Below, piece by piece: positions 1 to 64,000 of a stretch of 64,000 nucleotides of DNA (positions are counted from its first letter, which is position 1; each line of letters starts with the position of its first letter). The stretch is taken from positions 1,970 to 65,969 of the forward strand of contig DFLE01000001.1 in the NCBI GenBank assembly GCA_002373375.1, read 5' to 3'. The translations under genes were made by a program, and so were the position numbers. Origin of the DNA: Prevotellaceae bacterium UBA3627. Lineage in GTDB: Bacteria > Bacteroidota > Bacteroidia > Bacteroidales > Bacteroidaceae. The notes under the pieces were generated by a model, which saw only the letters and a list, made by a program, of their open reading frames with translations, made no database searches and was not told the DNA's origin.

Positions 1-1449
1 GTCCATACGTATGCTGTGAGGCCCCTCGTGTACGCAGAGCCGCCAGCCTACTCCGTGGCCTGTGCCGTGCATATAGTGCAGACCGCCGCGCCACAAGACG
101 GAGCGTGCCACGCTGTCAAACTGTGTTCCGTTGGTACCTTCAGGGAAAGGCGTGGTGGCAAGTGCTATGTTAGCCTTCAGCACCAGGGTGTATGCCCGGC
201 GCATCTCGGGTGTTACAGGTCCGAGGGCTATGGTGCGTGTTATGTCGGTGGTGCCGCAGGTGTATTGCGCCCCACTGTCAACGAGTAACAGTCCTTCAGG
301 GTGTAAGGCGGCGTTGGTGTCGGGTGTGGCGGTGTAATGTACTATAGCGCCATGGGCATTGTAACCGCTGATGGTAGAGAATGACAAGTCGCGAAACTCA
401 TTCGCTTCCTTGCGCATCTGCTCCAGCTTGTCGCTTACGCTTATCTCCGACTGGCCGCCAGCCTCAACGGCAGGCTTGAGCCAGCGCAGCCATTTCACCA
501 TAGCCACGCCGTCAAGCAGCATGGAGCGGCGGAAGCCCTCTATCTCCTTGGCGTTCTTTATGGCTTTCATAGCGGAGATGGGCGATGGGGTGTCTATGGG
601 GTGAGGGGTGGCTTTGTATATGTTGTAGTTTATGGTGTCGGCATCGCACAGCGTGCGGCCGTCAAGAGCCTTTACCTGTGACGTAATGTCATTATATGGC
701 TTTACGTCAACGTGTGAGGCTCTCAGCATATCTCGTGCCTCGGTGGTCAGTACACCGTTACAGAAGAGCGTGGCTGTGTCTTGCCTTATTATAAGGAAGC
801 CTATGAACACGGGAGTCATGGGAATATCATTGCCTCGCAGGTTCAGGCACCATGCCACTTCCATCAGGTCTGTCACTATATAGGCGTCAGCCTGTTTAAG
901 GCGCATCTCCGTCCGTATGCGTAGGAGCTTGTCGCTGGTGCTCTCGCCTATGTATTCTGCGTCAACCGCATAGATGCTGTTGGAGGGGATGGCGGGACGG
1001 TCGGGCCATATCATACGCATGGCATCATAGTTGGTGCGTACTGTCACACCGATAGCCTTCAGTGATGTCTGCAAACGGGTAAGTTCTGCGTATGACATCA
1101 TGTTGCCATCAACGGCTACACATGTGCCGCCATTGGCAGACATCTTCCTCAACAGCCACTCGGTCATGGTGGGGGTGTCAGTGAGTCCCTCCTTCATCAG
1201 CGTGAACTCGCTGCCGCTAAGCTCAGCGGCGGCTTGCAGGAAATAGCGTGAGTCTGTCCACAAGGCGGCTTCATCTCTTGTGACTACCGCGGTTCCGGCA
1301 GAACCGGTGAATCCGCTGACATAGCGACGTGCCTGCCAGTGGGGAGCCACATACTCGCTGCCGTGTGGGTCTGCTGTAGGGAAAATGATTGCGTCAATGC
1401 CCTCTGCGCTCATCTCATGGCGCAGACGGCGTAGTGTGTCTTCTGCCAT
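1..1449 (-). CDS. Xaa-Pro aminopeptidase (aminopeptidase P, M24B); runs off the left edge
   Basis: Not in the ORF track because it has no stop in the window. Hand translation from the ATG at 1449 gives MAEDTLRRLRHEM...DPHGSEY...SGFTGSAGTAVVT...LWTDSRYFLQA, and near position 1 HGTGHGVGWRLCVHEGP, both typical aminopeptidase P motifs. Confidence 0.92.
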   Translation of the reverse strand, partial: MAEDTLRRLRHEMSAEGIDAIIFPTADPHGSEYVAPHWQARRYVSGFTGSAGTAVVTRDEAALWTDSRYFLQAAAELSGSEFTLMKEGLTDTPTMTEWLLRKMSANGGTCVAVDGNMMSYAELTRLQTSLKAIGVTVRTNYDAMRMIWPDRPAIPSNSIYAVDAEYIGESTSDKLLRIRTEMRLKQADAYIVTDLMEVAWCLNLRGNDIPMTPVFIGFLIIRQDTATLFCNGVLTTEARDMLRASHVDVKPYNDITSQVKALDGRTLCDADTINYNIYKATPHPIDTPSPISAMKAIKNAKEIEGFRRSMLLDGVAMVKWLRWLKPAVEAGGQSEISVSDKLEQMRKEANEFRDLSFSTISGYNAHGAIVHYTATPDTNAALHPEGLLLVDSGAQYTCGTTDITRTIALGPVTPEMRRAYTLVLKANIALATTPFPEGTNGTQFDSVARSVLWRGGLHYMHGTGHGVGWRLCVHEGPHSIRMD

Positions 1450-1456
1450 ATATGTG

Positions 1457-1464
1457 CAAAATTA
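1457..1464 (-). promoter_or_regulatory. Bacteroidetes sigma-A -7 element (TAATTTTG) for aminopeptidase P
   Basis: Matches TAnnTTTG on the minus strand, 7 nt from the ATG. Confidence 0.6.
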
Positions 1465-1536
1465 TAAAAAAACTTCTTATTCTGCAAGTGATACCACGGC
1501 TGACGGAGTGTTTTGTGGCTGATTTATAAAAACAAT

Positions 1537-1577
1537 TTGCCCCTCTGACTGCATCTGGATGCTTGTCAGAGGGGCAA
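1537..1577 (-). terminator. Stem-loop ending the GH105 operon
   Basis: TTGCCCCTCTGAC...GTCAGAGGGGCAA inverted repeat with an inner GCATC/GATGC stem, just past the stop at 1585. Confidence 0.7.
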
Positions 1578-1584
1578 TATATTG

Positions 1585-1776
1585 TTACCATCCTGTTATT
1601 ATGTCTTCCTCTTCCCCGGTGTCAAAGAGCGAGGTTCCCCGCTTGGCTGAAGCGTCAAAGTTTCCACTTCCTTGCCCGTCGGTATTTCCCTTTTCCATAT
1701 AAGAGCCGGCCATGAGCCTCGGCATATACAGGATAACGGTCTTTATCTTTGGTGTTATATATATATTGTGTTTCAT
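1585..1776 (-). CDS. Small YxxP-leader acidic peptide A (63 aa, function unknown)
   Basis: MKHNIYITPKI...LMAGS followed by a G/D/E-rich tail; starts 13 nt after the GH105 stop; same pattern as the peptides at 4746 and 27763. Confidence 0.7.
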   Translation of the reverse strand: MKHNIYITPKIKTVILYMPRLMAGSYMEKGNTDGQGSGNFDASAKRGTSLFDTGEEEDIITGW

Positions 1777-1789
1777 ATTGGTATTATTC

Positions 1790-4693
1790 TTATTTGGTTT
1801 CCTTTATACCTTTTCTTATTATCAGACCGTGTGCCGCGTTATTGTTGATGCGCTGTCCTGCCACGTTATATACGAGAGACGGGGTTGATGATGCAGGCTC
1901 CATGCACACTGTATTGACAGCAGTGATGTCTTCATCATCGGTAAAAGAGAAAGATGTCAGTTTCGCTCCGACTGTTGTCAGTGTGATGTAGGCGCGAAAA
2001 GGCTTCATGCGTCCCATATATGTGCAGTCATAAAACAGATTGTCGTAAATGAAGTAGTCTGATGCGCCAAGGTCGCCTGATTGTCCGCCTGTCAGCAGTG
2101 TGTATGTACCGATAAGCTGTGCGCCGTTGCCGCTCTGTATTGGCGTGGCGTTGTTCTCTACTGTCACATTGTTGAATGTATAGATGTTGTCAGAGTTTAC
2201 TGTCGCTACTTTTATCAATACAGGTTCATTGGCTGTGATGGCATTTTGCTTTGTAAAGTACAACTTGTCGTTTGTCAGTCTGTTAACGGTAGCAATCTCT
2301 GTGCCGTTGCCGAATGCTGTCTGTACCTGCTCGGCACTGGCTGAGAAAGGTACTACCATGGTAGTCCATTGGTCGGTGGGAAAGGAGCGTGTGAGCGTGA
2401 CTTCACTATATTCCCCCGGGGCAAACTCTGTGTACTCGCCAGCCTCAGTGAGTTCCAGTTTCTTGTCAAGAAATAAGCGCTCATACTCCGTGGCGGCGAG
2501 GATAAAGCCACCCAGCACCTTGCCTTCGGTGTAGAAGTCGTTGCTGGTTGGGTTCTTCACCGTAGGCTCTGTGTCCTTACCCATGAGATAGTATTCAGCT
2601 GAGCCGTCGCGGAAGTTTGAACCACCAACTCCGGCTGACTTGCAACAAGCAATGAGGTGTACGCCGCCGTTGCCGTCAGCCACCATGAATTGCTCAACGA
2701 TGCCCTGATATGCTTTCTTGGCTAACGCTGTGTAGTCTGTGTCGTAGAGTCCGAGGCGCATACCCTTCAGATAAGCTGCCGTGAAGATAGCCGTAGCAGA
2801 AGACTCAAGGTAGTTTGCTACTGGTGAAGAGGTATATCTGTAGCTACTGTCATAGGTCTGGGCTACGAAAGAACCATCATGGTTCAGCAACTGATACCAG
2901 CAGCCTGTTGCCGCATCCTGCTTTGCTGCGATACCAGCAGCAAGCTCGTTGAGATAGCCGTGCAAGGTTTTATAGTTCTGTGTCTTGGTCAGTCCTGCTA
3001 TCTGCATCTGCTCCAGCACGTCAACGAGTGCGAGGAAATACCAACCCTCGGCTCTGCCCCAATACTCGGCAGAGTGGTAGATGCCGTTGCTGTTAGGGAA
3101 TCCTGCCCACTTTGATGCGTTTGTCTTTGAAATTGTATCAGCAGTACACTCGGGATCTGCGGTGAAGGCATGGTAGAGCAACTTCACTTCCGGGTTCCAG
3201 AGATAGTTCCATGAAATGGTGAACTGCTTTGTCACCAAGTCCCAGTCGGCTTCTTTGCTGCCGGCAATACAGCCGTCGCTCTCATAGTTGTCATATTCAT
3301 TAAGCATCTGCGCAAGCAGTGCAGGTCCCATATACTGACCATCGCACCACATTTGGTTGGTGTAGCCTGACTTATGCCACCAGCCTCCGGCAGCAGCAGG
3401 GAGCAAGTCTGCGCTGATAGCATATTTGCTGTTAGCAATCTTTATACCCGCAAGGGCTTCGCCCAGACGAGTCTCTGCAGTAGTAATACTCTTTGCGTTG
3501 CTGATGTTTGTATCAGTGGCGTCAGGTATGATGCCTGACTTTGCCACTTCCTGCAACTTGAAATACAGTTTTACGGCATTGAGGTCGTCAAAACTCTTAC
3601 CTTGTATGCCAGCATCTTTTATGGTATTGTTAGCATAGTCCTGCACGGCATAATACCAAGGCTTTACGTTTACGTCTGTATTATCCTTGTAGTAGTCAAT
3701 GGCTTCAAGTATTGCCTTCGCTACAAGACCAGGCACATAGTCTAACTGTGTTGATTTTCCGCTTGCCGACTTTGCGCCTGCATCCGAGTATTTTGCAAAA
3801 CTCATGTCAGAGGTATTACCCTTAAAGTCACTCATTCGTGAGTTTATCACCCACTCAGAGTAACGCTTTGTTGCATCAAAGGTCATAGCACTGCCTGCGG
3901 CAGGGAGCACAGGGGCGTTTGCGTCAACCTCATAAATGGCATAGAGAGTAATGTTTGCACTTGGCTTATATGTAGCGCCGGCATTGTATGAAGCTGTTGT
4001 AGCAGTGCTGCTTGTTGACCAACCCAGAAAGTTATAGCCGTAGTTAGCCGTTGCAGTAGGCAGCGTCACGCCCGCGCCCTCGCTTGCCTCGGTAAGGCTT
4101 GACGTAGAGCACGTACCGTTAGTGTTTGCATTAAACGATACAGTGTAGCGAGTTTCCGTACTGCTTCCCTCACCGTATGTAACGTCTATGCCGTAAACAT
4201 TATATCCACTGTTAGAGGAACTTATGTATATAGTTGTAGCGGTGCCAGTGTAATTGTATTCTTCGGCTACAGGATCTGCGGTTGAAGTACAATAACCTTC
4301 CTCTACCAATGCTGTGCCAAGAGGTGATGTTCCGTATGATATCTTTAATGATCTTGTTTCTGTAGATTTTGCACTTGCACCATATGTCTTAATAGTACAA
4401 GGTCCCTCTACTGCAAAAGATATATAACGAGAAGAGGCATTTCCTGTTCCTCCAAGTTTCAAACAATAAGTAAAAGATTCTCCATCAATAGTTTTATTAC
4501 TTGAAGCAATGGTTATTTTTTTATCAGATGTTCCCACCATCGTAAAAGCCCCGATGGTCTTGCTTGATGTTATATCATCTGCGTCATTTGCAGTAAACCT
4601 CAGTGAAAGGTTTGTAGCTGCAAAAGAAAAACTGCTTGCCACGGTCAATAAGACCATGGTAAGCAGTGCTGTTATTGAAATATTCTTTTTCAT
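1790..4693 (-). CDS. Secreted multidomain GH105 unsaturated (rhamno)galacturonyl hydrolase with N-terminal CBM-like module, InlB B-repeat-like module and T9SS-type C-terminus
   Basis: Signal peptide; GH105 motifs WWHKSGYTNQMWCDGQYMG, YWGRAEGWY and YLESSATAIF; GYNFLGWST...ITLYAIY B-repeat; C-terminal YNVAGQRI...GLIIRKGIK. Confidence 0.85.
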   Translation of the reverse strand: MKKNISITALLTMVLLTVASSFSFAATNLSLRFTANDADDITSSKTIGAFTMVGTSDKKITIASSNKTIDGESFTYCLKLGGTGNASSRYISFAVEGPCTIKTYGASAKSTETRSLKISYGTSPLGTALVEEGYCTSTADPVAEEYNYTGTATTIYISSSNSGYNVYGIDVTYGEGSSTETRYTVSFNANTNGTCSTSSLTEASEGAGVTLPTATANYGYNFLGWSTSSTATTASYNAGATYKPSANITLYAIYEVDANAPVLPAAGSAMTFDATKRYSEWVINSRMSDFKGNTSDMSFAKYSDAGAKSASGKSTQLDYVPGLVAKAILEAIDYYKDNTDVNVKPWYYAVQDYANNTIKDAGIQGKSFDDLNAVKLYFKLQEVAKSGIIPDATDTNISNAKSITTAETRLGEALAGIKIANSKYAISADLLPAAAGGWWHKSGYTNQMWCDGQYMGPALLAQMLNEYDNYESDGCIAGSKEADWDLVTKQFTISWNYLWNPEVKLLYHAFTADPECTADTISKTNASKWAGFPNSNGIYHSAEYWGRAEGWYFLALVDVLEQMQIAGLTKTQNYKTLHGYLNELAAGIAAKQDAATGCWYQLLNHDGSFVAQTYDSSYRYTSSPVANYLESSATAIFTAAYLKGMRLGLYDTDYTALAKKAYQGIVEQFMVADGNGGVHLIACCKSAGVGGSNFRDGSAEYYLMGKDTEPTVKNPTSNDFYTEGKVLGGFILAATEYERLFLDKKLELTEAGEYTEFAPGEYSEVTLTRSFPTDQWTTMVVPFSASAEQVQTAFGNGTEIATVNRLTNDKLYFTKQNAITANEPVLIKVATVNSDNIYTFNNVTVENNATPIQSGNGAQLIGTYTLLTGGQSGDLGASDYFIYDNLFYDCTYMGRMKPFRAYITLTTVGAKLTSFSFTDDEDITAVNTVCMEPASSTPSLVYNVAGQRINNNAAHGLIIRKGIKETK

Positions 4694-4745
4694 ATTTTTT
4701 GTTTTTGATGCATCTGTTATTTAACTGGATTCTTTTAACCGTCGA

Positions 4746-4937
4746 TTAGTCACCCCATATAGGCGGATTGTCAGGGTCGGTGTTGTCACTGCCCTCAAGT
4801 CCTATGCCATGCTCTTCACCATTGTCTGGTGCTTCGTTGTTAACATAGATGCCCCATTGGCTTTGGTGCGCATTCATAACACTGTCTATCTCCAGTTCCT
4901 CAAAATAGACTGATGGTTGTATGTATCTCCTTTTCAT
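4746..4937 (-). CDS. Small YxxP-leader acidic peptide B (63 aa, function unknown)
   Basis: MKRRYIQPSVYFEELEIDSVM followed by an acidic G/N/D tail; starts 21 nt after the stop of the 1533 aa gene. Confidence 0.75.
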   Translation of the reverse strand: MKRRYIQPSVYFEELEIDSVMNAHQSQWGIYVNNEAPDNGEEHGIGLEGSDNTDPDNPPIWGD

Positions 4938-4958
4938 AATGTGTCCTTGTTGGTTAGG

Positions 4959-7900
4959 TTATTTCACAATAACCTTTCTGCCGTTGAATATATAAATGCC
5001 TTTTGTTAATCCGTTTAGTGTGTTGCTTACTTTCTGACCTGTAACACTGAATACTCCGTTCATCGTCTTTGTTTCAAAAGAGTCAAGTGCCTCGTCTGAC
5101 ATCTCGCATACGTTGATGGCAGTAGCCTCCTCTTCGTCTTCCCATGCTTTGAAGTAATTAAAGCTTACAGACTTCGCCGGAGCACTGCCGTCATCCTCTT
5201 TTTTCAAGTATGAGCGGTAGCCTTTCAAAAATGACTGGCCGCGCGAGATATACAGGGTGTTGTTTGACAGATAGATGTCACCGGCAGTAAGGTATGCACT
5301 TGCTGTTACGTCGCTTGCCATGCCTGTCAGGCTGCTGCTGAACACTTGTGGATTGCAGAATCCGCTGACACCCTTTGAGGTGTAGCCGTTATTGGTAAAC
5401 TCCAGTACTTGCTGGTTTGGGTCTATGCCTTTGTTGTGTACCTCTATCTTGTTGATACTCTGTGTTGGTTTGATAAGGTAAGGATAGCCTGCGAGAATAC
5501 TCTGTATCTCGTGGTATGTCATGTATATCTGGGCATGGCCCTCATCCACGTTTACACGGTCAAGGATGATAAGCTCTGTGCCGTTGCCAAACACCTTCTC
5601 CACCTCGCGCTCTGTCATCGTGAACGGCAGACAGATGGTGTTCCACTTACCAGCGGTGAATGAGCGGTCAAGTGTTATCGTCTCATACATCGGTATGGTG
5701 TTGACTGTATCGCCTGACTTGAGTGATTCTGGGTTGTATGCTGCGTCCTCTGACAGTGCGAGCGTGTCTGACGGCTGGTTCTCCTCGTCAGGTACGAAGT
5801 TTACGCCAGAGAAACCAATCTTTGAGAAGTTAGAGAATATGTAGTATGTCTGTCCGGCAATCACGTGGAATGTATATTTCACCATGCCGCCCTGCAGCGC
5901 GAGGTAAGCACCATTGTCAAGTTTCGTAATCACCTGTGCGCCGTTCACGCCCGCAGACCAGTTCTTGTGAACCTCCTGCTGCTCTCTCAGTGACATATAC
6001 TTCTTAAACTCTTTCCAGTTGCCTATGTTGGTAACGTCGTTGTATCCGTCGGCATCCTCATCAATGATACATTTGAACTTCTCGCCTTTCTCGCAAGCGT
6101 ATTTAGCGCAGAATGCTTCGAGAACGGCCATTTCTTCAGTGTTGCTGCTACTTTCGGCTAAACCCGTGGTGACCTTAGTACGTGTCGTTATCTTGACATC
6201 AGTATGTTTGTCAACTTGGTTTCCGTTTTGGTCAACAATGAAGAGGGCGTGTGGGCGGTACTGGAAGGGTACGCTGCCTGGGAATGTCTTTGCTACACCT
6301 GAGATAGCAGAGACAAGATTGCTGTCATTGTCATATACATCGCTCTTGCCTGTGTTCCATGGTCCGTTCTGCTCTATATATACAGACAGAGTGCCGTTGA
6401 CCTCTGGCTCAAGCGTGATGTATGTGCCGCGCACTGGCAGTGTGAATGGATAGGAGGTGTCGCCGTCTGGCTGCTTGAACCAACCGAAACGTTCTGTTCC
6501 ATATATAACACTGTTGTAATAACGATCAAGTGAACTGTACATGGTCTCGTCGCAGGCATCCTGTGCTCCACTGCTGTATTTTGAGAAGCCATCAATTCCA
6601 GTTCCTGAGTTCGTAATTTTTTTCCAACTGTCGGTTTTCGTTTTAACAGAGTCTTTATTCACAGGATAGTCGTATTTGTTGTTATTCCTGTTCCAACCTC
6701 CGAAGGTTCCTACGAGGTATAGCGTCTCCTCATCACCGATGTACTTTGATACATGGAAAGTATCGCGCACTCCGGGTGGATTGCTCTTGAAAACAGGGTG
6801 GGTAGCAACCTTCCAGTTCACTCCCCTCTGTATCGTTATCTTATACTCTGCCTCCGCGTCATCGTATTTGTCGCTTGTGGCTGTTGCCTTGATTACCGCG
6901 GTGCCGTTACCGTGTGGGGTGGTAAGAGTTATGGCTCCAGCGTCAGATACTGTGGCCACGGTGTTGTCGTCTGATGTGTAGGTAATGTTGAGATTGCTAA
7001 GTTGTACAGTGGTGCCGTACTCATCTACTGCGCTGAGCGTGATGGTTGGCAGTGACGGAGTAGTCTCGTCGGCGTTACATACATACTCGTCGTCACCATC
7101 ATTATCGTCGCTGTATGACAATGTCAAGGCTGATTTAAGTACTTCTATAGAAACATCTGCCGTACCACCAAGGAATACGTCCGTATTGCTCTTTATGCTG
7201 AAGGTAAGTGTGGTGGGAGTGTCGCCCGTCGGTGCTACACCGGTAAGTGTCAGCGTGCCTTTCCTGCCGGCGGACTCAGCACTGTCGTCGCGTACAAATG
7301 ACGCGGTGACCTTGCTGGGATCGCCGCTGTATGTCATTTCGTCGAACTCGCATCCGTATGGAAGGCGTAGGGGGATATTCTTTGTTTCACCCACTTTTAC
7401 CGCTACGTTTGTATAGTCCAACTTTGGTTCTTGTTCCGTCGTGTAGAACACGATGTCGGCGGGATATACGTCCTTGCCGGCTCCGGTAATCTTTACGGTG
7501 TGTGTGCCGATGCCGCCGGTGGAATAGATAGGTGAGGTGGTGTAGTTACCAGGTGCAACATGGAACGGAGTAAGCTCTGCGCCATCCAAATAGACATTCA
7601 CATTTCTTGTCTCCTTGCTGTTGCCGTGGAAAGCGTCAATGCTGAAGGCTATTGCTCCGTCAACGGTTATGGTGACGTAGTTGCTTTCCCATTTGATATT
7701 GTAGAATGCGCCGGTCACGCCGTTGTGTGTGCCGTTGTTGTTACCGTCTTTGTTTACTGGGTTTACGGTAGTGTATATCGTAGCGTCAATGGTAGCCTTG
7801 TTAAGCTCAAGCTTTTGCTCGTTTGTCGTTACATGATATACCGGGTACTGCGTGATGTAGAAATAGTCAAGGCCGCTTGTTGATGAGCCTTGGCAACGTA

Positions 7901-9560
7901 TATATAAGTCTGTAGGCTCGGTTATTGTGAAGTTTTCAGAGTTGCCACTCTTGTTGTTTCCTTTGGTTATGTTTAATGTAAACACTACCTCTTCCCCCAC
8001 TTTGAAGTCACAAGTCCTTGTATCGTCGTTGCCGTTTGAGCCCTCCGCATATATCTTGTAGGTGCCAGGGACAAGTGTCGTGGCTTTCTTGTATGTGTAG
8101 TCATTATGTGCGAGTCCGCCGTTTGAAGTGCGGTTGGTTATTGCTTCGTAAGTCTTTGTAAATGCGCTGCAATTTTCCGCTTCGCTGTAATATACTACGT
8201 TATTTACCGTAGATTGAGTATAAGGGCGGTTTATCACGTATCCATCGGCAGTAGGTGTGTCGTATATTGTATAGTAGTTACCGTCGGTTACTCGTGCCGT
8301 TTGGTATAGTGTCGTACCTGAAAGTACATATTGCGGAATAGGTATTCTGAGTTCCCCGCTTCCTGTGGCATACGTTCCTGTCTTCAGTTCTTTCAGTATG
8401 TTTCCTTCGCCGTCAACGGCATTGACGGTATATCCGTAATATTCAGACTCTACGGTGACGTTGAATGTCTCTCTTACATTCACAGGGGCAGCGGTAGCAT
8501 AGGCTGTGATGACTGCGGTGCCCAGCCCTTTGGCTGTCACCACACCGTTTGCGTTAACGGTAGCAACGCTTGCTTTGCTTGTACTCCACTCAATACCGTC
8601 GTTAACGGTGTATGAAGGAGTGAGGGTGGCAGTGAGTGTGGTTGTAGCACCATATTTTATTGTTGATTCGCCGGAAATGGCGATAGACTTAGGCGCACGG
8701 TCATACTTTGCATACAGTGTGATGTCACCGCTTGGCGTGTATGTGGTGCCAGCAACACCGATACGTGTGCCGCCGACTGGATCTGTGTACCAACCCATAA
8801 ATGTTGCACCGTTATTGTCTGTTGCGGCAGGCAATGTCACAGAGGTTACGCTGCCTTCGCTTGCGCAAGACAGTGAGGTGGTGGCGCAGGTAGCATCGTC
8901 ACCGGCAACGAAAGTTACGGTGCGCTTGTCTGCGTACGTTATGCTGAGTGATGGCGCATGGCTGCTTCCCTTACCATAGAGGTCTGCGCTTGATGGGCAG
9001 TTAGTCAGGAACATCGTAATGTAGCCCTGACTCTCCACTGCTTGAACAGCGGTGGTTACGTCAGTCTCCAAGTTGAGATATTCTTGTCCGTCCTGCAACT
9101 CCACGTTGTTGAAATAGGTGTACGGCCTGCCTTGCATGGCGGCAATCATGTTTCCGCGTCCTTGGGCAAAGGCATTCCAGTCTATGTCCTTGCCGAGGTT
9201 CAGGTAATAGAAACTGTTATTGCGTATGCCGCCGTTGTTTTGTTTGTATAGGTTTGCACTCCATGTGAGTGTAGCGGAGATTACAGTCTTGCCGGCTGGC
9301 AGGTTGAAAGAAAATTTCATTGCAGCCTGACCGTTCCATCCACGCTGACCTGCGGCACCGGCATAGCGTTCCTCGTCGTTGTCGTATGTCTGCTTATAGG
9401 TCTCACCGTTCATGTAATAGGTAGAACCGGTATGCTCCAGCTTAGCTGTTATTTGTGTTGCGGCCATAGAGGTGCCACAACATAGTGCGCAAGCCATGAC
9501 AAACGTCAGAGCCTTGCTATATATATCTTTGATGTGCATAATCTTATTTGATGTTTCCAT
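4959..9560 (-). CDS. Large secreted protein with Ig-like (Big_2) and B-repeat-like modules and T9SS-type C-terminus; no catalytic domain recognised
   Basis: Signal peptide; WSTSKASVATVNANGVVTAKGLGTAVITA and YTSDDNTVATVSDAG Big_2 motifs; TFMGWYT...ITLYAKY; C-terminal VFSVTGQKV...KGIYIFNGRKVIVK. Confidence 0.8.
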   Translation of the reverse strand: METSNKIMHIKDIYSKALTFVMACALCCGTSMAATQITAKLEHTGSTYYMNGETYKQTYDNDEERYAGAAGQRGWNGQAAMKFSFNLPAGKTVISATLTWSANLYKQNNGGIRNNSFYYLNLGKDIDWNAFAQGRGNMIAAMQGRPYTYFNNVELQDGQEYLNLETDVTTAVQAVESQGYITMFLTNCPSSADLYGKGSSHAPSLSITYADKRTVTFVAGDDATCATTSLSCASEGSVTSVTLPAATDNNGATFMGWYTDPVGGTRIGVAGTTYTPSGDITLYAKYDRAPKSIAISGESTIKYGATTTLTATLTPSYTVNDGIEWSTSKASVATVNANGVVTAKGLGTAVITAYATAAPVNVRETFNVTVESEYYGYTVNAVDGEGNILKELKTGTYATGSGELRIPIPQYVLSGTTLYQTARVTDGNYYTIYDTPTADGYVINRPYTQSTVNNVVYYSEAENCSAFTKTYEAITNRTSNGGLAHNDYTYKKATTLVPGTYKIYAEGSNGNDDTRTCDFKVGEEVVFTLNITKGNNKSGNSENFTITEPTDLYIRCQGSSTSGLDYFYITQYPVYHVTTNEQKLELNKATIDATIYTTVNPVNKDGNNNGTHNGVTGAFYNIKWESNYVTITVDGAIAFSIDAFHGNSKETRNVNVYLDGAELTPFHVAPGNYTTSPIYSTGGIGTHTVKITGAGKDVYPADIVFYTTEQEPKLDYTNVAVKVGETKNIPLRLPYGCEFDEMTYSGDPSKVTASFVRDDSAESAGRKGTLTLTGVAPTGDTPTTLTFSIKSNTDVFLGGTADVSIEVLKSALTLSYSDDNDGDDEYVCNADETTPSLPTITLSAVDEYGTTVQLSNLNITYTSDDNTVATVSDAGAITLTTPHGNGTAVIKATATSDKYDDAEAEYKITIQRGVNWKVATHPVFKSNPPGVRDTFHVSKYIGDEETLYLVGTFGGWNRNNNKYDYPVNKDSVKTKTDSWKKITNSGTGIDGFSKYSSGAQDACDETMYSSLDRYYNSVIYGTERFGWFKQPDGDTSYPFTLPVRGTYITLEPEVNGTLSVYIEQNGPWNTGKSDVYDNDSNLVSAISGVAKTFPGSVPFQYRPHALFIVDQNGNQVDKHTDVKITTRTKVTTGLAESSSNTEEMAVLEAFCAKYACEKGEKFKCIIDEDADGYNDVTNIGNWKEFKKYMSLREQQEVHKNWSAGVNGAQVITKLDNGAYLALQGGMVKYTFHVIAGQTYYIFSNFSKIGFSGVNFVPDEENQPSDTLALSEDAAYNPESLKSGDTVNTIPMYETITLDRSFTAGKWNTICLPFTMTEREVEKVFGNGTELIILDRVNVDEGHAQIYMTYHEIQSILAGYPYLIKPTQSINKIEVHNKGIDPNQQVLEFTNNGYTSKGVSGFCNPQVFSSSLTGMASDVTASAYLTAGDIYLSNNTLYISRGQSFLKGYRSYLKKEDDGSAPAKSVSFNYFKAWEDEEEATAINVCEMSDEALDSFETKTMNGVFSVTGQKVSNTLNGLTKGIYIFNGRKVIVK

Positions 9561-9631
9561 AAACTATACTTGTATGTTCAACAATTAGATGTATTTGTCT
9601 GGTACAGGTTTGATATTAGTTGAATAAATTG

Positions 9632-9639
9632 CAAAGTTA
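9632..9639 (-). promoter_or_regulatory. -7 promoter element (TAACTTTG) for the 1533 aa - peptide B - GH105 - peptide A operon
   Basis: TAnnTTTG match about 70 nt upstream of the ATG at 9560. Confidence 0.6.
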
Positions 9640-9646
9640 GATAAAT

Positions 9647-9681
9647 TAAATTGTTCCGCAAAAACTTTGCGGAACAATTTA
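9647..9681 (-). terminator. Stem-loop after the AEC transporter
   Basis: TAAATTGTTCCGCAAA-aac-TTTGCGGAACAATTTA, a perfect 16 bp inverted repeat. Confidence 0.65.
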
Positions 9682-9745
9682 GGGGGATGTATGGAATATC
9701 TTGAGTAAGCGCAAGTCATGAATACATGAAAGAGGCTCTTGTCGT

Positions 9746-10657
9746 TCAAAATAATACCGTTACCAGTGCCGGTATGGTAATCATGGATAGCAGGGTGGAG
9801 ATAAATGTCACCTCTGCCATGAAAGTGGTGTCTTTCTCATATTTCAGGCACAGTATGGTACCGTAGGTTGCCACGGGCATAGCCACCACTACTGTGTTCA
9901 CGTTGACTACGAAAGAGTCAAAGCCCATCAGCTGGGTAGCATAGAAGAGTGCCACGGGCAACAATAGCAATCTGAACAGTACGGTGATATATACGGTGCT
10001 GTTGCCCAGCATGGCGCGCTTAGGCAGTTGTGACATTGACGAGCCTACTATGAGCAGCGCGGCCGGCACGGTGATGTCGCCGAGCATAGACAACGGTTTG
10101 CTGACGTACTCTGGTATGTCGTCAATCCCAAGTGCTACGATGGCTATGGTGAGGTATGCGGCGAGCATAGGAGTGGAGTATAGCACTTTCTTCTGGAAAC
10201 GCTCGCTGCCCACCTCGCCTCTGCCTGTTATGAGCATGGTGCCTATTGTGAACACGGCGAAGGTGTTCACAACGTTGAGCACAGCGGCATAGAACACTGC
10301 CTCGTGCCCGAAGAGCGAGGCGACCACAGGGTATCCCATGAAACCTACATTGCCGAACATCATGGCGAAGCCTGCCGCTCCCGCGGTGTCGGCGTCTTTT
10401 GTAAACCATTTAGGCAGTGTATAAGCAACCAGCGTCAGTAGGGCGTATGTCACCACGCTGATGATAAGCAACGGCAGGATGAAACGGCGGTCGGGCAGTG
10501 TGCCTGTCATCGCCGACGACAATATGAGCGCCGGACAGGTGATATTGATGACAAGGCGTGACAATCGGCGGTCAAACTCTCCGTCAAGATAGCCCAGCTT
10601 GCCGCAGGCATATCCGGCGGCGACAAGCGCCAGCAGTGTTATCATAACGTTAATCAT
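9746..10657 (-). CDS. AEC (auxin efflux carrier) family transporter
   Basis: About 300 aa and highly hydrophobic; LSRLVINITCPALI, FGNVGFMGYPV, AMPVAT and STLLSMITIP motifs. Confidence 0.9.
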   Translation of the reverse strand: MINVMITLLALVAAGYACGKLGYLDGEFDRRLSRLVINITCPALILSSAMTGTLPDRRFILPLLIISVVTYALLTLVAYTLPKWFTKDADTAGAAGFAMMFGNVGFMGYPVVASLFGHEAVFYAAVLNVVNTFAVFTIGTMLITGRGEVGSERFQKKVLYSTPMLAAYLTIAIVALGIDDIPEYVSKPLSMLGDITVPAALLIVGSSMSQLPKRAMLGNSTVYITVLFRLLLLPVALFYATQLMGFDSFVVNVNTVVVAMPVATYGTILCLKYEKDTTFMAEVTFISTLLSMITIPALVTVLF

Positions 10658-10661
10658 GGTG

Positions 10662-10669
10662 CAAAGTTA
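10662..10669 (-). promoter_or_regulatory. -7 promoter element (TAACTTTG) 4 nt from the AEC start codon
   Basis: TAnnTTTG match on the minus strand. Confidence 0.6.
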
Positions 10670-10698
10670 CTAATATTTCCTGATATGTCAAAGAAAAC

Positions 10699-10737
10699 AA
10701 TATGGGATGCGCCCTAATTCTTGACGCATCCCATATT
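10699..10737 (-). terminator. Stem-loop after the pectate lyase gene
   Basis: AATATGGGATGCG...CGCATCCCATATT, a 13 bp inverted repeat. Confidence 0.7.
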
Positions 10738-10765
10738 TTCGTTCTATATCAGTACTTATTAACAC

Positions 10766-13700
10766 TTATTCCTCTAACAGGAATTTCTTTCCGTTTTGTA
10801 TGTATAACTGGCCTTTCTTAGGTGTGGCGACACGTCGTCCTGTGAGGTCATAGATATACGTGTTTGTTGGTTTTGCCTGTGCCTCGCTTACGGTGACTAC
10901 CGCCGTGCTCTCAGCCGCGCGCATTACTGTAAGTGCGGTGATGCAGGTGCTGGTGTTTCCTTCGCGACCCAGTATAAGGCTGTCACAGTCCTGTGTCAGT
11001 ATGAGCAACTGCTCCACAGGTACAGTCTTCTTGTCATTGGTGTTGACGAACTTCTCTGTAAGGAAAAGTTCCTCCGTTCCATAGAATATCTTGACTGCGG
11101 CATTCTTCGTGCTGCTGTTGTTGTAGCATCCTGTGATGTGCAGTGTGTCGCCTGCGAGGAACTTGCCCTCCTTTGGCTTTATCACCATGCAGTAGTCTGG
11201 CTTCACCGTCAGCGTGTCGCTGAAGCTTATCGTCTTGCCGAGTTTCACGCAGGCTGTTGACTTATTGAGAATCTTCACTGTTGACTCGGTAACGTAGCCT
11301 GATGCATAGACGCTTACATACTGTGTACTGCCCACATTGCCGCTCCAGTCATATACTGTCACAGGCTCGCTCGCAGGCTCGTCAATCGGTTGTGGGTCGT
11401 CGCCCGGTTGTGGGTCGTCGCCTGGCTCACCACTCTCACCACCTTCATCGGCGGCTGCAGCGTTTGGTGTCCATGTGATGGTCTTGAAGTATGACTTGGT
11501 GTCCATCAGCAGGTAGTATGTGGCTGAGGCACTCAGTTTGCTGAGCGTAACGCTTGGCGCGTCGCCGTCAAGCGTGGCAATGGCAGTTGCACCACTCTCA
11601 ACGGATGTCGTGACCTTAACCTCGTTGGCCTGGTCGCCGAAGTTGATGCTCAGCGTGCCTGAGCCTGATACCTTAGGCAGTCTGAAGTAACGGTTTGGTG
11701 ATGTGCCGTATTTGGTTGCACCGCCCATCTTCATCTGCTTGTTGTTCTCAATCTTGCAGTTGCCGCCAGCCACGTATGTGAGCTCGGTGTTGGTACCGTC
11801 GGTACTTACGAACACGTTGGTGGCATTGTCAGAGAACGAACCGCTCTCGGTGTATGTGGCACTGGTGAGGTTCCATGTCACAGGGTCGAGTGACGGCACT
11901 GGTATCACCGTCACGCTGACCTTTGCTGAGTCAGCCTTGTACTCCTCGTTACCTGCCGCATAGACTGTGATTACAGCCTCGCCGCCGCTGATGGCCCTGA
12001 TGGTGCCGTCTGTCACAGTGGCTATCTTCTCATTGCTTGATGCGTATGTCACGGCACCCTGTGCGCCTGTCACGTTGAGTGCTGCGGTCACAGCCTTCTC
12101 CATCTCAATCTCAACACTCGTGGGGTCAACAGAGAGTGTGTTAGTCTTGCGGGCATCGGTCACGATGATTGTTACGTTCACCACACCAGCCTTGACATTG
12201 ACGTCGCCCTCGTCGGTCACGGCAATGGCTGTCTCGCCCTCTGCCACGGCGGTAACGTTGCCTTCCGCGTCAACAGTAGCGATGGTCTCGTCAGATGATG
12301 TGTAGGTCACCGTTCCGACGGCATTGGCAGGCGTGATCTTCTTGCTCGTGCCGCGCTCTATGGTTATCTCCTCGTCAGCAGAGAGGGATGACGCCTCACG
12401 CTGGTCAGGCACAGTCACCGTCACCACGTCAGATGCCGGACGACGGTACTCTGAACCGGGGTCTGTAACGGTAATCTTCGCCGTTCCGTAGCCTACGGCT
12501 TTGATGGTGGTGCCGCTTACCACCTCAACTATTGACGGTGCGCCTGATGTAGCCGTCACGCCGCCGTTGGAGCAACTGTATGGAATACCTAACTGGTCGC
12601 CTAATGGCAGTGTGATGTTGTGTGCGGCTACTCTCAGGTCTGAGTCATCGCGGTCGTCGGTCACGGTTACTTTTATCTTCAGCGTGCCGCCGTTGCGGGT
12701 GTCGTCGTTCTTCTGTGTCAGCGTGATGGTGGTGTTACCCTCTGCCACCGGTGTTATCTTGCCGTTCTCGTCGATGGTGGCAACCTTTGTCGCGCTTGAC
12801 TTGAAGGTGATGTCGCCCGTGCATGAGGTTGTGTAGTCGGTACCCTTGGTCAGTGTGTATGTGTCGCTGATTTTCACCGCCAGCGTGCCGTCGATGAGCG
12901 ATGTGAGGTCAGACTCCTGTAACAGGGTATAGAGCTTCACACCCTGCACGTCGCGCGTGCTGCTGCTGTTGTTTACTATCCTTACATACTTCACGCTGGC
13001 ATCGGTGCCGGTGTATATCACGTTAGGGTGAGTGGCTGACTTGCCGGTTATCACGCTGCCAAACTTGGTGAACGTCTTACCGTCAGTACTTGTGTATAGC
13101 TGCCATGACTGGTCGCCTGCTGACGATACATAGAAAGCGGCGGTGGCTATGCCGGCCTCGTTGTGCAGCGTTACGCTCTCATTATTGGTGAGGCGTATGG
13201 AGCCTTTATAGTCAGAGCAAAGGGTGTTGTCGCTCTTCTTTATCTCAAATGTCGGGTTGAACGTAGCTGCTGTGCTGAGTATTATCTCCTTGCTTTCCTT
13301 GTATGCGTCAAGCTGCGCGGCATTGTCTTCGTTGAACCAGAACCATGCGCCGTCTTCGCCTATCACCTGCTTGCCGCTGGCTACAGCTGTGCCGCCGCCG
13401 CTGACCCATGACGGAGTGTAGTCGTCGTTCTGCTCCTGGTCAAGCCCCTTGCCGTCGCCGCTGTCAACTGTCGTTGCGGCAGGTGTGCGGTCGCTCAGTT
13501 TCGTGCCGTCACCGAGGCTCTCCACAGTGCCCTCGTATGCCACGACGGCCGCCTTCAGCTCAGATATAACGCCGTAGTTCTCATCTTGCAGAGAGTTGTT
13601 GAACGTCCACTTGAAGTCACCGCCGTCCATGCGGCCGGCACCCAGTCCCTCGCGTCCGGCAAAGTCGCCGCGCACTATGGCTGGTATGTCCTCAGGGTCA

Positions 13701-15115
13701 TCCATGTTGTTCTCTACGTAGGTGGTACGTGCCGCGAGGTCTGCGGCGTTGTTATAGCCCGTGCCGCCGGTAAGGCAGGTTACGGTCACCTCGTCGCCAC
13801 GGTTGTCCACCTCCACCGCGTCCCACTTGCCGTCGGTCTGCTCGCCGTCATATATCTGCACCTTGCGCGGATTGACGAATGTGTTGTTGAATATCTTTAT
13901 CACGCCGCCGTTCTCGCCTGAGAAAGTGCCGTCGCCCTCAGCGTCTGTTCCCTGCTTTGAGATAAGCACAGGGTACTTACAGTTGCGGAAGTAATTGTTC
14001 TCCACGAATGAGGAACCGCCGCAGGTTACGCCCACACCATACTTTGAGTTGCCGTCGAAGTAGTTGTTATATACATGATAGAAGGCTGTGCGTATGCGTG
14101 GATGACGTGAGTCTGAGTGATCATACCAGTTGTGGTGGAAGGTCATCCAGCAGTCGGTTGACTCACTCATGCCGGCAAGGTTACATTTGCCTGAGTCCCA
14201 GAAGTGGCAGTAAGACATGGTGATGTGGCTTGACTTGCCCTTGATGTCAACGGAGCCGTCGCCCTTTGCCTGGTCAGCGTCAGAGCCTGTGCCGCCGTAG
14301 AATATGTCCATATTGTGTATCCACAGGTTATGGTTGTTGGTGTCAACGCTGATACCGTCGTCCATGAAGAGCATTACGCCGAAGTTACGGAACTCCACTG
14401 ACTTGGCGTTTCTCACGAGGAAGCCGAAACCGTGTACTGCTGCGTCGCTGCCGATACCCTCGATAGTGATGTTCATGTCTGTAGAGCCGCTCTTGCCCTT
14501 TATCTGTATGCCTTCGTTTGAAGCAAAACTGTCAATGTCAGCGGCTTTCACCGTGCCTACTATGCGCACGCAGAGCGGACGGTCCTCGCCGCCTCCCTCG
14601 TATGCTGCGAGTATGGCTTGTATGCCTGTATATTCCGTCTCTTTGCCGCCTTTCTTCACTCCGAGCGTAACGGTCTTCGCCGTTTTTGCCGTAAGGTATA
14701 ATATACGCGTATTTTCTTTCAGCGTGCCGTCGTTCTTGTATGCGCCGATACCTTCTGTCATGCCTATGTGTGCAAAGCCTGAGCGGTCGTGCGGAGCTGC
14801 GTAGAAGATGTCAGACTCAGCTTCGCCGCTGGTGCTTGATACCACCTTGAACTGGTAGTTGCCGGCCTTCAGTCCCACCATGTCGGCACGACCGTAGTCA
14901 CTGTAAAGACGAACAAGCTCCTTGTCCATCTGCGTATAGGTGCCGCCCTGTGGACGGTAATACACCGTGTAGGTGGCTCCTGTCTCACGTTCCCATGTGA
15001 CATAGCCACTTTCAAACCATCCCTTTGTCGTCTGGATGGAAACAGCGCTTGCTGTGAGAGTACACGATAGTAGTGCAATCATCAGCAAAGCCAATGTGTG
15101 TAATGTTTTTTTCAT
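10766..15115 (-). CDS. Secreted PL1 pectate lyase with multiple Big_2 Ig-like repeats and T9SS-type C-terminus
   Basis: PL1 motifs DDGISV, WIHNMDIFYG, GDGSVDIK and TFHHNWYDHSDSRHPRIR...HVYNNYF; repeated YTSSDETIATVD; GDDPQP linker; C-terminal IYDLTGRRV...LYIQNGKK. Confidence 0.9.
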   Translation of the reverse strand: MKKTLHTLALLMIALLSCTLTASAVSIQTTKGWFESGYVTWERETGATYTVYYRPQGGTYTQMDKELVRLYSDYGRADMVGLKAGNYQFKVVSSTSGEAESDIFYAAPHDRSGFAHIGMTEGIGAYKNDGTLKENTRILYLTAKTAKTVTLGVKKGGKETEYTGIQAILAAYEGGGEDRPLCVRIVGTVKAADIDSFASNEGIQIKGKSGSTDMNITIEGIGSDAAVHGFGFLVRNAKSVEFRNFGVMLFMDDGISVDTNNHNLWIHNMDIFYGGTGSDADQAKGDGSVDIKGKSSHITMSYCHFWDSGKCNLAGMSESTDCWMTFHHNWYDHSDSRHPRIRTAFYHVYNNYFDGNSKYGVGVTCGGSSFVENNYFRNCKYPVLISKQGTDAEGDGTFSGENGGVIKIFNNTFVNPRKVQIYDGEQTDGKWDAVEVDNRGDEVTVTCLTGGTGYNNAADLAARTTYVENNMDDPEDIPAIVRGDFAGREGLGAGRMDGGDFKWTFNNSLQDENYGVISELKAAVVAYEGTVESLGDGTKLSDRTPAATTVDSGDGKGLDQEQNDDYTPSWVSGGGTAVASGKQVIGEDGAWFWFNEDNAAQLDAYKESKEIILSTAATFNPTFEIKKSDNTLCSDYKGSIRLTNNESVTLHNEAGIATAAFYVSSAGDQSWQLYTSTDGKTFTKFGSVITGKSATHPNVIYTGTDASVKYVRIVNNSSSTRDVQGVKLYTLLQESDLTSLIDGTLAVKISDTYTLTKGTDYTTSCTGDITFKSSATKVATIDENGKITPVAEGNTTITLTQKNDDTRNGGTLKIKVTVTDDRDDSDLRVAAHNITLPLGDQLGIPYSCSNGGVTATSGAPSIVEVVSGTTIKAVGYGTAKITVTDPGSEYRRPASDVVTVTVPDQREASSLSADEEITIERGTSKKITPANAVGTVTYTSSDETIATVDAEGNVTAVAEGETAIAVTDEGDVNVKAGVVNVTIIVTDARKTNTLSVDPTSVEIEMEKAVTAALNVTGAQGAVTYASSNEKIATVTDGTIRAISGGEAVITVYAAGNEEYKADSAKVSVTVIPVPSLDPVTWNLTSATYTESGSFSDNATNVFVSTDGTNTELTYVAGGNCKIENNKQMKMGGATKYGTSPNRYFRLPKVSGSGTLSINFGDQANEVKVTTSVESGATAIATLDGDAPSVTLSKLSASATYYLLMDTKSYFKTITWTPNAAAADEGGESGEPGDDPQPGDDPQPIDEPASEPVTVYDWSGNVGSTQYVSVYASGYVTESTVKILNKSTACVKLGKTISFSDTLTVKPDYCMVIKPKEGKFLAGDTLHITGCYNNSSTKNAAVKIFYGTEELFLTEKFVNTNDKKTVPVEQLLILTQDCDSLILGREGNTSTCITALTVMRAAESTAVVTVSEAQAKPTNTYIYDLTGRRVATPKKGQLYIQNGKKFLLEE

Positions 15116-15445
15116 AGTTGGTTTTAGTGAATGTATTAGTTAGCTAAAATTTTATTTAAGTCTTGTATTGCATAGGATTAGCCTCTCTCACGTCACTCCT
15201 TTATCTCTTTTCTCCTTCTACTCCAATTTGTAAAGTTACGTATTTTTTTTATAATAAAAAAAGTTTGTTATGTTTTTTAAGTATAATTAAGTGAGAGACA
15301 ACAAGAAAATGCCAAATAACAGACAAAAGTGTGTGCTTTAGGGAAATACAGACTTGCATAATTCTTCTTTCTCCCTCTTTCCTCCTCGTTCCTTCTTTCT
15401 TATAGTTATCTTTATCTTCGTTTCCGTTTTCGTTCCCATCAACTT

Positions 15446-15477
15446 CCCTCCCTCACAGGGAGGGTTAGGGAGGGTCT
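15446..15477. repeat. CCCTCCCT-cac-AGGGAGGG...GGGAGGGTCT palindromic intergenic repeat
   Basis: Near-identical copies start at 18618 and 18655. Confidence 0.8.
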
Positions 15478-15500
15478 GTTTTTCGTTTTCGTTCAATGAA

Positions 15501-15534
15501 AAATGCTCACTGACGTCTCCGTCGGTGAGCATTT
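15501..15534 (-). terminator. Stem-loop after asnS
   Basis: AAATGCTCACTGACG-tctc-CGTCGGTGAGCATTT hairpin. Confidence 0.7.
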
Positions 15535-15561
15535 ATATATGTACGGCTTGATAGCCTTTGC

Positions 15562-17001
15562 TTAGAACTCTGCATTGTTAGGGGTACGTGGGAATGGTAT
15601 CACGTCACGTATGTTCTGCATACCTGTCACAAACAGTATCAGACGCTCGAAGCCCAGGCCGAAACCGGCGTGTGGGCATGAACCGTATTTGCGTGTGTCA
15701 AGGTACCACCACAGGTGTGTGGTGTCCATCTTGCGACGCTCTATCTCGCCCATCAGCTTGCCATAGCTCTCCTCACGCACTGAGCCACCCATTATCTCGC
15801 CTATCTGAGGGAACAGCACGTCGGTACCCTGCATAGTAGGACCAGGTGCTACGCAACCCTTGTAACCAACGGAGCCGCCCTCGGCGGTAGCCTCGTTCTG
15901 CTTCATGTAGAAAGACTTGATGGCAGTAGGGTAGTCGGTCATGATGACTGGCTTCTTGAAGTGTTCCTCTACGAGGTAGCGCTCGTGCTCAGAAGCAAGG
16001 TCGTCGCCCCAGTCGCAAGGGAACTCAAACTCCTTGCCGTTCTTCTTTGCCTTCTGCAGTATCTTGATGCCCTCGGTGTAAGGCAGACGTACGAAGTTCT
16101 CCTTCAGTACACCCTCAAGACGCTCCAGCAGTCCCTTGTCTATCATCTTGTTGAGGAACTCAAGGTCGTCCTTGCAGTTTGTCAGTGCCCAGCGTACGCA
16201 GTACTTTATGAAGTCCTCCTCCAAGTCCATCAGTTCCTCCTGATCCATAAAGGCTATCTCTGGCTCTATCATCCAGAACTCAGCCAGATGGCGTGGGGTG
16301 TTAGAGTTCTCCGCGCGGAACGTAGGACCGAAGGTGTATATCGCGCCAAGTGCGGTAGCACCGAGCTCACCCTCCAGCTGTCCTGACACTGTCAGTGAAG
16401 TCTGCTGTCCGAAGAAATCGTCAGAGTAGTCAATCTTGCCCTCGGCATCTTTCTTCAGGTTATAGAGGTTCTTTGTTGTTACCTGGAACATGTTGCCTGC
16501 TCCCTCGCAGTCACTGGCTGTGATGAGTGGTGTGTGGAAGTAGAAATAGCCGTGCTCATGGAAGTAGGTGTGTATGGCAATAGCCATGTTATGGCGTATG
16601 CGCATGATGGCACCGAAGGTATTGGTGCGCAGACGCATATGAGCGTGCTGGCGCATATACTCAAAAGACTGTCCCTTCTTCTGCATAGGGTAGTCAGCGC
16701 CGCAGGTGCCATACACCTCTAATGTATCAGCCTGTATCTCGCAGGTCTGACCTGCTCCCTGGCTCTCCACCAGCATACCGGTGGCGTGGATACATGCGCC
16801 TGTGGTTATCTGCTTGAGCATCTCTGCATCAAACTTGCTCGGGTCAACTACAATCTGTATGTTCTTTATTGTAGAGCCGTCGTTCAGTGCGATGAAGTCC
16901 ACTGCCTTGCTTGAACGGTGCGTGCGCACCCATCCCTTCACGTCTATTTCCTCGCCGAAGACTGTCTTGGCAAGGGCATCTACTATCTTTGTACGTTTCA
17001 C
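15562..17001 (-). CDS. asnS: Asparagine--tRNA ligase (probable GTG start at 17001; ORF track extends to 17028)
   Basis: [39 protein letters not shown] and GFGLGFERL...[10 protein letters not shown] motifs. Confidence 0.97.
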
Positions 17002-17059
17002 GTGTGTGTTATGTGTTATGATACCCATCCCATCCTTCCCATAGAAGAACGGGATAGGC

Positions 17060-17115
17060 TTATTAATTATTAATCGTTAATTATTAATTATGCATTATGC
17101 ATTATTAATTATGCA
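17060..17115. repeat. Heptamer tandem repeat (TTATTAA/TTATGCA) x8
   Basis: Read directly; abuts the stop codon of the pseudouridine synthase. Confidence 0.8.
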
Positions 17116-18498
17116 TTATTCAAACGCTCCCATTCTCAGCATGTCCACCTCTTTCTCGGTGAGGAAGCGCCAGTCGCCGCGGCGCAGGTTCTTCTTTGTC
17201 AGTCCGGCAAACTGTACGCGGTCGAGCTTTGTCACATGATAGCCCAGTGACTCGAATATGCGCCTTACGATACGGTTGCGGCCAGAGTGAATCTCTATGC
17301 CTACCTGCTTCTTGTCGGTAGCGTGTGCATACTCTATCGCGTCAGCCTTTATCTCGCCGTCGTCAAGCTGTATGCCTTCTGCTATCTGGCGCATGTCTGC
17401 CAGTGTCACGTTCTTGTCAAGGAATACATGATATACCTTTTTCTTCAAGAACTTAGGGTGTGTAAGCTTAGATGCCAAGTCGCCGTCGTTTGTGAGCAGC
17501 AATACACCGGTGGTGTTGCGGTCCAGTCGGCCTACAGGGTATATACGCTCCGGACATGCACCCTTCACGAGGTCCATCACCGTCTTGCGCTGCTGTGGGT
17601 CGTCGCTGGTAGTCACATAGTCCTTCGGCTTGTTGAGAAGCACATATACCTTCTTCTCCAATGTGACGGGCTGGTCATGGAACTTCACCTCGTCGGTACG
17701 CATTATCTTGGTGCCGAGCTCAGTTACCACCTGTCCGTTTACTGTCACTACGCCTGCCTCTATGAAGTCGTCAGCCTCACGACGGCTGCATACGCCGGCG
17801 TTGGCGAGGAACTTGTTGAGACGTACTGGCTGTGTTGGGTCAATGTTGTTCTCGTTGTATTCTATGCGTTTCTTCATGGAGTACTTAGCCTGCGGGTCGT
17901 AGTCGGCAGTGTGCTGACGACGCTGTGGACCATATCCGCCACGCTGTCCGTAGCCACCTCTCTGCTGACCGTAGCCACCACGGTTGTTATATCCGCCGCG
18001 CTGCTGACCGTAGCCGCCTCTCTGCTGACCGTAGCCGCCGCGGTTGTTATAACCGCCGCGCTGCTGACCGTAGCCACCTCTCTGCTGGTAGCCACCCTCC
18101 TGCTGCTCGCCGTCGTTATTGTAACTGCGGTATGGGCGCTGCTGACCGTAGCCACCACGGTTGTTATATCCGCCGCGCTGCTGGTACCCGCCGCGCTGTT
18201 GGCCGTAGCCACCGCGATTGTTATATCCGCCACGTGGCTGATAGCCTCTGTCTTCGTTGTTCAGAGCAGCTCCGAATCCTTCAGGACGGAAACCGCCCTC
18301 ATCGTTGTTTCTGCCATATCCGTTACGTTGTGGGTATGACGCACGCTCGCCGTAAGCCGGACGCTGTACGGGGATGCGCATACGCTGACGTGGCTGACGT
18401 GGCTGGTAGCCGTCTGTTCCTTGATTGTTACCTTGTCCCTCGCGGGTGCTCTCATTTCTTGCAGAGTTCATCTGCTGTTCTTCATCTCTGGTTTCCAT
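17116..18498 (-). CDS. rluB: rRNA pseudouridine synthase (RsuA/RluB family) with long RGG/YG-rich low-complexity N-terminus
   Basis: S4 domain RLNKFLANAGVCSRREAD, LLNKPK, catalytic VGRLDRNTTG, and GRNRIVRR; GGYNNR/GGYGQQR repeats at the N-terminus. Confidence 0.85.
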   Translation of the reverse strand: METRDEEQQMNSARNESTREGQGNNQGTDGYQPRQPRQRMRIPVQRPAYGERASYPQRNGYGRNNDEGGFRPEGFGAALNNEDRGYQPRGGYNNRGGYGQQRGGYQQRGGYNNRGGYGQQRPYRSYNNDGEQQEGGYQQRGGYGQQRGGYNNRGGYGQQRGGYGQQRGGYNNRGGYGQQRGGYGQRGGYGPQRRQHTADYDPQAKYSMKKRIEYNENNIDPTQPVRLNKFLANAGVCSRREADDFIEAGVVTVNGQVVTELGTKIMRTDEVKFHDQPVTLEKKVYVLLNKPKDYVTTSDDPQQRKTVMDLVKGACPERIYPVGRLDRNTTGVLLLTNDGDLASKLTHPKFLKKKVYHVFLDKNVTLADMRQIAEGIQLDDGEIKADAIEYAHATDKKQVGIEIHSGRNRIVRRIFESLGYHVTKLDRVQFAGLTKKNLRRGDWRFLTEKEVDMLRMGAFE

Positions 18499-18617
18499 TG
18501 TGTAGATAATGCCTTTTTACTTTTTGATGTGTTATATATAAATAATGTGTAATTACGACCTCACGGTCGTCTTAGTTCTTGTTCTTGTCTTCGTTTACTT
18601 TCCTTTTCGTTAAGTCC

Positions 18618-18685
18618 CCCTCCCTCGCAGGGAGGGTCGGGGAGGGTCTCTTTTCCTCCCTCACAGGGAGGGTCGGGGAGGGTCT
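18618..18685. repeat. Two tandem copies of the CCTCCCT-c(a/g)c-AGGGAGGGTCGGGGAGGGTCT repeat
   Basis: Read directly; matches 15446-15477. Confidence 0.8.
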
Positions 18686-18700
18686 GTCTCGTATGTCTCC

Positions 18701-18783
18701 GTGAAAGCTATCACTTCTCCTCCTGAAAGCTATGCTTTCACGCTGTAAAAGCTATGCTTTCATGGTGTAAAAGCTATGCTTTC
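18701..18783. repeat. Four phased 22 bp repeats with core AAAGCTATGCTTT
   Basis: AAAGCTAT starts at 18704, 18726, 18748 and 18770. Confidence 0.85.
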
Positions 18784-18828
18784 TCAGAGCCCCTCTTAAG
18801 CGTTTGGTTTCCAGAATGTTGCAAACTA

Positions 18829-20196
18829 CTAAATTCCGGTATAGTTAGATGGCGTGATAGCCATCAGTTCGGCCTTCACTTTCTCGCTTACATCAAGTCC
18901 TTTCACAAACTCATGTATGGTCTCCTCGTCCATGTGCTTGTTTGTACGAGTCAGGGCCTTCAGCGCCTCGTATGGGTGTGGGTATGCCTCGCGGCGCAGT
19001 ATGGTCTGGATGGCCTCTGCTACTACTGCCCATGTGTTGTCAAGGTCACGCTGCAGCGCCTCCTGGTTCAGTATCAGCTTGCGCAGTCCTTTCAGTGTGC
19101 TCTGTATGGCTATTACGCCGTGGCCAAGAGGTACGCCGATGTTACGTAATACTGTAGAGTCTGTAAGGTCACGCTGCAAACGGCTCACCGGCAACTTCTG
19201 TGCCAGGAACTGCAGTATGGCATTGGCTATGCCGAGGTTGCCCTCTGAGTTCTCGAAGTCTATCGGGTTTACCTTATGAGGCATGGCACTTGAACCTACC
19301 TCGCCAGCCTTAATCTTCTGTTTGAAATACTCCATAGAGATGTACATCCAGAAGTCGCGGTCAAGGTCTATTATTATAGTGTTGATGCGACGTACGGCAT
19401 CAAAGATACTGCCCAGGTGGTCATAGTTGGATATCTGCGTGGTGTACTGCTCGCGCTGTAAACCTAACTTCTCGCCAACGAACTTGTTGCCAAACTCACA
19501 CCAGTCATACTCTGGGTATGCCACGTGGTGGGCGTTGAAGTTACCCGTGGCACCACCGAATTTCGCTGTGTACTTGCACTCACGCAGAGTCTGCAGTTGC
19601 TCCTCCAGTCTGTAAACGAACACCATTACTTCCTTGCCCAGACGGGTAGGCGATGCTGGTTGGCCGTGTGTCTTGGCAAGCATTGGCACGTCTTTCCATT
19701 CCTCAGCATATTCCTTCAGCTGGCTTATCAGCTCCTCCACCTGTGGTATATAGACCTCAGCAAGAGCCTCCTTAACAGAGAGAGGTACGCTGGTGTTGTT
19801 GATGTCCTGTGATGTCAGACCGAAATGGATGAACTCACGGCTCTCGGCAAAGTAACCCTCGCCAAGTCCTGACTGCTCCATCTCGTCCAGCTTCTCCTTG
19901 ATGAAATATTCCACCGCCTTCACGTCGTGGTTAGTTACCTTTTCTATGTCCTTCACGCGCTGTGCGTCCTGCTCCGTGAAGTCTGTGTATATGCTGCGCA
20001 AACGAGCAAACAGCGAATGGTCAAAGTCCTTCAGCTGTGGCAGGGGTAACTCACATAACGTAATGAAATACTCTATCTCCACGCGTACACGGTAGCGTAT
20101 CAGAGCATACTCAGAGAAATAGGCAGCCAGAGCGTCTGTCTTGCTGCGATAGCGACCATCTATTGGAGAGATGGCGGTAAGTAGGTCAAGGTTCAT
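18829..20196 (-). CDS. purB: Adenylosuccinate lyase
   Basis: AISPIDGRY, TNHDVKAVEY, HFGLTSQD and GSSAMPHKVNPIDFENSEGN signatures. Confidence 0.98.
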   Translation of the reverse strand: MNLDLLTAISPIDGRYRSKTDALAAYFSEYALIRYRVRVEIEYFITLCELPLPQLKDFDHSLFARLRSIYTDFTEQDAQRVKDIEKVTNHDVKAVEYFIKEKLDEMEQSGLGEGYFAESREFIHFGLTSQDINNTSVPLSVKEALAEVYIPQVEELISQLKEYAEEWKDVPMLAKTHGQPASPTRLGKEVMVFVYRLEEQLQTLRECKYTAKFGGATGNFNAHHVAYPEYDWCEFGNKFVGEKLGLQREQYTTQISNYDHLGSIFDAVRRINTIIIDLDRDFWMYISMEYFKQKIKAGEVGSSAMPHKVNPIDFENSEGNLGIANAILQFLAQKLPVSRLQRDLTDSTVLRNIGVPLGHGVIAIQSTLKGLRKLILNQEALQRDLDNTWAVVAEAIQTILRREAYPHPYEALKALTRTNKHMDEETIHEFVKGLDVSEKVKAELMAITPSNYTGI

Positions 20197-20255
20197 CTAT
20201 TCTGTTTCCTTATTTTTTGTTATATAACGTGTTAATGTCTTTTCGGTTTCCAGTG

Positions 20256-20263
20256 CAAAGTTA
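20256..20263 (-). promoter_or_regulatory. -7 promoter element for purB(-rluB-asnS)
   Basis: TAACTTTG on the minus strand about 60 nt upstream of purB. Confidence 0.6.
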
Positions 20264-20347
20264 CATATTTTATTTTATATATGGAGAATTATACCCTTTT
20301 TTTTTGTTTTATTATGAGTTTTCCTTGTGTATTATTCCTATTTTGTG

Positions 20348-20505
20348 TACTTTTGCGGAAAAGTGTAAGGCAAAAGATGTTGCTTCATTACATCCTCGGA
20401 GAGGAAATACTCATCCTTATGCAATGTGCTAAGGATTAAAAGTGTTAATAAAAGTTATAATTTTTCAAAAAAGATTGTGGCAATAATAAAATATTATTAC
20501 CTTTG
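20348..20505 (+). promoter_or_regulatory. Two candidate -7 elements for the OmpA gene (TACTTTTG at 20348, TACCTTTG at 20498)
   Basis: Both match TAnnTTTG. Confidence 0.5.
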
Positions 20506-20551
20506 CTTGAAATACGAAGAAAGAACGCAAACAAAACAAAAAATAACCATA

Positions 20552-21649
20552 ATGAATATGAGAATTTCTACTTTGCTTAAAGGTTCTCTCGGCATAGCCC
20601 TCGCATTGTTGTCAACGGGTAAGGCCTCTGCTCAGTTAGCAATAGAGAATCCAAAATTATTAGACAACACATATGTTACGGTGGGCGTAGGTGCCGCTAC
20701 TCCTGTAAAGGATATGTTCGGTGATATGTTCCCAGTAAATCCTGTAGCAAGTATTTCCGTTGGTAAGTGGTTCTCACCGATGTTCGGTGCTGAGTTAGAG
20801 TTCGACGGTTGGTTCGGCTCTCACTCTTACGGCAACCCTTATCTGCTGCGCAATAAGGAGACTGGTGCTACTAATGCTGTACGTGGTCTCTATGGCGGCG
20901 TTAACGGCTTGGTTAACTTGTCAAACATCTTCGGCGGTTTTACTGGCTCTCCTCGTTTCTTTGAGGTCGGCGCTGTTGTGGGTATAGGTTGGTTCCACGG
21001 CTTCCGTCCATGGAAAACAGATCGTTACAATAACTGCTGGGCTGGAAAGACAGGCCTTGACTTTGCTTTCAACATTGACAAGGCTTATCGTCACACTCTC
21101 AGCTTCCGTCCTGCACTTCTGTGGAACTTCACCTCTCCAGGTAGCGGTAAGGGCGCTTCTGCCTTCAATATGAACGGTGCGCAGCTCTATCTCGGTGCTG
21201 CTTACACATACCACTTCAAGTGTTCTAACGGTACACACTACTTCAAGACCTATAACATCGGTGACTTCGAGAATACTATCGATTCTCTCCGTCAGGAGCT
21301 GGCTAAGAAGCCTAAGGAGGTCATCAAGGAGGTTGTCAAGGAGGTTCAGGTGCCTGCTAAGACACAGAAGATTTACGCTGGTGACTCTTACATCTTCTTT
21401 GCACAGAACTCTGCTGAGCTCACTTCTGAGGCAAAGGCAGTGCTTGACAACGTAGAGGGTTCTGTTGATATCATCGCTACAGCATCTCCAGAGGGTTCAG
21501 CTGACTACAACCAGTCACTCTCAGAGAGACGTGCTAAGGCTGTTGCTGATTACCTGAAGGCTAAGGGTGTTACAATCAACTCTTGCAAGGGTTCAGGTGT
21601 GAAGGGTGATGCTTCTGCTCGTGTAGCTATCATCAAGGCAAACAACTAA
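20552..21649 (+). CDS. OmpA family outer membrane protein (probable start 20552 or 20558)
   Basis: Signal peptide, beta-barrel region, and C-terminal IFFAQNSAEL...ASPEGSADYNQSLSERRAKAVADYL OmpA domain; strongly biased codons. Confidence 0.92.
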   Translation: MNMRISTLLKGSLGIALALLSTGKASAQLAIENPKLLDNTYVTVGVGAATPVKDMFGDMFPVNPVASISVGKWFSPMFGAELEFDGWFGSHSYGNPYLLRNKETGATNAVRGLYGGVNGLVNLSNIFGGFTGSPRFFEVGAVVGIGWFHGFRPWKTDRYNNCWAGKTGLDFAFNIDKAYRHTLSFRPALLWNFTSPGSGKGASAFNMNGAQLYLGAAYTYHFKCSNGTHYFKTYNIGDFENTIDSLRQELAKKPKEVIKEVVKEVQVPAKTQKIYAGDSYIFFAQNSAELTSEAKAVLDNVEGSVDIIATASPEGSADYNQSLSERRAKAVADYLKAKGVTINSCKGSGVKGDASARVAIIKANN

Positions 21650-21691
21650 TAGACATATCAGGAAACTGATTAATATAGAATATTGTTAAGT

Positions 21692-21734
21692 GAGAGGCAG
21701 GTGTTGTTGAAACGCCTGCCTCTCTTCTTTTTTT
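21692..21734 (+). terminator. Rho-independent terminator after OmpA
   Basis: GAGAGGCAGG...CCTGCCTCTC followed by a T-rich tail. Confidence 0.8.
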
Positions 21735-21781
21735 CTAAAGGTTTCTCTTCCCTGCTTTGTTCAGTCGGTCTTTCTGTTCCA

Positions 21782-21894
21782 GTTGTGTATGTTGCTGTAT
21801 CACAGCAACCCTCTTTGCCCGCCCCTCCTTGCTCGTCCTCTGGCTTGTCCCTATTCCTTCTGTTGTGTATGTTGCTGTATTACAGCAACCCTCT
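21782..21894. repeat. Two copies (80 bp apart) of the REP-like hairpin GTAT-GTTGCTGT-atc-ACAGCAAC-CC
   Basis: Hairpins at 21791-21809 and 21871-21889; further copies at 24103, 26049 and 26110. Confidence 0.85.
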
Positions 21895-21975
21895 TGTCGC
21901 CCGTGTTATGGCGTCCGCTTTCTCTCGTTGCCTCTCCTCCACGAAAAAAAATTTTGTAGTTTAGAAATTTCTGAG

Positions 21976-21983
21976 TAACTTTG
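21976..21983 (+). promoter_or_regulatory. -7 element (TAACTTTG) for the rib operon, with TTTG -33 box near 21953
   Basis: Consensus match 8 nt upstream of the ribD ATG. Confidence 0.7.
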
Positions 21984-21991
21984 CACTTTAT

Positions 21992-23257
21992 ATGGTTACA
22001 GACGATGACATATTTCTAATGGAGCAAGCCATGCGCCTTGCCCAGCAAGGAGAGGGAAGGGTAAACCCCAATCCCCTTGTAGGAGCGTTGATTGTCAGGG
22101 ATGATGATATCATCGCACGAGGATGGCATCACCGCTACGGAGACTTACATGCTGAGCGCGATGCCTTCAAGTATGCGGAGGAGCATGGCATTGACTGTCA
22201 GGGAAGTACTATGTATGTGACCCTTGAGCCTTGTTGCCATCAAGGCCATCAGCCGCCATGCACGGAGGCCATATTAAGTCACGGCATCCATCGTGTGGTC
22301 GTCGGACTGCGTGACCCTAACCCTCTTGTCGCAGGCAAGGGTATAGACCAACTGCGTCAGGCAGGCATAGAGGTCGATGTGCTGGAACAGTCAGGGAAGG
22401 AGCCTGCCTCAATGAGCGCAAGTGCGAGCACATCCTCCTCTTCTTCGGTAAGGATGGAAGGTACAGACTCAGGTGAATCCACCCCTTCCCTCGTAAGCGG
22501 CGATACCATCGCCGCCCTCGTACAGCAGTTAAGAAACCAGAACCGTGTGTTCCTGAAATATATAACGACCTCCCTGCCATGGATTACAGCGAAGTGGGCG
22601 ATGACGCTTGACGGCAAGATAGCCACCGCCACAGGTGACAGTAAGTGGATAACAGGAGAAGAGGCACGACAGTATGTACACCTTGTGCGACGCAGTCACT
22701 CGGCTATCCTCTGCGGCATAGGTACGGTGTTGGCTGACGACCCCTTGCTTAATGTGCGCCTTACGCCAGAGACGCTGGACAAGATGGGGATACAGGAACA
22801 CGAGGTAAGACAGCCGGTGCGCATTGTAGCCGACCGTCAGGCTCGCATCCCGATGGAGAGTCAGTTGGTACGTACTGCACATGAGTATCCGCTCGTCGTG
22901 GCTTATGCAGACGGCGCCGATGAGGAGAAACTGCAGCAATTGCGAGAGGCAGGTGTCATGTTGTGGAACTGTAACACCCTCCTTGAACTGACACAGCGTG
23001 CTGCGGCGGAGAAGATAGACTCTATCCTGCTTGAGAGTGGCGGCACACTCAGCGAGGCGCTGCTGCGTGAAGGACTTGTAGATGAGGTCTTGGCATTCGT
23101 TGCTCCTAAGATAATAGGTGGCAAGACCGCCAAGACACCGGTAGAGGGCAATGGCATCGATGTCATGTCTGAGGCAGTAGAACTCACCGGCAGGGTAGTG
23201 TCCACCATGGGAGAGGACATCCTTATCTCTGGCTTGGTGAAGAAGTCCAATTCATAG
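21992..23257 (+). CDS. ribD: Bifunctional riboflavin deaminase/reductase with a ~40 aa interdomain insertion
   Basis: PNPLVGA, HAE, VTLEPCCH..PPC, KWAMTLDGKIAT, GIGTVLADDP and ESGG motifs. Confidence 0.95.
   Translation: MVTDDDIFLMEQAMRLAQQGEGRVNPNPLVGALIVRDDDIIARGWHHRYGDLHAERDAFKYAEEHGIDCQGSTMYVTLEPCCHQGHQPPCTEAILSHGIHRVVVGLRDPNPLVAGKGIDQLRQAGIEVDVLEQSGKEPASMSASASTSSSSSVRMEGTDSGESTPSLVSGDTIAALVQQLRNQNRVFLKYITTSLPWITAKWAMTLDGKIATATGDSKWITGEEARQYVHLVRRSHSAILCGIGTVLADDPLLNVRLTPETLDKMGIQEHEVRQPVRIVADRQARIPMESQLVRTAHEYPLVVAYADGADEEKLQQLREAGVMLWNCNTLLELTQRAAAEKIDSILLESGGTLSEALLREGLVDEVLAFVAPKIIGGKTAKTPVEGNGIDVMSEAVELTGRVVSTMGEDILISGLVKKSNS
22484..22517 (+). repeat. 34 bp palindromic element translated in frame inside ribD
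   Basis: CCTTCCCTCGTAAGCGGCGATACCATCGCCGCCC, identical to 23492-23525. Confidence 0.9.
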
Positions 23258-23267
23258 TCCGCAAGAC

Positions 23268-23300
23268 AACTCATAACTTATAATCTATAACTCATAACTT
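23268..23300. repeat. Heptamer tandem repeat (AACTCAT-like) between ribD and ribE
   Basis: AACTCAT AACTTAT AATCTAT AACTCAT AACTT. Confidence 0.65.
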
Positions 23301-23317
23301 GCGAGCAAAGTGAGTCA

Positions 23318-24028
23318 ATGTTCACAGGCATAGTCGAAGAAATAGGAACAGTAAAGACAGTAAGACGTGGCACAACCTCCGTCACGCTGGAGATAGAGGC
23401 AGGCAAGGTGCTTCAAGGCACGCAGGTGGGTGACAGCATCTGCACCAACGGTGTGTGTCTCACCGTCACCTCCATTCCTGTAGCAGTGCGTCCTTCCCTC
23501 GTAAGCGGCGATACCATCGCCGCCCCAAGAGGATGCTTCACCGCGGATGTCATGCCAGAGACGGTACGTCGTACCTCCCTTGCCTCGTTGAAGCCGGGAA
23601 GCAAGGTGAATCTTGAGCGCGCCCTCACTCTGCAGACACGACTGGGTGGCCATATCGTCTCAGGTCATGTTGACGGTACGGGCAAAGTCTCGCGTATAGA
23701 GAGTGACGATAATGCTCTTTGGCTGTACATACAGACATCACCGCAGATTATGCGTTACATAATAGAGAAGGGCAGCATCACCATACAGGGTGTGAGCCTT
23801 ACGGTAGCCATGGTCAGCGAATCGGAGTTCGCGGTGTCGCTGATACCTCATACGCAGCAAGCCACTACGCTCCATACGGCCAAGGTCGGTGACTTGGTGA
23901 ATCTTGAGAATGATTTGATAGCAAAATATGTAGAGCGGCTTATGCCGCAAGGGAATGGGAATGCCGCTCCGGCTGGTTCCTCCGAGGAAGAGAAGATAAA
24001 CCTCTATCGCTCCTTCCTCATGGCGTAG
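23318..24028 (+). CDS. ribE: Riboflavin synthase (alpha chain) with an in-frame insertion
   Basis: MFTGIVEEIG, GDSICTNGVCLTV, VNLERAL, GGHIVSGHVD and VNLEND motifs. Confidence 0.95.
   Translation: MFTGIVEEIGTVKTVRRGTTSVTLEIEAGKVLQGTQVGDSICTNGVCLTVTSIPVAVRPSLVSGDTIAAPRGCFTADVMPETVRRTSLASLKPGSKVNLERALTLQTRLGGHIVSGHVDGTGKVSRIESDDNALWLYIQTSPQIMRYIIEKGSITIQGVSLTVAMVSESEFAVSLIPHTQQATTLHTAKVGDLVNLENDLIAKYVERLMPQGNGNAAPAGSSEEEKINLYRSFLMA
23492..23525 (+). repeat. 34 bp palindromic element translated in frame inside ribE
   Basis: Identical to 22484-22517; both encode PSLVSGDTIAA. Confidence 0.9.
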
Positions 24029-24102
24029 GTTCTTGGTTCCTGGTAGGACTTGGTGCGGTGCTTAGTCTGTTGCTAAGTTGAGTTCGTTGCAGAGTAGAGT
24101 TT

Positions 24103-24123
24103 GTTGCTGTATCACAGCAACCC
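24103..24123. repeat. GTTGCTGT-atc-ACAGCAAC hairpin copy upstream of ribBA
   Basis: Read directly; a half-site ACAGCAACC also lies near 24153. Confidence 0.8.
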
Positions 24124-24193
24124 TCACCAATCGCTCAGTCGGCCATAGCTCTACAGCAACCATTACCATAATCCCTGAAAAAGAAATAAAACA

Positions 24194-25408
24194 ATGCAAT
24201 ACAACACAATCGACGAAGCCCTTGAGGCATTAAGACAAGGACAGTGCATATTGGTTATAGATGACCCTGACCGCGAGAATGAGGGTGACCTCATCTGTGC
24301 TGCACAGTTCGCTACAACAGAAAATGTAAACATGATGGCTTCCTTGGCCAAAGGACTCATCTGTATGCCAATGAGTCGTGAACTCTGTGAGCGACTGAAC
24401 CTGCCGCAGATGGTGACACATAACAGCGACAACCACCAGACGGCTTTCACTGTCAGCGTTGACCATATATCAACTACAACGGGCATCTCTGCCGTGGAGC
24501 GTGGCATTACGGCTCGTGCCATAGCCGATCCGTCATCAAAGCCTATAGACTTCCGTCGTCCGGGACACATGTTCCCGTTGCAGGCGCGTGAGGGCGGCGT
24601 CCTCGTCCGTGCCGGACATACGGAGGCAACAGTGGACCTGTGTCGTATGGCGGGTCTTGCCGAGGCAGGCCTCTGTTGTGAGATTATGCGTGAGGACGGT
24701 ACTATGATGCGTACCACGGAACTGCTGGAGCTGGCAAAAGAGCACAATATCGTTTGTGTTACCATCAAGTCGCTCATAGAGTATCGTCGCCGCACAGAGA
24801 AACTCATAGAACAGGTGACGAGCGCCGAACTGCCTACGAAATACGGTACGTTCCGTTCGTACGGTTATATAAATAAGGTAACGGGCGAGCATCATGTGGC
24901 TCTCGTCAAGGGTGATGTCACCACGCCTGAACCTGTGCTCTGTCGTGTGCACTCAGAGTGTCTTACTGGCGATGCCTTCGGGTCTTTGCGCTGTGATTGT
25001 GGTGAACAACTTGCCGAGGCTCTCCGTCGTATAGAGAAAGAGGGCAGGGGAGTATTGCTCTACTTGCGTCAGGAAGGGCGTGGCATTGGTCTTATCAATA
25101 AGCTGAGGGCATACAACCTGCAAGACCAGGGCATGGATACCGTCGAGGCTAACATTGCACTGGGCTTCGCCGCTGACCTCAGGGAGTATGGCACAGGTGC
25201 CAGCATCCTTGCAGACCTCGGAATACATGACCTTATACTCATGACCAACAACCCACAAAAGATAAGCGGCATTGACGGCTTCGGCCTCCGCGTGGTGCGT
25301 AGGGAACCAATAGAGATAGCCACCAACGAAAAGGATGAGTTCTATATGTACACCAAGTACGCCAAGATGGGACACCTGCTGCATATAAAGAAACCAAAGG
25401 AGAAATAA
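24194..25408 (+). CDS. ribBA: Bifunctional DHBP synthase / GTP cyclohydrolase II
   Basis: [51 protein letters not shown] and MTNNP motifs. Confidence 0.97.
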
Positions 25409-25464
25409 CCATAGCCACTACAGTATATCTATAGCCGGTGAAGTTGCATTTTGTGATTGTCAGC

Positions 25465-25506
25465 CCTATAGTTCCTATAGCTACTATAGTATCTATAGTC
25501 CCTATA
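25465..25506. repeat. Nonamer tandem repeat (CTATAG core) between ribBA and ribH
   Basis: CCTATAGTT CCTATAGCT ACTATAGTA TCTATAGTC CCTATA; related units at 25409-25436. Confidence 0.7.
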
Positions 25507-25526
25507 CATAAAAAAATATAAAGATT

Positions 25527-25988
25527 ATGAAAAAGATAGAAGGAGCATTGACCGCCCAGGGTCAGAAGATAGGCATTGTTGCCTCACGTTTTAATGATTT
25601 CATCGTCAATCACCTTATCAGCGGTGCTGAGGACTGCTTCGTACGTCACGGTGGTAATACCGACGACCTCACTCTCGCCCTCGTGCCGGGAGCGTTTGAG
25701 ATACCTCTCACTGCCCAGAAGATGGCAGAGTCAGGAAAATATGACGCAGTGGTATGTCTTGGAGCAGTCATCCGTGGCGCTACTCCTCACTTTGACATGG
25801 TGGCAAATGAGTCAGCGAAAGGTATTGCCATGGCAGCTATGAAGTCACAGGTGCCAGTGCTTAACGGTATTCTTACTACTGACAGCATAGAGCAGGCTGT
25901 GGAGCGTGCAGGTACCAAGGCCGGTAACAAGGGTGCCGATGCCATGCTCTCAGCAATAGAGATGGTAAACCTCAACAAGGCATTGTAA
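25527..25988 (+). CDS. ribH: 6,7-dimethyl-8-ribityllumazine synthase
   Basis: [29 protein letters not shown] and [14 protein letters not shown] motifs. Confidence 0.97.
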
Positions 25989-26044
25989 TTCCATCCCCAC
26001 GGTTCGCTGCACTGCAGTCCAGTTTGTTGCCGCACCGTGGTTGA

Positions 26045-26130
26045 GTATTTTGCTGTATCACAGCAACCCATATTAATGTTCCGCCCTTTCCTGCCCCGCA
26101 GTCCAGTATGTTGCTGTATCACAGCAACCA
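26045..26130. repeat. Two copies of the GTTGCTGT-atc-ACAGCAAC hairpin downstream of ribH
   Basis: Copies at 26049-26067 (one mismatch) and 26110-26128. Confidence 0.85.
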
Positions 26131-26155
26131 TAATTAAGGAAAAAGAAATAAAACA

Positions 26156-27622
26156 ATGAAACAAGGTTTCGATAACGACAAATACATTCGCATACAGTCA
26201 GAACACATCAAAGAACGCATTCAGCAGTTTAAGGGCAAGCTGTACCTTGAGCTCGGTGGGAAACTTTTCGACGATCATCACGCCAGTCGTGTGTTGCCGG
26301 GCTTCCAGCCCGACTCAAAGCTGCGTATGTTCAGCAAGATAAGTGACCAGATAGAGATTGTCATCGTCATCAGCGCTGAGGATATAGTGAAGAACAAGGT
26401 TCGTGCTGACCTCGGCATCACCTATGACGAGGATGTGCTGCGCCTGCGTGGTGAGTTCATTGCACGTGGCTTTATGGTAGGCAGCGTCGTTATAACACAT
26501 TATAACGGACAGCATGCCGCCGATGACTTCCGTGTGCGTTTGGAGCGTATGGGCATAAAGTCATACGTGCATTACCTTATTGACGGCTATCCGCATAACG
26601 TCGCACTCATCGCCAGCGACCAGGGCTTCGGCAAGAACGACTATGTGGAGACATCCCGTCCGCTCGTTATCGTTACCGCCCCGGGACCTGGCAGCGGTAA
26701 GATGGCAGTGTGCCTCTCTCAGTTATATAATGAGAACAAGCGCGGCACGGAGGCAGGCTATGCCAAGTTCGAGACCTTCCCTGTATGGTCGCTGCCATTG
26801 AAGCATCCTGTCAATATAGCATACGAGGCTGCCACCGCAGACCTTAATGATGTCAATATGATTGACCCATTCCATCTGGAGGCGTACAATAAGATTGCCG
26901 TCAACTATAACCGCGACATAGAGATATTCCCTGTGCTTAACGCGCTCTTTGAAGGCATATATGGCAAGAACCCCTATAAGTCTCCTACGGATATGGGTGT
27001 CAATATGGTAGGCTTCTGCATCAGCGATGATGAGGCGTGTCAGGAGGCTTCGCGTCAGGAGATTATACGCCGTTACTACGATGCCACTAATAAGTTTGCC
27101 GACGGAGCGAACAACGAGGCTGAGGTGCAGAAGATACAGCTGCTCTTCCAGCAGGCCAAGATAACTACAGACAACCGCCGTGTTACCACGGCAGCCAAGG
27201 AACGTCGTGAGCGTTGCGGCAAACCGTGTGCGGCCATCGAACTGGCCGACGGTACCATCATCACCAGTGAGACCAGCGAACTGCTCGGACCATCCGCCGC
27301 CCTCATTCTCAATGCCACCAAGCATCTTGCTGGCATAGACCATGACATAAAGCTCATTCCACAGGCAATGATTGAGCCGATACAGAAGACAAAGGTTGAG
27401 TATCTCGGCGGCAACAACCCACGTCTGCATACCGATGAGGTGCTCGTGGCACTCTCTGTCCTGTCACAAGCTGATGACAACTGCCGACGTGCCCTTGAAC
27501 AACTTCCGCAGCTGCAAGGATGCCAGGTGCACTCTACCGTAATGCTTTCTGAGGTTGACAGGAAAATCTTCAAGAAGTTAGGAGTAGGACTTACGTGTGA
27601 GCCTGTAAAAAAGAAAAGTTAA
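26156..27622 (+). CDS. DUF1846 / UPF0371 family protein (P-loop-like)
   Basis: GFDNDKY...KLYLELGGKLFDDHHASRVLPGF, TAPGPGSGKMA, AKFETFP and YKSPTDMGVN motifs. Confidence 0.88.
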   Translation: MKQGFDNDKYIRIQSEHIKERIQQFKGKLYLELGGKLFDDHHASRVLPGFQPDSKLRMFSKISDQIEIVIVISAEDIVKNKVRADLGITYDEDVLRLRGEFIARGFMVGSVVITHYNGQHAADDFRVRLERMGIKSYVHYLIDGYPHNVALIASDQGFGKNDYVETSRPLVIVTAPGPGSGKMAVCLSQLYNENKRGTEAGYAKFETFPVWSLPLKHPVNIAYEAATADLNDVNMIDPFHLEAYNKIAVNYNRDIEIFPVLNALFEGIYGKNPYKSPTDMGVNMVGFCISDDEACQEASRQEIIRRYYDATNKFADGANNEAEVQKIQLLFQQAKITTDNRRVTTAAKERRERCGKPCAAIELADGTIITSETSELLGPSAALILNATKHLAGIDHDIKLIPQAMIEPIQKTKVEYLGGNNPRLHTDEVLVALSVLSQADDNCRRALEQLPQLQGCQVHSTVMLSEVDRKIFKKLGVGLTCEPVKKKS

Positions 27623-27681
27623 TTAAAGTTAAAGGACGATTAATATTCTGTATTTTTATATCTAATATCGGAATAAAGTTG

Positions 27682-27689
27682 TAATTTTG
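27682..27689 (+). promoter_or_regulatory. -7 element (TAATTTTG) for the peptide C - fimbrillin operon
   Basis: TAnnTTTG match about 75 nt upstream of 27763. Confidence 0.55.
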
Positions 27690-27762
27690 TAAATCACAGT
27701 AGCGCTATGTCCTTTTTTCTCAGAGGGAAAGGATGTGTTGAAACGTGAATTTATAAAAGATA

Positions 27763-28008
27763 ATGAACAGAAATATATTCATATCAAAGAAGATGTATGT
27801 CGCTCCCCTCATTTCCTTCGAGGAAGTGGAGGAGGAACAGGAATTGCTTGCTGGCTCAACAACTGGTGGTGGTGCGCCGTGGGAGACAGGTGAGCCTGGT
27901 GTTAAGCCGTATGACGACCCTTTCAATGGCAATGGGGCTAAAAAATCTGGTGGTATGTTTGAAGATACTGGCGAGGGAGATTTCGTGTTTGAGATAGATG
28001 ACAGGTAA
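27763..28008 (+). CDS. Small YxxP-leader acidic peptide C (function unknown)
   Basis: KKMYVAPLISFEEVEEEQELLAGS followed by a G/P/D-rich tail and AKKSGGMFEDTGE. Confidence 0.75.
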   Translation: MNRNIFISKKMYVAPLISFEEVEEEQELLAGSTTGGGAPWETGEPGVKPYDDPFNGNGAKKSGGMFEDTGEGDFVFEIDDR

Positions 28009-28033
28009 TGTTACAATGTTTCTTAAAGTGGGG

Positions 28034-29170
28034 ATGAAGAGAAAGCTGACAGCTGTTCTTCTTCTGCTGGCGGATATAATGATAGCAGCGGCTGCCGAGG
28101 CTGTGTACCCGGTTTATTCGTATGATGAGAATACAGGGCTTCTCTTCGGCTGGCAGCAAGGGTGCAGAGGAAGAGGATATTTTGATGAGGGTGGCAGCGA
28201 TTGCGTGTTGCTTGTCGCCCGCACGGTAGAGGATGATGACAACTATGTTCCTGCGTCAAATGCGGGGTGGGGATTGGTTAGCGGTAATACTTACTATGGC
28301 TATTTCCCTTGTGAGGGAGTTCACTATATGGTGGCCAACACTGCCTTGCCAGTGACATACGAGGGACAGAGACAGAGAGGCAATGGATCAACGCAGCACT
28401 TGGGGGCGTATGACTACATGACTGCGAGAGACCTGATAACCTCAACGTCAGCGCAGTTTAATTTCTCACACCTCGGGTGCGTGCTTAGACTGGAATATAC
28501 GGTTGGTAGGAGTACGACAGTAAACAGCATTATGCTGAAAGCAGAGAAAGAGAACTTCGTCACGGCGGCGACGGTGAACGTTCCGGCACAGACAGTGACG
28601 GCGACCGGCAAAAGCTCTGTGATGACACTTGTTACAGATGAATTGGAGTTAGAGAAGGGGCAGACGTTGACGGCATATCTGATGATGTGTCCCGCAGATC
28701 TCAGTAATGAGACACTGACGGTGAGGATAAATGCAGATGACGGCACGTTTGTGGAGAGGCAACTTACCGGAGTAGCGTTTCAGGCAGGAAAACTGTATGA
28801 CGTGAATCTGGATGATGATATAGTAAAGGCAAAGAGTGGAGCAGGAGAGATGTGGAGTGAGAGTAACGGCAAACGTGGCGGTGCGTATCTGGAAACAGAT
28901 GCAGAAACAGTAAGTTCACAAAGGTGCTATGCCCCTGATTTCGTCACTGCTGTGCTTGAAGACGGAGAATTGGGAAAGAGAGAGAGACTGCTCGGTGATG
29001 TCAATGCCGATGGAAAGGTTGACCTCACGGACGCACGGTTGTTAACTAACTATAATGTGGGTATAAGGCCGGTGGAGATAGACCTCAGTGTGGCCGATAC
29101 CAACAAGGATGATGATATAACGATGGCAGATGCCAACGAGATAGTGAGAATTACTCTTTCAAAGAAATAG
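28034..29170 (+). CDS. Fimbrillin-like (Mfa-like) secreted protein with C-terminal dockerin-like duplicated EF-hand
   Basis: Signal peptide from MKRKL; LPVTYEGQ...HLGAYDYM...FNFSHL, shared with the next gene; C-terminal LLGDVNADGKVDLTDA...ADTNKDDDITMADA. Confidence 0.7.
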   Translation: MKRKLTAVLLLLADIMIAAAAEAVYPVYSYDENTGLLFGWQQGCRGRGYFDEGGSDCVLLVARTVEDDDNYVPASNAGWGLVSGNTYYGYFPCEGVHYMVANTALPVTYEGQRQRGNGSTQHLGAYDYMTARDLITSTSAQFNFSHLGCVLRLEYTVGRSTTVNSIMLKAEKENFVTAATVNVPAQTVTATGKSSVMTLVTDELELEKGQTLTAYLMMCPADLSNETLTVRINADDGTFVERQLTGVAFQAGKLYDVNLDDDIVKAKSGAGEMWSESNGKRGGAYLETDAETVSSQRCYAPDFVTAVLEDGELGKRERLLGDVNADGKVDLTDARLLTNYNVGIRPVEIDLSVADTNKDDDITMADANEIVRITLSKK

Positions 29171-29183
29171 AAGTTATTAAGAG

Positions 29184-30434
29184 ATGAAGAATATATTTAC
29201 ATATCTGACAGTGGCGGCGATGACGCTCTTTGTGTCGTGTTCTTCCGACAGCATCATTGCTGACGGAGAGAATGTAATACTTGAGGAGGGAACCATGGCT
29301 TCCAGGCCGGCTTTGGAGAGTGGCGACGAGACGCGTGGTACTCTGTATCTTGAGAATGCCATGATGCGGTTTGATTGGAATGAGGGTGACAAGATTGCTG
29401 TCTATCCTCTGTATAAGCCGGGTACAGGTCAGGATATTGAGGCTATAGACGAGTCGCATGTGCAGGTTCTTACTTATCTCCAGAATGTTGATGGCGGCAG
29501 TGGCCTGTCCAAAGCCGAGTTCAGTCCTAACGGCAAGAAATATGTATTGAACGTGAAGAATACCAAGGACTTCGTGGCGTGGGCACCATATCTTTCTGGC
29601 GAGGACTTTAAGGATCGGGAAATCCCTGAGTTCGGCTATACTGAAATGCCAGTCACATATGAGAACCAGATACAGTCTGCTAATGTAGAGATGGGACATT
29701 ATGATCCGACAAAATCTGATGAGATGGCTCTTTTGCTGGCCTCAGAGAAAAGGGCCTCCGCTCACCTCGGCAACTATGACTACTTGTATGCACAGGCGGA
29801 GCAAGGTAATACAGGTTACACCTGCTTCGACTTCAGCCACGTGCAGGCCACCGTGCGTTTTTATATGCAGATACCAGAGTCTGAGAATCCTCAGGTTTTC
29901 GACTCTCTCGTAATATATCATAAGTTTGAGGCTCCTGACCGTGTGGGGGTTAATTTCGTGGAGAAAGGCAAGTTCAGTCTGGAAACACAGAAAATGACTG
30001 TTTATAAGAAGACAAATAAGCTGAAACTGAAGCTCGGCACAGAGACAGAGGGCATGGACCTTATAGACCATGAAGTAGGCAGTGAGACAGAAGGTAAGTA
30101 TAAATCCATATATAAGCGTGGTGACAGGTATCTCCTCATAGCATATATGCAGATGTATCCTGTGAATATTACTTTGGATGCTATGCAGCTGCCAACCTTG
30201 TACCTCTACGGACATACAGGCACTGAGGCTGGAGGCAACCTAAAACACACCTACTATAAGGCGCGTCTGACGAAAAAGAATATAGAGGCTGGCAAGTGGT
30301 ATCAGTGGGCAACCACGTTGGACGAGGAACAGCCTATACAGTTTGAGGTGGTCAACGTGGAGGAATGGAAGGAGGATGATACTTTCTACAATACCGTTGA
30401 CAAAACTGAGGGTCAGGGTACGCAGCACTGGTAA
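29184..30434 (+). CDS. Fimbrillin-family (type V pilin-like) lipoprotein
   Basis: Lipobox LFVS-C; ETRGT processing-like site; WNEGDKIAVY; MPVTYENQ...HLGNYDYL...FDFSHV; EAGKWY...VNVEEW. Confidence 0.75.
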   Translation: MKNIFTYLTVAAMTLFVSCSSDSIIADGENVILEEGTMASRPALESGDETRGTLYLENAMMRFDWNEGDKIAVYPLYKPGTGQDIEAIDESHVQVLTYLQNVDGGSGLSKAEFSPNGKKYVLNVKNTKDFVAWAPYLSGEDFKDREIPEFGYTEMPVTYENQIQSANVEMGHYDPTKSDEMALLLASEKRASAHLGNYDYLYAQAEQGNTGYTCFDFSHVQATVRFYMQIPESENPQVFDSLVIYHKFEAPDRVGVNFVEKGKFSLETQKMTVYKKTNKLKLKLGTETEGMDLIDHEVGSETEGKYKSIYKRGDRYLLIAYMQMYPVNITLDAMQLPTLYLYGHTGTEAGGNLKHTYYKARLTKKNIEAGKWYQWATTLDEEQPIQFEVVNVEEWKEDDTFYNTVDKTEGQGTQHW

Positions 30435-30498
30435 ATCTTGGCGGATAAGTCTTGATTGATCTTGCGGATAGATTTTGATTGATCTTGCGGACAAGTAT
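30435..30498. repeat. Three ~23 bp tandem repeats (ATCTTGCGGATA...TTGATTG)
   Basis: Read directly between the two lipoprotein genes. Confidence 0.7.
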
Positions 30499-30569
30499 TA
30501 ACTGTTTTATCAGATAAGTATACTTTCTTGAAGTATTAATTATTAATTTTTTAATTATTAATTAACTAG

Positions 30570-31772
30570 ATGATAAGGAATATAAACATATATATAGCCG
30601 TTGTGGCTGCCCTGCTGCTGGTCGGCTGTGGCAGCGAGGAACTGCCCCTGACACACGCGGATGGTTATGGTGAGGTGTCTTTCAATGTCGGCGGTGAGGG
30701 CACACGTGCCAATGAAAGGACGTATGTGGGATATGACTATGACCGCGATCCGCATTTCATGGGTGTGTTCGGATGGTACAACCTGCTTCAGGCCACATCG
30801 CTCAGCGACAACAAGATGTTTGATAACCTTGAGCTGACAGCCACACCTGACAAGGAAACCCAGCTGATAGCATGGGATTACGAGCCTAAGCGTTACTGGT
30901 CTGAGTTTGCTGACTTCGTGAGGTTCGACAACTTCGCCTATATGCCTTATAACCCCGGGGCTACTCTGACGAGAGATGCTAATGTATATACTCTCTCAAT
31001 GCCTGTTAATTTCGGTCCGGGTACCCCATTCTCTGTTACGGAGACGGCTCTTATGTGTAACCTGCCAGACTATAAGGCTGACCCTGATGGCGTGATTATG
31101 TTTAAGATGGATCAGGCTCTTACGGGATACAAGCTTGTGTTCCAGTTAGGTGACAAGATGAGTGACATACGTTACTTCGTCATAAAGAGTGTTAAGGTCT
31201 ATGGTCAGAACTTCGTCAGCAGCGGTACGGTGTCTCGTCAGTACACCCTTGACCCAGAAAACAGCACTACTCCTTGGACATCCGGTGATTTCGTCTGGGA
31301 TCTAAATGATGATGAAGAAGACAGGTTTGACGTGCTGCCCGCTAATGCCGTGCCTATACCATATAATGACAACAGTGCCGATGCTCCTGTGGGAGAGGAT
31401 TGGACAGAATACTACAGTCAGTTGACGGAAAAGCTGACCGAGGAGAAGGATACGACCTATGGAGTGCTTCGTGTCAACAAGGTAGCTGTGCCCTGGGGAA
31501 AGCCTATATACCTGTTCCCGGCGAGAGACTTCAATCCGGTCTTTGAGGTGACATACGATGCCGTCGTCGTCAATGAGGACGGTGATGACGTGGTGACTCG
31601 CAAGAACGTGGTAAGCACAATAGAGTTCAGCGAGGACTACTTCGAGAAGTTGAAGACTGCCGGAGCCACAGAGATGGGCAAGACACGCACAATACACGTG
31701 AAGATAGTGCCTGACCACCTCTATGTACTCGCCGATGCCGACCAGACTTTCGGCTATATCCCTGTACCGTAA
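30570..31772 (+). CDS. Fimbrillin-family lipoprotein
   Basis: Lipobox LLVG-C; VSFNV...GTRA; MGVFG; WDYEPKRYW; FAYMPY; C-terminal IVPDHLYVLADAD. Confidence 0.75.
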   Translation: MIRNINIYIAVVAALLLVGCGSEELPLTHADGYGEVSFNVGGEGTRANERTYVGYDYDRDPHFMGVFGWYNLLQATSLSDNKMFDNLELTATPDKETQLIAWDYEPKRYWSEFADFVRFDNFAYMPYNPGATLTRDANVYTLSMPVNFGPGTPFSVTETALMCNLPDYKADPDGVIMFKMDQALTGYKLVFQLGDKMSDIRYFVIKSVKVYGQNFVSSGTVSRQYTLDPENSTTPWTSGDFVWDLNDDEEDRFDVLPANAVPIPYNDNSADAPVGEDWTEYYSQLTEKLTEEKDTTYGVLRVNKVAVPWGKPIYLFPARDFNPVFEVTYDAVVVNEDGDDVVTRKNVVSTIEFSEDYFEKLKTAGATEMGKTRTIHVKIVPDHLYVLADADQTFGYIPVP

Positions 31773-31792
31773 TATAGTAAACTGTAAAGCCG

Positions 31793-31928
31793 GGAAAGAA
31801 ACAAATTACAATAATTATCTATAATTACGGTAGTTCGTTTCAAGTACATAAAAAAGAGATGAGGAGAGATGACATGGAAGACAATTAATGGATAATTAAT
31901 GACAATTCGTGTCAAGAGATGAAGAAAA
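31793..31928 (+). repeat. ~135 bp TA-cassette leader repeat, copy 1
   Basis: Near-identical to 32574-32707 and 33406-33542. Confidence 0.95.
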
Positions 31929-31938
31929 GGAGGTGAGT

Positions 31939-32232
31939 ATGGAAAGAAACATAACATTGAGCCCGGAGGCTCTGCCTTACTGGAACTACATAAAGAGTGC
32001 AAGTCCAAAAGTGAAGGAAGAATTGGCATACTTCCTCGTTCATGTCAAAGCTCCCGAAAAAGAGACGGAAAAGGACGAGAATGAGGAAGATGAGATAGAA
32101 GACCGCCTTGTGTTTCCAAAAACACGTGAGGACGAGTTGGAAATCCTACGCAGGGCATTTCGTGATGCTAAACTGCTTAAGGAAGGAAAGTTGAAGACGC
32201 GTGATTTTTGGGAGGTGATTAATGAGCTGTAA
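31939..32232 (+). CDS. Putative antitoxin 1 (partner of the RelE-like toxin)
   Basis: ATG after AGGAGGTGA; acidic middle; C-terminal KLLKEGKLKTRDFWEVINEL; overlaps the toxin start by 11 nt. Confidence 0.75.
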   Translation: MERNITLSPEALPYWNYIKSASPKVKEELAYFLVHVKAPEKETEKDENEEDEIEDRLVFPKTREDELEILRRAFRDAKLLKEGKLKTRDFWEVINEL

Positions 32233-32575
32233 GATAAGAACGTCAAATAAGTTTGACAAGGATTTGAAGAAACTGTCAAAGCGTTATAGCTCATTTCGAT
32301 TAGATATAATGGAGTTGGCAACTCAGTTGGCTGAGAATCCTTTTATGGGTACAGACCTTGGAGGGGGAGCTCGCAAAGTGAGGATGCGAATACGCTCAAA
32401 AGGAAAAGGAAAGAGTGGGGGAGCAAGAGTGATAACATATACTGCAGATGTAGTGGTGCAGACGCTTGAAGGCGAGATCGTACTGCTGACAATTTATGAT
32501 AAAGCAGATGTGGAGTCAATATCTGATGTAGAGATACGAAGGCTAATAGAAGATATAACAAAAGCAGATAGATAA
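32222..32575 (+). CDS. RelE/HigB-family toxin
   Basis: FDKDLKKLSKRY...GTDLGGGARKVRM...KGKGKSGGARVIT...LLTIYDK motif. Confidence 0.88.
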   Translation: MSCKIRTSNKFDKDLKKLSKRYSSFRLDIMELATQLAENPFMGTDLGGGARKVRMRIRSKGKGKSGGARVITYTADVVVQTLEGEIVLLTIYDKADVESISDVEIRRLIEDITKADR

Positions 32576-32707
32576 GAAACAAATTATAATAATTATCTAT
32601 AATTACGGTAGTTCGTTTCAAGTACATAATAAAGAGATGAGGAGAGATGACATGGAAGACAATTAATGGATAATTAATGACAATTCGTGTCAAGAGAATA
32701 AAGAAAA
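32574..32707 (+). repeat. ~135 bp TA-cassette leader repeat, copy 2
   Basis: Begins inside the RelE stop codon. Confidence 0.95.
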
Positions 32708-32717
32708 GGAGGTGAGT

Positions 32718-32990
32718 ATGGAAAGAAACATAACATTGAGTCCGGAGGCTCTGCCTTACTGGAATATGATAAAGGACGCAAGTCCAAAGGTAATAGATGA
32801 ACTGGGATATTATATAAATACAATTCATCTATACCGGAAGATAAAGAATAGACCCAAAAGGGATTTCGATGAATTCTGTGGTATATGGGCAAGTGACTCT
32901 GAGGTGTCGGCAGATGAGTTGACAAAAGAGGTTAGAGATAGCGGCAAAGGCAAAACAACAGAAGAACTTCTGAAAATATGGGAGAGATGA
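32718..32990 (+). CDS. Putative antitoxin 2 (VapB-like partner of the PIN toxin)
   Basis: Same N-terminus as antitoxin 1 (MERNITLSPEALPYWN); C-terminal FCGIWASDSEVSADELTKEVRDS. Confidence 0.75.
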   Translation: MERNITLSPEALPYWNMIKDASPKVIDELGYYINTIHLYRKIKNRPKRDFDEFCGIWASDSEVSADELTKEVRDSGKGKTTEELLKIWER

Positions 32991-32994
32991 TGCG

Positions 32995-33405
32995 ATGAGT
33001 AAGAAGTATATGTTGGATAGTAATATCTGTATTGCTCTATTTCGTGGTGACATGAATGTCAGAGACAAGTTGAATGCAATGGGGAAAGAAAATTGTTTCA
33101 TTCTTGATTTGACAAAATATGAAATACTCGTAGGCGCGGAAATAAGACACTTAAAGCATAACGATAACGAGATGCAGAAAGTGAAGGCGTTCTTAGAAAT
33201 GATAAATATAATGCCATCGGCTCCCTATTATGAGTATGCGGCAAAAGAAAATGCTTATTTACATTCCATAGGGAAAAAAAATGGTGATTTCATTGACTTG
33301 GTCATCGGTTGTGCTTCAGTAGTAGACAATATGATAATGGTTACGAATAATGTGAAGCACTTCGGAAATATAAGAAATATTCGCATTGAGAGTTGGATGG
33401 ATTAA
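32995..33405 (+). CDS. VapC-like PIN domain toxin
   Basis: YMLDSNICI, YEILVG, DLVIG and MVTNNVKHF..I.NIRIESW motifs. Confidence 0.9.
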   Translation: MSKKYMLDSNICIALFRGDMNVRDKLNAMGKENCFILDLTKYEILVGAEIRHLKHNDNEMQKVKAFLEMINIMPSAPYYEYAAKENAYLHSIGKKNGDFIDLVIGCASVVDNMIMVTNNVKHFGNIRNIRIESWMD

Positions 33406-33542
33406 GGAAAGAAACAAATTATAATAATTATCTATAATTACGGTAGTTCGTTTCAAGTACATAATAAAGAGATGAGGAGAGATGACATGGAAGACAATTA
33501 ATGGATAATTAATGATAATTCGTGTCAAGAGAATAAAGAAAA
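33406..33542 (+). repeat. ~135 bp TA-cassette leader repeat, copy 3
   Basis: Begins on the base after the VapC stop codon. Confidence 0.95.
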
Positions 33543-33581
33543 TCAACGATAGTTTGTTTCAAAAGAGAGGAGAAATGAGAT

Positions 33582-33836
33582 ATGAATACTGTAGCGATGA
33601 ATAACCTCTGGACTTACCTGCAAGGACTTAGCTTGACAGCCAAAAACAAGAAATGGTTGTCAGAACGTCTCTTAGAACCAGTTCGCGCTTCGGTGAAGGT
33701 GGCAGATGCAGACGATTCTGTTATGACAGAAGACGAGGTATGGGAAGGGATGAAGACAGGCTTTCAAGAGATGAAGTTGATAAAGAACGGAAAACTTAAA
33801 GCACGTGATGCGTGGGAGTTTATGAATGACCTGTAA
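33582..33836 (+). CDS. Putative orphan antitoxin 3 (RelE-type C-terminus)
   Basis: C-terminal KLIKNGKLKARDAWEFMNDL resembles antitoxin 1; different N-terminus (MNNLWTYLQGLSLT). Confidence 0.7.
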   Translation: MNTVAMNNLWTYLQGLSLTAKNKKWLSERLLEPVRASVKVADADDSVMTEDEVWEGMKTGFQEMKLIKNGKLKARDAWEFMNDL

Positions 33837-33879
33837 AATGGTTAATGTGGTTTTGAAGAATAATATAATAAACGAATAA
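33826..33879 (+). pseudogene. Vestigial RelE start (MTCK...) overlapping the antitoxin 3 stop
   Basis: ATGACCTGTAAA versus ATGAGCTGTAAG (MSCK) of the intact RelE, with the same 11 nt overlap; reads on only 17 codons into unrelated sequence. Confidence 0.55.
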
Positions 33880-33886
33880 TAGAGAG

Positions 33887-34102
33887 ATGGTATCGACACA
33901 GTTAAACCCCGCACAGTTAAATGTGCTTAGCCTTATGTCGTATATCGACACGGAGCAAGAGCAGCAGGAGTTGCAGGAGATACTGCTTAACTTCTACCGT
34001 GAGAAAACGGACAAACTGCTGTCACAGTTCCAGAAGGAAAATAACATAACTCAGCAAACATTAGACGATTGGGCTGGTCAACATGAAAGGACAGAATATT
34101 AA
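33887..34102 (+). CDS. Putative antitoxin 4
   Basis: LNPAQLNVL...W..QHERTEY pattern typical of small Bacteroidetes genes preceding PIN toxins; TAATG overlap with the next gene. Confidence 0.75.
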   Translation: MVSTQLNPAQLNVLSLMSYIDTEQEQQELQEILLNFYREKTDKLLSQFQKENNITQQTLDDWAGQHERTEY

Positions 34103-34524
34103 TGAAAATAGTCTTAGACACCAATTGCTTAGTGAATGTGATAATGCCTAACTCTTATAATAATGATGTATGGAGGGCATTCCGTTTAGGGAAATATTCA
34201 ATTGCTGTATCAAATGAAATACTCTTTGAGTATCATGAGATATTGACGAAGCGTTATAACGGCCTTATTGCAAATACTGTAATTAAGGAGTTGCTAGAGT
34301 CACCTAATGTGGAACGTGTGGTTCCTGCTTATCGATTTAATCTGATAACGGCAGACAAAGATGATAACAAATTTGTTGACTGTGCTATTACAGCAGGTGC
34401 TACATACATAGTAAGCAATGACAGACACTTTGAGGAACTTGACAATTACGATTTTCCTAAAGTGAATCTCTGTAAGTTGGAAGAGTTCTTGACAATGATA
34501 AGGATTAATAGACTGGAAATTTAG
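34102..34524 (+). CDS. PIN domain putative toxin (TIGR00305-like)
   Basis: MKIVLDTNCLV, VSNEILFEYHEIL, DKDDNKFVDCA and IVSNDRHF motifs. Confidence 0.9.
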   Translation: MKIVLDTNCLVNVIMPNSYNNDVWRAFRLGKYSIAVSNEILFEYHEILTKRYNGLIANTVIKELLESPNVERVVPAYRFNLITADKDDNKFVDCAITAGATYIVSNDRHFEELDNYDFPKVNLCKLEEFLTMIRINRLEI

Positions 34525-34679
34525 TATAAGGGTACATCTGTATGTTAATGTAATTATAAGAGAGCAGACAAGAGAAGCAAGAGATAGAGAATGGGATGAA
34601 AGAGAGTGTATGAGAGAGATAAGTGAAGACTGGCTATTATTAGGATATTAACTAACACTATATAAATTTTATTTGGAAT

Positions 34680-37600
34680 ATGAAATTTATAAAATGTAAC
34701 GCTATGACAAGAATAATGTCAAACAACAAGGAAACGATGAGCCTGACCAAGGACAACAGAAAACGCTCCGCTAATATGGCGCGTTTTATGGTTATGGTAT
34801 TCCTCTCTCTTCTCATGACTGCCATGGGAAGATTGGATGTATTTGCAGATGATTTAAATAAGGATATAAACATCGAAGGGTATGGTGTGAAGTATCTTTA
34901 TGAATTTACGACTAATACACCTCAAGTGTTGCCTACGTCTGGAGACCTTCGTTATAGGGCTGGTTTCGGCTTGCATAATTATGGAGGTGGAGGTAGATCA
35001 GCGAATGTTTCCGTAAAAGTCTCAAAGGATGATATCCTTATTTTTCAGGAATATACCACTACTGCTGGTAAGACTGGACCATTCTTGTACAATGTAACAC
35101 ATGCAACGAAAGATTCAGAGTTATCCGATAAGCTTGGGTACCAAGTATGGAAAGTTAACGAAGATGCTACTTCAATAAGTTTGTCTCTATATAGATATGG
35201 AGGTATTAGTCGAATGTTGCGTTTGCGTAAATCGGTTAATATTAATTTTGAAAAAGGAGCAGATCAGACACTAGTAGGAGATGTGCCAAGCAGCATTGTC
35301 CTTACAAAAAGCGATTCTGTTAAGATACCTGTAAATGCTACATTATATAAGACAGGGTACACGTTGACAGGTTGGACTGATGGTGTTAATAATTATAAGG
35401 TTAATGAAATATCATCTATTATAGATGATGTTACGCTTACGCCAGTCTTACGAGCAAATACTGTTTCTCAGACAGAATCTTTAAAAATTCTTGAGTCAAC
35501 ATTTGAAAATGTAAAGTGGACTGAGAATGATGCTTCTGCGGCTTATGTAAAGTCTTTAGATTTTAACGGAGAGGCTCAAGATGTTGCGTTAATTGTAAAG
35601 AATAGGACTATAACAATAGATGCGGTAAAGGGAATGAAAATAACTTTCCCAGAAGATATGGTAAGTTATTTCTCTTGTAGTGCGACTGACATTACAAAAT
35701 CCGCTAATATTTGGACATACACAGCAGGTAGCAGCCCTATAACTATTTCCTATTCCGGGAATAATGCGTTATTAGCATCAATTAAAGTCGCTTATCCGAT
35801 GACTGAAAGTCCTGTTATATATTCAAATATACCAGATACTTGTAATGTTAGATTAGATGATGAATTGAAGCTTAGTATAGGAGTATATAATATTGACACA
35901 GAAAGGGGGGACACCTATCAATGGTATAAAAACTCAACGGCTTCGGTAGACGATGCTTCCATAATATCTGGTGCGACAAGTAATATTTATGTCGTTCCTA
36001 CGTCTATTGAGAATAAAGGAACCAATTTCTATTTTTGTAAGGCGACAAACAGTAAAGGTTCTGTAGTTTCAAAAATATCATGTGTGACAGTTAATCCTGT
36101 TCCTGAAATCCATACTGATATAGAGAAATTGTATGCTATAAATATTGGAGATACAAAGAGTATTTCTATCGGTGTGTATAATATGCAGCTCTCAGGCAGT
36201 ACTTATCAGTGGTATAGGAATACAATTGAAAGTACAGAAAATGCAGAACCTGTAACAGGAGCTACAAGCAATACATATACTTTGCCTTCTTCTGAGGAGA
36301 ATAAAGGTACTGTATATTATTATTGTATAGCAAGAAATAGTGAAGGTGCTGATACTTCTACTATTACCCGTGTCTATGTAGCGGACTATGTCATGTTTGA
36401 CTTCAAGAACGGATACAACAGCTACAGCGAGAATGAGCGTACGCTCGGAACAAAAGACGGGTATATCGGATTCTCTACTCTCAAGGATCTTGCCCTGCGT
36501 ACTGTAGAAGGCTTGGAGCCTATGTATGAGGTGCCTGCAAAGGCTGTGCTTTATCCTTACGAACTCTCCGGATATTTCGGTATCGCTGAATATACGGAAG
36601 GCGCAATACAAATAGTACCGGGTACTGGTCTGCAGAACAATACGAATGAGCGACCGCTCATTATTACCAACGTAAAGCCTGGTGAGGTGGTAAAGATTAT
36701 AGGTCCTACGCTGAAGACCATCACCGCTCAGAGCAACAGCAACGGTGGGCGTGCCGAGTATGACATCTATGCCAATGCCGACAGTACGGTGTATAATCTG
36801 CTCGTGAAGACGGCTGGTAACCTCACGTTTACTCTGGCCAGGAGTGGTGGTACGACAATTCAGTATATCTACGTGGCAAACAGGCATCGTCCTACTGTCA
36901 CCACAAGTCTTGACGGTGGGACCCGCGAGATAGCCCGTAACTCTACCTCTACCCTGTCAATCGCGGCTACTGCCGACGACAGCAATCCTCTGACCTACCA
37001 GTGGTATCGTGCCGACAACGACACGATACGTGGCGGAAGAGAGATAAAGGGTGCCACGGGCAGTGAGTACACCACGGTGGCTGGCGAGTCTTATTACTAT
37101 TACTGCGTGGCGTTCAACAGTGTCACGGGTACGGCCGATGTGTCAAAGAAGACTACGCACGTGGAGACCACTCCAGAGTTTAGATACAAGAATAATGACG
37201 CGGCTGCGACAGGTGAACTGCCGGCAGACCAGGTTATACCCGTCGGCGGCACTCATACCGTGGAGAAACGTAACTATCTGATGTTTAAGGACGGATACAC
37301 TCTCAAGGGATGGACTGACAGTACCGTGGTTGCGGATACCCTTGTACTCACCCACCAGTTTGGCAAGGGGTACACCACTGTCAATGACCGTGTGCTCTAT
37401 CCTTATTTCACGAAAAACAACCGACTGCTTGACGACATCGTTACTAATGTCATAGTAAGGTGGCCGTTCGCTACTGACAATGATGCCCCCACCGTCACAT
37501 GGGATGATGAGAAGGAGCATATCTTGCCAAGTCAGGCAGTTGTTACCGACGAGAATCAGGATCTGGCAGCAAGAATCAAGAGTACGGGTTTCACCACCGG

Positions 37601-40600
37601 AACTGACGGTGCGACAGTGGCCGCAGGGACTACGATAAGGGTGCCGGTATTCTACGGCACGATAGTCCGTCTCTATACCGTGGGTGACGTTGTCCCCTCG
37701 GTCAGCGTGATTGACTCTGAGCTTGCTAATCCTATGACCATGAGTGCGGATGGTAATGTGCTCTCATACAAGCATTACGGTGACAAGGATACCATAACGC
37801 TGACTCTCGGCGCCGGTACCTATGAGCAGCTCTATGTGAACTATGCTCCGTCAGGAATGCCTAAGTTCGCCAATGACCTGCAGAGCGACTACTATTGTGA
37901 GACTGGCAAGAGTGTCACCATGTCGGTGGTGGCCTCTGACGGTGTGACCTACCAGTGGTACAAGAACACTAAGTTGTCTAATACAGGTGGAACGCTCATA
38001 GTTGGTGCTACTTCTGCGTCATATACAGCTACCCGTAATACTGACGGCTCGGATTATTACTATGTCAGAATACATAATAACTATGGCGACACTTATTCTT
38101 CATGTACTACCGTAACTTATTACTCTTACGTCACTCACGACTTCGTGACGTGGGATGCGGCCGATGCTAATGCGTATAAGGTAGGCAGTAACGATGACGG
38201 CATGTATTACGGCATAGCGCAGGCTGACGCTATTAAGGCATATAAGTATATCTATCCTTACGGAATGGCGGGATATTACTCAGTACAGAATGGTGACTTG
38301 CGAATACGTACTACAGAGGGATTGCGTGAGGGTCTGAAGAACTTCGGTTCTGGTCCTCGTTACCTGCATATCAATAACATGAAGAAGGGCCAGCATATAT
38401 ATATCACAGGTAATGCGCTGAATGCCCATTTCTATACTACAGAAGGGTTACGAGATAACGGCGGCGGCTTTAGAGATGCCGGTAAGTTCACTGTCACTTT
38501 CTCTGAGGGCAACACCAAGGCAGACCTCGAGATGACCCAGGATGGTCATATCATGATATATGTGGCGCGAGCAGCAGCTTTGCGAACCATTACCCTTCCT
38601 ACGAAATACACTCCTGTCATAACCAAAGACCTGGAGGAGTCGTATGTGGTGGACAAGGACTCAAAGGTCACCCTTAAGGTTGAGGCAAGACCAGCCGCTG
38701 AGATAGAGGGACAGAACCTTGTGTATGAGTGGTACAAGAACACTTCTAACTCTAACAAGGGTGGAACACTCATAGCAGGTGCGGACAGCTCTTCTTTGGT
38801 AATCGACAAGGTTACGGAGAACGCTTTCTATTACTGTCTGGTGAAGAACTCGGTGACAGAGACCGTCGCTGCCTCAAGCCCGGCAGCCGTAGGCTACTAT
38901 GTGACAGTGACATTTAAGAATAATGACGCCGCGGCATACGGTGAGGCTCCAAAGAGTGCCAAGGTTCAGGGTGGTGTGCCTTACACCATACCTGTCAACC
39001 AGACCCTGATAAAGGACGGCTATACACTTACCGCGTGGAAGGTCGGCGATTCCAAAGTCGCAACAGGAGGTGAGTTCACACCTCAGAATGATGTGACACT
39101 GACACCTGTCTTCACCCAGAATGCGGACAACGCCTCATTGGCGAAGCGTCCTGATCCGATGAGCATCCACTGGGTGTTCAGTACGGCTAACGGCTCAGCC
39201 GAGTATAATGACAGTGTGTCAGCCAACGTCAATCAGGTGTCTGTCAACAACAGCACCATCGATGTGGGCATCAAGATGACCAAGGGCGACAACCAGAAAA
39301 ACTCTGTCATGGCTTCTACCGGCTGGCTGAATGCTAATAATGGCGACTTCGTGCTTCCTGTAGTCAAGGGAGCAAAGGTAACGCTCTCTGTGTATAATAC
39401 TACAGGTATCACCATAAACGGCGAGAGCATAGCATACAGCGCAGACAAGGGACAGACCGGAGCTGTGAAGTATGAATACACCTACATGGGTAAAGACAAG
39501 GAAATCACCCTTAATGTGGGAGAGAACTACATAAAGGATATCACTATTGACTATCCGTTCCCCGAGGTGCTTGAGGCTGACAAGGAAAAGTATGAGCTTG
39601 CCATCAAGGATGCCAAGGCTGCTAGCAAGTCAGTTGTCGTGAAAGTAACAGGACGCAACCTCGTAGGCGGCAGTTCGGTGACGCTTGTCAAGGACGCCAA
39701 GGGCGACAATGTCACTGTAGTGCCGGAGGAGTTTAGCGTAGCCGATGACGGCACCGTGTCACAGGAGATACTCGTCACCTACGCCGGAAGTGCCGTTCAT
39801 GCGGCGGACTCCACTGTGCTCAAGTTCCGCTACAGTGATGACGTGGAGGCAGAATTCAAGGTGATGTTCAGCCGTGAGAAAGCATATACCGGCACATCTA
39901 AGCTCACAGCCATATCTAAGAAGACAGTGTGGAACTGGGCTGGTTCCACCTCTAACATCACGCCGGAGCAGGACGCATATTTCGTGTTCCGTGATATCAC
40001 GCTGGACGATGGTGTGTCATGGCCTGAGACCATCACACCGGCCAACCTTGCTGGTGTGGGTACATACTTCGCTCATAACAGCGTGAAGTGCTTTGAGGGT
40101 AAGGAATTGTACTTCGAGACTACTCGAAAGGGTACGGTAGAGGTGGACTTCTCATCTACCGCCTCTAACAGCATCACGCTTGCCGTGAATGACAAGGATA
40201 CTGAGTACACGAGCGCAAGCACCTCTGTCGTAACAACAAAGCAGAAGATTGCTGTGGATTCAGGTCTGGTGAAGCTGTGGGCTCACACCACAGGTATTGC
40301 CACGGGCGAGCAGAACGTGCGTATATATAAGGTGACTTTCACGCCAGACGCGGAGAAGCCGACAATCGTGCTTGACGCAGAGACTTCCTCGTTTACCATA
40401 ACGGGATCAGCCGATGTCAACCTGCGTGATGATGATCCTGACAAGGAGACGATATACTATACCATCGACGGCTCTGAGCCTTCACTTTCAAGCAACAAGT
40501 ATGGCGGCACTGCTGTCAAGCTCTACACCAACCGTACCATCAAGGCTATAGCGGTTGCCACGAACAAGAACAACTCTGAGGTTGACAGCCTGACGACGGA

Positions 40601-43600
40601 TATGAAGACATATAAGCTCACAGTGGGAGTTTATCCTTCAAACTCTGGTCGCGTTGTCCTTTCTCCTACAGTACCGAACAATGAATATACCCTTAACTCA
40701 GAGGTCACCCTGAAAGGTGTGGGTATGACGGGTTATGGCGTGCGTGGCTGGGCCAAGAGTCGTACGGATATAGCCGATGGTAAATTTGAGAATGAGAACA
40801 AGTCTTCTTATACTGTAACCATAGACTCCGTTTCCAATGAGTTTTGGGCAGTGTTCAAGAAAGGAGTGGAGGTCACTGTCATATATGACGTGGCTAATGC
40901 CAAGTTCCTTGACAAGAGTGATAATGTGGTGTCTGGTTTTGAAATCGAAAACTACAGAGCTTATTTCAATATGCAACACATGAAATCGCCTGTTGTCTCT
41001 GGTTCCATAACAGCTCCTGCCACATATCCTTTATATACGGGCTTCTTCCATAATGGCTGTCCTTACTCATTGATTTACTGGGAGGATACAGACGGCGAGA
41101 AATATGAACTGGGAACCAATACGGTTGTCGCAGAGTCAAATAAGACCGTTACCTTGATTCCGGTATATAAGCAGAACGTATGGTCAACATTCCTTGAGAC
41201 ACGTAAGTCCAAGTTTGATGTCACATGGCATTTCAGCCGCTCTGAGTTCGCACACCCGGCAACTGTAGCGTCAGGCAATACTTTCTGGCTCGCCACGAAT
41301 ACAGAACACTTGGATTATTTTGACCAGTTGGGTAATCCTGTCAGTGATCAGACCGTGGACATCGGTATAGAGATAGACACCTATGACTCCTCTGACTCTA
41401 TAGCCTTCACAAATGAAGAGATAGATACATGGGCATCAATCAAGCCGGGAACAAAGATACACATTCCTTCTGCTTACGGTGCGAAGCTTACCCTTGCCAC
41501 GTATGGTACTATCAACGGCGGTGGCGGCGGTACTACTATCAATGGTAAGAGTCCTGACAATGTATATGATGAGAAGATTCCGACAGATGAGTTGGGAGCA
41601 TACCTCTATACATGGACTATACAAAACGATGAAGAGTCGGCGGAACTCTATATTGGTAATGACTTCTCTTATTACCGTTACATTAAGGGTGAGTATATGG
41701 AGGCTACAGAGTCTTACCTTAAGTACTCTTCCAACAATGATGAGATGGGTACCGTGACCGCTGCTCTCACCACTGATGATGACAAGTACACATCAAAAGA
41801 GTCTGAGTTGGGTCACTCATATCCTAAGTCGGCTAATGTCACCGTGACAGCTGAGCGCAAGGAGTTCTATGAACTGAAATACTGGCTTACCTCTGAGGGA
41901 ACGAAGATTTATCCTGACGGCAGATACCAGACTAAGAGTCAGCAGGCTGATAGTGTGTATAGCACTGTGTCAAACGGCACCAACATTGATGGTGTGATGT
42001 TCACAGGCGTAACCGGTGAGAATGAGATGAAGTACAGCATCAGCTTTAACCTTGACCGTTTCTATGACGTGCAAGCGGTATTCGGCGATCGCAACTCTTA
42101 CTATGTCAACTTCTCAGTCGGTGAAGGCAAGGGACTCGCCCTGCCGTTAGCCCATGTCGAGGAGGGTAAGAAATTCGACATGCCTGCTGGAAACTACAAT
42201 CTCTATAAGGACGGCTATACATTGAAGTATTATGTAGAGCAAGGCGTTGATAACAGTCCGCATTATGAGTTTGGCAAGTCATACGATATAGACCATAATA
42301 TGCGTCTCATACCTGTGTTTAAGGCTAACAACAAGTCGTTAATTGACATTACCGATGTTGAGGGCAGAACAGTCACATGGGATGTCAGCTATATGCAGTT
42401 CGACTTTACCGGTGCTAATGGTCACATGATTGCCCAGTTGCCGGTGGATGATAATGACACTATAGATGTACGTTGCTACTTCTCTGTGAATGACAACAAT
42501 GTTTCAGAGAAGATTAACGAGGGGTCGCTTGAGGTCAGCGCTGGTGCGGTGTTAGATATTATCTCTACATCTAACTGTGTGTTCAACGTCAAGACTGCTA
42601 CAGGTACAGAGTTTAAGGCTGGTGACGTGAAGATAGGCACTGATGACAAGCAGGCCGGTAATGACGTCAGTGTGGCAATTACCACGGCAAGCTCCGCCCA
42701 GCAGATAAAATTTGTCAAAGCTGCGAAGGTGAAGAGTATCAGTGTTACCTATAAGAGTCTCAATAAGCCAAGGTCTCTCAAGTCTGTCACCATAGGCAGT
42801 TCTCAGTTAAGTACTGAGCAACTGGCTACGCTGAACTCGACAACGAACTATACTCATACGTGCTCAGCGTCGGTAGTCTATGATGCTGACAATACGATGC
42901 CTGCTGTGACCGCGGTGCCTATGGATGCCGATGGCGCGACAGTAGATATAACACAGGCCACCATAGAAAACCAGGTTGCGACGATATTGATGAAAGTAAA
43001 TGGTATTACTATTGAGACATATAATATCTATTTCAACCTCGCTGATATGGTGTCACCTACATTCAGCAATGTCAAGGTCAATACCTCTGAGGTAAGTGTG
43101 AGCGGGGGAAGCAGCGTCAGCCTTGACGAAACAGAGCGTCAGTCAACAAGCGGAACGGTCAGCCTGACCTTCGATCATCCGATGAAGTCTGCGACTGTAA
43201 ATGCTCTCGGGCAGACTATGAACGCAGTGGCTACAGGTAATGTGTTACAGCTGACATATTGGAATCTTAATCCAAACACCTCTTATACATTGAATATACC
43301 GGAAAACAGTCTGGAGGATGTATATGGAGAGAAGTATGGCTCAGCTATAAGTATCACGTTCAAGACAGCGACAGTTTCAGCGGTAAGCTCAACCAAGTTC
43401 AATTATGTCGTGACCCACAAGATTCTGTGGGACGGCGTAACCCAGACGGCTAAGGATACCATTCAGTTCGTCGCTGACGACGTGATAGCCAACCTGAAGC
43501 GTCAGGACATCCAGTATGGTACTCTTGAGGAGGGCATAACGCTTGCCAACAAGGCGGGTGGCACGGAGCGTTTCCGCATCTTTGTGCCAAACGGAGAGTA

Positions 43601-45659
43601 CAATATGAAGGGTACGGAGCCGTTGATTGCCGCAGACTTGGCTGGTACGGTATATGGTAAGGATGCCAGTGGCAACTTCAGTAAGACTGTCGCCATCAAC
43701 ATCACCGATTATCCGCAGAACATGGTGGGCAACTCATATTACTACTATAACGGACGTTCGTTCCTCTCACGTAGTAATGTCTCTATTATCGGACAGAGTC
43801 AGGACAGCACTGTGATATACAGTGACCCGCGCGTAGCAGGAACCTACATGTCTTCCACACTGCGCATACAGTGGGATGTGGCAAACACCTATATGCAGGA
43901 TCTCACCCTTGAGAACCGTTTCTGTAACTCTCAGGGTAATAGTCCGGAAGCAGGTATAGACAAGAATGGAGGTGGTGCGTCAGCACTTTATGACAACGGT
44001 TATCATACCGTGGGCAAGAACGTGACGCTCAAGGCTCATGAGGGAACGTATGCCTCTCTCGTATGGGACGGAGGTACTCCACAGAATCCTAAGAAAGTAC
44101 ACGACACTGACAACTATTTCGAGGATTGTGAGTTGTGGGGCAGCATGTATCCGCTCTTCGAGCAGGGACAGGCATTCTGGAACCATCCTACTATAATACT
44201 GCGTGGCTCATCAAATACTTCATATCTCTCCTTGCTTGAGTCCGACAAGACTCAGAAGTGGGGCTATGTACTCAAGGGCGGTGTTGTCAAGGCGGAGAAT
44301 GATGCCGTGTATGCAAAGCAGAATAACAATTTCGCTCTTGGTTCGGGTATCCGTAACACCCCGGCTCAGACACTCATTGGCATGAAGTTTGATGTGGCAC
44401 CTCTCGCATCAGGTTATCTTAACTATCAGGGTTCGGGCAATGTAATGCGCTTCCATGAGTATGGTTCAAAGACATCTACGGATCTGCCTATGGATTTGTC
44501 AAGCCGTTCACTCGCTGTATTTGCTCCGGGAGCAGGTTCTGACGAGTGTGTCCTGACAGAGGAACAGGCTGCGGAGTACACATTGGCCAACGTGCTTGGT
44601 GGCAGCACAGCCTATGATCCTACCATCTACACCAAGCAGGTGGATCTCACAGGTGTGTTATTGTCACAGTCTGACGAGGGTATCACATGGACGGGCAGCA
44701 ACGAAGCTCTCTGTTACTTTATCTTCCGTCAAAATGAGAAGACAAAGGAGTTTGAGTTCTATGACATCACTACAAGAACCATATATCAGCCTGACACTGC
44801 ACAGACCGGTCGCGTATTCTATGTGCGTGCCGCCAACGAGCGCGGCGGACTGGGCAAACCGTCAAAGACGATTGTTTACCAGAACCTTGGTGAGTTTATC
44901 TTAAAGGTGTCACACCTCACTAATGACGTAGGTTTCTGTGAGGACAGCAATAAGAAGGAAGAGTGGACAGGATGGAGTACTATCTGTCTGCCGCACAATG
45001 CCAAGGTGCCTTCGACCAGTTACAATGAAGACGGTTCAGACGGAACAGGTAATATCACAGTCTATGGTGCCCAAGGAGCCCTCGGTGGTGAGAAGAATGT
45101 CATTGTCTTGAAGAAAGTTTCTTATATCAAGGCGAATATGGGTTACATCGTCTATGCAACCACTGGTGAGTCTTCTATGAACTACTGCTTCAAGTACACA
45201 TGGGATTCCAGTGTCGCATCATCTACTACTTCTGACAGTTACCTTGACGGTAACCCGTCAGACAAGGATGTGGCAGTAGGTACGGTCAACTGTTACACTA
45301 TGGCATACAAGAAGACCATCAACCCTGATTGCGTCGGCTTCTATAAGTTCATCGGCGACATGATACCAGCTCACAAGGCGTATCTGACCGTTGAGACGCT
45401 GGCAGATAAGGGATTCAAGCTCGACACTACAGGCGCAAATTCAAAGGAGCTCAACTTCCGCTTCCTCTTTGACGAGGATGATGAGAACTACTATGAGTAC
45501 GAGGAAGATGCCGACGGCATTGACGATGTCAGAGTAACCCGTGATGGTGATGAGGAGACCGTCTTTGACCTCAGCGGCAAGCGACTCGACAAGTCACAGC
45601 TCCGCAAGGGTATGGTATATGTCATCGGCGGTAAGAAAGTACTGTGGAACGGAGAATAA
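34680..45659 (+). CDS. Giant (3659 aa) secreted multidomain protein with Ig-like/B-repeat/FN3-associated modules, a degenerate CE8 (pectin methylesterase-like) domain and T9SS-type C-terminus
   Basis: YQWYKN Ig repeats, KDGYTL.GW B-repeats, IYYTIDGSEP; CE8-like FVPNGEY...NVSIIGQSQDST...MQDLTLENR but with catalytic motifs altered; C-terminal FDLSGKRL...VIGGKKV. The true start may be a downstream Met. Confidence 0.85.
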   Translation: MKFIKCNAMTRIMSNNKETMSLTKDNRKRSANMARFMVMVFLSLLMTAMGRLDVFADDLNKDINIEGYGVKYLYEFTTNTPQVLPTSGDLRYRAGFGLHNYGGGGRSANVSVKVSKDDILIFQEYTTTAGKTGPFLYNVTHATKDSELSDKLGYQVWKVNEDATSISLSLYRYGGISRMLRLRKSVNINFEKGADQTLVGDVPSSIVLTKSDSVKIPVNATLYKTGYTLTGWTDGVNNYKVNEISSIIDDVTLTPVLRANTVSQTESLKILESTFENVKWTENDASAAYVKSLDFNGEAQDVALIVKNRTITIDAVKGMKITFPEDMVSYFSCSATDITKSANIWTYTAGSSPITISYSGNNALLASIKVAYPMTESPVIYSNIPDTCNVRLDDELKLSIGVYNIDTERGDTYQWYKNSTASVDDASIISGATSNIYVVPTSIENKGTNFYFCKATNSKGSVVSKISCVTVNPVPEIHTDIEKLYAINIGDTKSISIGVYNMQLSGSTYQWYRNTIESTENAEPVTGATSNTYTLPSSEENKGTVYYYCIARNSEGADTSTITRVYVADYVMFDFKNGYNSYSENERTLGTKDGYIGFSTLKDLALRTVEGLEPMYEVPAKAVLYPYELSGYFGIAEYTEGAIQIVPGTGLQNNTNERPLIITNVKPGEVVKIIGPTLKTITAQSNSNGGRAEYDIYANADSTVYNLLVKTAGNLTFTLARSGGTTIQYIYVANRHRPTVTTSLDGGTREIARNSTSTLSIAATADDSNPLTYQWYRADNDTIRGGREIKGATGSEYTTVAGESYYYYCVAFNSVTGTADVSKKTTHVETTPEFRYKNNDAAATGELPADQVIPVGGTHTVEKRNYLMFKDGYTLKGWTDSTVVADTLVLTHQFGKGYTTVNDRVLYPYFTKNNRLLDDIVTNVIVRWPFATDNDAPTVTWDDEKEHILPSQAVVTDENQDLAARIKSTGFTTGTDGATVAAGTTIRVPVFYGTIVRLYTVGDVVPSVSVIDSELANPMTMSADGNVLSYKHYGDKDTITLTLGAGTYEQLYVNYAPSGMPKFANDLQSDYYCETGKSVTMSVVASDGVTYQWYKNTKLSNTGGTLIVGATSASYTATRNTDGSDYYYVRIHNNYGDTYSSCTTVTYYSYVTHDFVTWDAADANAYKVGSNDDGMYYGIAQADAIKAYKYIYPYGMAGYYSVQNGDLRIRTTEGLREGLKNFGSGPRYLHINNMKKGQHIYITGNALNAHFYTTEGLRDNGGGFRDAGKFTVTFSEGNTKADLEMTQDGHIMIYVARAAALRTITLPTKYTPVITKDLEESYVVDKDSKVTLKVEARPAAEIEGQNLVYEWYKNTSNSNKGGTLIAGADSSSLVIDKVTENAFYYCLVKNSVTETVAASSPAAVGYYVTVTFKNNDAAAYGEAPKSAKVQGGVPYTIPVNQTLIKDGYTLTAWKVGDSKVATGGEFTPQNDVTLTPVFTQNADNASLAKRPDPMSIHWVFSTANGSAEYNDSVSANVNQVSVNNSTIDVGIKMTKGDNQKNSVMASTGWLNANNGDFVLPVVKGAKVTLSVYNTTGITINGESIAYSADKGQTGAVKYEYTYMGKDKEITLNVGENYIKDITIDYPFPEVLEADKEKYELAIKDAKAASKSVVVKVTGRNLVGGSSVTLVKDAKGDNVTVVPEEFSVADDGTVSQEILVTYAGSAVHAADSTVLKFRYSDDVEAEFKVMFSREKAYTGTSKLTAISKKTVWNWAGSTSNITPEQDAYFVFRDITLDDGVSWPETITPANLAGVGTYFAHNSVKCFEGKELYFETTRKGTVEVDFSSTASNSITLAVNDKDTEYTSASTSVVTTKQKIAVDSGLVKLWAHTTGIATGEQNVRIYKVTFTPDAEKPTIVLDAETSSFTITGSADVNLRDDDPDKETIYYTIDGSEPSLSSNKYGGTAVKLYTNRTIKAIAVATNKNNSEVDSLTTDMKTYKLTVGVYPSNSGRVVLSPTVPNNEYTLNSEVTLKGVGMTGYGVRGWAKSRTDIADGKFENENKSSYTVTIDSVSNEFWAVFKKGVEVTVIYDVANAKFLDKSDNVVSGFEIENYRAYFNMQHMKSPVVSGSITAPATYPLYTGFFHNGCPYSLIYWEDTDGEKYELGTNTVVAESNKTVTLIPVYKQNVWSTFLETRKSKFDVTWHFSRSEFAHPATVASGNTFWLATNTEHLDYFDQLGNPVSDQTVDIGIEIDTYDSSDSIAFTNEEIDTWASIKPGTKIHIPSAYGAKLTLATYGTINGGGGGTTINGKSPDNVYDEKIPTDELGAYLYTWTIQNDEESAELYIGNDFSYYRYIKGEYMEATESYLKYSSNNDEMGTVTAALTTDDDKYTSKESELGHSYPKSANVTVTAERKEFYELKYWLTSEGTKIYPDGRYQTKSQQADSVYSTVSNGTNIDGVMFTGVTGENEMKYSISFNLDRFYDVQAVFGDRNSYYVNFSVGEGKGLALPLAHVEEGKKFDMPAGNYNLYKDGYTLKYYVEQGVDNSPHYEFGKSYDIDHNMRLIPVFKANNKSLIDITDVEGRTVTWDVSYMQFDFTGANGHMIAQLPVDDNDTIDVRCYFSVNDNNVSEKINEGSLEVSAGAVLDIISTSNCVFNVKTATGTEFKAGDVKIGTDDKQAGNDVSVAITTASSAQQIKFVKAAKVKSISVTYKSLNKPRSLKSVTIGSSQLSTEQLATLNSTTNYTHTCSASVVYDADNTMPAVTAVPMDADGATVDITQATIENQVATILMKVNGITIETYNIYFNLADMVSPTFSNVKVNTSEVSVSGGSSVSLDETERQSTSGTVSLTFDHPMKSATVNALGQTMNAVATGNVLQLTYWNLNPNTSYTLNIPENSLEDVYGEKYGSAISITFKTATVSAVSSTKFNYVVTHKILWDGVTQTAKDTIQFVADDVIANLKRQDIQYGTLEEGITLANKAGGTERFRIFVPNGEYNMKGTEPLIAADLAGTVYGKDASGNFSKTVAINITDYPQNMVGNSYYYYNGRSFLSRSNVSIIGQSQDSTVIYSDPRVAGTYMSSTLRIQWDVANTYMQDLTLENRFCNSQGNSPEAGIDKNGGGASALYDNGYHTVGKNVTLKAHEGTYASLVWDGGTPQNPKKVHDTDNYFEDCELWGSMYPLFEQGQAFWNHPTIILRGSSNTSYLSLLESDKTQKWGYVLKGGVVKAENDAVYAKQNNNFALGSGIRNTPAQTLIGMKFDVAPLASGYLNYQGSGNVMRFHEYGSKTSTDLPMDLSSRSLAVFAPGAGSDECVLTEEQAAEYTLANVLGGSTAYDPTIYTKQVDLTGVLLSQSDEGITWTGSNEALCYFIFRQNEKTKEFEFYDITTRTIYQPDTAQTGRVFYVRAANERGGLGKPSKTIVYQNLGEFILKVSHLTNDVGFCEDSNKKEEWTGWSTICLPHNAKVPSTSYNEDGSDGTGNITVYGAQGALGGEKNVIVLKKVSYIKANMGYIVYATTGESSMNYCFKYTWDSSVASSTTSDSYLDGNPSDKDVAVGTVNCYTMAYKKTINPDCVGFYKFIGDMIPAHKAYLTVETLADKGFKLDTTGANSKELNFRFLFDEDDENYYEYEEDADGIDDVRVTRDGDEETVFDLSGKRLDKSQLRKGMVYVIGGKKVLWNGE

Positions 45660-45681
45660 TTTTTTAATAGCATTTTTCGGG

Positions 45682-45716
45682 AGGCTATCAAGCGTGATGC
45701 TTGGTAGCCTTTTTTT
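45682..45716 (+). terminator. Rho-independent terminator after the 3659 aa gene
   Basis: AGGCTATCAAGC-gtgat-GCTTGGTAGCCT followed by a T run. Confidence 0.85.
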
Positions 45717-45811
45717 CGTTATATCGTTATATCGTTATATCGTCATCTCGTTATTTCGTTATTTCGTCATATCGTCATGTCGATGTTTCGTTATTTCGTT
45801 ATTCCGTTTTA
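45716..45811. repeat. Octamer tandem repeat (TCGTTATW-like) x12
   Basis: Read directly. Confidence 0.85.
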
Positions 45812-45823
45812 TGTGTTAAAATG

Positions 45824-45854
45824 TTTGGTAGATAAAAGAAATATATTATCTTTG
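45824..45854 (+). promoter_or_regulatory. Full Bacteroidetes promoter TTTG-N19-TATCTTTG
   Basis: -33 box at 45824 and -7 box at 45847. Confidence 0.7.
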
Positions 45855-46057
45855 CAGGTGTAAGGTGGAACAAAATTACCACCTTTACACGTTAACTGAC
45901 TATAAAATTAACTGATAAAAGCCATGCAGGTACATGCTGGCACAGTAAAACTAACTATTATCTAACTATATAAACAAATAGTAATAAGAGAGACAAGAAA
46001 ACAATAGACATATATAGGTAACTAACTATTATTCAGCCTTTAGAGACTTGTTAATTG

Positions 46058-46108
46058 AAAATCCTTTTAGTAGTAAAGATGCGAAATCTGTACTACTAAA
46101 AGGATTTT
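46058..46108 (+). terminator. Long stem-loop (terminator or attenuator) in the 45.7-46.3 kb gap
   Basis: AAAATCCTTTTAGTAGTA...TACTACTAAAAGGATTTT, an 18 bp inverted repeat. Confidence 0.65.
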
Positions 46109-46188
46109 GCATTTGTTAAACAATCTTAATTTAGGGCGAATGGGAGCTATTTGGTATATTTTTACCCCTCGGTTTTGAGTGTAATTGC

Positions 46189-46196
46189 TATTTTTG
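46189..46196 (+). promoter_or_regulatory. -7 element (TATTTTTG) upstream of the 3504 aa gene
   Basis: TAnnTTTG match. Confidence 0.45.
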
Positions 46197-46322
46197 CATA
46201 TTGAAAAATACTGCGTAATAGGGGATGACCTCCCGTGTTACGTCGGTGAGTGGTGTTATTCGCCATAATAAATCAACTGACATATACAAAGCAAAACCAA
46301 CTGACAAGATATCATATAGCCT

Positions 46323-49300
46323 ATGAAAACTTTACGTTATATACTCTGCTACATTGCGGCAAGGCCGCAATGCTCCTTGAAGAACGGTGCGGCTGCTTCA
46401 GCGTGCGAGTCCCTTGCATGTGCTCGGCGTTTACTCGCGTTAACTGTTCTCGCGATTACCATGCTGCTTGGTAGCGGCGTGGAAATGTGGGCTGCTACGG
46501 AGACCACTCCTGTGGGTACTAAGGATACCGATGCTGTGGGTACTTCCTATAGCATAAGCGGCGGAACTTATATCGCAGGTGCAGGCTCTTCGTACCCTTT
46601 CGCAGAAGGGAACAAAGGTCTGAAGATGCGAATGCAAAGAGGAGGCATTGCGAATGTCAGCACTTACTCTCTAACCATCAATGTCAACAGTGGTTATGTC
46701 ATAACTGGTATGGACTCGTTCTTGGACATGAGCAATGGTGAAGGCGCAATGAAGATAACAGGAGTATATGCGGATGGAGACTATGACCATAATCTTATAA
46801 GTGAGGAGTTTCTGGCTGGCACAACTCCTAGCAGTCCTACACGTATGCCTTCTGTGTTTGGCTTCCGTGCTGCGAAGAAGTTAGAGATAGCAGTGGAACA
46901 AAACGGAGCAACAGGTTATCAGGCTATCTTTTTTGCCACGTTCACCTATGAGAAGAATACAGACTTTGAGATGATACTTAACAACACTTCTGGCACTTTG
47001 CTGACAGAGGAGGAAATCAACAGTCTGTCTGAATACAACTTCGGTGTGACATCAGCGGGGGAGCGCGTATCAGCAGATGACGTGTCTTCTGTAGCTACGG
47101 TTACAGGTAAATATCATAACTCCCATGGTAGTACGGGTGTGAGTGTCACCACCACGGTCGCCGGTCCCACGAGGTTTACTGTGGGCACGTGTGCGTATTA
47201 TAACACAACGGTGATTAACCTGAAGAACGGTGACGATGTCATTGCGACAGCGAGAGCCTCTGAGGACTATCCGTTAGCTTGCTGGGAGCAGAACCATGAC
47301 AATGTCGTTGAGCTGTATTATTATGGTACAGATGCTGCCACGCTCACGCTCAGCGGTATGTCATATTGCCCGTACATCAAGGCGGAGCGCATCGCCGTCT
47401 CTGACCTGAATGTCGTTGCAGGCAAAGAGACTATAGAGCGACCGGTCAATGATACTTACACGTTGACAAAAGGTATTGACTATACCACGTCATCAACAGG
47501 AGCCATAACTTACGCCTCAAGTGATGAGAGCGTAGCCACGGTCAGTTCTGCCGGTGTCATAACGATCGTTGACGGCGGTACTGCGACCATCACCCTGACG
47601 CAGGCTGCCACGAGTGATTATCCAAGCAAATCACTTGAGTTCACGGTTACAGGTACGTTTGATGGAGTGCTGCCGATTATTGACAATGATATTGCGGAGG
47701 CTGCCACAGTCGGAACCTCGGTAAGCAAGATGTTTATGCTTGCAGCGCGCGCCGCAAGTACATATAAATGGTATGTCAGCACAACCAATGCATACGAGGG
47801 CGAGGCGGTCAGCGATGCGGACAATGACGGTTCGTCGTATGTGTTCAGTCGCGCTGTTGCCGGCACCTATTATGTTTACTGCGTGCTTCATAACGAGAAT
47901 GGTGACACTAAGTCTTCTATTTGTGCGGTTACGGTGCAGGATGGAGTACATACCTTTGACTTCACCTCATGGAGCAATGCCACAAAGACAAACCTGTCCG
48001 CGGATACAGAGGCATGGAAGTACAAGGACGTGGAAGCGTACAAGGACGCGGGAGCGTGGACTATTAATGTTGCGTCAGGTAGATGGATGGCAAACGGCAC
48101 TGTGATAGCAGAGACCGACAACCTTGTCTTTGACGGTCCGATGACAGGCGATGCCTATGCCGTGGTTTTCAATCAGCCTAAGGAAGGGTCGTCTGAGTTC
48201 GCTGGCTCACAGTATCTGCAGCCTAATCAGAATTACGGTTTTGTGATACCAAACGTGCGTGTTGGCTCTGTCTTGTCTATGATGATAGAGTCACACAATT
48301 CTATCAGAACACGAGGCGTGAATATCCATGTGGGAACGGATGCAACTGGTCCTTGTCTTACTAATACTCCGGCTGCACAAATCAAGGCTGATAGCACAGC
48401 CATCTATCCTTGGACTGCGTACGATACTCCGCGTTATCCCTCAATGACGGTTACGGCGGCCTCTCTCGTCGGCACTCCTTATGAGGGTAAGGATTATGTT
48501 GACCTCTATGTCAAGCCTAACGCTATCATACATATATATAATATAGACTGCGACTATAACGACTTCGTGGTATGGAAGAGAGCGTTAGGTTTCAACAACC
48601 ACGGCTTAACCTATGCCCTGACCAAGGGCATTGACTATAACACGTCCTCGTCAGCGGCGATAACCTTCACTTCGTCTGATCCAGGTGTAGCCACAGTCAG
48701 CAGCACAGGCGTTATCACCTCCGTGGCTGACGGCGAGGCTGTCATAACATTGCGTCAGGCTGCCCACGATGGTATGCCGGCAATAGAGAAGAGCATCACC
48801 GTCACGGTTGACGGCACGGTGTATATCACGTATGACAAAGGTGAGACAGGAGCGGTCGGCACCCTGCCAGCCAACTCCACCGCAGAGCGTGGCAGCTCCA
48901 TTACTTTGCCTTATCAGCCAAACAAATTACTATATAAGACAGGCTGCACGCTTGTAGGCTGGAACGACGGCGCTACAGACTATGCTGTCGGCTCCGCATA
49001 TCCTGTGACAGAAAATGTCACCCTGACCCCGGTTTTCCGTGCCAACACCAAGACACTTGATGCTCTTGAGAACAATGTGACAGCCACATGGTATTTCGGA
49101 AAGAGTAATGGAGCCCCAAGCGTGGCTTGGGAACACAGTGGCAATCAGTATCTCGTCACACAGTCAGATGTGGAGGGCGAGACACAGGATATGCCTTTGA
49201 TAGTCAACACAGATGCTGGTAAGTTCAATAACTCTGGCCGTACCGACCAGTGGGCACAGGTCAACGGTGGCACCAAGTTCATCATCCCTGCCGTCAGCGG

Positions 49301-52300
49301 CATGAAGATAGAGTTCATGAACTTTTTCAGCAAGCCTTCAGGCACTATCACCGACGGCAGCCTGTCAACGGATATGACCGTCTCTGGCCTGAAGATGTCA
49401 TATACATACGTAGGCAACGCCTCTACCGTGACCGTCACAGTCAATGAGGGCGGTTACGGAAGCGGACTTATCGTAACCTATCCTCGTCTGCCTAAGCCAG
49501 AGATAACCGGCGACCTCGCCTCTTCTTACACAGTAAGGAGCGGCTCGCCAAAGACTCTCAAGGTAGAGGTCAGCGGCGCCACACGCTACCAGTGGTATAA
49601 GAACACTACGGCAAGTACCACTGGCGCTACAGCCATCAGTGGTGCCACCACCGCCACATACACCGTGGCAGAGCCTGCAGAGGGAGAGTACTACTACCTT
49701 GCAGCAACCAACAGCTACGGCACGGTGACATCAAACATCACTACGCTTAGAATAACCACCCATACCTTTGACTTCACCGTCTGGAGCGACGACACAAAGG
49801 CAAACCTGCGTGCGGGTTCGTGGGCCAACGCCGGCACCACCAAGCCCTCGTCCAACTGGAGCGACGTGGAATTAGAGAGTACTACGACCGGTCCTACGGA
49901 TGCAACTCGTGACAACTGCTTCTGGCAGATAAATACAGAGAGCGGCACGCTCCATGCCGACGGCAAGGAGATAAGCGAGCTGAAAGGCCTCTCCTTCTGC
50001 AACACCGTGGGGCGCAGCCTCGCCATAGCCCTTGACTATCCGTCAACTGACCTTGGTACCTACCACGGCGGCTCATACCTATGGCTCGGCGGCAAGACAG
50101 GCACGGACTATTTCACCATCCCTGCCGTCAAGGTAGGCTCGGTTATTAAGATAGGTATAGAGAGCCACAAGTCAAGTGACGCACGCGGCATAACACTGAA
50201 GGTCAACGGTACAGAGCTGAAGGCTCCCGACGGCAGCAGCGTGCCTCTGCCCACCACATACGTGGAGCAGGAGTGGCTGGTGAAAGGCAGCGGCGACGAG
50301 GAGTACGTCAATGTAATTGTGCACCACACCAACGGCTGCCACATATATTATATAGACTGTGACATGGCAGGCTTCTCCATGCTTAACACCAGTTATGTAG
50401 TCAAGACAGGCGAGAGCTATCTGCTCGAGTCAGGTACCGACTATGAGAATATCAGTGGTGCGCCTGTTACATATACCTCAGGCAATACAGACCTCACCAC
50501 CATATCCTCTGACGGACTGATACGTATGTTGCGTGGCGGCACCGTGACAATCACGGCGCACCAGGATGCCAACGGTATATACTCAGCGTCAGACCAGACC
50601 TTCACCGTCTCCTCCACCAATGCACAGTTGGAGGTGTCGGCGGAGCCTCTGTCACTCGTTATTAACGATGCCAAGGTAAAGTACCAGACGGTAAAGGTGT
50701 CGCTCACGGGTACAGACTTCACCCCTTACTCTACAGCCAGCCTCGCTGTAAGTGGCTCATCAGCAAATATCACCGTCGCTCCGACTTCCTTCAAGGTGGA
50801 GAATGACGGCACCATATCACAGCAGTTCACTGTTACCTATGCCACGGACGCTGTGGATAACGGCGGCACGCTCACGCTCACCTTCGCCGCAGAGGACAAG
50901 ACAAAGAGCATCAGCCTGCCTTACAGCCGCAGCGTGGCATACGCCGGCACGGCTCTCAGCGATGTCACCGGCTATCGTCAGTGGGACTGGAGCGGAGCCT
51001 CGGCCGATGTCATGTCAAAGAGCAAGGACGGCCAGATGGCATTCGCAGATGCCGAAGGCACATGGCCGGCAGGTGTTACCGACGCTGAGGGCTATTACGG
51101 CGGCACGCAGTATCTGGCAGGTGTCGGACAGTATCTCTCAAAGACCGACGGATGCTTCCAGGGCTCAGAGCTCTATTTCCATAACACAGTGCCTGGCACC
51201 ATTGAGGTGGTGTTCTCTAACACTGGCGCATCGGAGCGCCCATACCGTTACCTCAACGTCAACGGTGTTAACACCGCTTTCCGTTCAAAGGCTGTTGACA
51301 AGGTGACATCAGGCTTGATAAAGGTGCCGGCAGGAGGTGTCACCATACAGGGACGCTTCAATGACGAGGAAGGCGACGAGATAACCGACTCCATAGGCTT
51401 CGGTCCGCAATACCTGCGTATATATAAGGTGACATTCTCGCCTAATGCCAACGCACCTGTTGTCACACTGAACAATGACAACGCAACGTTCACCCTTGCC
51501 ACAGACGATCCTGACGATGTGATATACTATACCATCGACGGCACCGAGCCTGATGCCATCGACGGCATAAGATACGTGCCCAACCTTGATGACAACCAAG
51601 TGGATCAGGGCATACACCTTGATATGAATGTGACGATAAAAGCCATCGCCACCAACAGTAAGAAGAATAACTCCGACGTAGTGTCTAAGACTACAAAGTT
51701 CAAGACCTATAAGATGAATGTCACAGCCATACCGCGTGCGGGTGGTTATGTGGTGTTCACGCCAGAGTCAGAGAACAACAGCTACACCAAGGGTACCAAG
51801 GTGGCTATGCGCATCGTAGCCAAGGCCGGTTACGGCTTCACCGGATGGGCTCTTACCCGCGGCGCTGACGCTTACAGCACCGAATATACCGACACCGTGG
51901 TTATCACCAGCGGCACCAACGAGCGTTTCATATACTTTGAGAAAGGTCCGGAGGGAACGGTGAGGTATGATGTTCAGCACGCGATATTCATGAACAGAAC
52001 ATTCTCAGACGGTACTGCTACCCCTGAAGACCTCTCTGCCACTAAGCTGATAAATGGTGTTGAGGAAACGGTATTGTTTGGTTCTGTTGACAAACAGGCA
52101 AACTTGTATGACTATGCTCTTCTCAGTGCGGAGGATGAGATGTATGAAGCCATAAAAGGTTACGATAAGTTTATGAGTGGCGGACTGACATCTACATCAA
52201 TCTTTGTCCCGGGAAACTATGGATTGTATTGTTCGTTTGATGCCTCATCAGTGTTGACCTTGAAGTATTGGTTGGACGCAGACTCTTTGAAGGAGAACAA

Positions 52301-55300
52301 GCAGGTGCGTTATGAGCTTGGCGAGAACAAGTTCTTCGAGAGAGGTGGTCAGACTGTGACGCTGATACCTGTATTCCGTTACAGCGGACTGCAGAATAAC
52401 CTCAATACCCGTCGCTCTTCAGCCAATATGACGTGGGACTTCCGTACAGGTTACGGAGCTCAGCCTATGACGCTGGGCAGCGAGAACGAGTATTACTACT
52501 CCACCCATTGTGACATCGAGGCGCGCGACGGCAGCAACCTCACCATCGACGTGCCGATAAAGATCAACACCACTGGGGCTAAGGTGGTTGACGTTGACGG
52601 CAACAAACTCACAAACGAGCTGGTGGACTCATGGATGTCTATCACCGAGGGCACCGTTATCGCCTTGCCTTCAGGTCAGAACGCACAGTTCACCCTTGCC
52701 ACATACCAGCCTGTACTCCGTGGAGGCACCACCATCAACGGACGTGAACCGGATAATATAGACGATGAGTACATCACTCGCAACAATGACGGCGCGTACC
52801 TCTATACATGGACGGTGCCGGAGGTTGACCTTGAGGCCACCCTCCGCATAGGTAACGACTTCTCTTACTATCAGTATCTCACCGCGCACCTGCCAAACGC
52901 GGAGTACCAGTACCTTAACTTTACCACCAACAATGCGAGCATGGGTACGGTGTCTGTCTCCCCGGCAGGCATACAGAGCGCGCGTGGACAGGCTTACACC
53001 AATAACGCCACCGTAACTCTTACCGCCAACCGCAGCAAGTACTATGAGCTGAAATACTGGCAGGACGAGGAGGGCTACCGCTTCTACGTGCGCAACTGCG
53101 ACTATGACGCCCAGACAGGCGACTACCTGCATAAGGCAGGACAATATACCGATGAGGAGGGCAACGTGCTGGGTACCTTCGATGGTCGCAGAATCAACGA
53201 CGTGCCTTACAAGTGGACATCTGACACACCGGACGACCTGCAGTTTGACATGACGAAATACATCTCCCTCACCGCACACTTCGGTCAGAAGAAGTCTTAC
53301 TACGTTGACTTCTCGGCAGGCGGCGAGGCAGCCGGTCTGCCTCCTTACCAGCAGCATGTGGAGTGGGACGAGAAGTTCACCATGCCTGCACATAACCAGC
53401 ACCTCTACATAGAGGGCTACACCCTCGACTACTACACCGACCGTCAGGGCAACCTCTATAACTTCGGTGGGCAGTATCAGGTGACTGATGATATATCAGT
53501 TGACGGCGACCTGTTGCTGACACCTCACTTTACGGCAAACACAGTGTCGCGCGGACAACTCGAGTCTGCCTCCACCATACAATGGCCGTTGTCATCGGCT
53601 CTCGGAGCTCCAGCCATATATTACCAGAACTCTATGGGTCTGACTGTTGACCAGCTCGATGTCAACGGCACCAAGATTGACCTGCCTCTCAACATTAACG
53701 GCAGCAGCGGCGCGGTGATGAACGCCGACCAGAGCAGCGTGGTGGCTGAGAGAAGCTGTACGGTCAACAAGAACGCCGTGTTCACACTCCCTGTAACGTC
53801 TAACTGCACCATTGAGTTGCACTCAGACGCGGGCGAGATAAAGAGCACCACCATCGCCGGCACATCTACATACACCACCAAGAGTAGCGACGGCAAGACG
53901 GTGACCCTCGACTATACGGGTGTCAACGCCGATGAGCAGATAAAGTTCGCCGGTGATGGCGGCAGCCGCTTCACATATGTCAAGGTTACGTATAACCCCG
54001 TGGGCGGACAGCCGGAGCTTACTGACGTGACGATAGACGGCGTGGCCGTCAGTCCTGCAGACCTCAACACGCTGAAGACTGACAACACTCTGAAGAAGAG
54101 CTACACACCTACCTACAGCGGCAACAATATGCCGGTAGTGGCGGCTACTACCACAAGTAACGGCACCACCGTCATAACACAGCCTACACCAGCCAACCCT
54201 GTCTCTACCATCTTGTTAAAGACAGCAGGTGGCGTGACGGTGGCAACCTATAACATAGCATTCAATGTCACGAGTACTACTGCTCCTACAGTGGGTGCGG
54301 TCACCGTGAATGGCAGCGATGCCAAGAACGTCACGGTCACTAATGCAGAGACAAAGGGTGTCATAGCCATCACGCTCGACCATGAGGCCGGCAGCGTGAC
54401 CCTTGCCGACAACACAGGTCTGGGTCAGCAGATGAAGGCTGTCACAGACGGCAACACGCTGAAGTTCTCTTACTGGGATTTGGAGTATGGCCATACGTAC
54501 ACCCTCACCATCCCTGCCGGCACGTTGAAGGACGTGTACGGCAAGGCGTACGGACAGGCAGTGACCGTAACCTTCACCACCAAGGCAGAGCCAGACAATG
54601 TGCCGCATACGTTGTTCAACTTCGTGGTGACACATAAGCAGAGCTTCGACGGCAAGACACAGACAGCAGGGGAGCGCGAACAGGTACTCCCTGACGAAGT
54701 GCTCGCCAACCTCGATGCCAAAGGCATAGAGTACGGTACGCTTGACGAGGGCTTGGCAAAGGCCAATGCTGCCGGCGGTACAGACCGTTACTATATCTTC
54801 GTGCCTGACGGTGAGTATCAGATGCAAGGTACGGAGACACTTAACGGCACCTTTGGCGACCATAAGGACAACGCAAGCAGCAAGCCGCAAGAGGCAAAGG
54901 CGATAACGGTCAACGACTACCATAACGGACAGTCTTATGTCAAGCGTGACAATGTGTCTGTCATAGGTCAGAGTCAGGACAGTACCATCATCTTCAGTGA
55001 CCCATATATATATGGTATATCATATACTAATACGCTCGGCGTGACAGCCAAGAAGGAGAATGCGTATTTCCAGGACTTCACCGTCGAGAACCGCTACTCT
55101 CTGTTCCAGGTGGCTCAGAACCTCAGTAATCCTGGAGGACAGTCAGCCGCTGTCTATGACCGTGGTGTACACTCTATATGGAAGAATGTGACGATGAAGG
55201 GATATCAGGATACCTATGTGTCTGGATCTTGCACCTCGTCAACACTAGGTAAGTCTCCTGGTTTCTACCGCACGCACCGTTACTATGAGGACTGCTCCGT

Positions 55301-56837
55301 ATGGGGTACGGTCGATTTCATCTGCGGTGGAGGCGATGACTGGTGGGAGCGTCCTACGATGGTGCTGCGTAAGCGTACTACTCCTAACAACATCGTGGCG
55401 GCAAGCCATGTGTCTAAATACACATCTACATCCTACGTCGGCGCGGACTATCTCTATGATGAGCCGTGGGGATATGTGTTCAATAACGCGGTGGTAAGAT
55501 GTGAGAGTGCCGAGGCTGCCGCACTGCAAGACGGCAAGTATAACATCGGACGTTGCTGGCAGGGCTCGCCTAACCAGACGTTCCTCTACCCGGTATATGA
55601 GGCCATACCTACATCAGTGGGTTACACTGTCATGTCCAAGAACCTCGTCTGCCGTATGCACGAGTACGGCTCCATGAATGCCGACGGTACTATAGCTGAC
55701 CTTACAGGACGTACGCTACGTGCCGCTTCGCCAGCTGCAGGCTCCGACGACTGCATACTCACCGCCTCACAGGCTGCTGAATATACCCTGCACAACGTGC
55801 TGGGAGGAGACACGGGATATGACCCTACGGAATACACCCGCCAGGTGGATATGGACAATGTCTCGCTGACCCCCTCTGACCAGGGCATAACGTGGAGCGG
55901 CAATGACAGGGCCCTATGCTACTTTATCTTCCGTCAGAACGAGGAGACAGGACAGTTCGAGTTCTTCGATATTTGTACTACTCCGGTCTATCAGCCTGAC
56001 AGTACGCAGAACGGACGCGTGTTCTGTGTCCGTGCCGCCAACGAACGCGGCGGACTGGGAAAGCCGTCGAAGACCATCAAATATCGTATGCTGGGCGGCT
56101 ATCTCCTCACGGTCAACCATGTGGCTGGTCTGGGAGAGGAGAGTGCCAACAAGGAAGAGTGGAAGGGCTGGAGTACTATCTGCCTGTCCGATAACGCACT
56201 GGTTCCGTCCGTCAGTGTCGATGATGACGGCACCGATGGCGACGGCGACATCACTGTATATGGGGCGCAGGGAACCCTTGACGGCACTAACGTCATAAAA
56301 CTGAGAAAAGTATCCTATCTCAGGGCCGGATGCGGATACGTGGTACATGCCACCACAGGAGAAAAGTCAAAGAACTATATGTTCAGATATACATGGGACG
56401 CAGACCATGTCAGCCTTACCGAGAACGACAGCTACCTTGGCGGCAATCCTACGGACAAGGACGTGGCCGTAGGTACGGTCAACTGCTACACCATGGCATA
56501 CAAGAAGACCATCAACCCCGACTGCGTGGGATTCTATAAGTTCATCGGCGACGAGATACCTGCCCACAGGGCATATCTCACCGTTGAGACGCTTGCCGGC
56601 AAGGGCTTCGACTTCGACACGGCCGAGGCAAAGGGTATGCGCTTCCTCTTTGACGATGGCGATGAGGACTATTACATTGACTCCGATGCCGACGGCATCA
56701 GTACTGTCAATACCACGGCAGGTAACGGCGGTGACACCGTCTTTGACCTCAGCGGACGCAGGCTCGACCGCTCGCAGCTCCGTAGGGGAATGGTCTATGT
56801 CATTGGCGGAAAGAAAGTGCTGTGGCAGGGCGAATAG
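46323..56837 (+). CDS. Giant (3504 aa) secreted multidomain pectin methylesterase (CE8) with Ig-like/Big_2/B-repeat modules and T9SS-type C-terminus
   Basis: Intact CE8 motifs GGQSAAV, GYQDTY, GTVDFICG and IGRCW; paralogous to the upstream gene over the C-terminal part. Confidence 0.88.
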   Translation: MKTLRYILCYIAARPQCSLKNGAAASACESLACARRLLALTVLAITMLLGSGVEMWAATETTPVGTKDTDAVGTSYSISGGTYIAGAGSSYPFAEGNKGLKMRMQRGGIANVSTYSLTINVNSGYVITGMDSFLDMSNGEGAMKITGVYADGDYDHNLISEEFLAGTTPSSPTRMPSVFGFRAAKKLEIAVEQNGATGYQAIFFATFTYEKNTDFEMILNNTSGTLLTEEEINSLSEYNFGVTSAGERVSADDVSSVATVTGKYHNSHGSTGVSVTTTVAGPTRFTVGTCAYYNTTVINLKNGDDVIATARASEDYPLACWEQNHDNVVELYYYGTDAATLTLSGMSYCPYIKAERIAVSDLNVVAGKETIERPVNDTYTLTKGIDYTTSSTGAITYASSDESVATVSSAGVITIVDGGTATITLTQAATSDYPSKSLEFTVTGTFDGVLPIIDNDIAEAATVGTSVSKMFMLAARAASTYKWYVSTTNAYEGEAVSDADNDGSSYVFSRAVAGTYYVYCVLHNENGDTKSSICAVTVQDGVHTFDFTSWSNATKTNLSADTEAWKYKDVEAYKDAGAWTINVASGRWMANGTVIAETDNLVFDGPMTGDAYAVVFNQPKEGSSEFAGSQYLQPNQNYGFVIPNVRVGSVLSMMIESHNSIRTRGVNIHVGTDATGPCLTNTPAAQIKADSTAIYPWTAYDTPRYPSMTVTAASLVGTPYEGKDYVDLYVKPNAIIHIYNIDCDYNDFVVWKRALGFNNHGLTYALTKGIDYNTSSSAAITFTSSDPGVATVSSTGVITSVADGEAVITLRQAAHDGMPAIEKSITVTVDGTVYITYDKGETGAVGTLPANSTAERGSSITLPYQPNKLLYKTGCTLVGWNDGATDYAVGSAYPVTENVTLTPVFRANTKTLDALENNVTATWYFGKSNGAPSVAWEHSGNQYLVTQSDVEGETQDMPLIVNTDAGKFNNSGRTDQWAQVNGGTKFIIPAVSGMKIEFMNFFSKPSGTITDGSLSTDMTVSGLKMSYTYVGNASTVTVTVNEGGYGSGLIVTYPRLPKPEITGDLASSYTVRSGSPKTLKVEVSGATRYQWYKNTTASTTGATAISGATTATYTVAEPAEGEYYYLAATNSYGTVTSNITTLRITTHTFDFTVWSDDTKANLRAGSWANAGTTKPSSNWSDVELESTTTGPTDATRDNCFWQINTESGTLHADGKEISELKGLSFCNTVGRSLAIALDYPSTDLGTYHGGSYLWLGGKTGTDYFTIPAVKVGSVIKIGIESHKSSDARGITLKVNGTELKAPDGSSVPLPTTYVEQEWLVKGSGDEEYVNVIVHHTNGCHIYYIDCDMAGFSMLNTSYVVKTGESYLLESGTDYENISGAPVTYTSGNTDLTTISSDGLIRMLRGGTVTITAHQDANGIYSASDQTFTVSSTNAQLEVSAEPLSLVINDAKVKYQTVKVSLTGTDFTPYSTASLAVSGSSANITVAPTSFKVENDGTISQQFTVTYATDAVDNGGTLTLTFAAEDKTKSISLPYSRSVAYAGTALSDVTGYRQWDWSGASADVMSKSKDGQMAFADAEGTWPAGVTDAEGYYGGTQYLAGVGQYLSKTDGCFQGSELYFHNTVPGTIEVVFSNTGASERPYRYLNVNGVNTAFRSKAVDKVTSGLIKVPAGGVTIQGRFNDEEGDEITDSIGFGPQYLRIYKVTFSPNANAPVVTLNNDNATFTLATDDPDDVIYYTIDGTEPDAIDGIRYVPNLDDNQVDQGIHLDMNVTIKAIATNSKKNNSDVVSKTTKFKTYKMNVTAIPRAGGYVVFTPESENNSYTKGTKVAMRIVAKAGYGFTGWALTRGADAYSTEYTDTVVITSGTNERFIYFEKGPEGTVRYDVQHAIFMNRTFSDGTATPEDLSATKLINGVEETVLFGSVDKQANLYDYALLSAEDEMYEAIKGYDKFMSGGLTSTSIFVPGNYGLYCSFDASSVLTLKYWLDADSLKENKQVRYELGENKFFERGGQTVTLIPVFRYSGLQNNLNTRRSSANMTWDFRTGYGAQPMTLGSENEYYYSTHCDIEARDGSNLTIDVPIKINTTGAKVVDVDGNKLTNELVDSWMSITEGTVIALPSGQNAQFTLATYQPVLRGGTTINGREPDNIDDEYITRNNDGAYLYTWTVPEVDLEATLRIGNDFSYYQYLTAHLPNAEYQYLNFTTNNASMGTVSVSPAGIQSARGQAYTNNATVTLTANRSKYYELKYWQDEEGYRFYVRNCDYDAQTGDYLHKAGQYTDEEGNVLGTFDGRRINDVPYKWTSDTPDDLQFDMTKYISLTAHFGQKKSYYVDFSAGGEAAGLPPYQQHVEWDEKFTMPAHNQHLYIEGYTLDYYTDRQGNLYNFGGQYQVTDDISVDGDLLLTPHFTANTVSRGQLESASTIQWPLSSALGAPAIYYQNSMGLTVDQLDVNGTKIDLPLNINGSSGAVMNADQSSVVAERSCTVNKNAVFTLPVTSNCTIELHSDAGEIKSTTIAGTSTYTTKSSDGKTVTLDYTGVNADEQIKFAGDGGSRFTYVKVTYNPVGGQPELTDVTIDGVAVSPADLNTLKTDNTLKKSYTPTYSGNNMPVVAATTTSNGTTVITQPTPANPVSTILLKTAGGVTVATYNIAFNVTSTTAPTVGAVTVNGSDAKNVTVTNAETKGVIAITLDHEAGSVTLADNTGLGQQMKAVTDGNTLKFSYWDLEYGHTYTLTIPAGTLKDVYGKAYGQAVTVTFTTKAEPDNVPHTLFNFVVTHKQSFDGKTQTAGEREQVLPDEVLANLDAKGIEYGTLDEGLAKANAAGGTDRYYIFVPDGEYQMQGTETLNGTFGDHKDNASSKPQEAKAITVNDYHNGQSYVKRDNVSVIGQSQDSTIIFSDPYIYGISYTNTLGVTAKKENAYFQDFTVENRYSLFQVAQNLSNPGGQSAAVYDRGVHSIWKNVTMKGYQDTYVSGSCTSSTLGKSPGFYRTHRYYEDCSVWGTVDFICGGGDDWWERPTMVLRKRTTPNNIVAASHVSKYTSTSYVGADYLYDEPWGYVFNNAVVRCESAEAAALQDGKYNIGRCWQGSPNQTFLYPVYEAIPTSVGYTVMSKNLVCRMHEYGSMNADGTIADLTGRTLRAASPAAGSDDCILTASQAAEYTLHNVLGGDTGYDPTEYTRQVDMDNVSLTPSDQGITWSGNDRALCYFIFRQNEETGQFEFFDICTTPVYQPDSTQNGRVFCVRAANERGGLGKPSKTIKYRMLGGYLLTVNHVAGLGEESANKEEWKGWSTICLSDNALVPSVSVDDDGTDGDGDITVYGAQGTLDGTNVIKLRKVSYLRAGCGYVVHATTGEKSKNYMFRYTWDADHVSLTENDSYLGGNPTDKDVAVGTVNCYTMAYKKTINPDCVGFYKFIGDEIPAHRAYLTVETLAGKGFDFDTAEAKGMRFLFDDGDEDYYIDSDADGISTVNTTAGNGGDTVFDLSGRRLDRSQLRRGMVYVIGGKKVLWQGE

Positions 56838-56856
56838 TGATTAAATAATGTCAGAT

Positions 56857-56898
56857 AACAAAATGTCAGCAAGACTACGGTTTTGCTGACATTTTGTT
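56857..56898 (+). terminator. Stem-loop after the 3504 aa gene
   Basis: AACAAAATGTCAGCAA...TTGCTGACATTTTGTT. Confidence 0.75.
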
Positions 56899-56958
56899 GT
56901 TTATTCACCTCTTTTGCTGACGCTAAAACTTAATAAGTGTTAAATACAGAAGGGACTC

Positions 56959-57052
56959 GTGAAAGCTATGCTTTTACCGTGTAAAAGCTATCGAATGACG
57001 TTGTAAAAGCTATGCTTTCACAGTGTGAAAGCATAGCTTTTACAACGTCATT
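56959..57052. repeat. Phased 22 bp AAAGCTATGCTTT repeats ending in a perfect 28 bp inverted repeat
   Basis: Cores at 56962, 56984 and 57006; arms 56994-57021 and 57025-57052. Confidence 0.88.
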
Positions 57053-57407
57053 TGCCCACCTCTGTTTTTTGCCTGTTTTCCATGTGAGTTATCACAGCAA
57101 TGAGTCGTCGCTTTTTTGAACAAGAATAATAATCGTCTCAACTTTCGCAAGTCCTGAATTTCAGATAATGAGTGTCGCTTTGTGACAGGAATCTCACATA
57201 TTTATAATTTCTGATTAATTCTTTGCAAGCAAAGCGTCACAAGTGCCGAGCGCATGTTTAATTTCTGATAATTCATGTTCAAAATTATATTCGTTTTTCT
57301 AACATGTAATTACCATGAATGTCCACGAATTTTTCATTAATTAATTCTTTCTGTAGATTATAATTTCAAAATAATTCTTCTTAATAATTCTATTTAATAA
57401 TTAGTGA

Positions 57408-58035
57408 AATCCGTGTCATCCGTTTTAATCCGTTGTTAAGATTAATCCCAGTAATCCCTGTAATCTGTGGTCGTATTATCCGTATAATCTGTATAATTAG
57501 TTTTAATCCGTTGTCAAAAAAAAATCCTGTAATCCCTGTAATCTGTGGTCGTATTATCCGTATAATCTGTATAATTGTTTTTAATTCGTTGTTGAAAATA
57601 AATCAAATAAATCCCTGTAATCTGTGGTCGTATTATCCGTATAATCCGTATAATTGTTTTTAATCTGTTGTTGAAAAGAAATCAAATAAATCCCAGTAAT
57701 CTGTGGTCGTATTATCCGTATAATCCGTATAATTGGTTTTAATCCGTTGTTGAAAAGAAATCAAATAAATCCCAGTAATCTGTGGTCGTATTATCCGTAT
57801 AATCTGTATAATTGGTTTTAATCCGTTGTTGAAAAGAAATCAAATTAATCCTTGTAATCAGTGGTCGTATTATCCGTATAATCTGTATAATTGGTTTTAA
57901 TCCGTTGTTGAAAAAAATCAAATTAATCCCTGTAATCTGTGGTCGTATATCCGTACAATCCGTCTTAATCCGTTGTCAAAAAAAAATCCTGTAATCCCAG
58001 TAATCTGTGGTCGTATTATCCGTATAATCCGTTGT
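57408..58035. repeat. ~79 bp tandem repeat array (8 units) built from AATCCGT/AATCTGT sub-repeats
   Basis: GTGGTCGTA anchors at 57467, 57545, 57624, 57703, 57782, 57861, 57939 and 58007. Confidence 0.92.
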
Positions 58036-58095
58036 CGGCTTTGTTAATGATAATGTGAAATAAAGTTAAAACACACATTTATTCAGTTAAAAATT

Positions 58096-58126
58096 TTTGA
58101 GAGTAGGTGAAAAAGTACTAATTTTG
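58096..58126 (+). promoter_or_regulatory. Full Bacteroidetes promoter TTTG-N19-TAATTTTG for the last gene
   Basis: -33 box at 58096 and -7 box at 58119. Confidence 0.7.
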
Positions 58127-58204
58127 TAGTTTGATGAATGGCATCATTATGTCCTTTCGTCAGATATTTCCGTGCAATAGCATGAAAACACGGTACAATT
58201 GAAC

Positions 58205-61200
58205 ATGATTAGAAAAATAATAAACCTAAATAAGTATATGGGAATTAAAAGGATTTCTGTTACATTACAACGTTTCGTGATGTTCATGGCGCTCGTGGCA
58301 GCGTATGCGTTGAACGTCTCTGCCGACAGTTGGGCTGACCATGCCCCGGCCTCACTTAGTGATGCCCGTATATCAGGCTCAGGAACGGCTGGTGATCCGT
58401 ACATCATCTCCAATAAGGAGCAGATGGCGTACTTCGGCAAAGTGATGGGAGGCAACAGCCAGTACTGGAAGCTTGGTGCGGATTCCATCAATCTTTCGGG
58501 ACATGACTGGACCTTCGGCTCGGAGTACTGGCCAGTGATTTTCTCCGGTCATTTTGACGGCGGCGGATACACCATCATCGGCGTTAACATGGTGGTGCCT
58601 GACGACCACTGCTTCTCTGGTTTCTTCTGCGCCCTCTCAGGCTCAGTGGAGAACGTGGAACTGGCGTCGCCGGCTCTCACCTTGAAGAAGGTAAACTGGC
58701 CGCCTGATGACTACAGCTACCGTTCCAGCGGCACGCTGGTGGGCGTGGTGCTCAGCGGCGGCTCGGTGAAGAAGTGTAAGGTAACATCTCCTACAATTAC
58801 CATGACAGACACTCCCTCACAATATCAGAAACCGTTCGGACTGGGCGGTATGATAGGATCGGTGCGCGGCTCTGGCTCTGTCACCAACTGTAAGGTTGAA
58901 GGCGGAAGCATAACAGACGCGTCTAATCTGGTTCTCGATCAGACTAGTCTGTATGTGGGCGGACTATGCGGCGATATTGACGCGGTGTCCAGCCTCAGTG
59001 ACTGTGTTGTCAAGGATATGACCATCACGCTGGATCAGGTTGAGTCGTATAGCGAGACGCAGGTCGTCTTCGCTGTCGGCGGCGTGGTCGGTAATGTGAT
59101 GAAGCCGGCCACCAATATGCCGGAGCGTATCCTTGCCTGGGGATGTAAAATCAATGCCCCCAAGGCTATGGTGGGACCAGTGGCGGGCGTGTTCCGCAGA
59201 AGTCATGAGACCATTGACAAAAACGTAATAACCGACGACTACTCAGGTGAGGGTGACAAGAGTCTCTCTGACGCATCCAAGACAAGCACCTGGATGTATA
59301 ACGGCTATAAACTGGCTGTTGACGAGAATAGTTCGATATTCAGTTCATTCAGTAAGAACTACACCGCTTCGCTTACTGATGGATACCTCGACGTTGGAAA
59401 TGCCGTGCAGACATTGCCCAAGCAGAACCGCGTGAACAGCAGTTCGCGAAACTCGCATACTGTGCTCTGGTACACCTCTAACAGAGGTCGTGGCACATCC
59501 AACAACAACAATCAGGACATTGCGCCGACCTTTGAGAACTGGGCATGGATTCCTGACGGATATAAATATTTCGCACAAGGTTACAACGTAGGTTCTTACG
59601 TTGACAGCACTCAGGCGAAGGATTTCTTCGAGAGTGTGGGCAACGTGGAGAAGCCATGTCAGCTTACGCTCGTTGACGAGAATGAGGGACTCCGTGGCGA
59701 GGTGCCACATACCCTGAAGCTCACCGTCGTTGACGGAGCCAAAACTGTCAGCGGCACGGGTGCCGACAAGCTCACGTGGACGTGGGCTGTTGGCGGTGTG
59801 GAGAAAGCCACGGGGCAGACTTACACCCTCGACGTCACGTCGTCCTACACCGCAGACTCAACGGTTCTTGTCACAGCCTCTGACGGTACCATGGTGTCAT
59901 ATACCATACCGAGGGCCTTCTTGCGTACCAAGGACGGCACGGACCTGAAGCGAGGCGAGCAGACAAACCCTTATGTCATAGGCAATGAGAAGGAGCTGAG
60001 GCTGTGGTCAGAGCTGTCTCGCACCATGGGGCAGTTTGACAACTACTATGAGAACGGCGTGGTGAAGCAGGACAAGGTCAGTGACTTCAACAAGGCCTAC
60101 TTCGAGCTTGACGCCAACATCGACATGGAAGTGAGAAGCATGACAGGTGTGACAGACGGTTACTCCGGCTCATCGGACGCTCTTTATGCGGAGCGCCACG
60201 GCTTCAACCATAATGATGACTTCCTGCCTATCTGCGGATTAACCTCAGAGGACATATATGACGTCGCTCACACTTTCCGCGGTACCTTTGACGGTCAGGG
60301 ACACGTCATCAAGAACCTCCACCAGATATGGCGCGGAGGCACGCTTGATTTCTATTACGACGAGCAGGCCACACAGTCATGGGGACTCTTCGGCGTTGTG
60401 AGCGGCGGCACCATCAAGAACCTTATCATCGATGGTGCGAAACTGGAGCACGACGTGTATAACGGCTCGTTCTTCTATGAGGAGGCCATGCATACACAAC
60501 CTCAGAATAATGATAATGTAACCAAGAACAATAACCCGAGAGGTACGAATGTGGCTGTGGGTGTCGTTGCGGGTATGATTACCGCCGGCTCTGTCATACG
60601 CGATGTGGATGTCAGGAACAGCGCCATCTACGCCTCTAACGTTGATCCTACCTGTTGCCAGCCTGGCTCGGTTTGGAAACAGATTATAATCATCCGTCGT
60701 AACTTCGGATGGGGACTCTATGTCGGTGGTATCGTAGGTCGTGTACAGAGCTCGTATGACGGCTCTATGCTCAGTGACCTCGGACACAGCACGAAGATAC
60801 ATTATGTGTCTTCTGATGTTGACATTGATATTATGCCGATACGTATCAACTATCAGATGAATAACAATACCACGGCATACCCGAAGCGTATGCACTTCAA
60901 CACGGGTGGTATTGTGGGTTCTATGCACTCTACTGGTAACTACACCACTATACCGTGGCCGGAGCACTCTTTCTACACAGGACTGATACGTACCATGCAC
61001 GGCACGGCGAGTCCGTCATTCGGCTATGTGTCTTACAACACCATAGCTGCGGAGGCTAACTATGGTGATTTCCATAATCACTATGTAGGTTACCCGGGTG
61101 TGCTTACCACCTCTTATTATAACAACCTCTACTTCCGCGACTGTTACAGTGACGAGAATGCGGACAATGTAAACCACTTCAACTGGAAGACTACGCCGCA

Positions 61201-64000
61201 GTATGCTCATGAGGTAGCGGTGCCTACGGCAGGTATGCTTTACTACAGTAGTGCCAGCAACTATTGGGGAACTAATGGTGTTGATGAAGGTGCTGCTTGC
61301 ACATATAATAATAATAATGGTACTTATACATGGAGTGGTGGTACCATGAAGCTGAACCCTGCGACTCACTGGATGATCGGTCCTATTACTGACGAGTTGC
61401 TTGAAGCTGCTGTTTCGAAAAAGGTTATGTACAAGTGTGACGCCGGCACATACACCCTGCGTCAGCATCTGGAGAGTGGTAATCTACAAACCAATCGTGC
61501 CATTGTCAGCCAGTATCACGGTATAAATCAGGCTACTTGGAAGGATTGGACGGATACCGACAACAGTGATGCTCTTGTTCTCGAGTATAACGAGCGTACT
61601 GACGGCACGGCGAGAAACTACACCTGGGGATGGGATTCTCATAACGGCAGACCTATGCTTACCGGCGAGTCTGCGGAGTATCTTGAGGTGACGGGAACTG
61701 GTGGCGTGCTTACTGCCACGCTGAAAGGCATGAATAATACCGACGGTTTCTACTACACCTGGTATGAGCGTTGTGATACAAATGCAGTGCAGACGGCTGC
61801 ACTTGCAAACGATGTGAGTCATGGTAACCAATATACTATTCCGAATTATGATACTTACAAGACGCATAACCGCTACTTCTATGCGGTGGCTACGAAAACA
61901 GATGCCACCACAGGCAAGACCTATACCTATACCTCCAAGCTGTTCACTGTTCACGGAACGCTCGGCGAGGTGACGGCTACGAAGACCACTGACCAGACCG
62001 AGGCTACGTCAGGCGGCAATTATACACATGAGACATACCTCAATGTGCGTATCAGCCAGGAGGACTATTACAAGCTCCCTGAGGAGATACGTGAGAAGAC
62101 TCCTGCCACTTATTATGCTCGGACCGATGCCGGTTGGAATGAGTACAAGCAGGCGGTAGCTAATATGGTACTCTACTATGATGAGACAAACGATAAGGTG
62201 TACACTGTATATGATGGTTTTAGTGCCAATAGTGTGCATTGTGTGACGGGAGGTGATTATAATCCAGACACAAAGGTGATAACTCCAAGATATGATGAGA
62301 GTTTGAAGGGTACTTTCTTGGCTTTGCCAGAACATGATCCTGCCCTGTTGAAAGAGAGTGCTACTTATTATACATTTGAGGAGTTCAAACTTGCGGATGT
62401 ACGTGGCGGTAGTTATAATTCATCTTCCGAACCTTACTCGGGTTATACTTACGCTTTCAATGGTGATGCCACGTCGCCCAAGGCTGGTCAGTCCTATCCG
62501 AACAGGGAGACGACTAAGACAGTCTTTGATGCTCTGGCGGACAAGTCTATGCCTAAGACGGTCACTACTATCATGACAGTAAATATAACACCGGATTATA
62601 TTACTACAGACAGTAAGTATGAGGTGTCATACCAGTGGTATCAGAAGAACGGCACGATTATTCCCGGCGCTACGGAGAAGACATATAGTGCGGTGAAGGC
62701 TGCCGACAACAACATGGGCGCTTATTACTGTCAGGTGACGGTCAAGGATATTTTGTATAGCTGTTACCAGCCAGTGATATTCAATGATTCCCTGATGTAT
62801 CAGTGGGGTGAGAAGTATGTGTTCATCAACCCTGACGCAACACCATATCATATTAAAGGCCTTATTCAGGATGTTCCTAGTAGTTATCAGCTGCCCGCGG
62901 ATGCGGATACGAAAGGGGAAAATACCGGTATAGGTAACGACAACAACGATGGTAAGACTCCGTTCACTCCTGTGCGTACATGGGAGAGAGCCTATGCACT
63001 GCTTGATGAGACAGCCTCTTGGGATGAGAATATCATCGTGCTTATAGGCAAGAGTTCGGCACAGGTTACTACCAGCTCGCCGTTTGGTAAGGGTGACACC
63101 GGCGGTCAGGGTGGTTCTAATACTGGCTCTTATAACAACTGGAAGTCACGCGGCGGCATAATGTTCGGACGCAGCGCCACCATACAGTCCAAGACGGCGT
63201 TGGTTGACAATTATGAGGGAGAGTTTGAGATAGGTAACTGTGCGGCCGGCAGCTATCAGTACGGCTTCTTCATCTGGGGTGACACGCGCTTCCGTAATTT
63301 GAAGTTCGGTGTTAACGAGACATCGGGTTACGGTATCATCTTCTGTCAGTATAACAACCTCGAGATGGGTGAGGGGCTACAGTTCGTCAACTGGCCGAAA
63401 GCCAACTCCTCGGGTACTGACGTGGGTCCGCTGCCTTCGACGGTCATTCCTGACCTCCAGATCTTCGGCGGAATAAATAATGACTCACGTTTCGTTGATA
63501 TGCCCGGACATATCAACAATTACAAGGAGTTGCTGCCTCATCCGGAGGGCTTTACCATCACGGTCAAGTCCGGTTTCTACAGCAACATCTGTGCCTCTGG
63601 TCGTCAGACCACCGGTTCTAACAACTGGGCTAACGGCATGGCGGGATGTCCTGACCAGCCTATCAAGTGTAACATCGTGGTCGATATTGACCGTAACTGG
63701 AACAATAAGTCTGAGAACCAGGGTGGCATGGATGCCACATACGATGTCGGTGCGCTGATGGCAGGCAACCATGAGGGTGCGCAGTATGGTGACATGAATA
63801 TCATCGTGCGCTCAGGTATCGTGGGACGTATCACGTCAGGCTCGCTCGGTAACCAGCGTGCTTGCGGCAACTATGGTATGTCTGGCGGCTACTATGCCAC
63901 AAACACCCGATACGGTTCCGAAAATAATGTGTATTTCCCCTCTGACACGTATTTCGGCAGGGTGAACATACTGATTGACCCGGCATCTTCAGAGATGAAT
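58205..64000 (+). CDS. Very large secreted surface protein with GLUG/ZmpA-like beta-helical repeats; runs off the right edge (>1900 aa)
   Basis: Not in the ORF track because it has no stop in the window. Hand translation gives MIRKIINLNKYMGIK...MFMALVAAYALNVSA (signal), GSGTAGDPYIISN, FSGHFDGGGYTI, GEQTNPYVIGNE, FRGTFDGQGHVIKNL and GNDNNDGKTPFTPVRTW. The frame was consistent at spot checks through 64000; the start may be 58238. Confidence 0.8.
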   Translation, partial: MIRKIINLNKYMGIKRISVTLQRFVMFMALVAAYALNVSADSWADHAPASLSDARISGSGTAGDPYIISNKEQMAYFGKVMGGNSQYWKLGADSINLSGHDWTFGSEYWPVIFSGHFDGGGYTIIGVNMVVPDDHCFSGFFCALSGSVENVELASPALTLKKVNWPPDDYSYRSSGTLVGVVLSGGSVKKCKVTSPTITMTDTPSQYQKPFGLGGMIGSVRGSGSVTNCKVEGGSITDASNLVLDQTSLYVGGLCGDIDAVSSLSDCVVKDMTITLDQVESYSETQVVFAVGGVVGNVMKPATNMPERILAWGCKINAPKAMVGPVAGVFRRSHETIDKNVITDDYSGEGDKSLSDASKTSTWMYNGYKLAVDENSSIFSSFSKNYTASLTDGYLDVGNAVQTLPKQNRVNSSSRNSHTVLWYTSNRGRGTSNNNNQDIAPTFENWAWIPDGYKYFAQGYNVGSYVDSTQAKDFFESVGNVEKPCQLTLVDENEGLRGEVPHTLKLTVVDGAKTVSGTGADKLTWTWAVGGVEKATGQTYTLDVTSSYTADSTVLVTASDGTMVSYTIPRAFLRTKDGTDLKRGEQTNPYVIGNEKELRLWSELSRTMGQFDNYYENGVVKQDKVSDFNKAYFELDANIDMEVRSMTGVTDGYSGSSDALYAERHGFNHNDDFLPICGLTSEDIYDVAHTFRGTFDGQGHVIKNLHQIWRGGTLDFYYDEQATQSWGLFGVVSGGTIKNLIIDGAKLEHDVYNGSFFYEEAMHTQPQNNDNVTKNNNPRGTNVAVGVVAGMITAGSVIRDVDVRNSAIYASNVDPTCCQPGSVWKQIIIIRRNFGWGLYVGGIVGRVQSSYDGSMLSDLGHSTKIHYVSSDVDIDIMPIRINYQMNNNTTAYPKRMHFNTGGIVGSMHSTGNYTTIPWPEHSFYTGLIRTMHGTASPSFGYVSYNTIAAEANYGDFHNHYVGYPGVLTTSYYNNLYFRDCYSDENADNVNHFNWKTTPQYAHEVAVPTAGMLYYSSASNYWGTNGVDEGAACTYNNNNGTYTWSGGTMKLNPATHWMIGPITDELLEAAVSKKVMYKCDAGTYTLRQHLESGNLQTNRAIVSQYHGINQATWKDWTDTDNSDALVLEYNERTDGTARNYTWGWDSHNGRPMLTGESAEYLEVTGTGGVLTATLKGMNNTDGFYYTWYERCDTNAVQTAALANDVSHGNQYTIPNYDTYKTHNRYFYAVATKTDATTGKTYTYTSKLFTVHGTLGEVTATKTTDQTEATSGGNYTHETYLNVRISQEDYYKLPEEIREKTPATYYARTDAGWNEYKQAVANMVLYYDETNDKVYTVYDGFSANSVHCVTGGDYNPDTKVITPRYDESLKGTFLALPEHDPALLKESATYYTFEEFKLADVRGGSYNSSSEPYSGYTYAFNGDATSPKAGQSYPNRETTKTVFDALADKSMPKTVTTIMTVNITPDYITTDSKYEVSYQWYQKNGTIIPGATEKTYSAVKAADNNMGAYYCQVTVKDILYSCYQPVIFNDSLMYQWGEKYVFINPDATPYHIKGLIQDVPSSYQLPADADTKGENTGIGNDNNDGKTPFTPVRTWERAYALLDETASWDENIIVLIGKSSAQVTTSSPFGKGDTGGQGGSNTGSYNNWKSRGGIMFGRSATIQSKTALVDNYEGEFEIGNCAAGSYQYGFFIWGDTRFRNLKFGVNETSGYGIIFCQYNNLEMGEGLQFVNWPKANSSGTDVGPLPSTVIPDLQIFGGINNDSRFVDMPGHINNYKELLPHPEGFTITVKSGFYSNICASGRQTTGSNNWANGMAGCPDQPIKCNIVVDIDRNWNNKSENQGGMDATYDVGALMAGNHEGAQYGDMNIIVRSGIVGRITSGSLGNQRACGNYGMSGGYYATNTRYGSENNVYFPSDTYFGRVNILIDPASSEMN

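Follow-up and report, generated by a model that had tools for sequence, protein, structure and literature searches.

The window, i.e., the whole stretch of DNA analyzed here, comprises 64,000 nt of Prevotellaceae bacterium UBA3627 (assembly GCA_002373375.1, 65% complete; contig DFLE01000001.1, positions 1,970 to 65,969, forward strand). In this rumen Prevotella, the spacer separating a type V (Mfa-like) pilus cluster from a giant surface-protein gene holds an array of small toxin-antitoxin (TA) genes interspersed with copies of a leader repeat (REP). The features of the locus, with all array genes on the + strand, are as follows:

27998-29170 and 29184-30434, + strand: Mfa_like_1 (fimbrillin, PF13149) genes of the left flank, by profile match
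30570-31772, + strand: fimC, an ORF of 400 aa, final gene of the pilus cluster and left border of the array
31796-31929, + strand: REP copy 1, by repeat search, 95-97% identical to copy 2
31939-32232, + strand: antitoxin A1, 97 aa, with an N1 N-terminus (residues 1-29) and a predicted RelE-binding C-terminus
32222-32575, + strand: RelE1 toxin, 117 aa (PF06296, 4.2e-6)
32574-32707, + strand: REP copy 2, the reference copy, 134 nt, two diverged ~67-nt leader units
32718-32990, + strand: antitoxin A2, 90 aa, N1 N-terminus as in A1 and a different C-terminus
32995-33405, + strand: VapC toxin, 136 aa, PIN domain (PF01850, 1.4e-5)
33409-33542, + strand: REP copy 3, 99% identical to copy 2
33582-33836, + strand: antitoxin A3, 84 aa, N2-type N-terminus, an orphan in this genome
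33887-34102, + strand: small antitoxin-like gene of the PIN_3 pair, 71 aa, with weak, sub-threshold Pfam matches only
34102-34524, + strand: PIN_3 toxin, 140 aa (PF13470, 4.8e-18; TIGR00305 above cut-off)
34603-34679, + strand: conserved proximal part of the giant gene's leader, at which the variable region ends on the right
34680-45659, + strand: giant secreted-protein gene 3' of the array, an ORF of 3659 aa

A repeat search of the window recovered three direct 134-nt copies that are 95-99% identical, within 3 nt of the coordinates given in a preliminary description of this DNA. That description was also right about the different TA cassette behind each copy (RelE, VapC, and an orphan antitoxin followed by the PIN_3 pair, now identified by profile matches), the common orientation of the genes, the fimbrillin genes and giant gene on either side, the perfect inverted repeat TAATTAT-ct-ATAATTA and the ATTCGTG motif inside the repeat, and the lack of a TAnnTTTG promoter in REP, the nearest upstream intergenic one being TAATTTTG at 27682. 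Its statement that copies 2 and 3 start exactly at the preceding toxin's stop codon holds for copy 2, which overlaps the RelE1 stop, but copy 3 begins 4 nt past the VapC stop. REP is itself an internal duplication (score 28 vs. 16.6 ± 2.7 in shuffles, one of 500 of which scored as high). Its ~67-nt leader unit, which in most cases is doubled to give the 134-nt REP, runs from three 11-nt AATTMRTG-type motifs through TCAAGAG and an A/G-rich stretch with a GGAGG box to an ATG. A vestigial ATGGAAGACAATTAA closes the first unit and is similar to ATGGAAAGAAAC, with which A1 and A2 begin.

By the criteria for type II TA systems, toxins from known families were found in RelE (PF06296), PIN (PF01850 and VapC models) and PIN_3 (PF13470, TIGR00305), and immediately upstream of each lies a small gene that abuts or overlaps the toxin gene. 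A1 and RelE1 overlap by 11 nt and the small gene and PIN_3 by 1 nt, while A2 and VapC are separated by a 4-nt gap. The NCBIfam VapC models match VapC at 1.5e-20, which is under their cut-offs, and the small upstream genes of the three pairs, A1 and A2 included, had no family match in Pfam and NCBIfam profile searches. Overall, the pairs have the appearance of genuine TA systems. The array toxins share a mutual protein identity of only 40-61%, and RelE1 is 53-54% identical to RelE2 and RelE3, its paralogues in sister strains. The C-terminus of A3 resembles that of A1, and because A3 is followed by the RelE paralogue RelE2 in sister strains (L034, L038, L039, L064, and L071), the label of orphan antitoxin previously given to it is correct in the window.

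Structure prediction of the A1-RelE1 complex gave an ipSAE of 0.65, vs. 0.00 for the best control; 58 of 80 solved complexes attained the mark for this score, as did two of 110 mismatched pairs. Small alignments made for this analysis served as input, 62% or more of the contacts recur between runs, and the partner has a pLDDT of 58 or higher. A1 is thus predicted in silico to bind RelE1 directly, although likeness to RelE-antitoxin complexes that have already been solved may contribute to this pass. The modeled interface on RelE1 is formed by A1 residues 64-97, i.e., the variable part of the antitoxin. The part held in common is the N1 N-terminus, 29 codons shared by A1 and A2, and it is the antitoxin C-terminus and the toxin that differ between modules. 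Beyond REP, copies 1 and 2 stay alike for another 112 nt (31919-32030 and 32698-32809, 86%), into the antitoxin genes. Identity is 90-100% across REP and about 30 codons and then falls abruptly to 35-55%, the chance level. N1 is combined with RelE and VapC, and N2 with RelE, ParE, and PIN_3. Because of this abrupt drop, together with the content variation between strains described below, one old tandem triplication followed by divergence is the wrong scenario for the array.

The locus was compared in 17 versions, taken from rumen metagenomes and one sister-species genome. These display at least 14 architectures of one to four modules each, and the order of modules is constant: [PRTase] - A1/RelE1 - A2/VapC - A2'/VapC' - A3/RelE2 - A3'/RelE3 - small gene/PIN_3 - giant gene. 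All loci are collinear, with a permuted order in none of the 17, and every difference in architecture can be derived by deletion from a longer array. Clean losses of modules are joined within REP or the leader. In L032 and L067, for example, REP changes from array-type to giant/A3'-type SNPs, and the crossover points within REP vary from locus to locus. Moreover, the three VapC paralogues meet the repeat at three different points, so the joining is not site-specific. Other deletions are internal to modules and have left chimeras: an A2::A2' fusion of 159 aa (L064), RelE3(1-12)::small antitoxin (L035, L065, L069, and L071), and A2' joined to the VapC' tail (P0006). Fragments of the small antitoxin gene persist in the same four loci that carry the RelE3 chimera, and stumps of the PRTase gene form a variant with unique junctions. 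On the right, other versions rejoin the window at 34603, with the exception of L035 (34552) and L036/L038 (34569-34580).

Most of these loci are short-read metagenome contigs in which mis-joins are possible at a 134-nt repeat, and the strain variation might accordingly be produced by chimeric joining of co-existing strains across REP, the true array being fixed. Many contigs do break at REP (L031, L033, L040, and L041 terminate within it), and the repeat exceeds or approaches common k-mer sizes, k127 and k141 being those seen in the record names. However, different samples and studies yielded identical architectures (L036 = L037, L066 = L068, L090 = window), including the A2-VapC-REP-A3 arrangement, reproduced at 97.5% in the independent assembly L090. 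Furthermore, the junctions of A2::A2', RelE3::small antitoxin, and the PRTase stumps are unique and lie outside any repeat, beyond what mis-assembly could create, and the sister-species genome (G467) carries a single module. An artefactual origin of the variation is therefore highly improbable.

The Vibrio cholerae superintegron combines near-identical VCR repeats with TA cassettes, and a cluster of attC sites lacking an integrase is termed a CALIN. The array is like sedentary chromosomal integrons and CALINs in its co-oriented, small, largely promoter-less, TA-rich modules, in a repeat of ~130 nt that is near-identical within the genome, and in its strain-variable content. It was this layout that suggested a non-integron platform for capturing and shuffling cassettes in the preliminary description, of which the non-integron, repeat-punctuated, and strain-variable character is borne out, and capture and shuffling are not: the 17 loci share one order that deletions suffice to explain, with losses whose breakpoints lie in the repeat, as had been anticipated, and no reordering or independent insertion of cassettes. 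A related possibility, which we regard as quite improbable, is that REP, its 44-nt hairpin (32576-32619 in copy 2), or the 11-nt motifs serve as target for a dedicated recombinase whose gene lies elsewhere, with modules excised as circles and re-inserted. In addition to the co-oriented, repeat-punctuated layout and the differences in content between strains, two features speak for it: the GATAGATAAGAAAC motif at the 5' border of REP provides the stop codon to two unrelated toxins, RelE1 and VapC', in different frames, and the 5' hairpin is retained in 20 of 20 REP copies, where one pair has changed on both sides (A-U to U-G).

Against it, the array is not an integron. As already remarked in the preliminary description, attC structure was not identifiable and no integrase lies in the window: the core sites R'' (RYYYAAC) and R' (GTTRRRY) are absent from both strands of the three REP copies and their flanks, and tyrosine recombinases (PF00589) are absent from the window's contig, with two matches (contigs C7 and C52) and no serine recombinase (PF00239) in the whole assembly, which is 65% complete. 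REP does not form an end-to-end imperfect attC hairpin; instead, DNA and RNA folds (z-scores -2.0 and -2.6) and a consensus fold of 20 copies all give two separate local hairpins with the ends unpaired. Neither are the ends of REP inverted repeats or its copies dispersed, as in a MITE or other mobile repeat. A site-specific enzyme is further contradicted by the constant order, the three different VapC junctions, and the shifting crossover points within REP.

Nor does REP travel. In its own genome it occurs at three places only, all inside the array, and it was found nowhere other than at this locus in 400 sampled genomes of the family and 400 of the genus. Zero matches were obtained for REP in plasmids and phages (likewise for the whole array by distant blastn), in a pattern scan of IMG/VR, and in an exact-pattern scan of genome contigs. 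The N-terminus of the giant gene gave distant domain-level matches only in the 400 family genomes, and hence no empty site was found among them. The array also differs from integrons and CALINs in that REP sits 5' of the module and continues into its coding sequence, and in that junctions are not base-precise.

Copies of REP within a genome are more alike than their orthologues in different genomes. Internal pairs differ at 0-5 sites (mean 2.0), a figure from three pairs only that assembly collapse could have made more alike than they are, while across genomes the copies that come after the same toxin have 10.8 differing sites on average (57 pairs). Such homogenized leader copies point to homologous recombination, and in more distant relatives (P0107, P0108, and P0110) N1 is normally diverged. 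We favor, at a probability of about 0.7, a reading in which modular TA operons form a tandem family that homologous recombination or gene conversion, taking place in the leader common to its members, both homogenizes and cuts back. The leader, plus N1 in one antitoxin class, would supply homology that travels with each module. Between these shared 5' blocks, RecA-type unequal crossing-over, slippage, or gene conversion would homogenize copies within a genome and remove whole modules, and illegitimate deletions within modules would leave chimeric or toxin-less remnants. Having no canonical promoter, the modules are probably transcribed from the pilus-operon promoter or from an unrecognized leader element, and any role in defense or addiction would be putative. 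Two points sit less easily with a recombining tandem family. The GATAGATAAGAAAC border, with its stop codons in two frames, looks like a defined joint and counts against it, and deletion from a long ancestor accounts for loss, not for the way in which RelE and PIN toxins were originally placed behind a common leader and N-terminus.

The leader might instead be so strongly conserved because it has a regulatory function. In its strict form, this explanation holds that REP is conserved mainly as an operator for the N-terminus, an unusual promoter, or an RNA-processing or translation-initiation leader, with strain differences being incidental decay. The 3' half of REP precedes every module, with no leader repeat ahead of the small gene/PIN_3 pair, and in L032, L034, L036, L038, and L064 this leader core lies ahead of the giant gene as well. 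A distant relative without REP (L092) also keeps the GGAGG box and the A-rich stretch, and substitutions between N1 coding copies are largely synonymous. The coil-helix-helix layout of N1 (residues 1-11, 12-19, and 23-35) is compatible with a ribbon-helix-helix DNA binder. It is from this layout that DNA binding by N1 may be proposed, given that AF2 gave only a weak model for A1 (pLDDT 63), for which Foldseek returned no PDB match at E ≤ 0.001; profile searches of the PDB with the antitoxins likewise gave nothing meaningful, and their look-alikes in the ESM Atlas are Bacteroidota proteins. A second Prevotella locus has two unrelated TA modules, and the 72-nt repeat ahead of each includes a canonical TTTG...TAccTTTG promoter. 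On the other hand, a stand-alone N2-type module elsewhere has an ordinary TAttTTTG promoter and none of the 11-mers, and regulation leaves unexplained both the abrupt step in identity and the greater likeness of paralogous copies within a genome than of orthologous copies between genomes. As a sole explanation it is unlikely, yet regulation by the leader is compatible with a recombining tandem family rather than exclusive of it. The 11-nt motif as operator of the shared antitoxin domain was a more specific candidate, weakened by the motif's absence from the stand-alone N2 module and by its dispersal in 22 clusters, i.e., as a generic intergenic repeat. An Rfam search of 31000-35500 gave zero matches at E ≤ 1, and the leader is not shared by the upstream regions of the window's other two giant genes.

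Several known systems share features with such a recombining family. Type II antitoxins can be modular and "mix-and-match" (Makarova et al., 2009, PMC2701414), as in Panacea and NetFlax (PMC8832971, PMC10440598), and here too one antitoxin domain occurs with unrelated toxin families. However, the shared domain of Panacea neutralizes, whereas the shared N-terminus of the array lies outside the predicted toxin interface, is shared along with upstream DNA in one array, and has natural chimeric intermediates that are visible. In the orphan-cassette arrays of polymorphic toxins (CDI, Rhs; Zhang et al., 2012, PMC3482391) a short conserved segment, usable as homology, also precedes each variable module, and content is also strain-variable. 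Conversely, the present modules are cytoplasmic TA pairs rather than secreted toxins with immunity genes, and complete operons rather than 5'-truncated toxin tips. Families of tandem paralogues subject to interlocus gene conversion likewise have a mosaic pattern of divergence, with homogenized 5' blocks beside strongly diverged bodies, and change copy number through unequal crossing-over. A full-text literature search found no report of concerted evolution of a TA array with a shared leader and antitoxin N-terminus.

The locus offers a natural snapshot of how new TA pairs may arise and decay. RelE and PIN toxins alike are found behind one leader and one antitoxin N-terminus, a wild population is segregating for chimeric antitoxins and for remnants that have lost their toxin, and concerted evolution seems to act on the shared 5' block as the toxin-binding parts diverge. 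It raises the questions of insulation vs. cross-talk among neighboring TA paralogues, of whether the orphan antitoxin covers RelE1, and of whether large surface-protein operons carry TA modules along in their transcription. Integron machinery is not required for an integron-like layout to arise, and caution is needed when cassette arrays are annotated from layout alone. A broader and distinctly tentative idea is that TA modules accumulate independently of integrases in the leaders of giant surface-protein genes, each module's leader copy doubling as expression signal and portable recombination site, and that such cassette-collecting loci, of which the present array would be an example, might exist in several phyla.

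The flanks of the array vary in their own way. The cassettes are 98-100% identical where flanks are 70-87% identical (fimC, for instance, is only 70-72% identical at the nucleotide level to sister-strain alleles), and transfer between diverged lineages was considered on these grounds. It was dropped, as the housekeeping flank (DUF1846 and rib genes) is 93-97% identical, and hyper-divergence is confined to the pilin genes and the giant gene's 5' end.

In the window, three direct repeats of 134 nt (REP) each stand ahead of toxin-antitoxin (TA) genes, and Mfa-like fimbrillin genes border the array on one side and a 3659-aa open reading frame on the other. The preliminary description had read the repeats, the gene content (antitoxin and RelE, antitoxin and VapC, an orphan antitoxin, antitoxin and PIN) and the position between fimbrillin genes and a giant gene in the same way. 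The likeness of copies 1 and 2 extends a further 112 nt (86%) into the downstream genes, and an Rfam search of the array region gave no match.

31796-31929, REP copy 1 (direct repeat, copies 95-99% identical)
31939-32232, small gene (A1), upstream partner of RelE
32222-32575, RelE (RelE1; PF06296)
32574-32707, REP copy 2 (as copy 1)
32718-32990, small gene (A2), upstream partner of VapC/PIN
32995-33405, VapC/PIN, toxin of the second pair
33409-33542, REP copy 3 (as copy 1)
33582-33836, lone small gene (A3), without a toxin partner in the window
33887-34102, small gene of the PIN_3 pair, upstream partner of PIN_3
34102-34524, PIN_3, toxin of the last pair

The reading with the best support sees the array as a tandem family of modular TA operons with a homogenised common leader. 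Nucleotide identity between paralogous modules is 90-100% across REP and about 30 codons and then drops abruptly to 35-55%; the toxin proteins of the array are only 40-61% identical. Inside a single genome, internal REP copies are separated by 0-5 differing sites (three pairs); between genomes, copies placed after the same toxin differ by 10.8 sites on average (57 pairs). As judged from sequence, this within-genome likeness points to concerted evolution through gene conversion or unequal exchange. Five antitoxin variants join an invariant 29-residue N-terminus, common to A1 and A2 (N1; MERNITLSPEALPYWN.IK.ASPKV), to differing C-termini, and three distant N1 antitoxins (P0107, P0108, P0110) show ordinary divergence over the same 29 residues. 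An exhaustive profile search found N1 in 11 of 1.84 billion cluster representatives, the best-scoring of which were mostly antitoxin variants already known from this locus. The three VapC paralogues join the repeat at three different points; the module joints are not base-precise.

Integron arrays somewhat resemble this one in their co-oriented, repeat-bounded modules that lack canonical promoters and vary between strains, and the preliminary description had called the array integron-like. The similarity of layout stands, but none of the integron features tested was found in the window array, nor was capture or reordering. REP carries no attC R' or R'' boxes on either strand, its DNA, RNA and consensus folds are two local hairpins with unpaired ends, and the array contig holds no tyrosine recombinase or other recombinase, in agreement with the R-boxes and integrase already reported as missing; together these rule out an attC site. 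A search of the 65%-complete assembly found no serine recombinase. On recurrence of the repeat, the proposed non-integron capture and shuffling platform found no footing: REP occupies only the three array positions in its own genome, which rules out a dispersed mobile repeat, and samples of 400 genomes from the family and 400 from the genus yielded short partial matches only. Full-text literature searches found no description of leader-repeat TA arrays; the closest published concepts are modular antitoxins (PMC2701414, PMC8832971, PMC10440598), orphan-cassette arrays of polymorphic toxins (PMC3482391) and chromosomal integrons or CALINs.

REP consists of two diverged tandem copies of a leader unit of about 67 nt, in which three AATTMRTG-type motifs of 11 nt are followed by TCAAGAG, an A/G-rich stretch containing a GGAGG-like box, and finally ATG. 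At the end of the first unit stands a vestigial ATGGAAGACAATTAA, resembling the ATGGAAAGAAAC with which the two N1-type antitoxin genes begin. The GATAGATAAGAAAC motif at the 5' edge supplies the stop codon of both RelE1 and VapC' (toxin of a paralogous module in sister strains), in two different frames, and is the one feature of REP that looks "designed". The 3' half of the leader, itself a member of the AATTMRTG-N3 motif family, also lies upstream of the giant gene in L032, L034, L036, L038 and L064 (metagenome loci). Alone, the 11-nt motif is a generic Prevotellaceae intergenic repeat; this genome has it in 22 clusters (for example C37:5033/5126 and C5:610/632), frequently arranged as inverted pairs, and it occurs in other genera as well (L009, L010, L021, L022). 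Tandem AATTMRTG-N3 motifs followed by GTTMAAAA are found genome-wide in Prevotellaceae intergenic DNA, the clusters often being inverted pairs that flank a GC-rich hairpin.

The same chromosomal locus was recovered from rumen and bovine metagenomes, by pattern scans of contigs and antitoxin protein look-ups, and from one sister-species genome, G467; near-identical proteins come from sources named "Prevotella sp." With all features mapped, 17 loci resolve into at least 14 architectures of one to four TA modules, in the constant order [ShosT-like PRTase] - A1/RelE1 - A2/VapC - A2'/VapC' - A3/RelE2 - A3'/RelE3 - small gene/PIN_3 - giant gene. The expectation of strain-variable content with breakpoints at the repeat was partly upheld: content varies and the junctions of missing modules fall in REP or the leader, but none of the 17 loci shows a captured new module or reordering. 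A3, an orphan in the window, is followed by its partner RelE2 at five sister loci, and an intact PIN_3 pair was seen only in the window among the loci compared. Differences are of two types. In the first, whole modules are absent with the junction inside REP or leader; in L032 and L067 the SNPs of REP change mid-repeat from the array type to the giant/A3' type. In the second, internal deletions away from any repeat have given chimeras and remnants:

A2::A2' antitoxin chimera, 159 aa (L064)
Fusion of RelE3(1-12) with the PIN_3 pair's small antitoxin (L035, L065, L069, L071)
A2'::VapC'-tail fusion (P0006)
PRTase gene stumps, 31-36 nt (G467/L061, L036, L038)

The loci compared are mostly metagenome contigs from short reads, in which mis-joins at a repeat are possible; unique non-repeat junctions and recurrence across independent samples (identical architectures in L036/L037, L066/L068 and L090/window) argue that most variants are real. 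Homologous recombination would keep the common leader and N1 coding block homogeneous, the leader would mediate module loss, and illegitimate deletions would wear away toxins, leaving orphan or chimeric antitoxins. In the more distant relative L092, an A1-like/RelE module without REP lies directly 3' of the pilin gene, so TA occupancy of the site is old and REP a later arrival.

A complex model of RelE1 and A1 reached an ipSAE of 0.65 (best control, 0.00), with at least 62% of contacts in common between runs and partner pLDDT of at least 58; it was built on small custom-made alignments, and likeness to RelE complexes already solved may contribute. That mark is attained by 58 out of 80 solved complexes, against 2 out of 110 mismatched pairs. 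The model supports binding of RelE1 by A1, with a predicted interface at A1 residues 64-97, in the variable part. In the AF2 monomer of A1 (pLDDT 63), residues 1-11 are coil, 12-19 and 23-35 helical, and a disordered linker leads to two further helices at the C-terminus. This predicted layout would suit a ribbon-helix-helix DNA binder, although the model had no significant match in the PDB. The N-terminus of A3 and A3' is of a second type (N2), widespread in Prevotella and without relatives in Pfam, NCBIfam or PDB. Across Prevotella (P0011-P0101, relatives of the A3 product), N2 is nearly invariant (MN..SMNNLWTYLQGLSLTA.N..WLAERL) and joined to at least five unrelated C-termini, with RelE, ParE or PIN_3 as toxin partners at other loci.

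The Bacteroidota -7 box TAnnTTTG, already reported as missing from the repeat, is absent from REP and the leaders; the nearest upstream intergenic copy, at 27682, precedes the pilus genes, and a stand-alone N2/PIN_3 module at another locus has its own TAttTTTG box. The array is therefore predicted as likely to be co-transcribed with the pilus/giant-gene unit. A strong Shine-Dalgarno-like AAGGAGGTGA box, kept in L092, lies 5 nt ahead of the A1 and A2 ATG (31927-31941, 32706-32720). As a rule, Bacteroidota do not depend on such pairing, so the box is unusual.

The TA array lies between two hyper-variable surface-protein regions. The three pilin genes (27998-31772) share 70-82% nucleotide identity with those of L034, L036, L064 and others, and the first ~230 nt around the start of the giant gene 85-87% between lineages; the neighbouring DUF1846 gene is 96-97% identical. 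Inter-lineage transfer, suggested by cassettes at 98-100% against flanks at 70-87%, was dropped, as the housekeeping flank is actually 93-97% identical; hyper-divergence is limited to the pilin genes and the 5' end of the giant gene, and we therefore claim no inter-species transfer. A phosphoribosyltransferase-like gene of 267 aa (L034:7439-8242; also L039, L064, L065, L069-L071), absent from the window, separates the last pilin gene from the first TA module in sister strains; it matches PADLOC ShosT (3.2e-7) and Pfam Pribosyltran (7.6e-6), with no ShosA-like partner visible.

At a second Prevotella locus (L085), downstream of a SusC/SusD pair, two unrelated TA modules (HEPN/MNT and N2-antitoxin/RelE) each follow a 72-nt direct repeat (2970-3041 and 3912-3983, 79% identical) that holds a canonical TTTG...TAccTTTG promoter. 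Elsewhere in the window, the second giant gene (start 46323) has upstream of it 11.9 copies of the 8-nt unit TTTCGTTA (45714-45808), and the third (start 58199) has 8.1 copies of a 79-nt unit (57408-58032).
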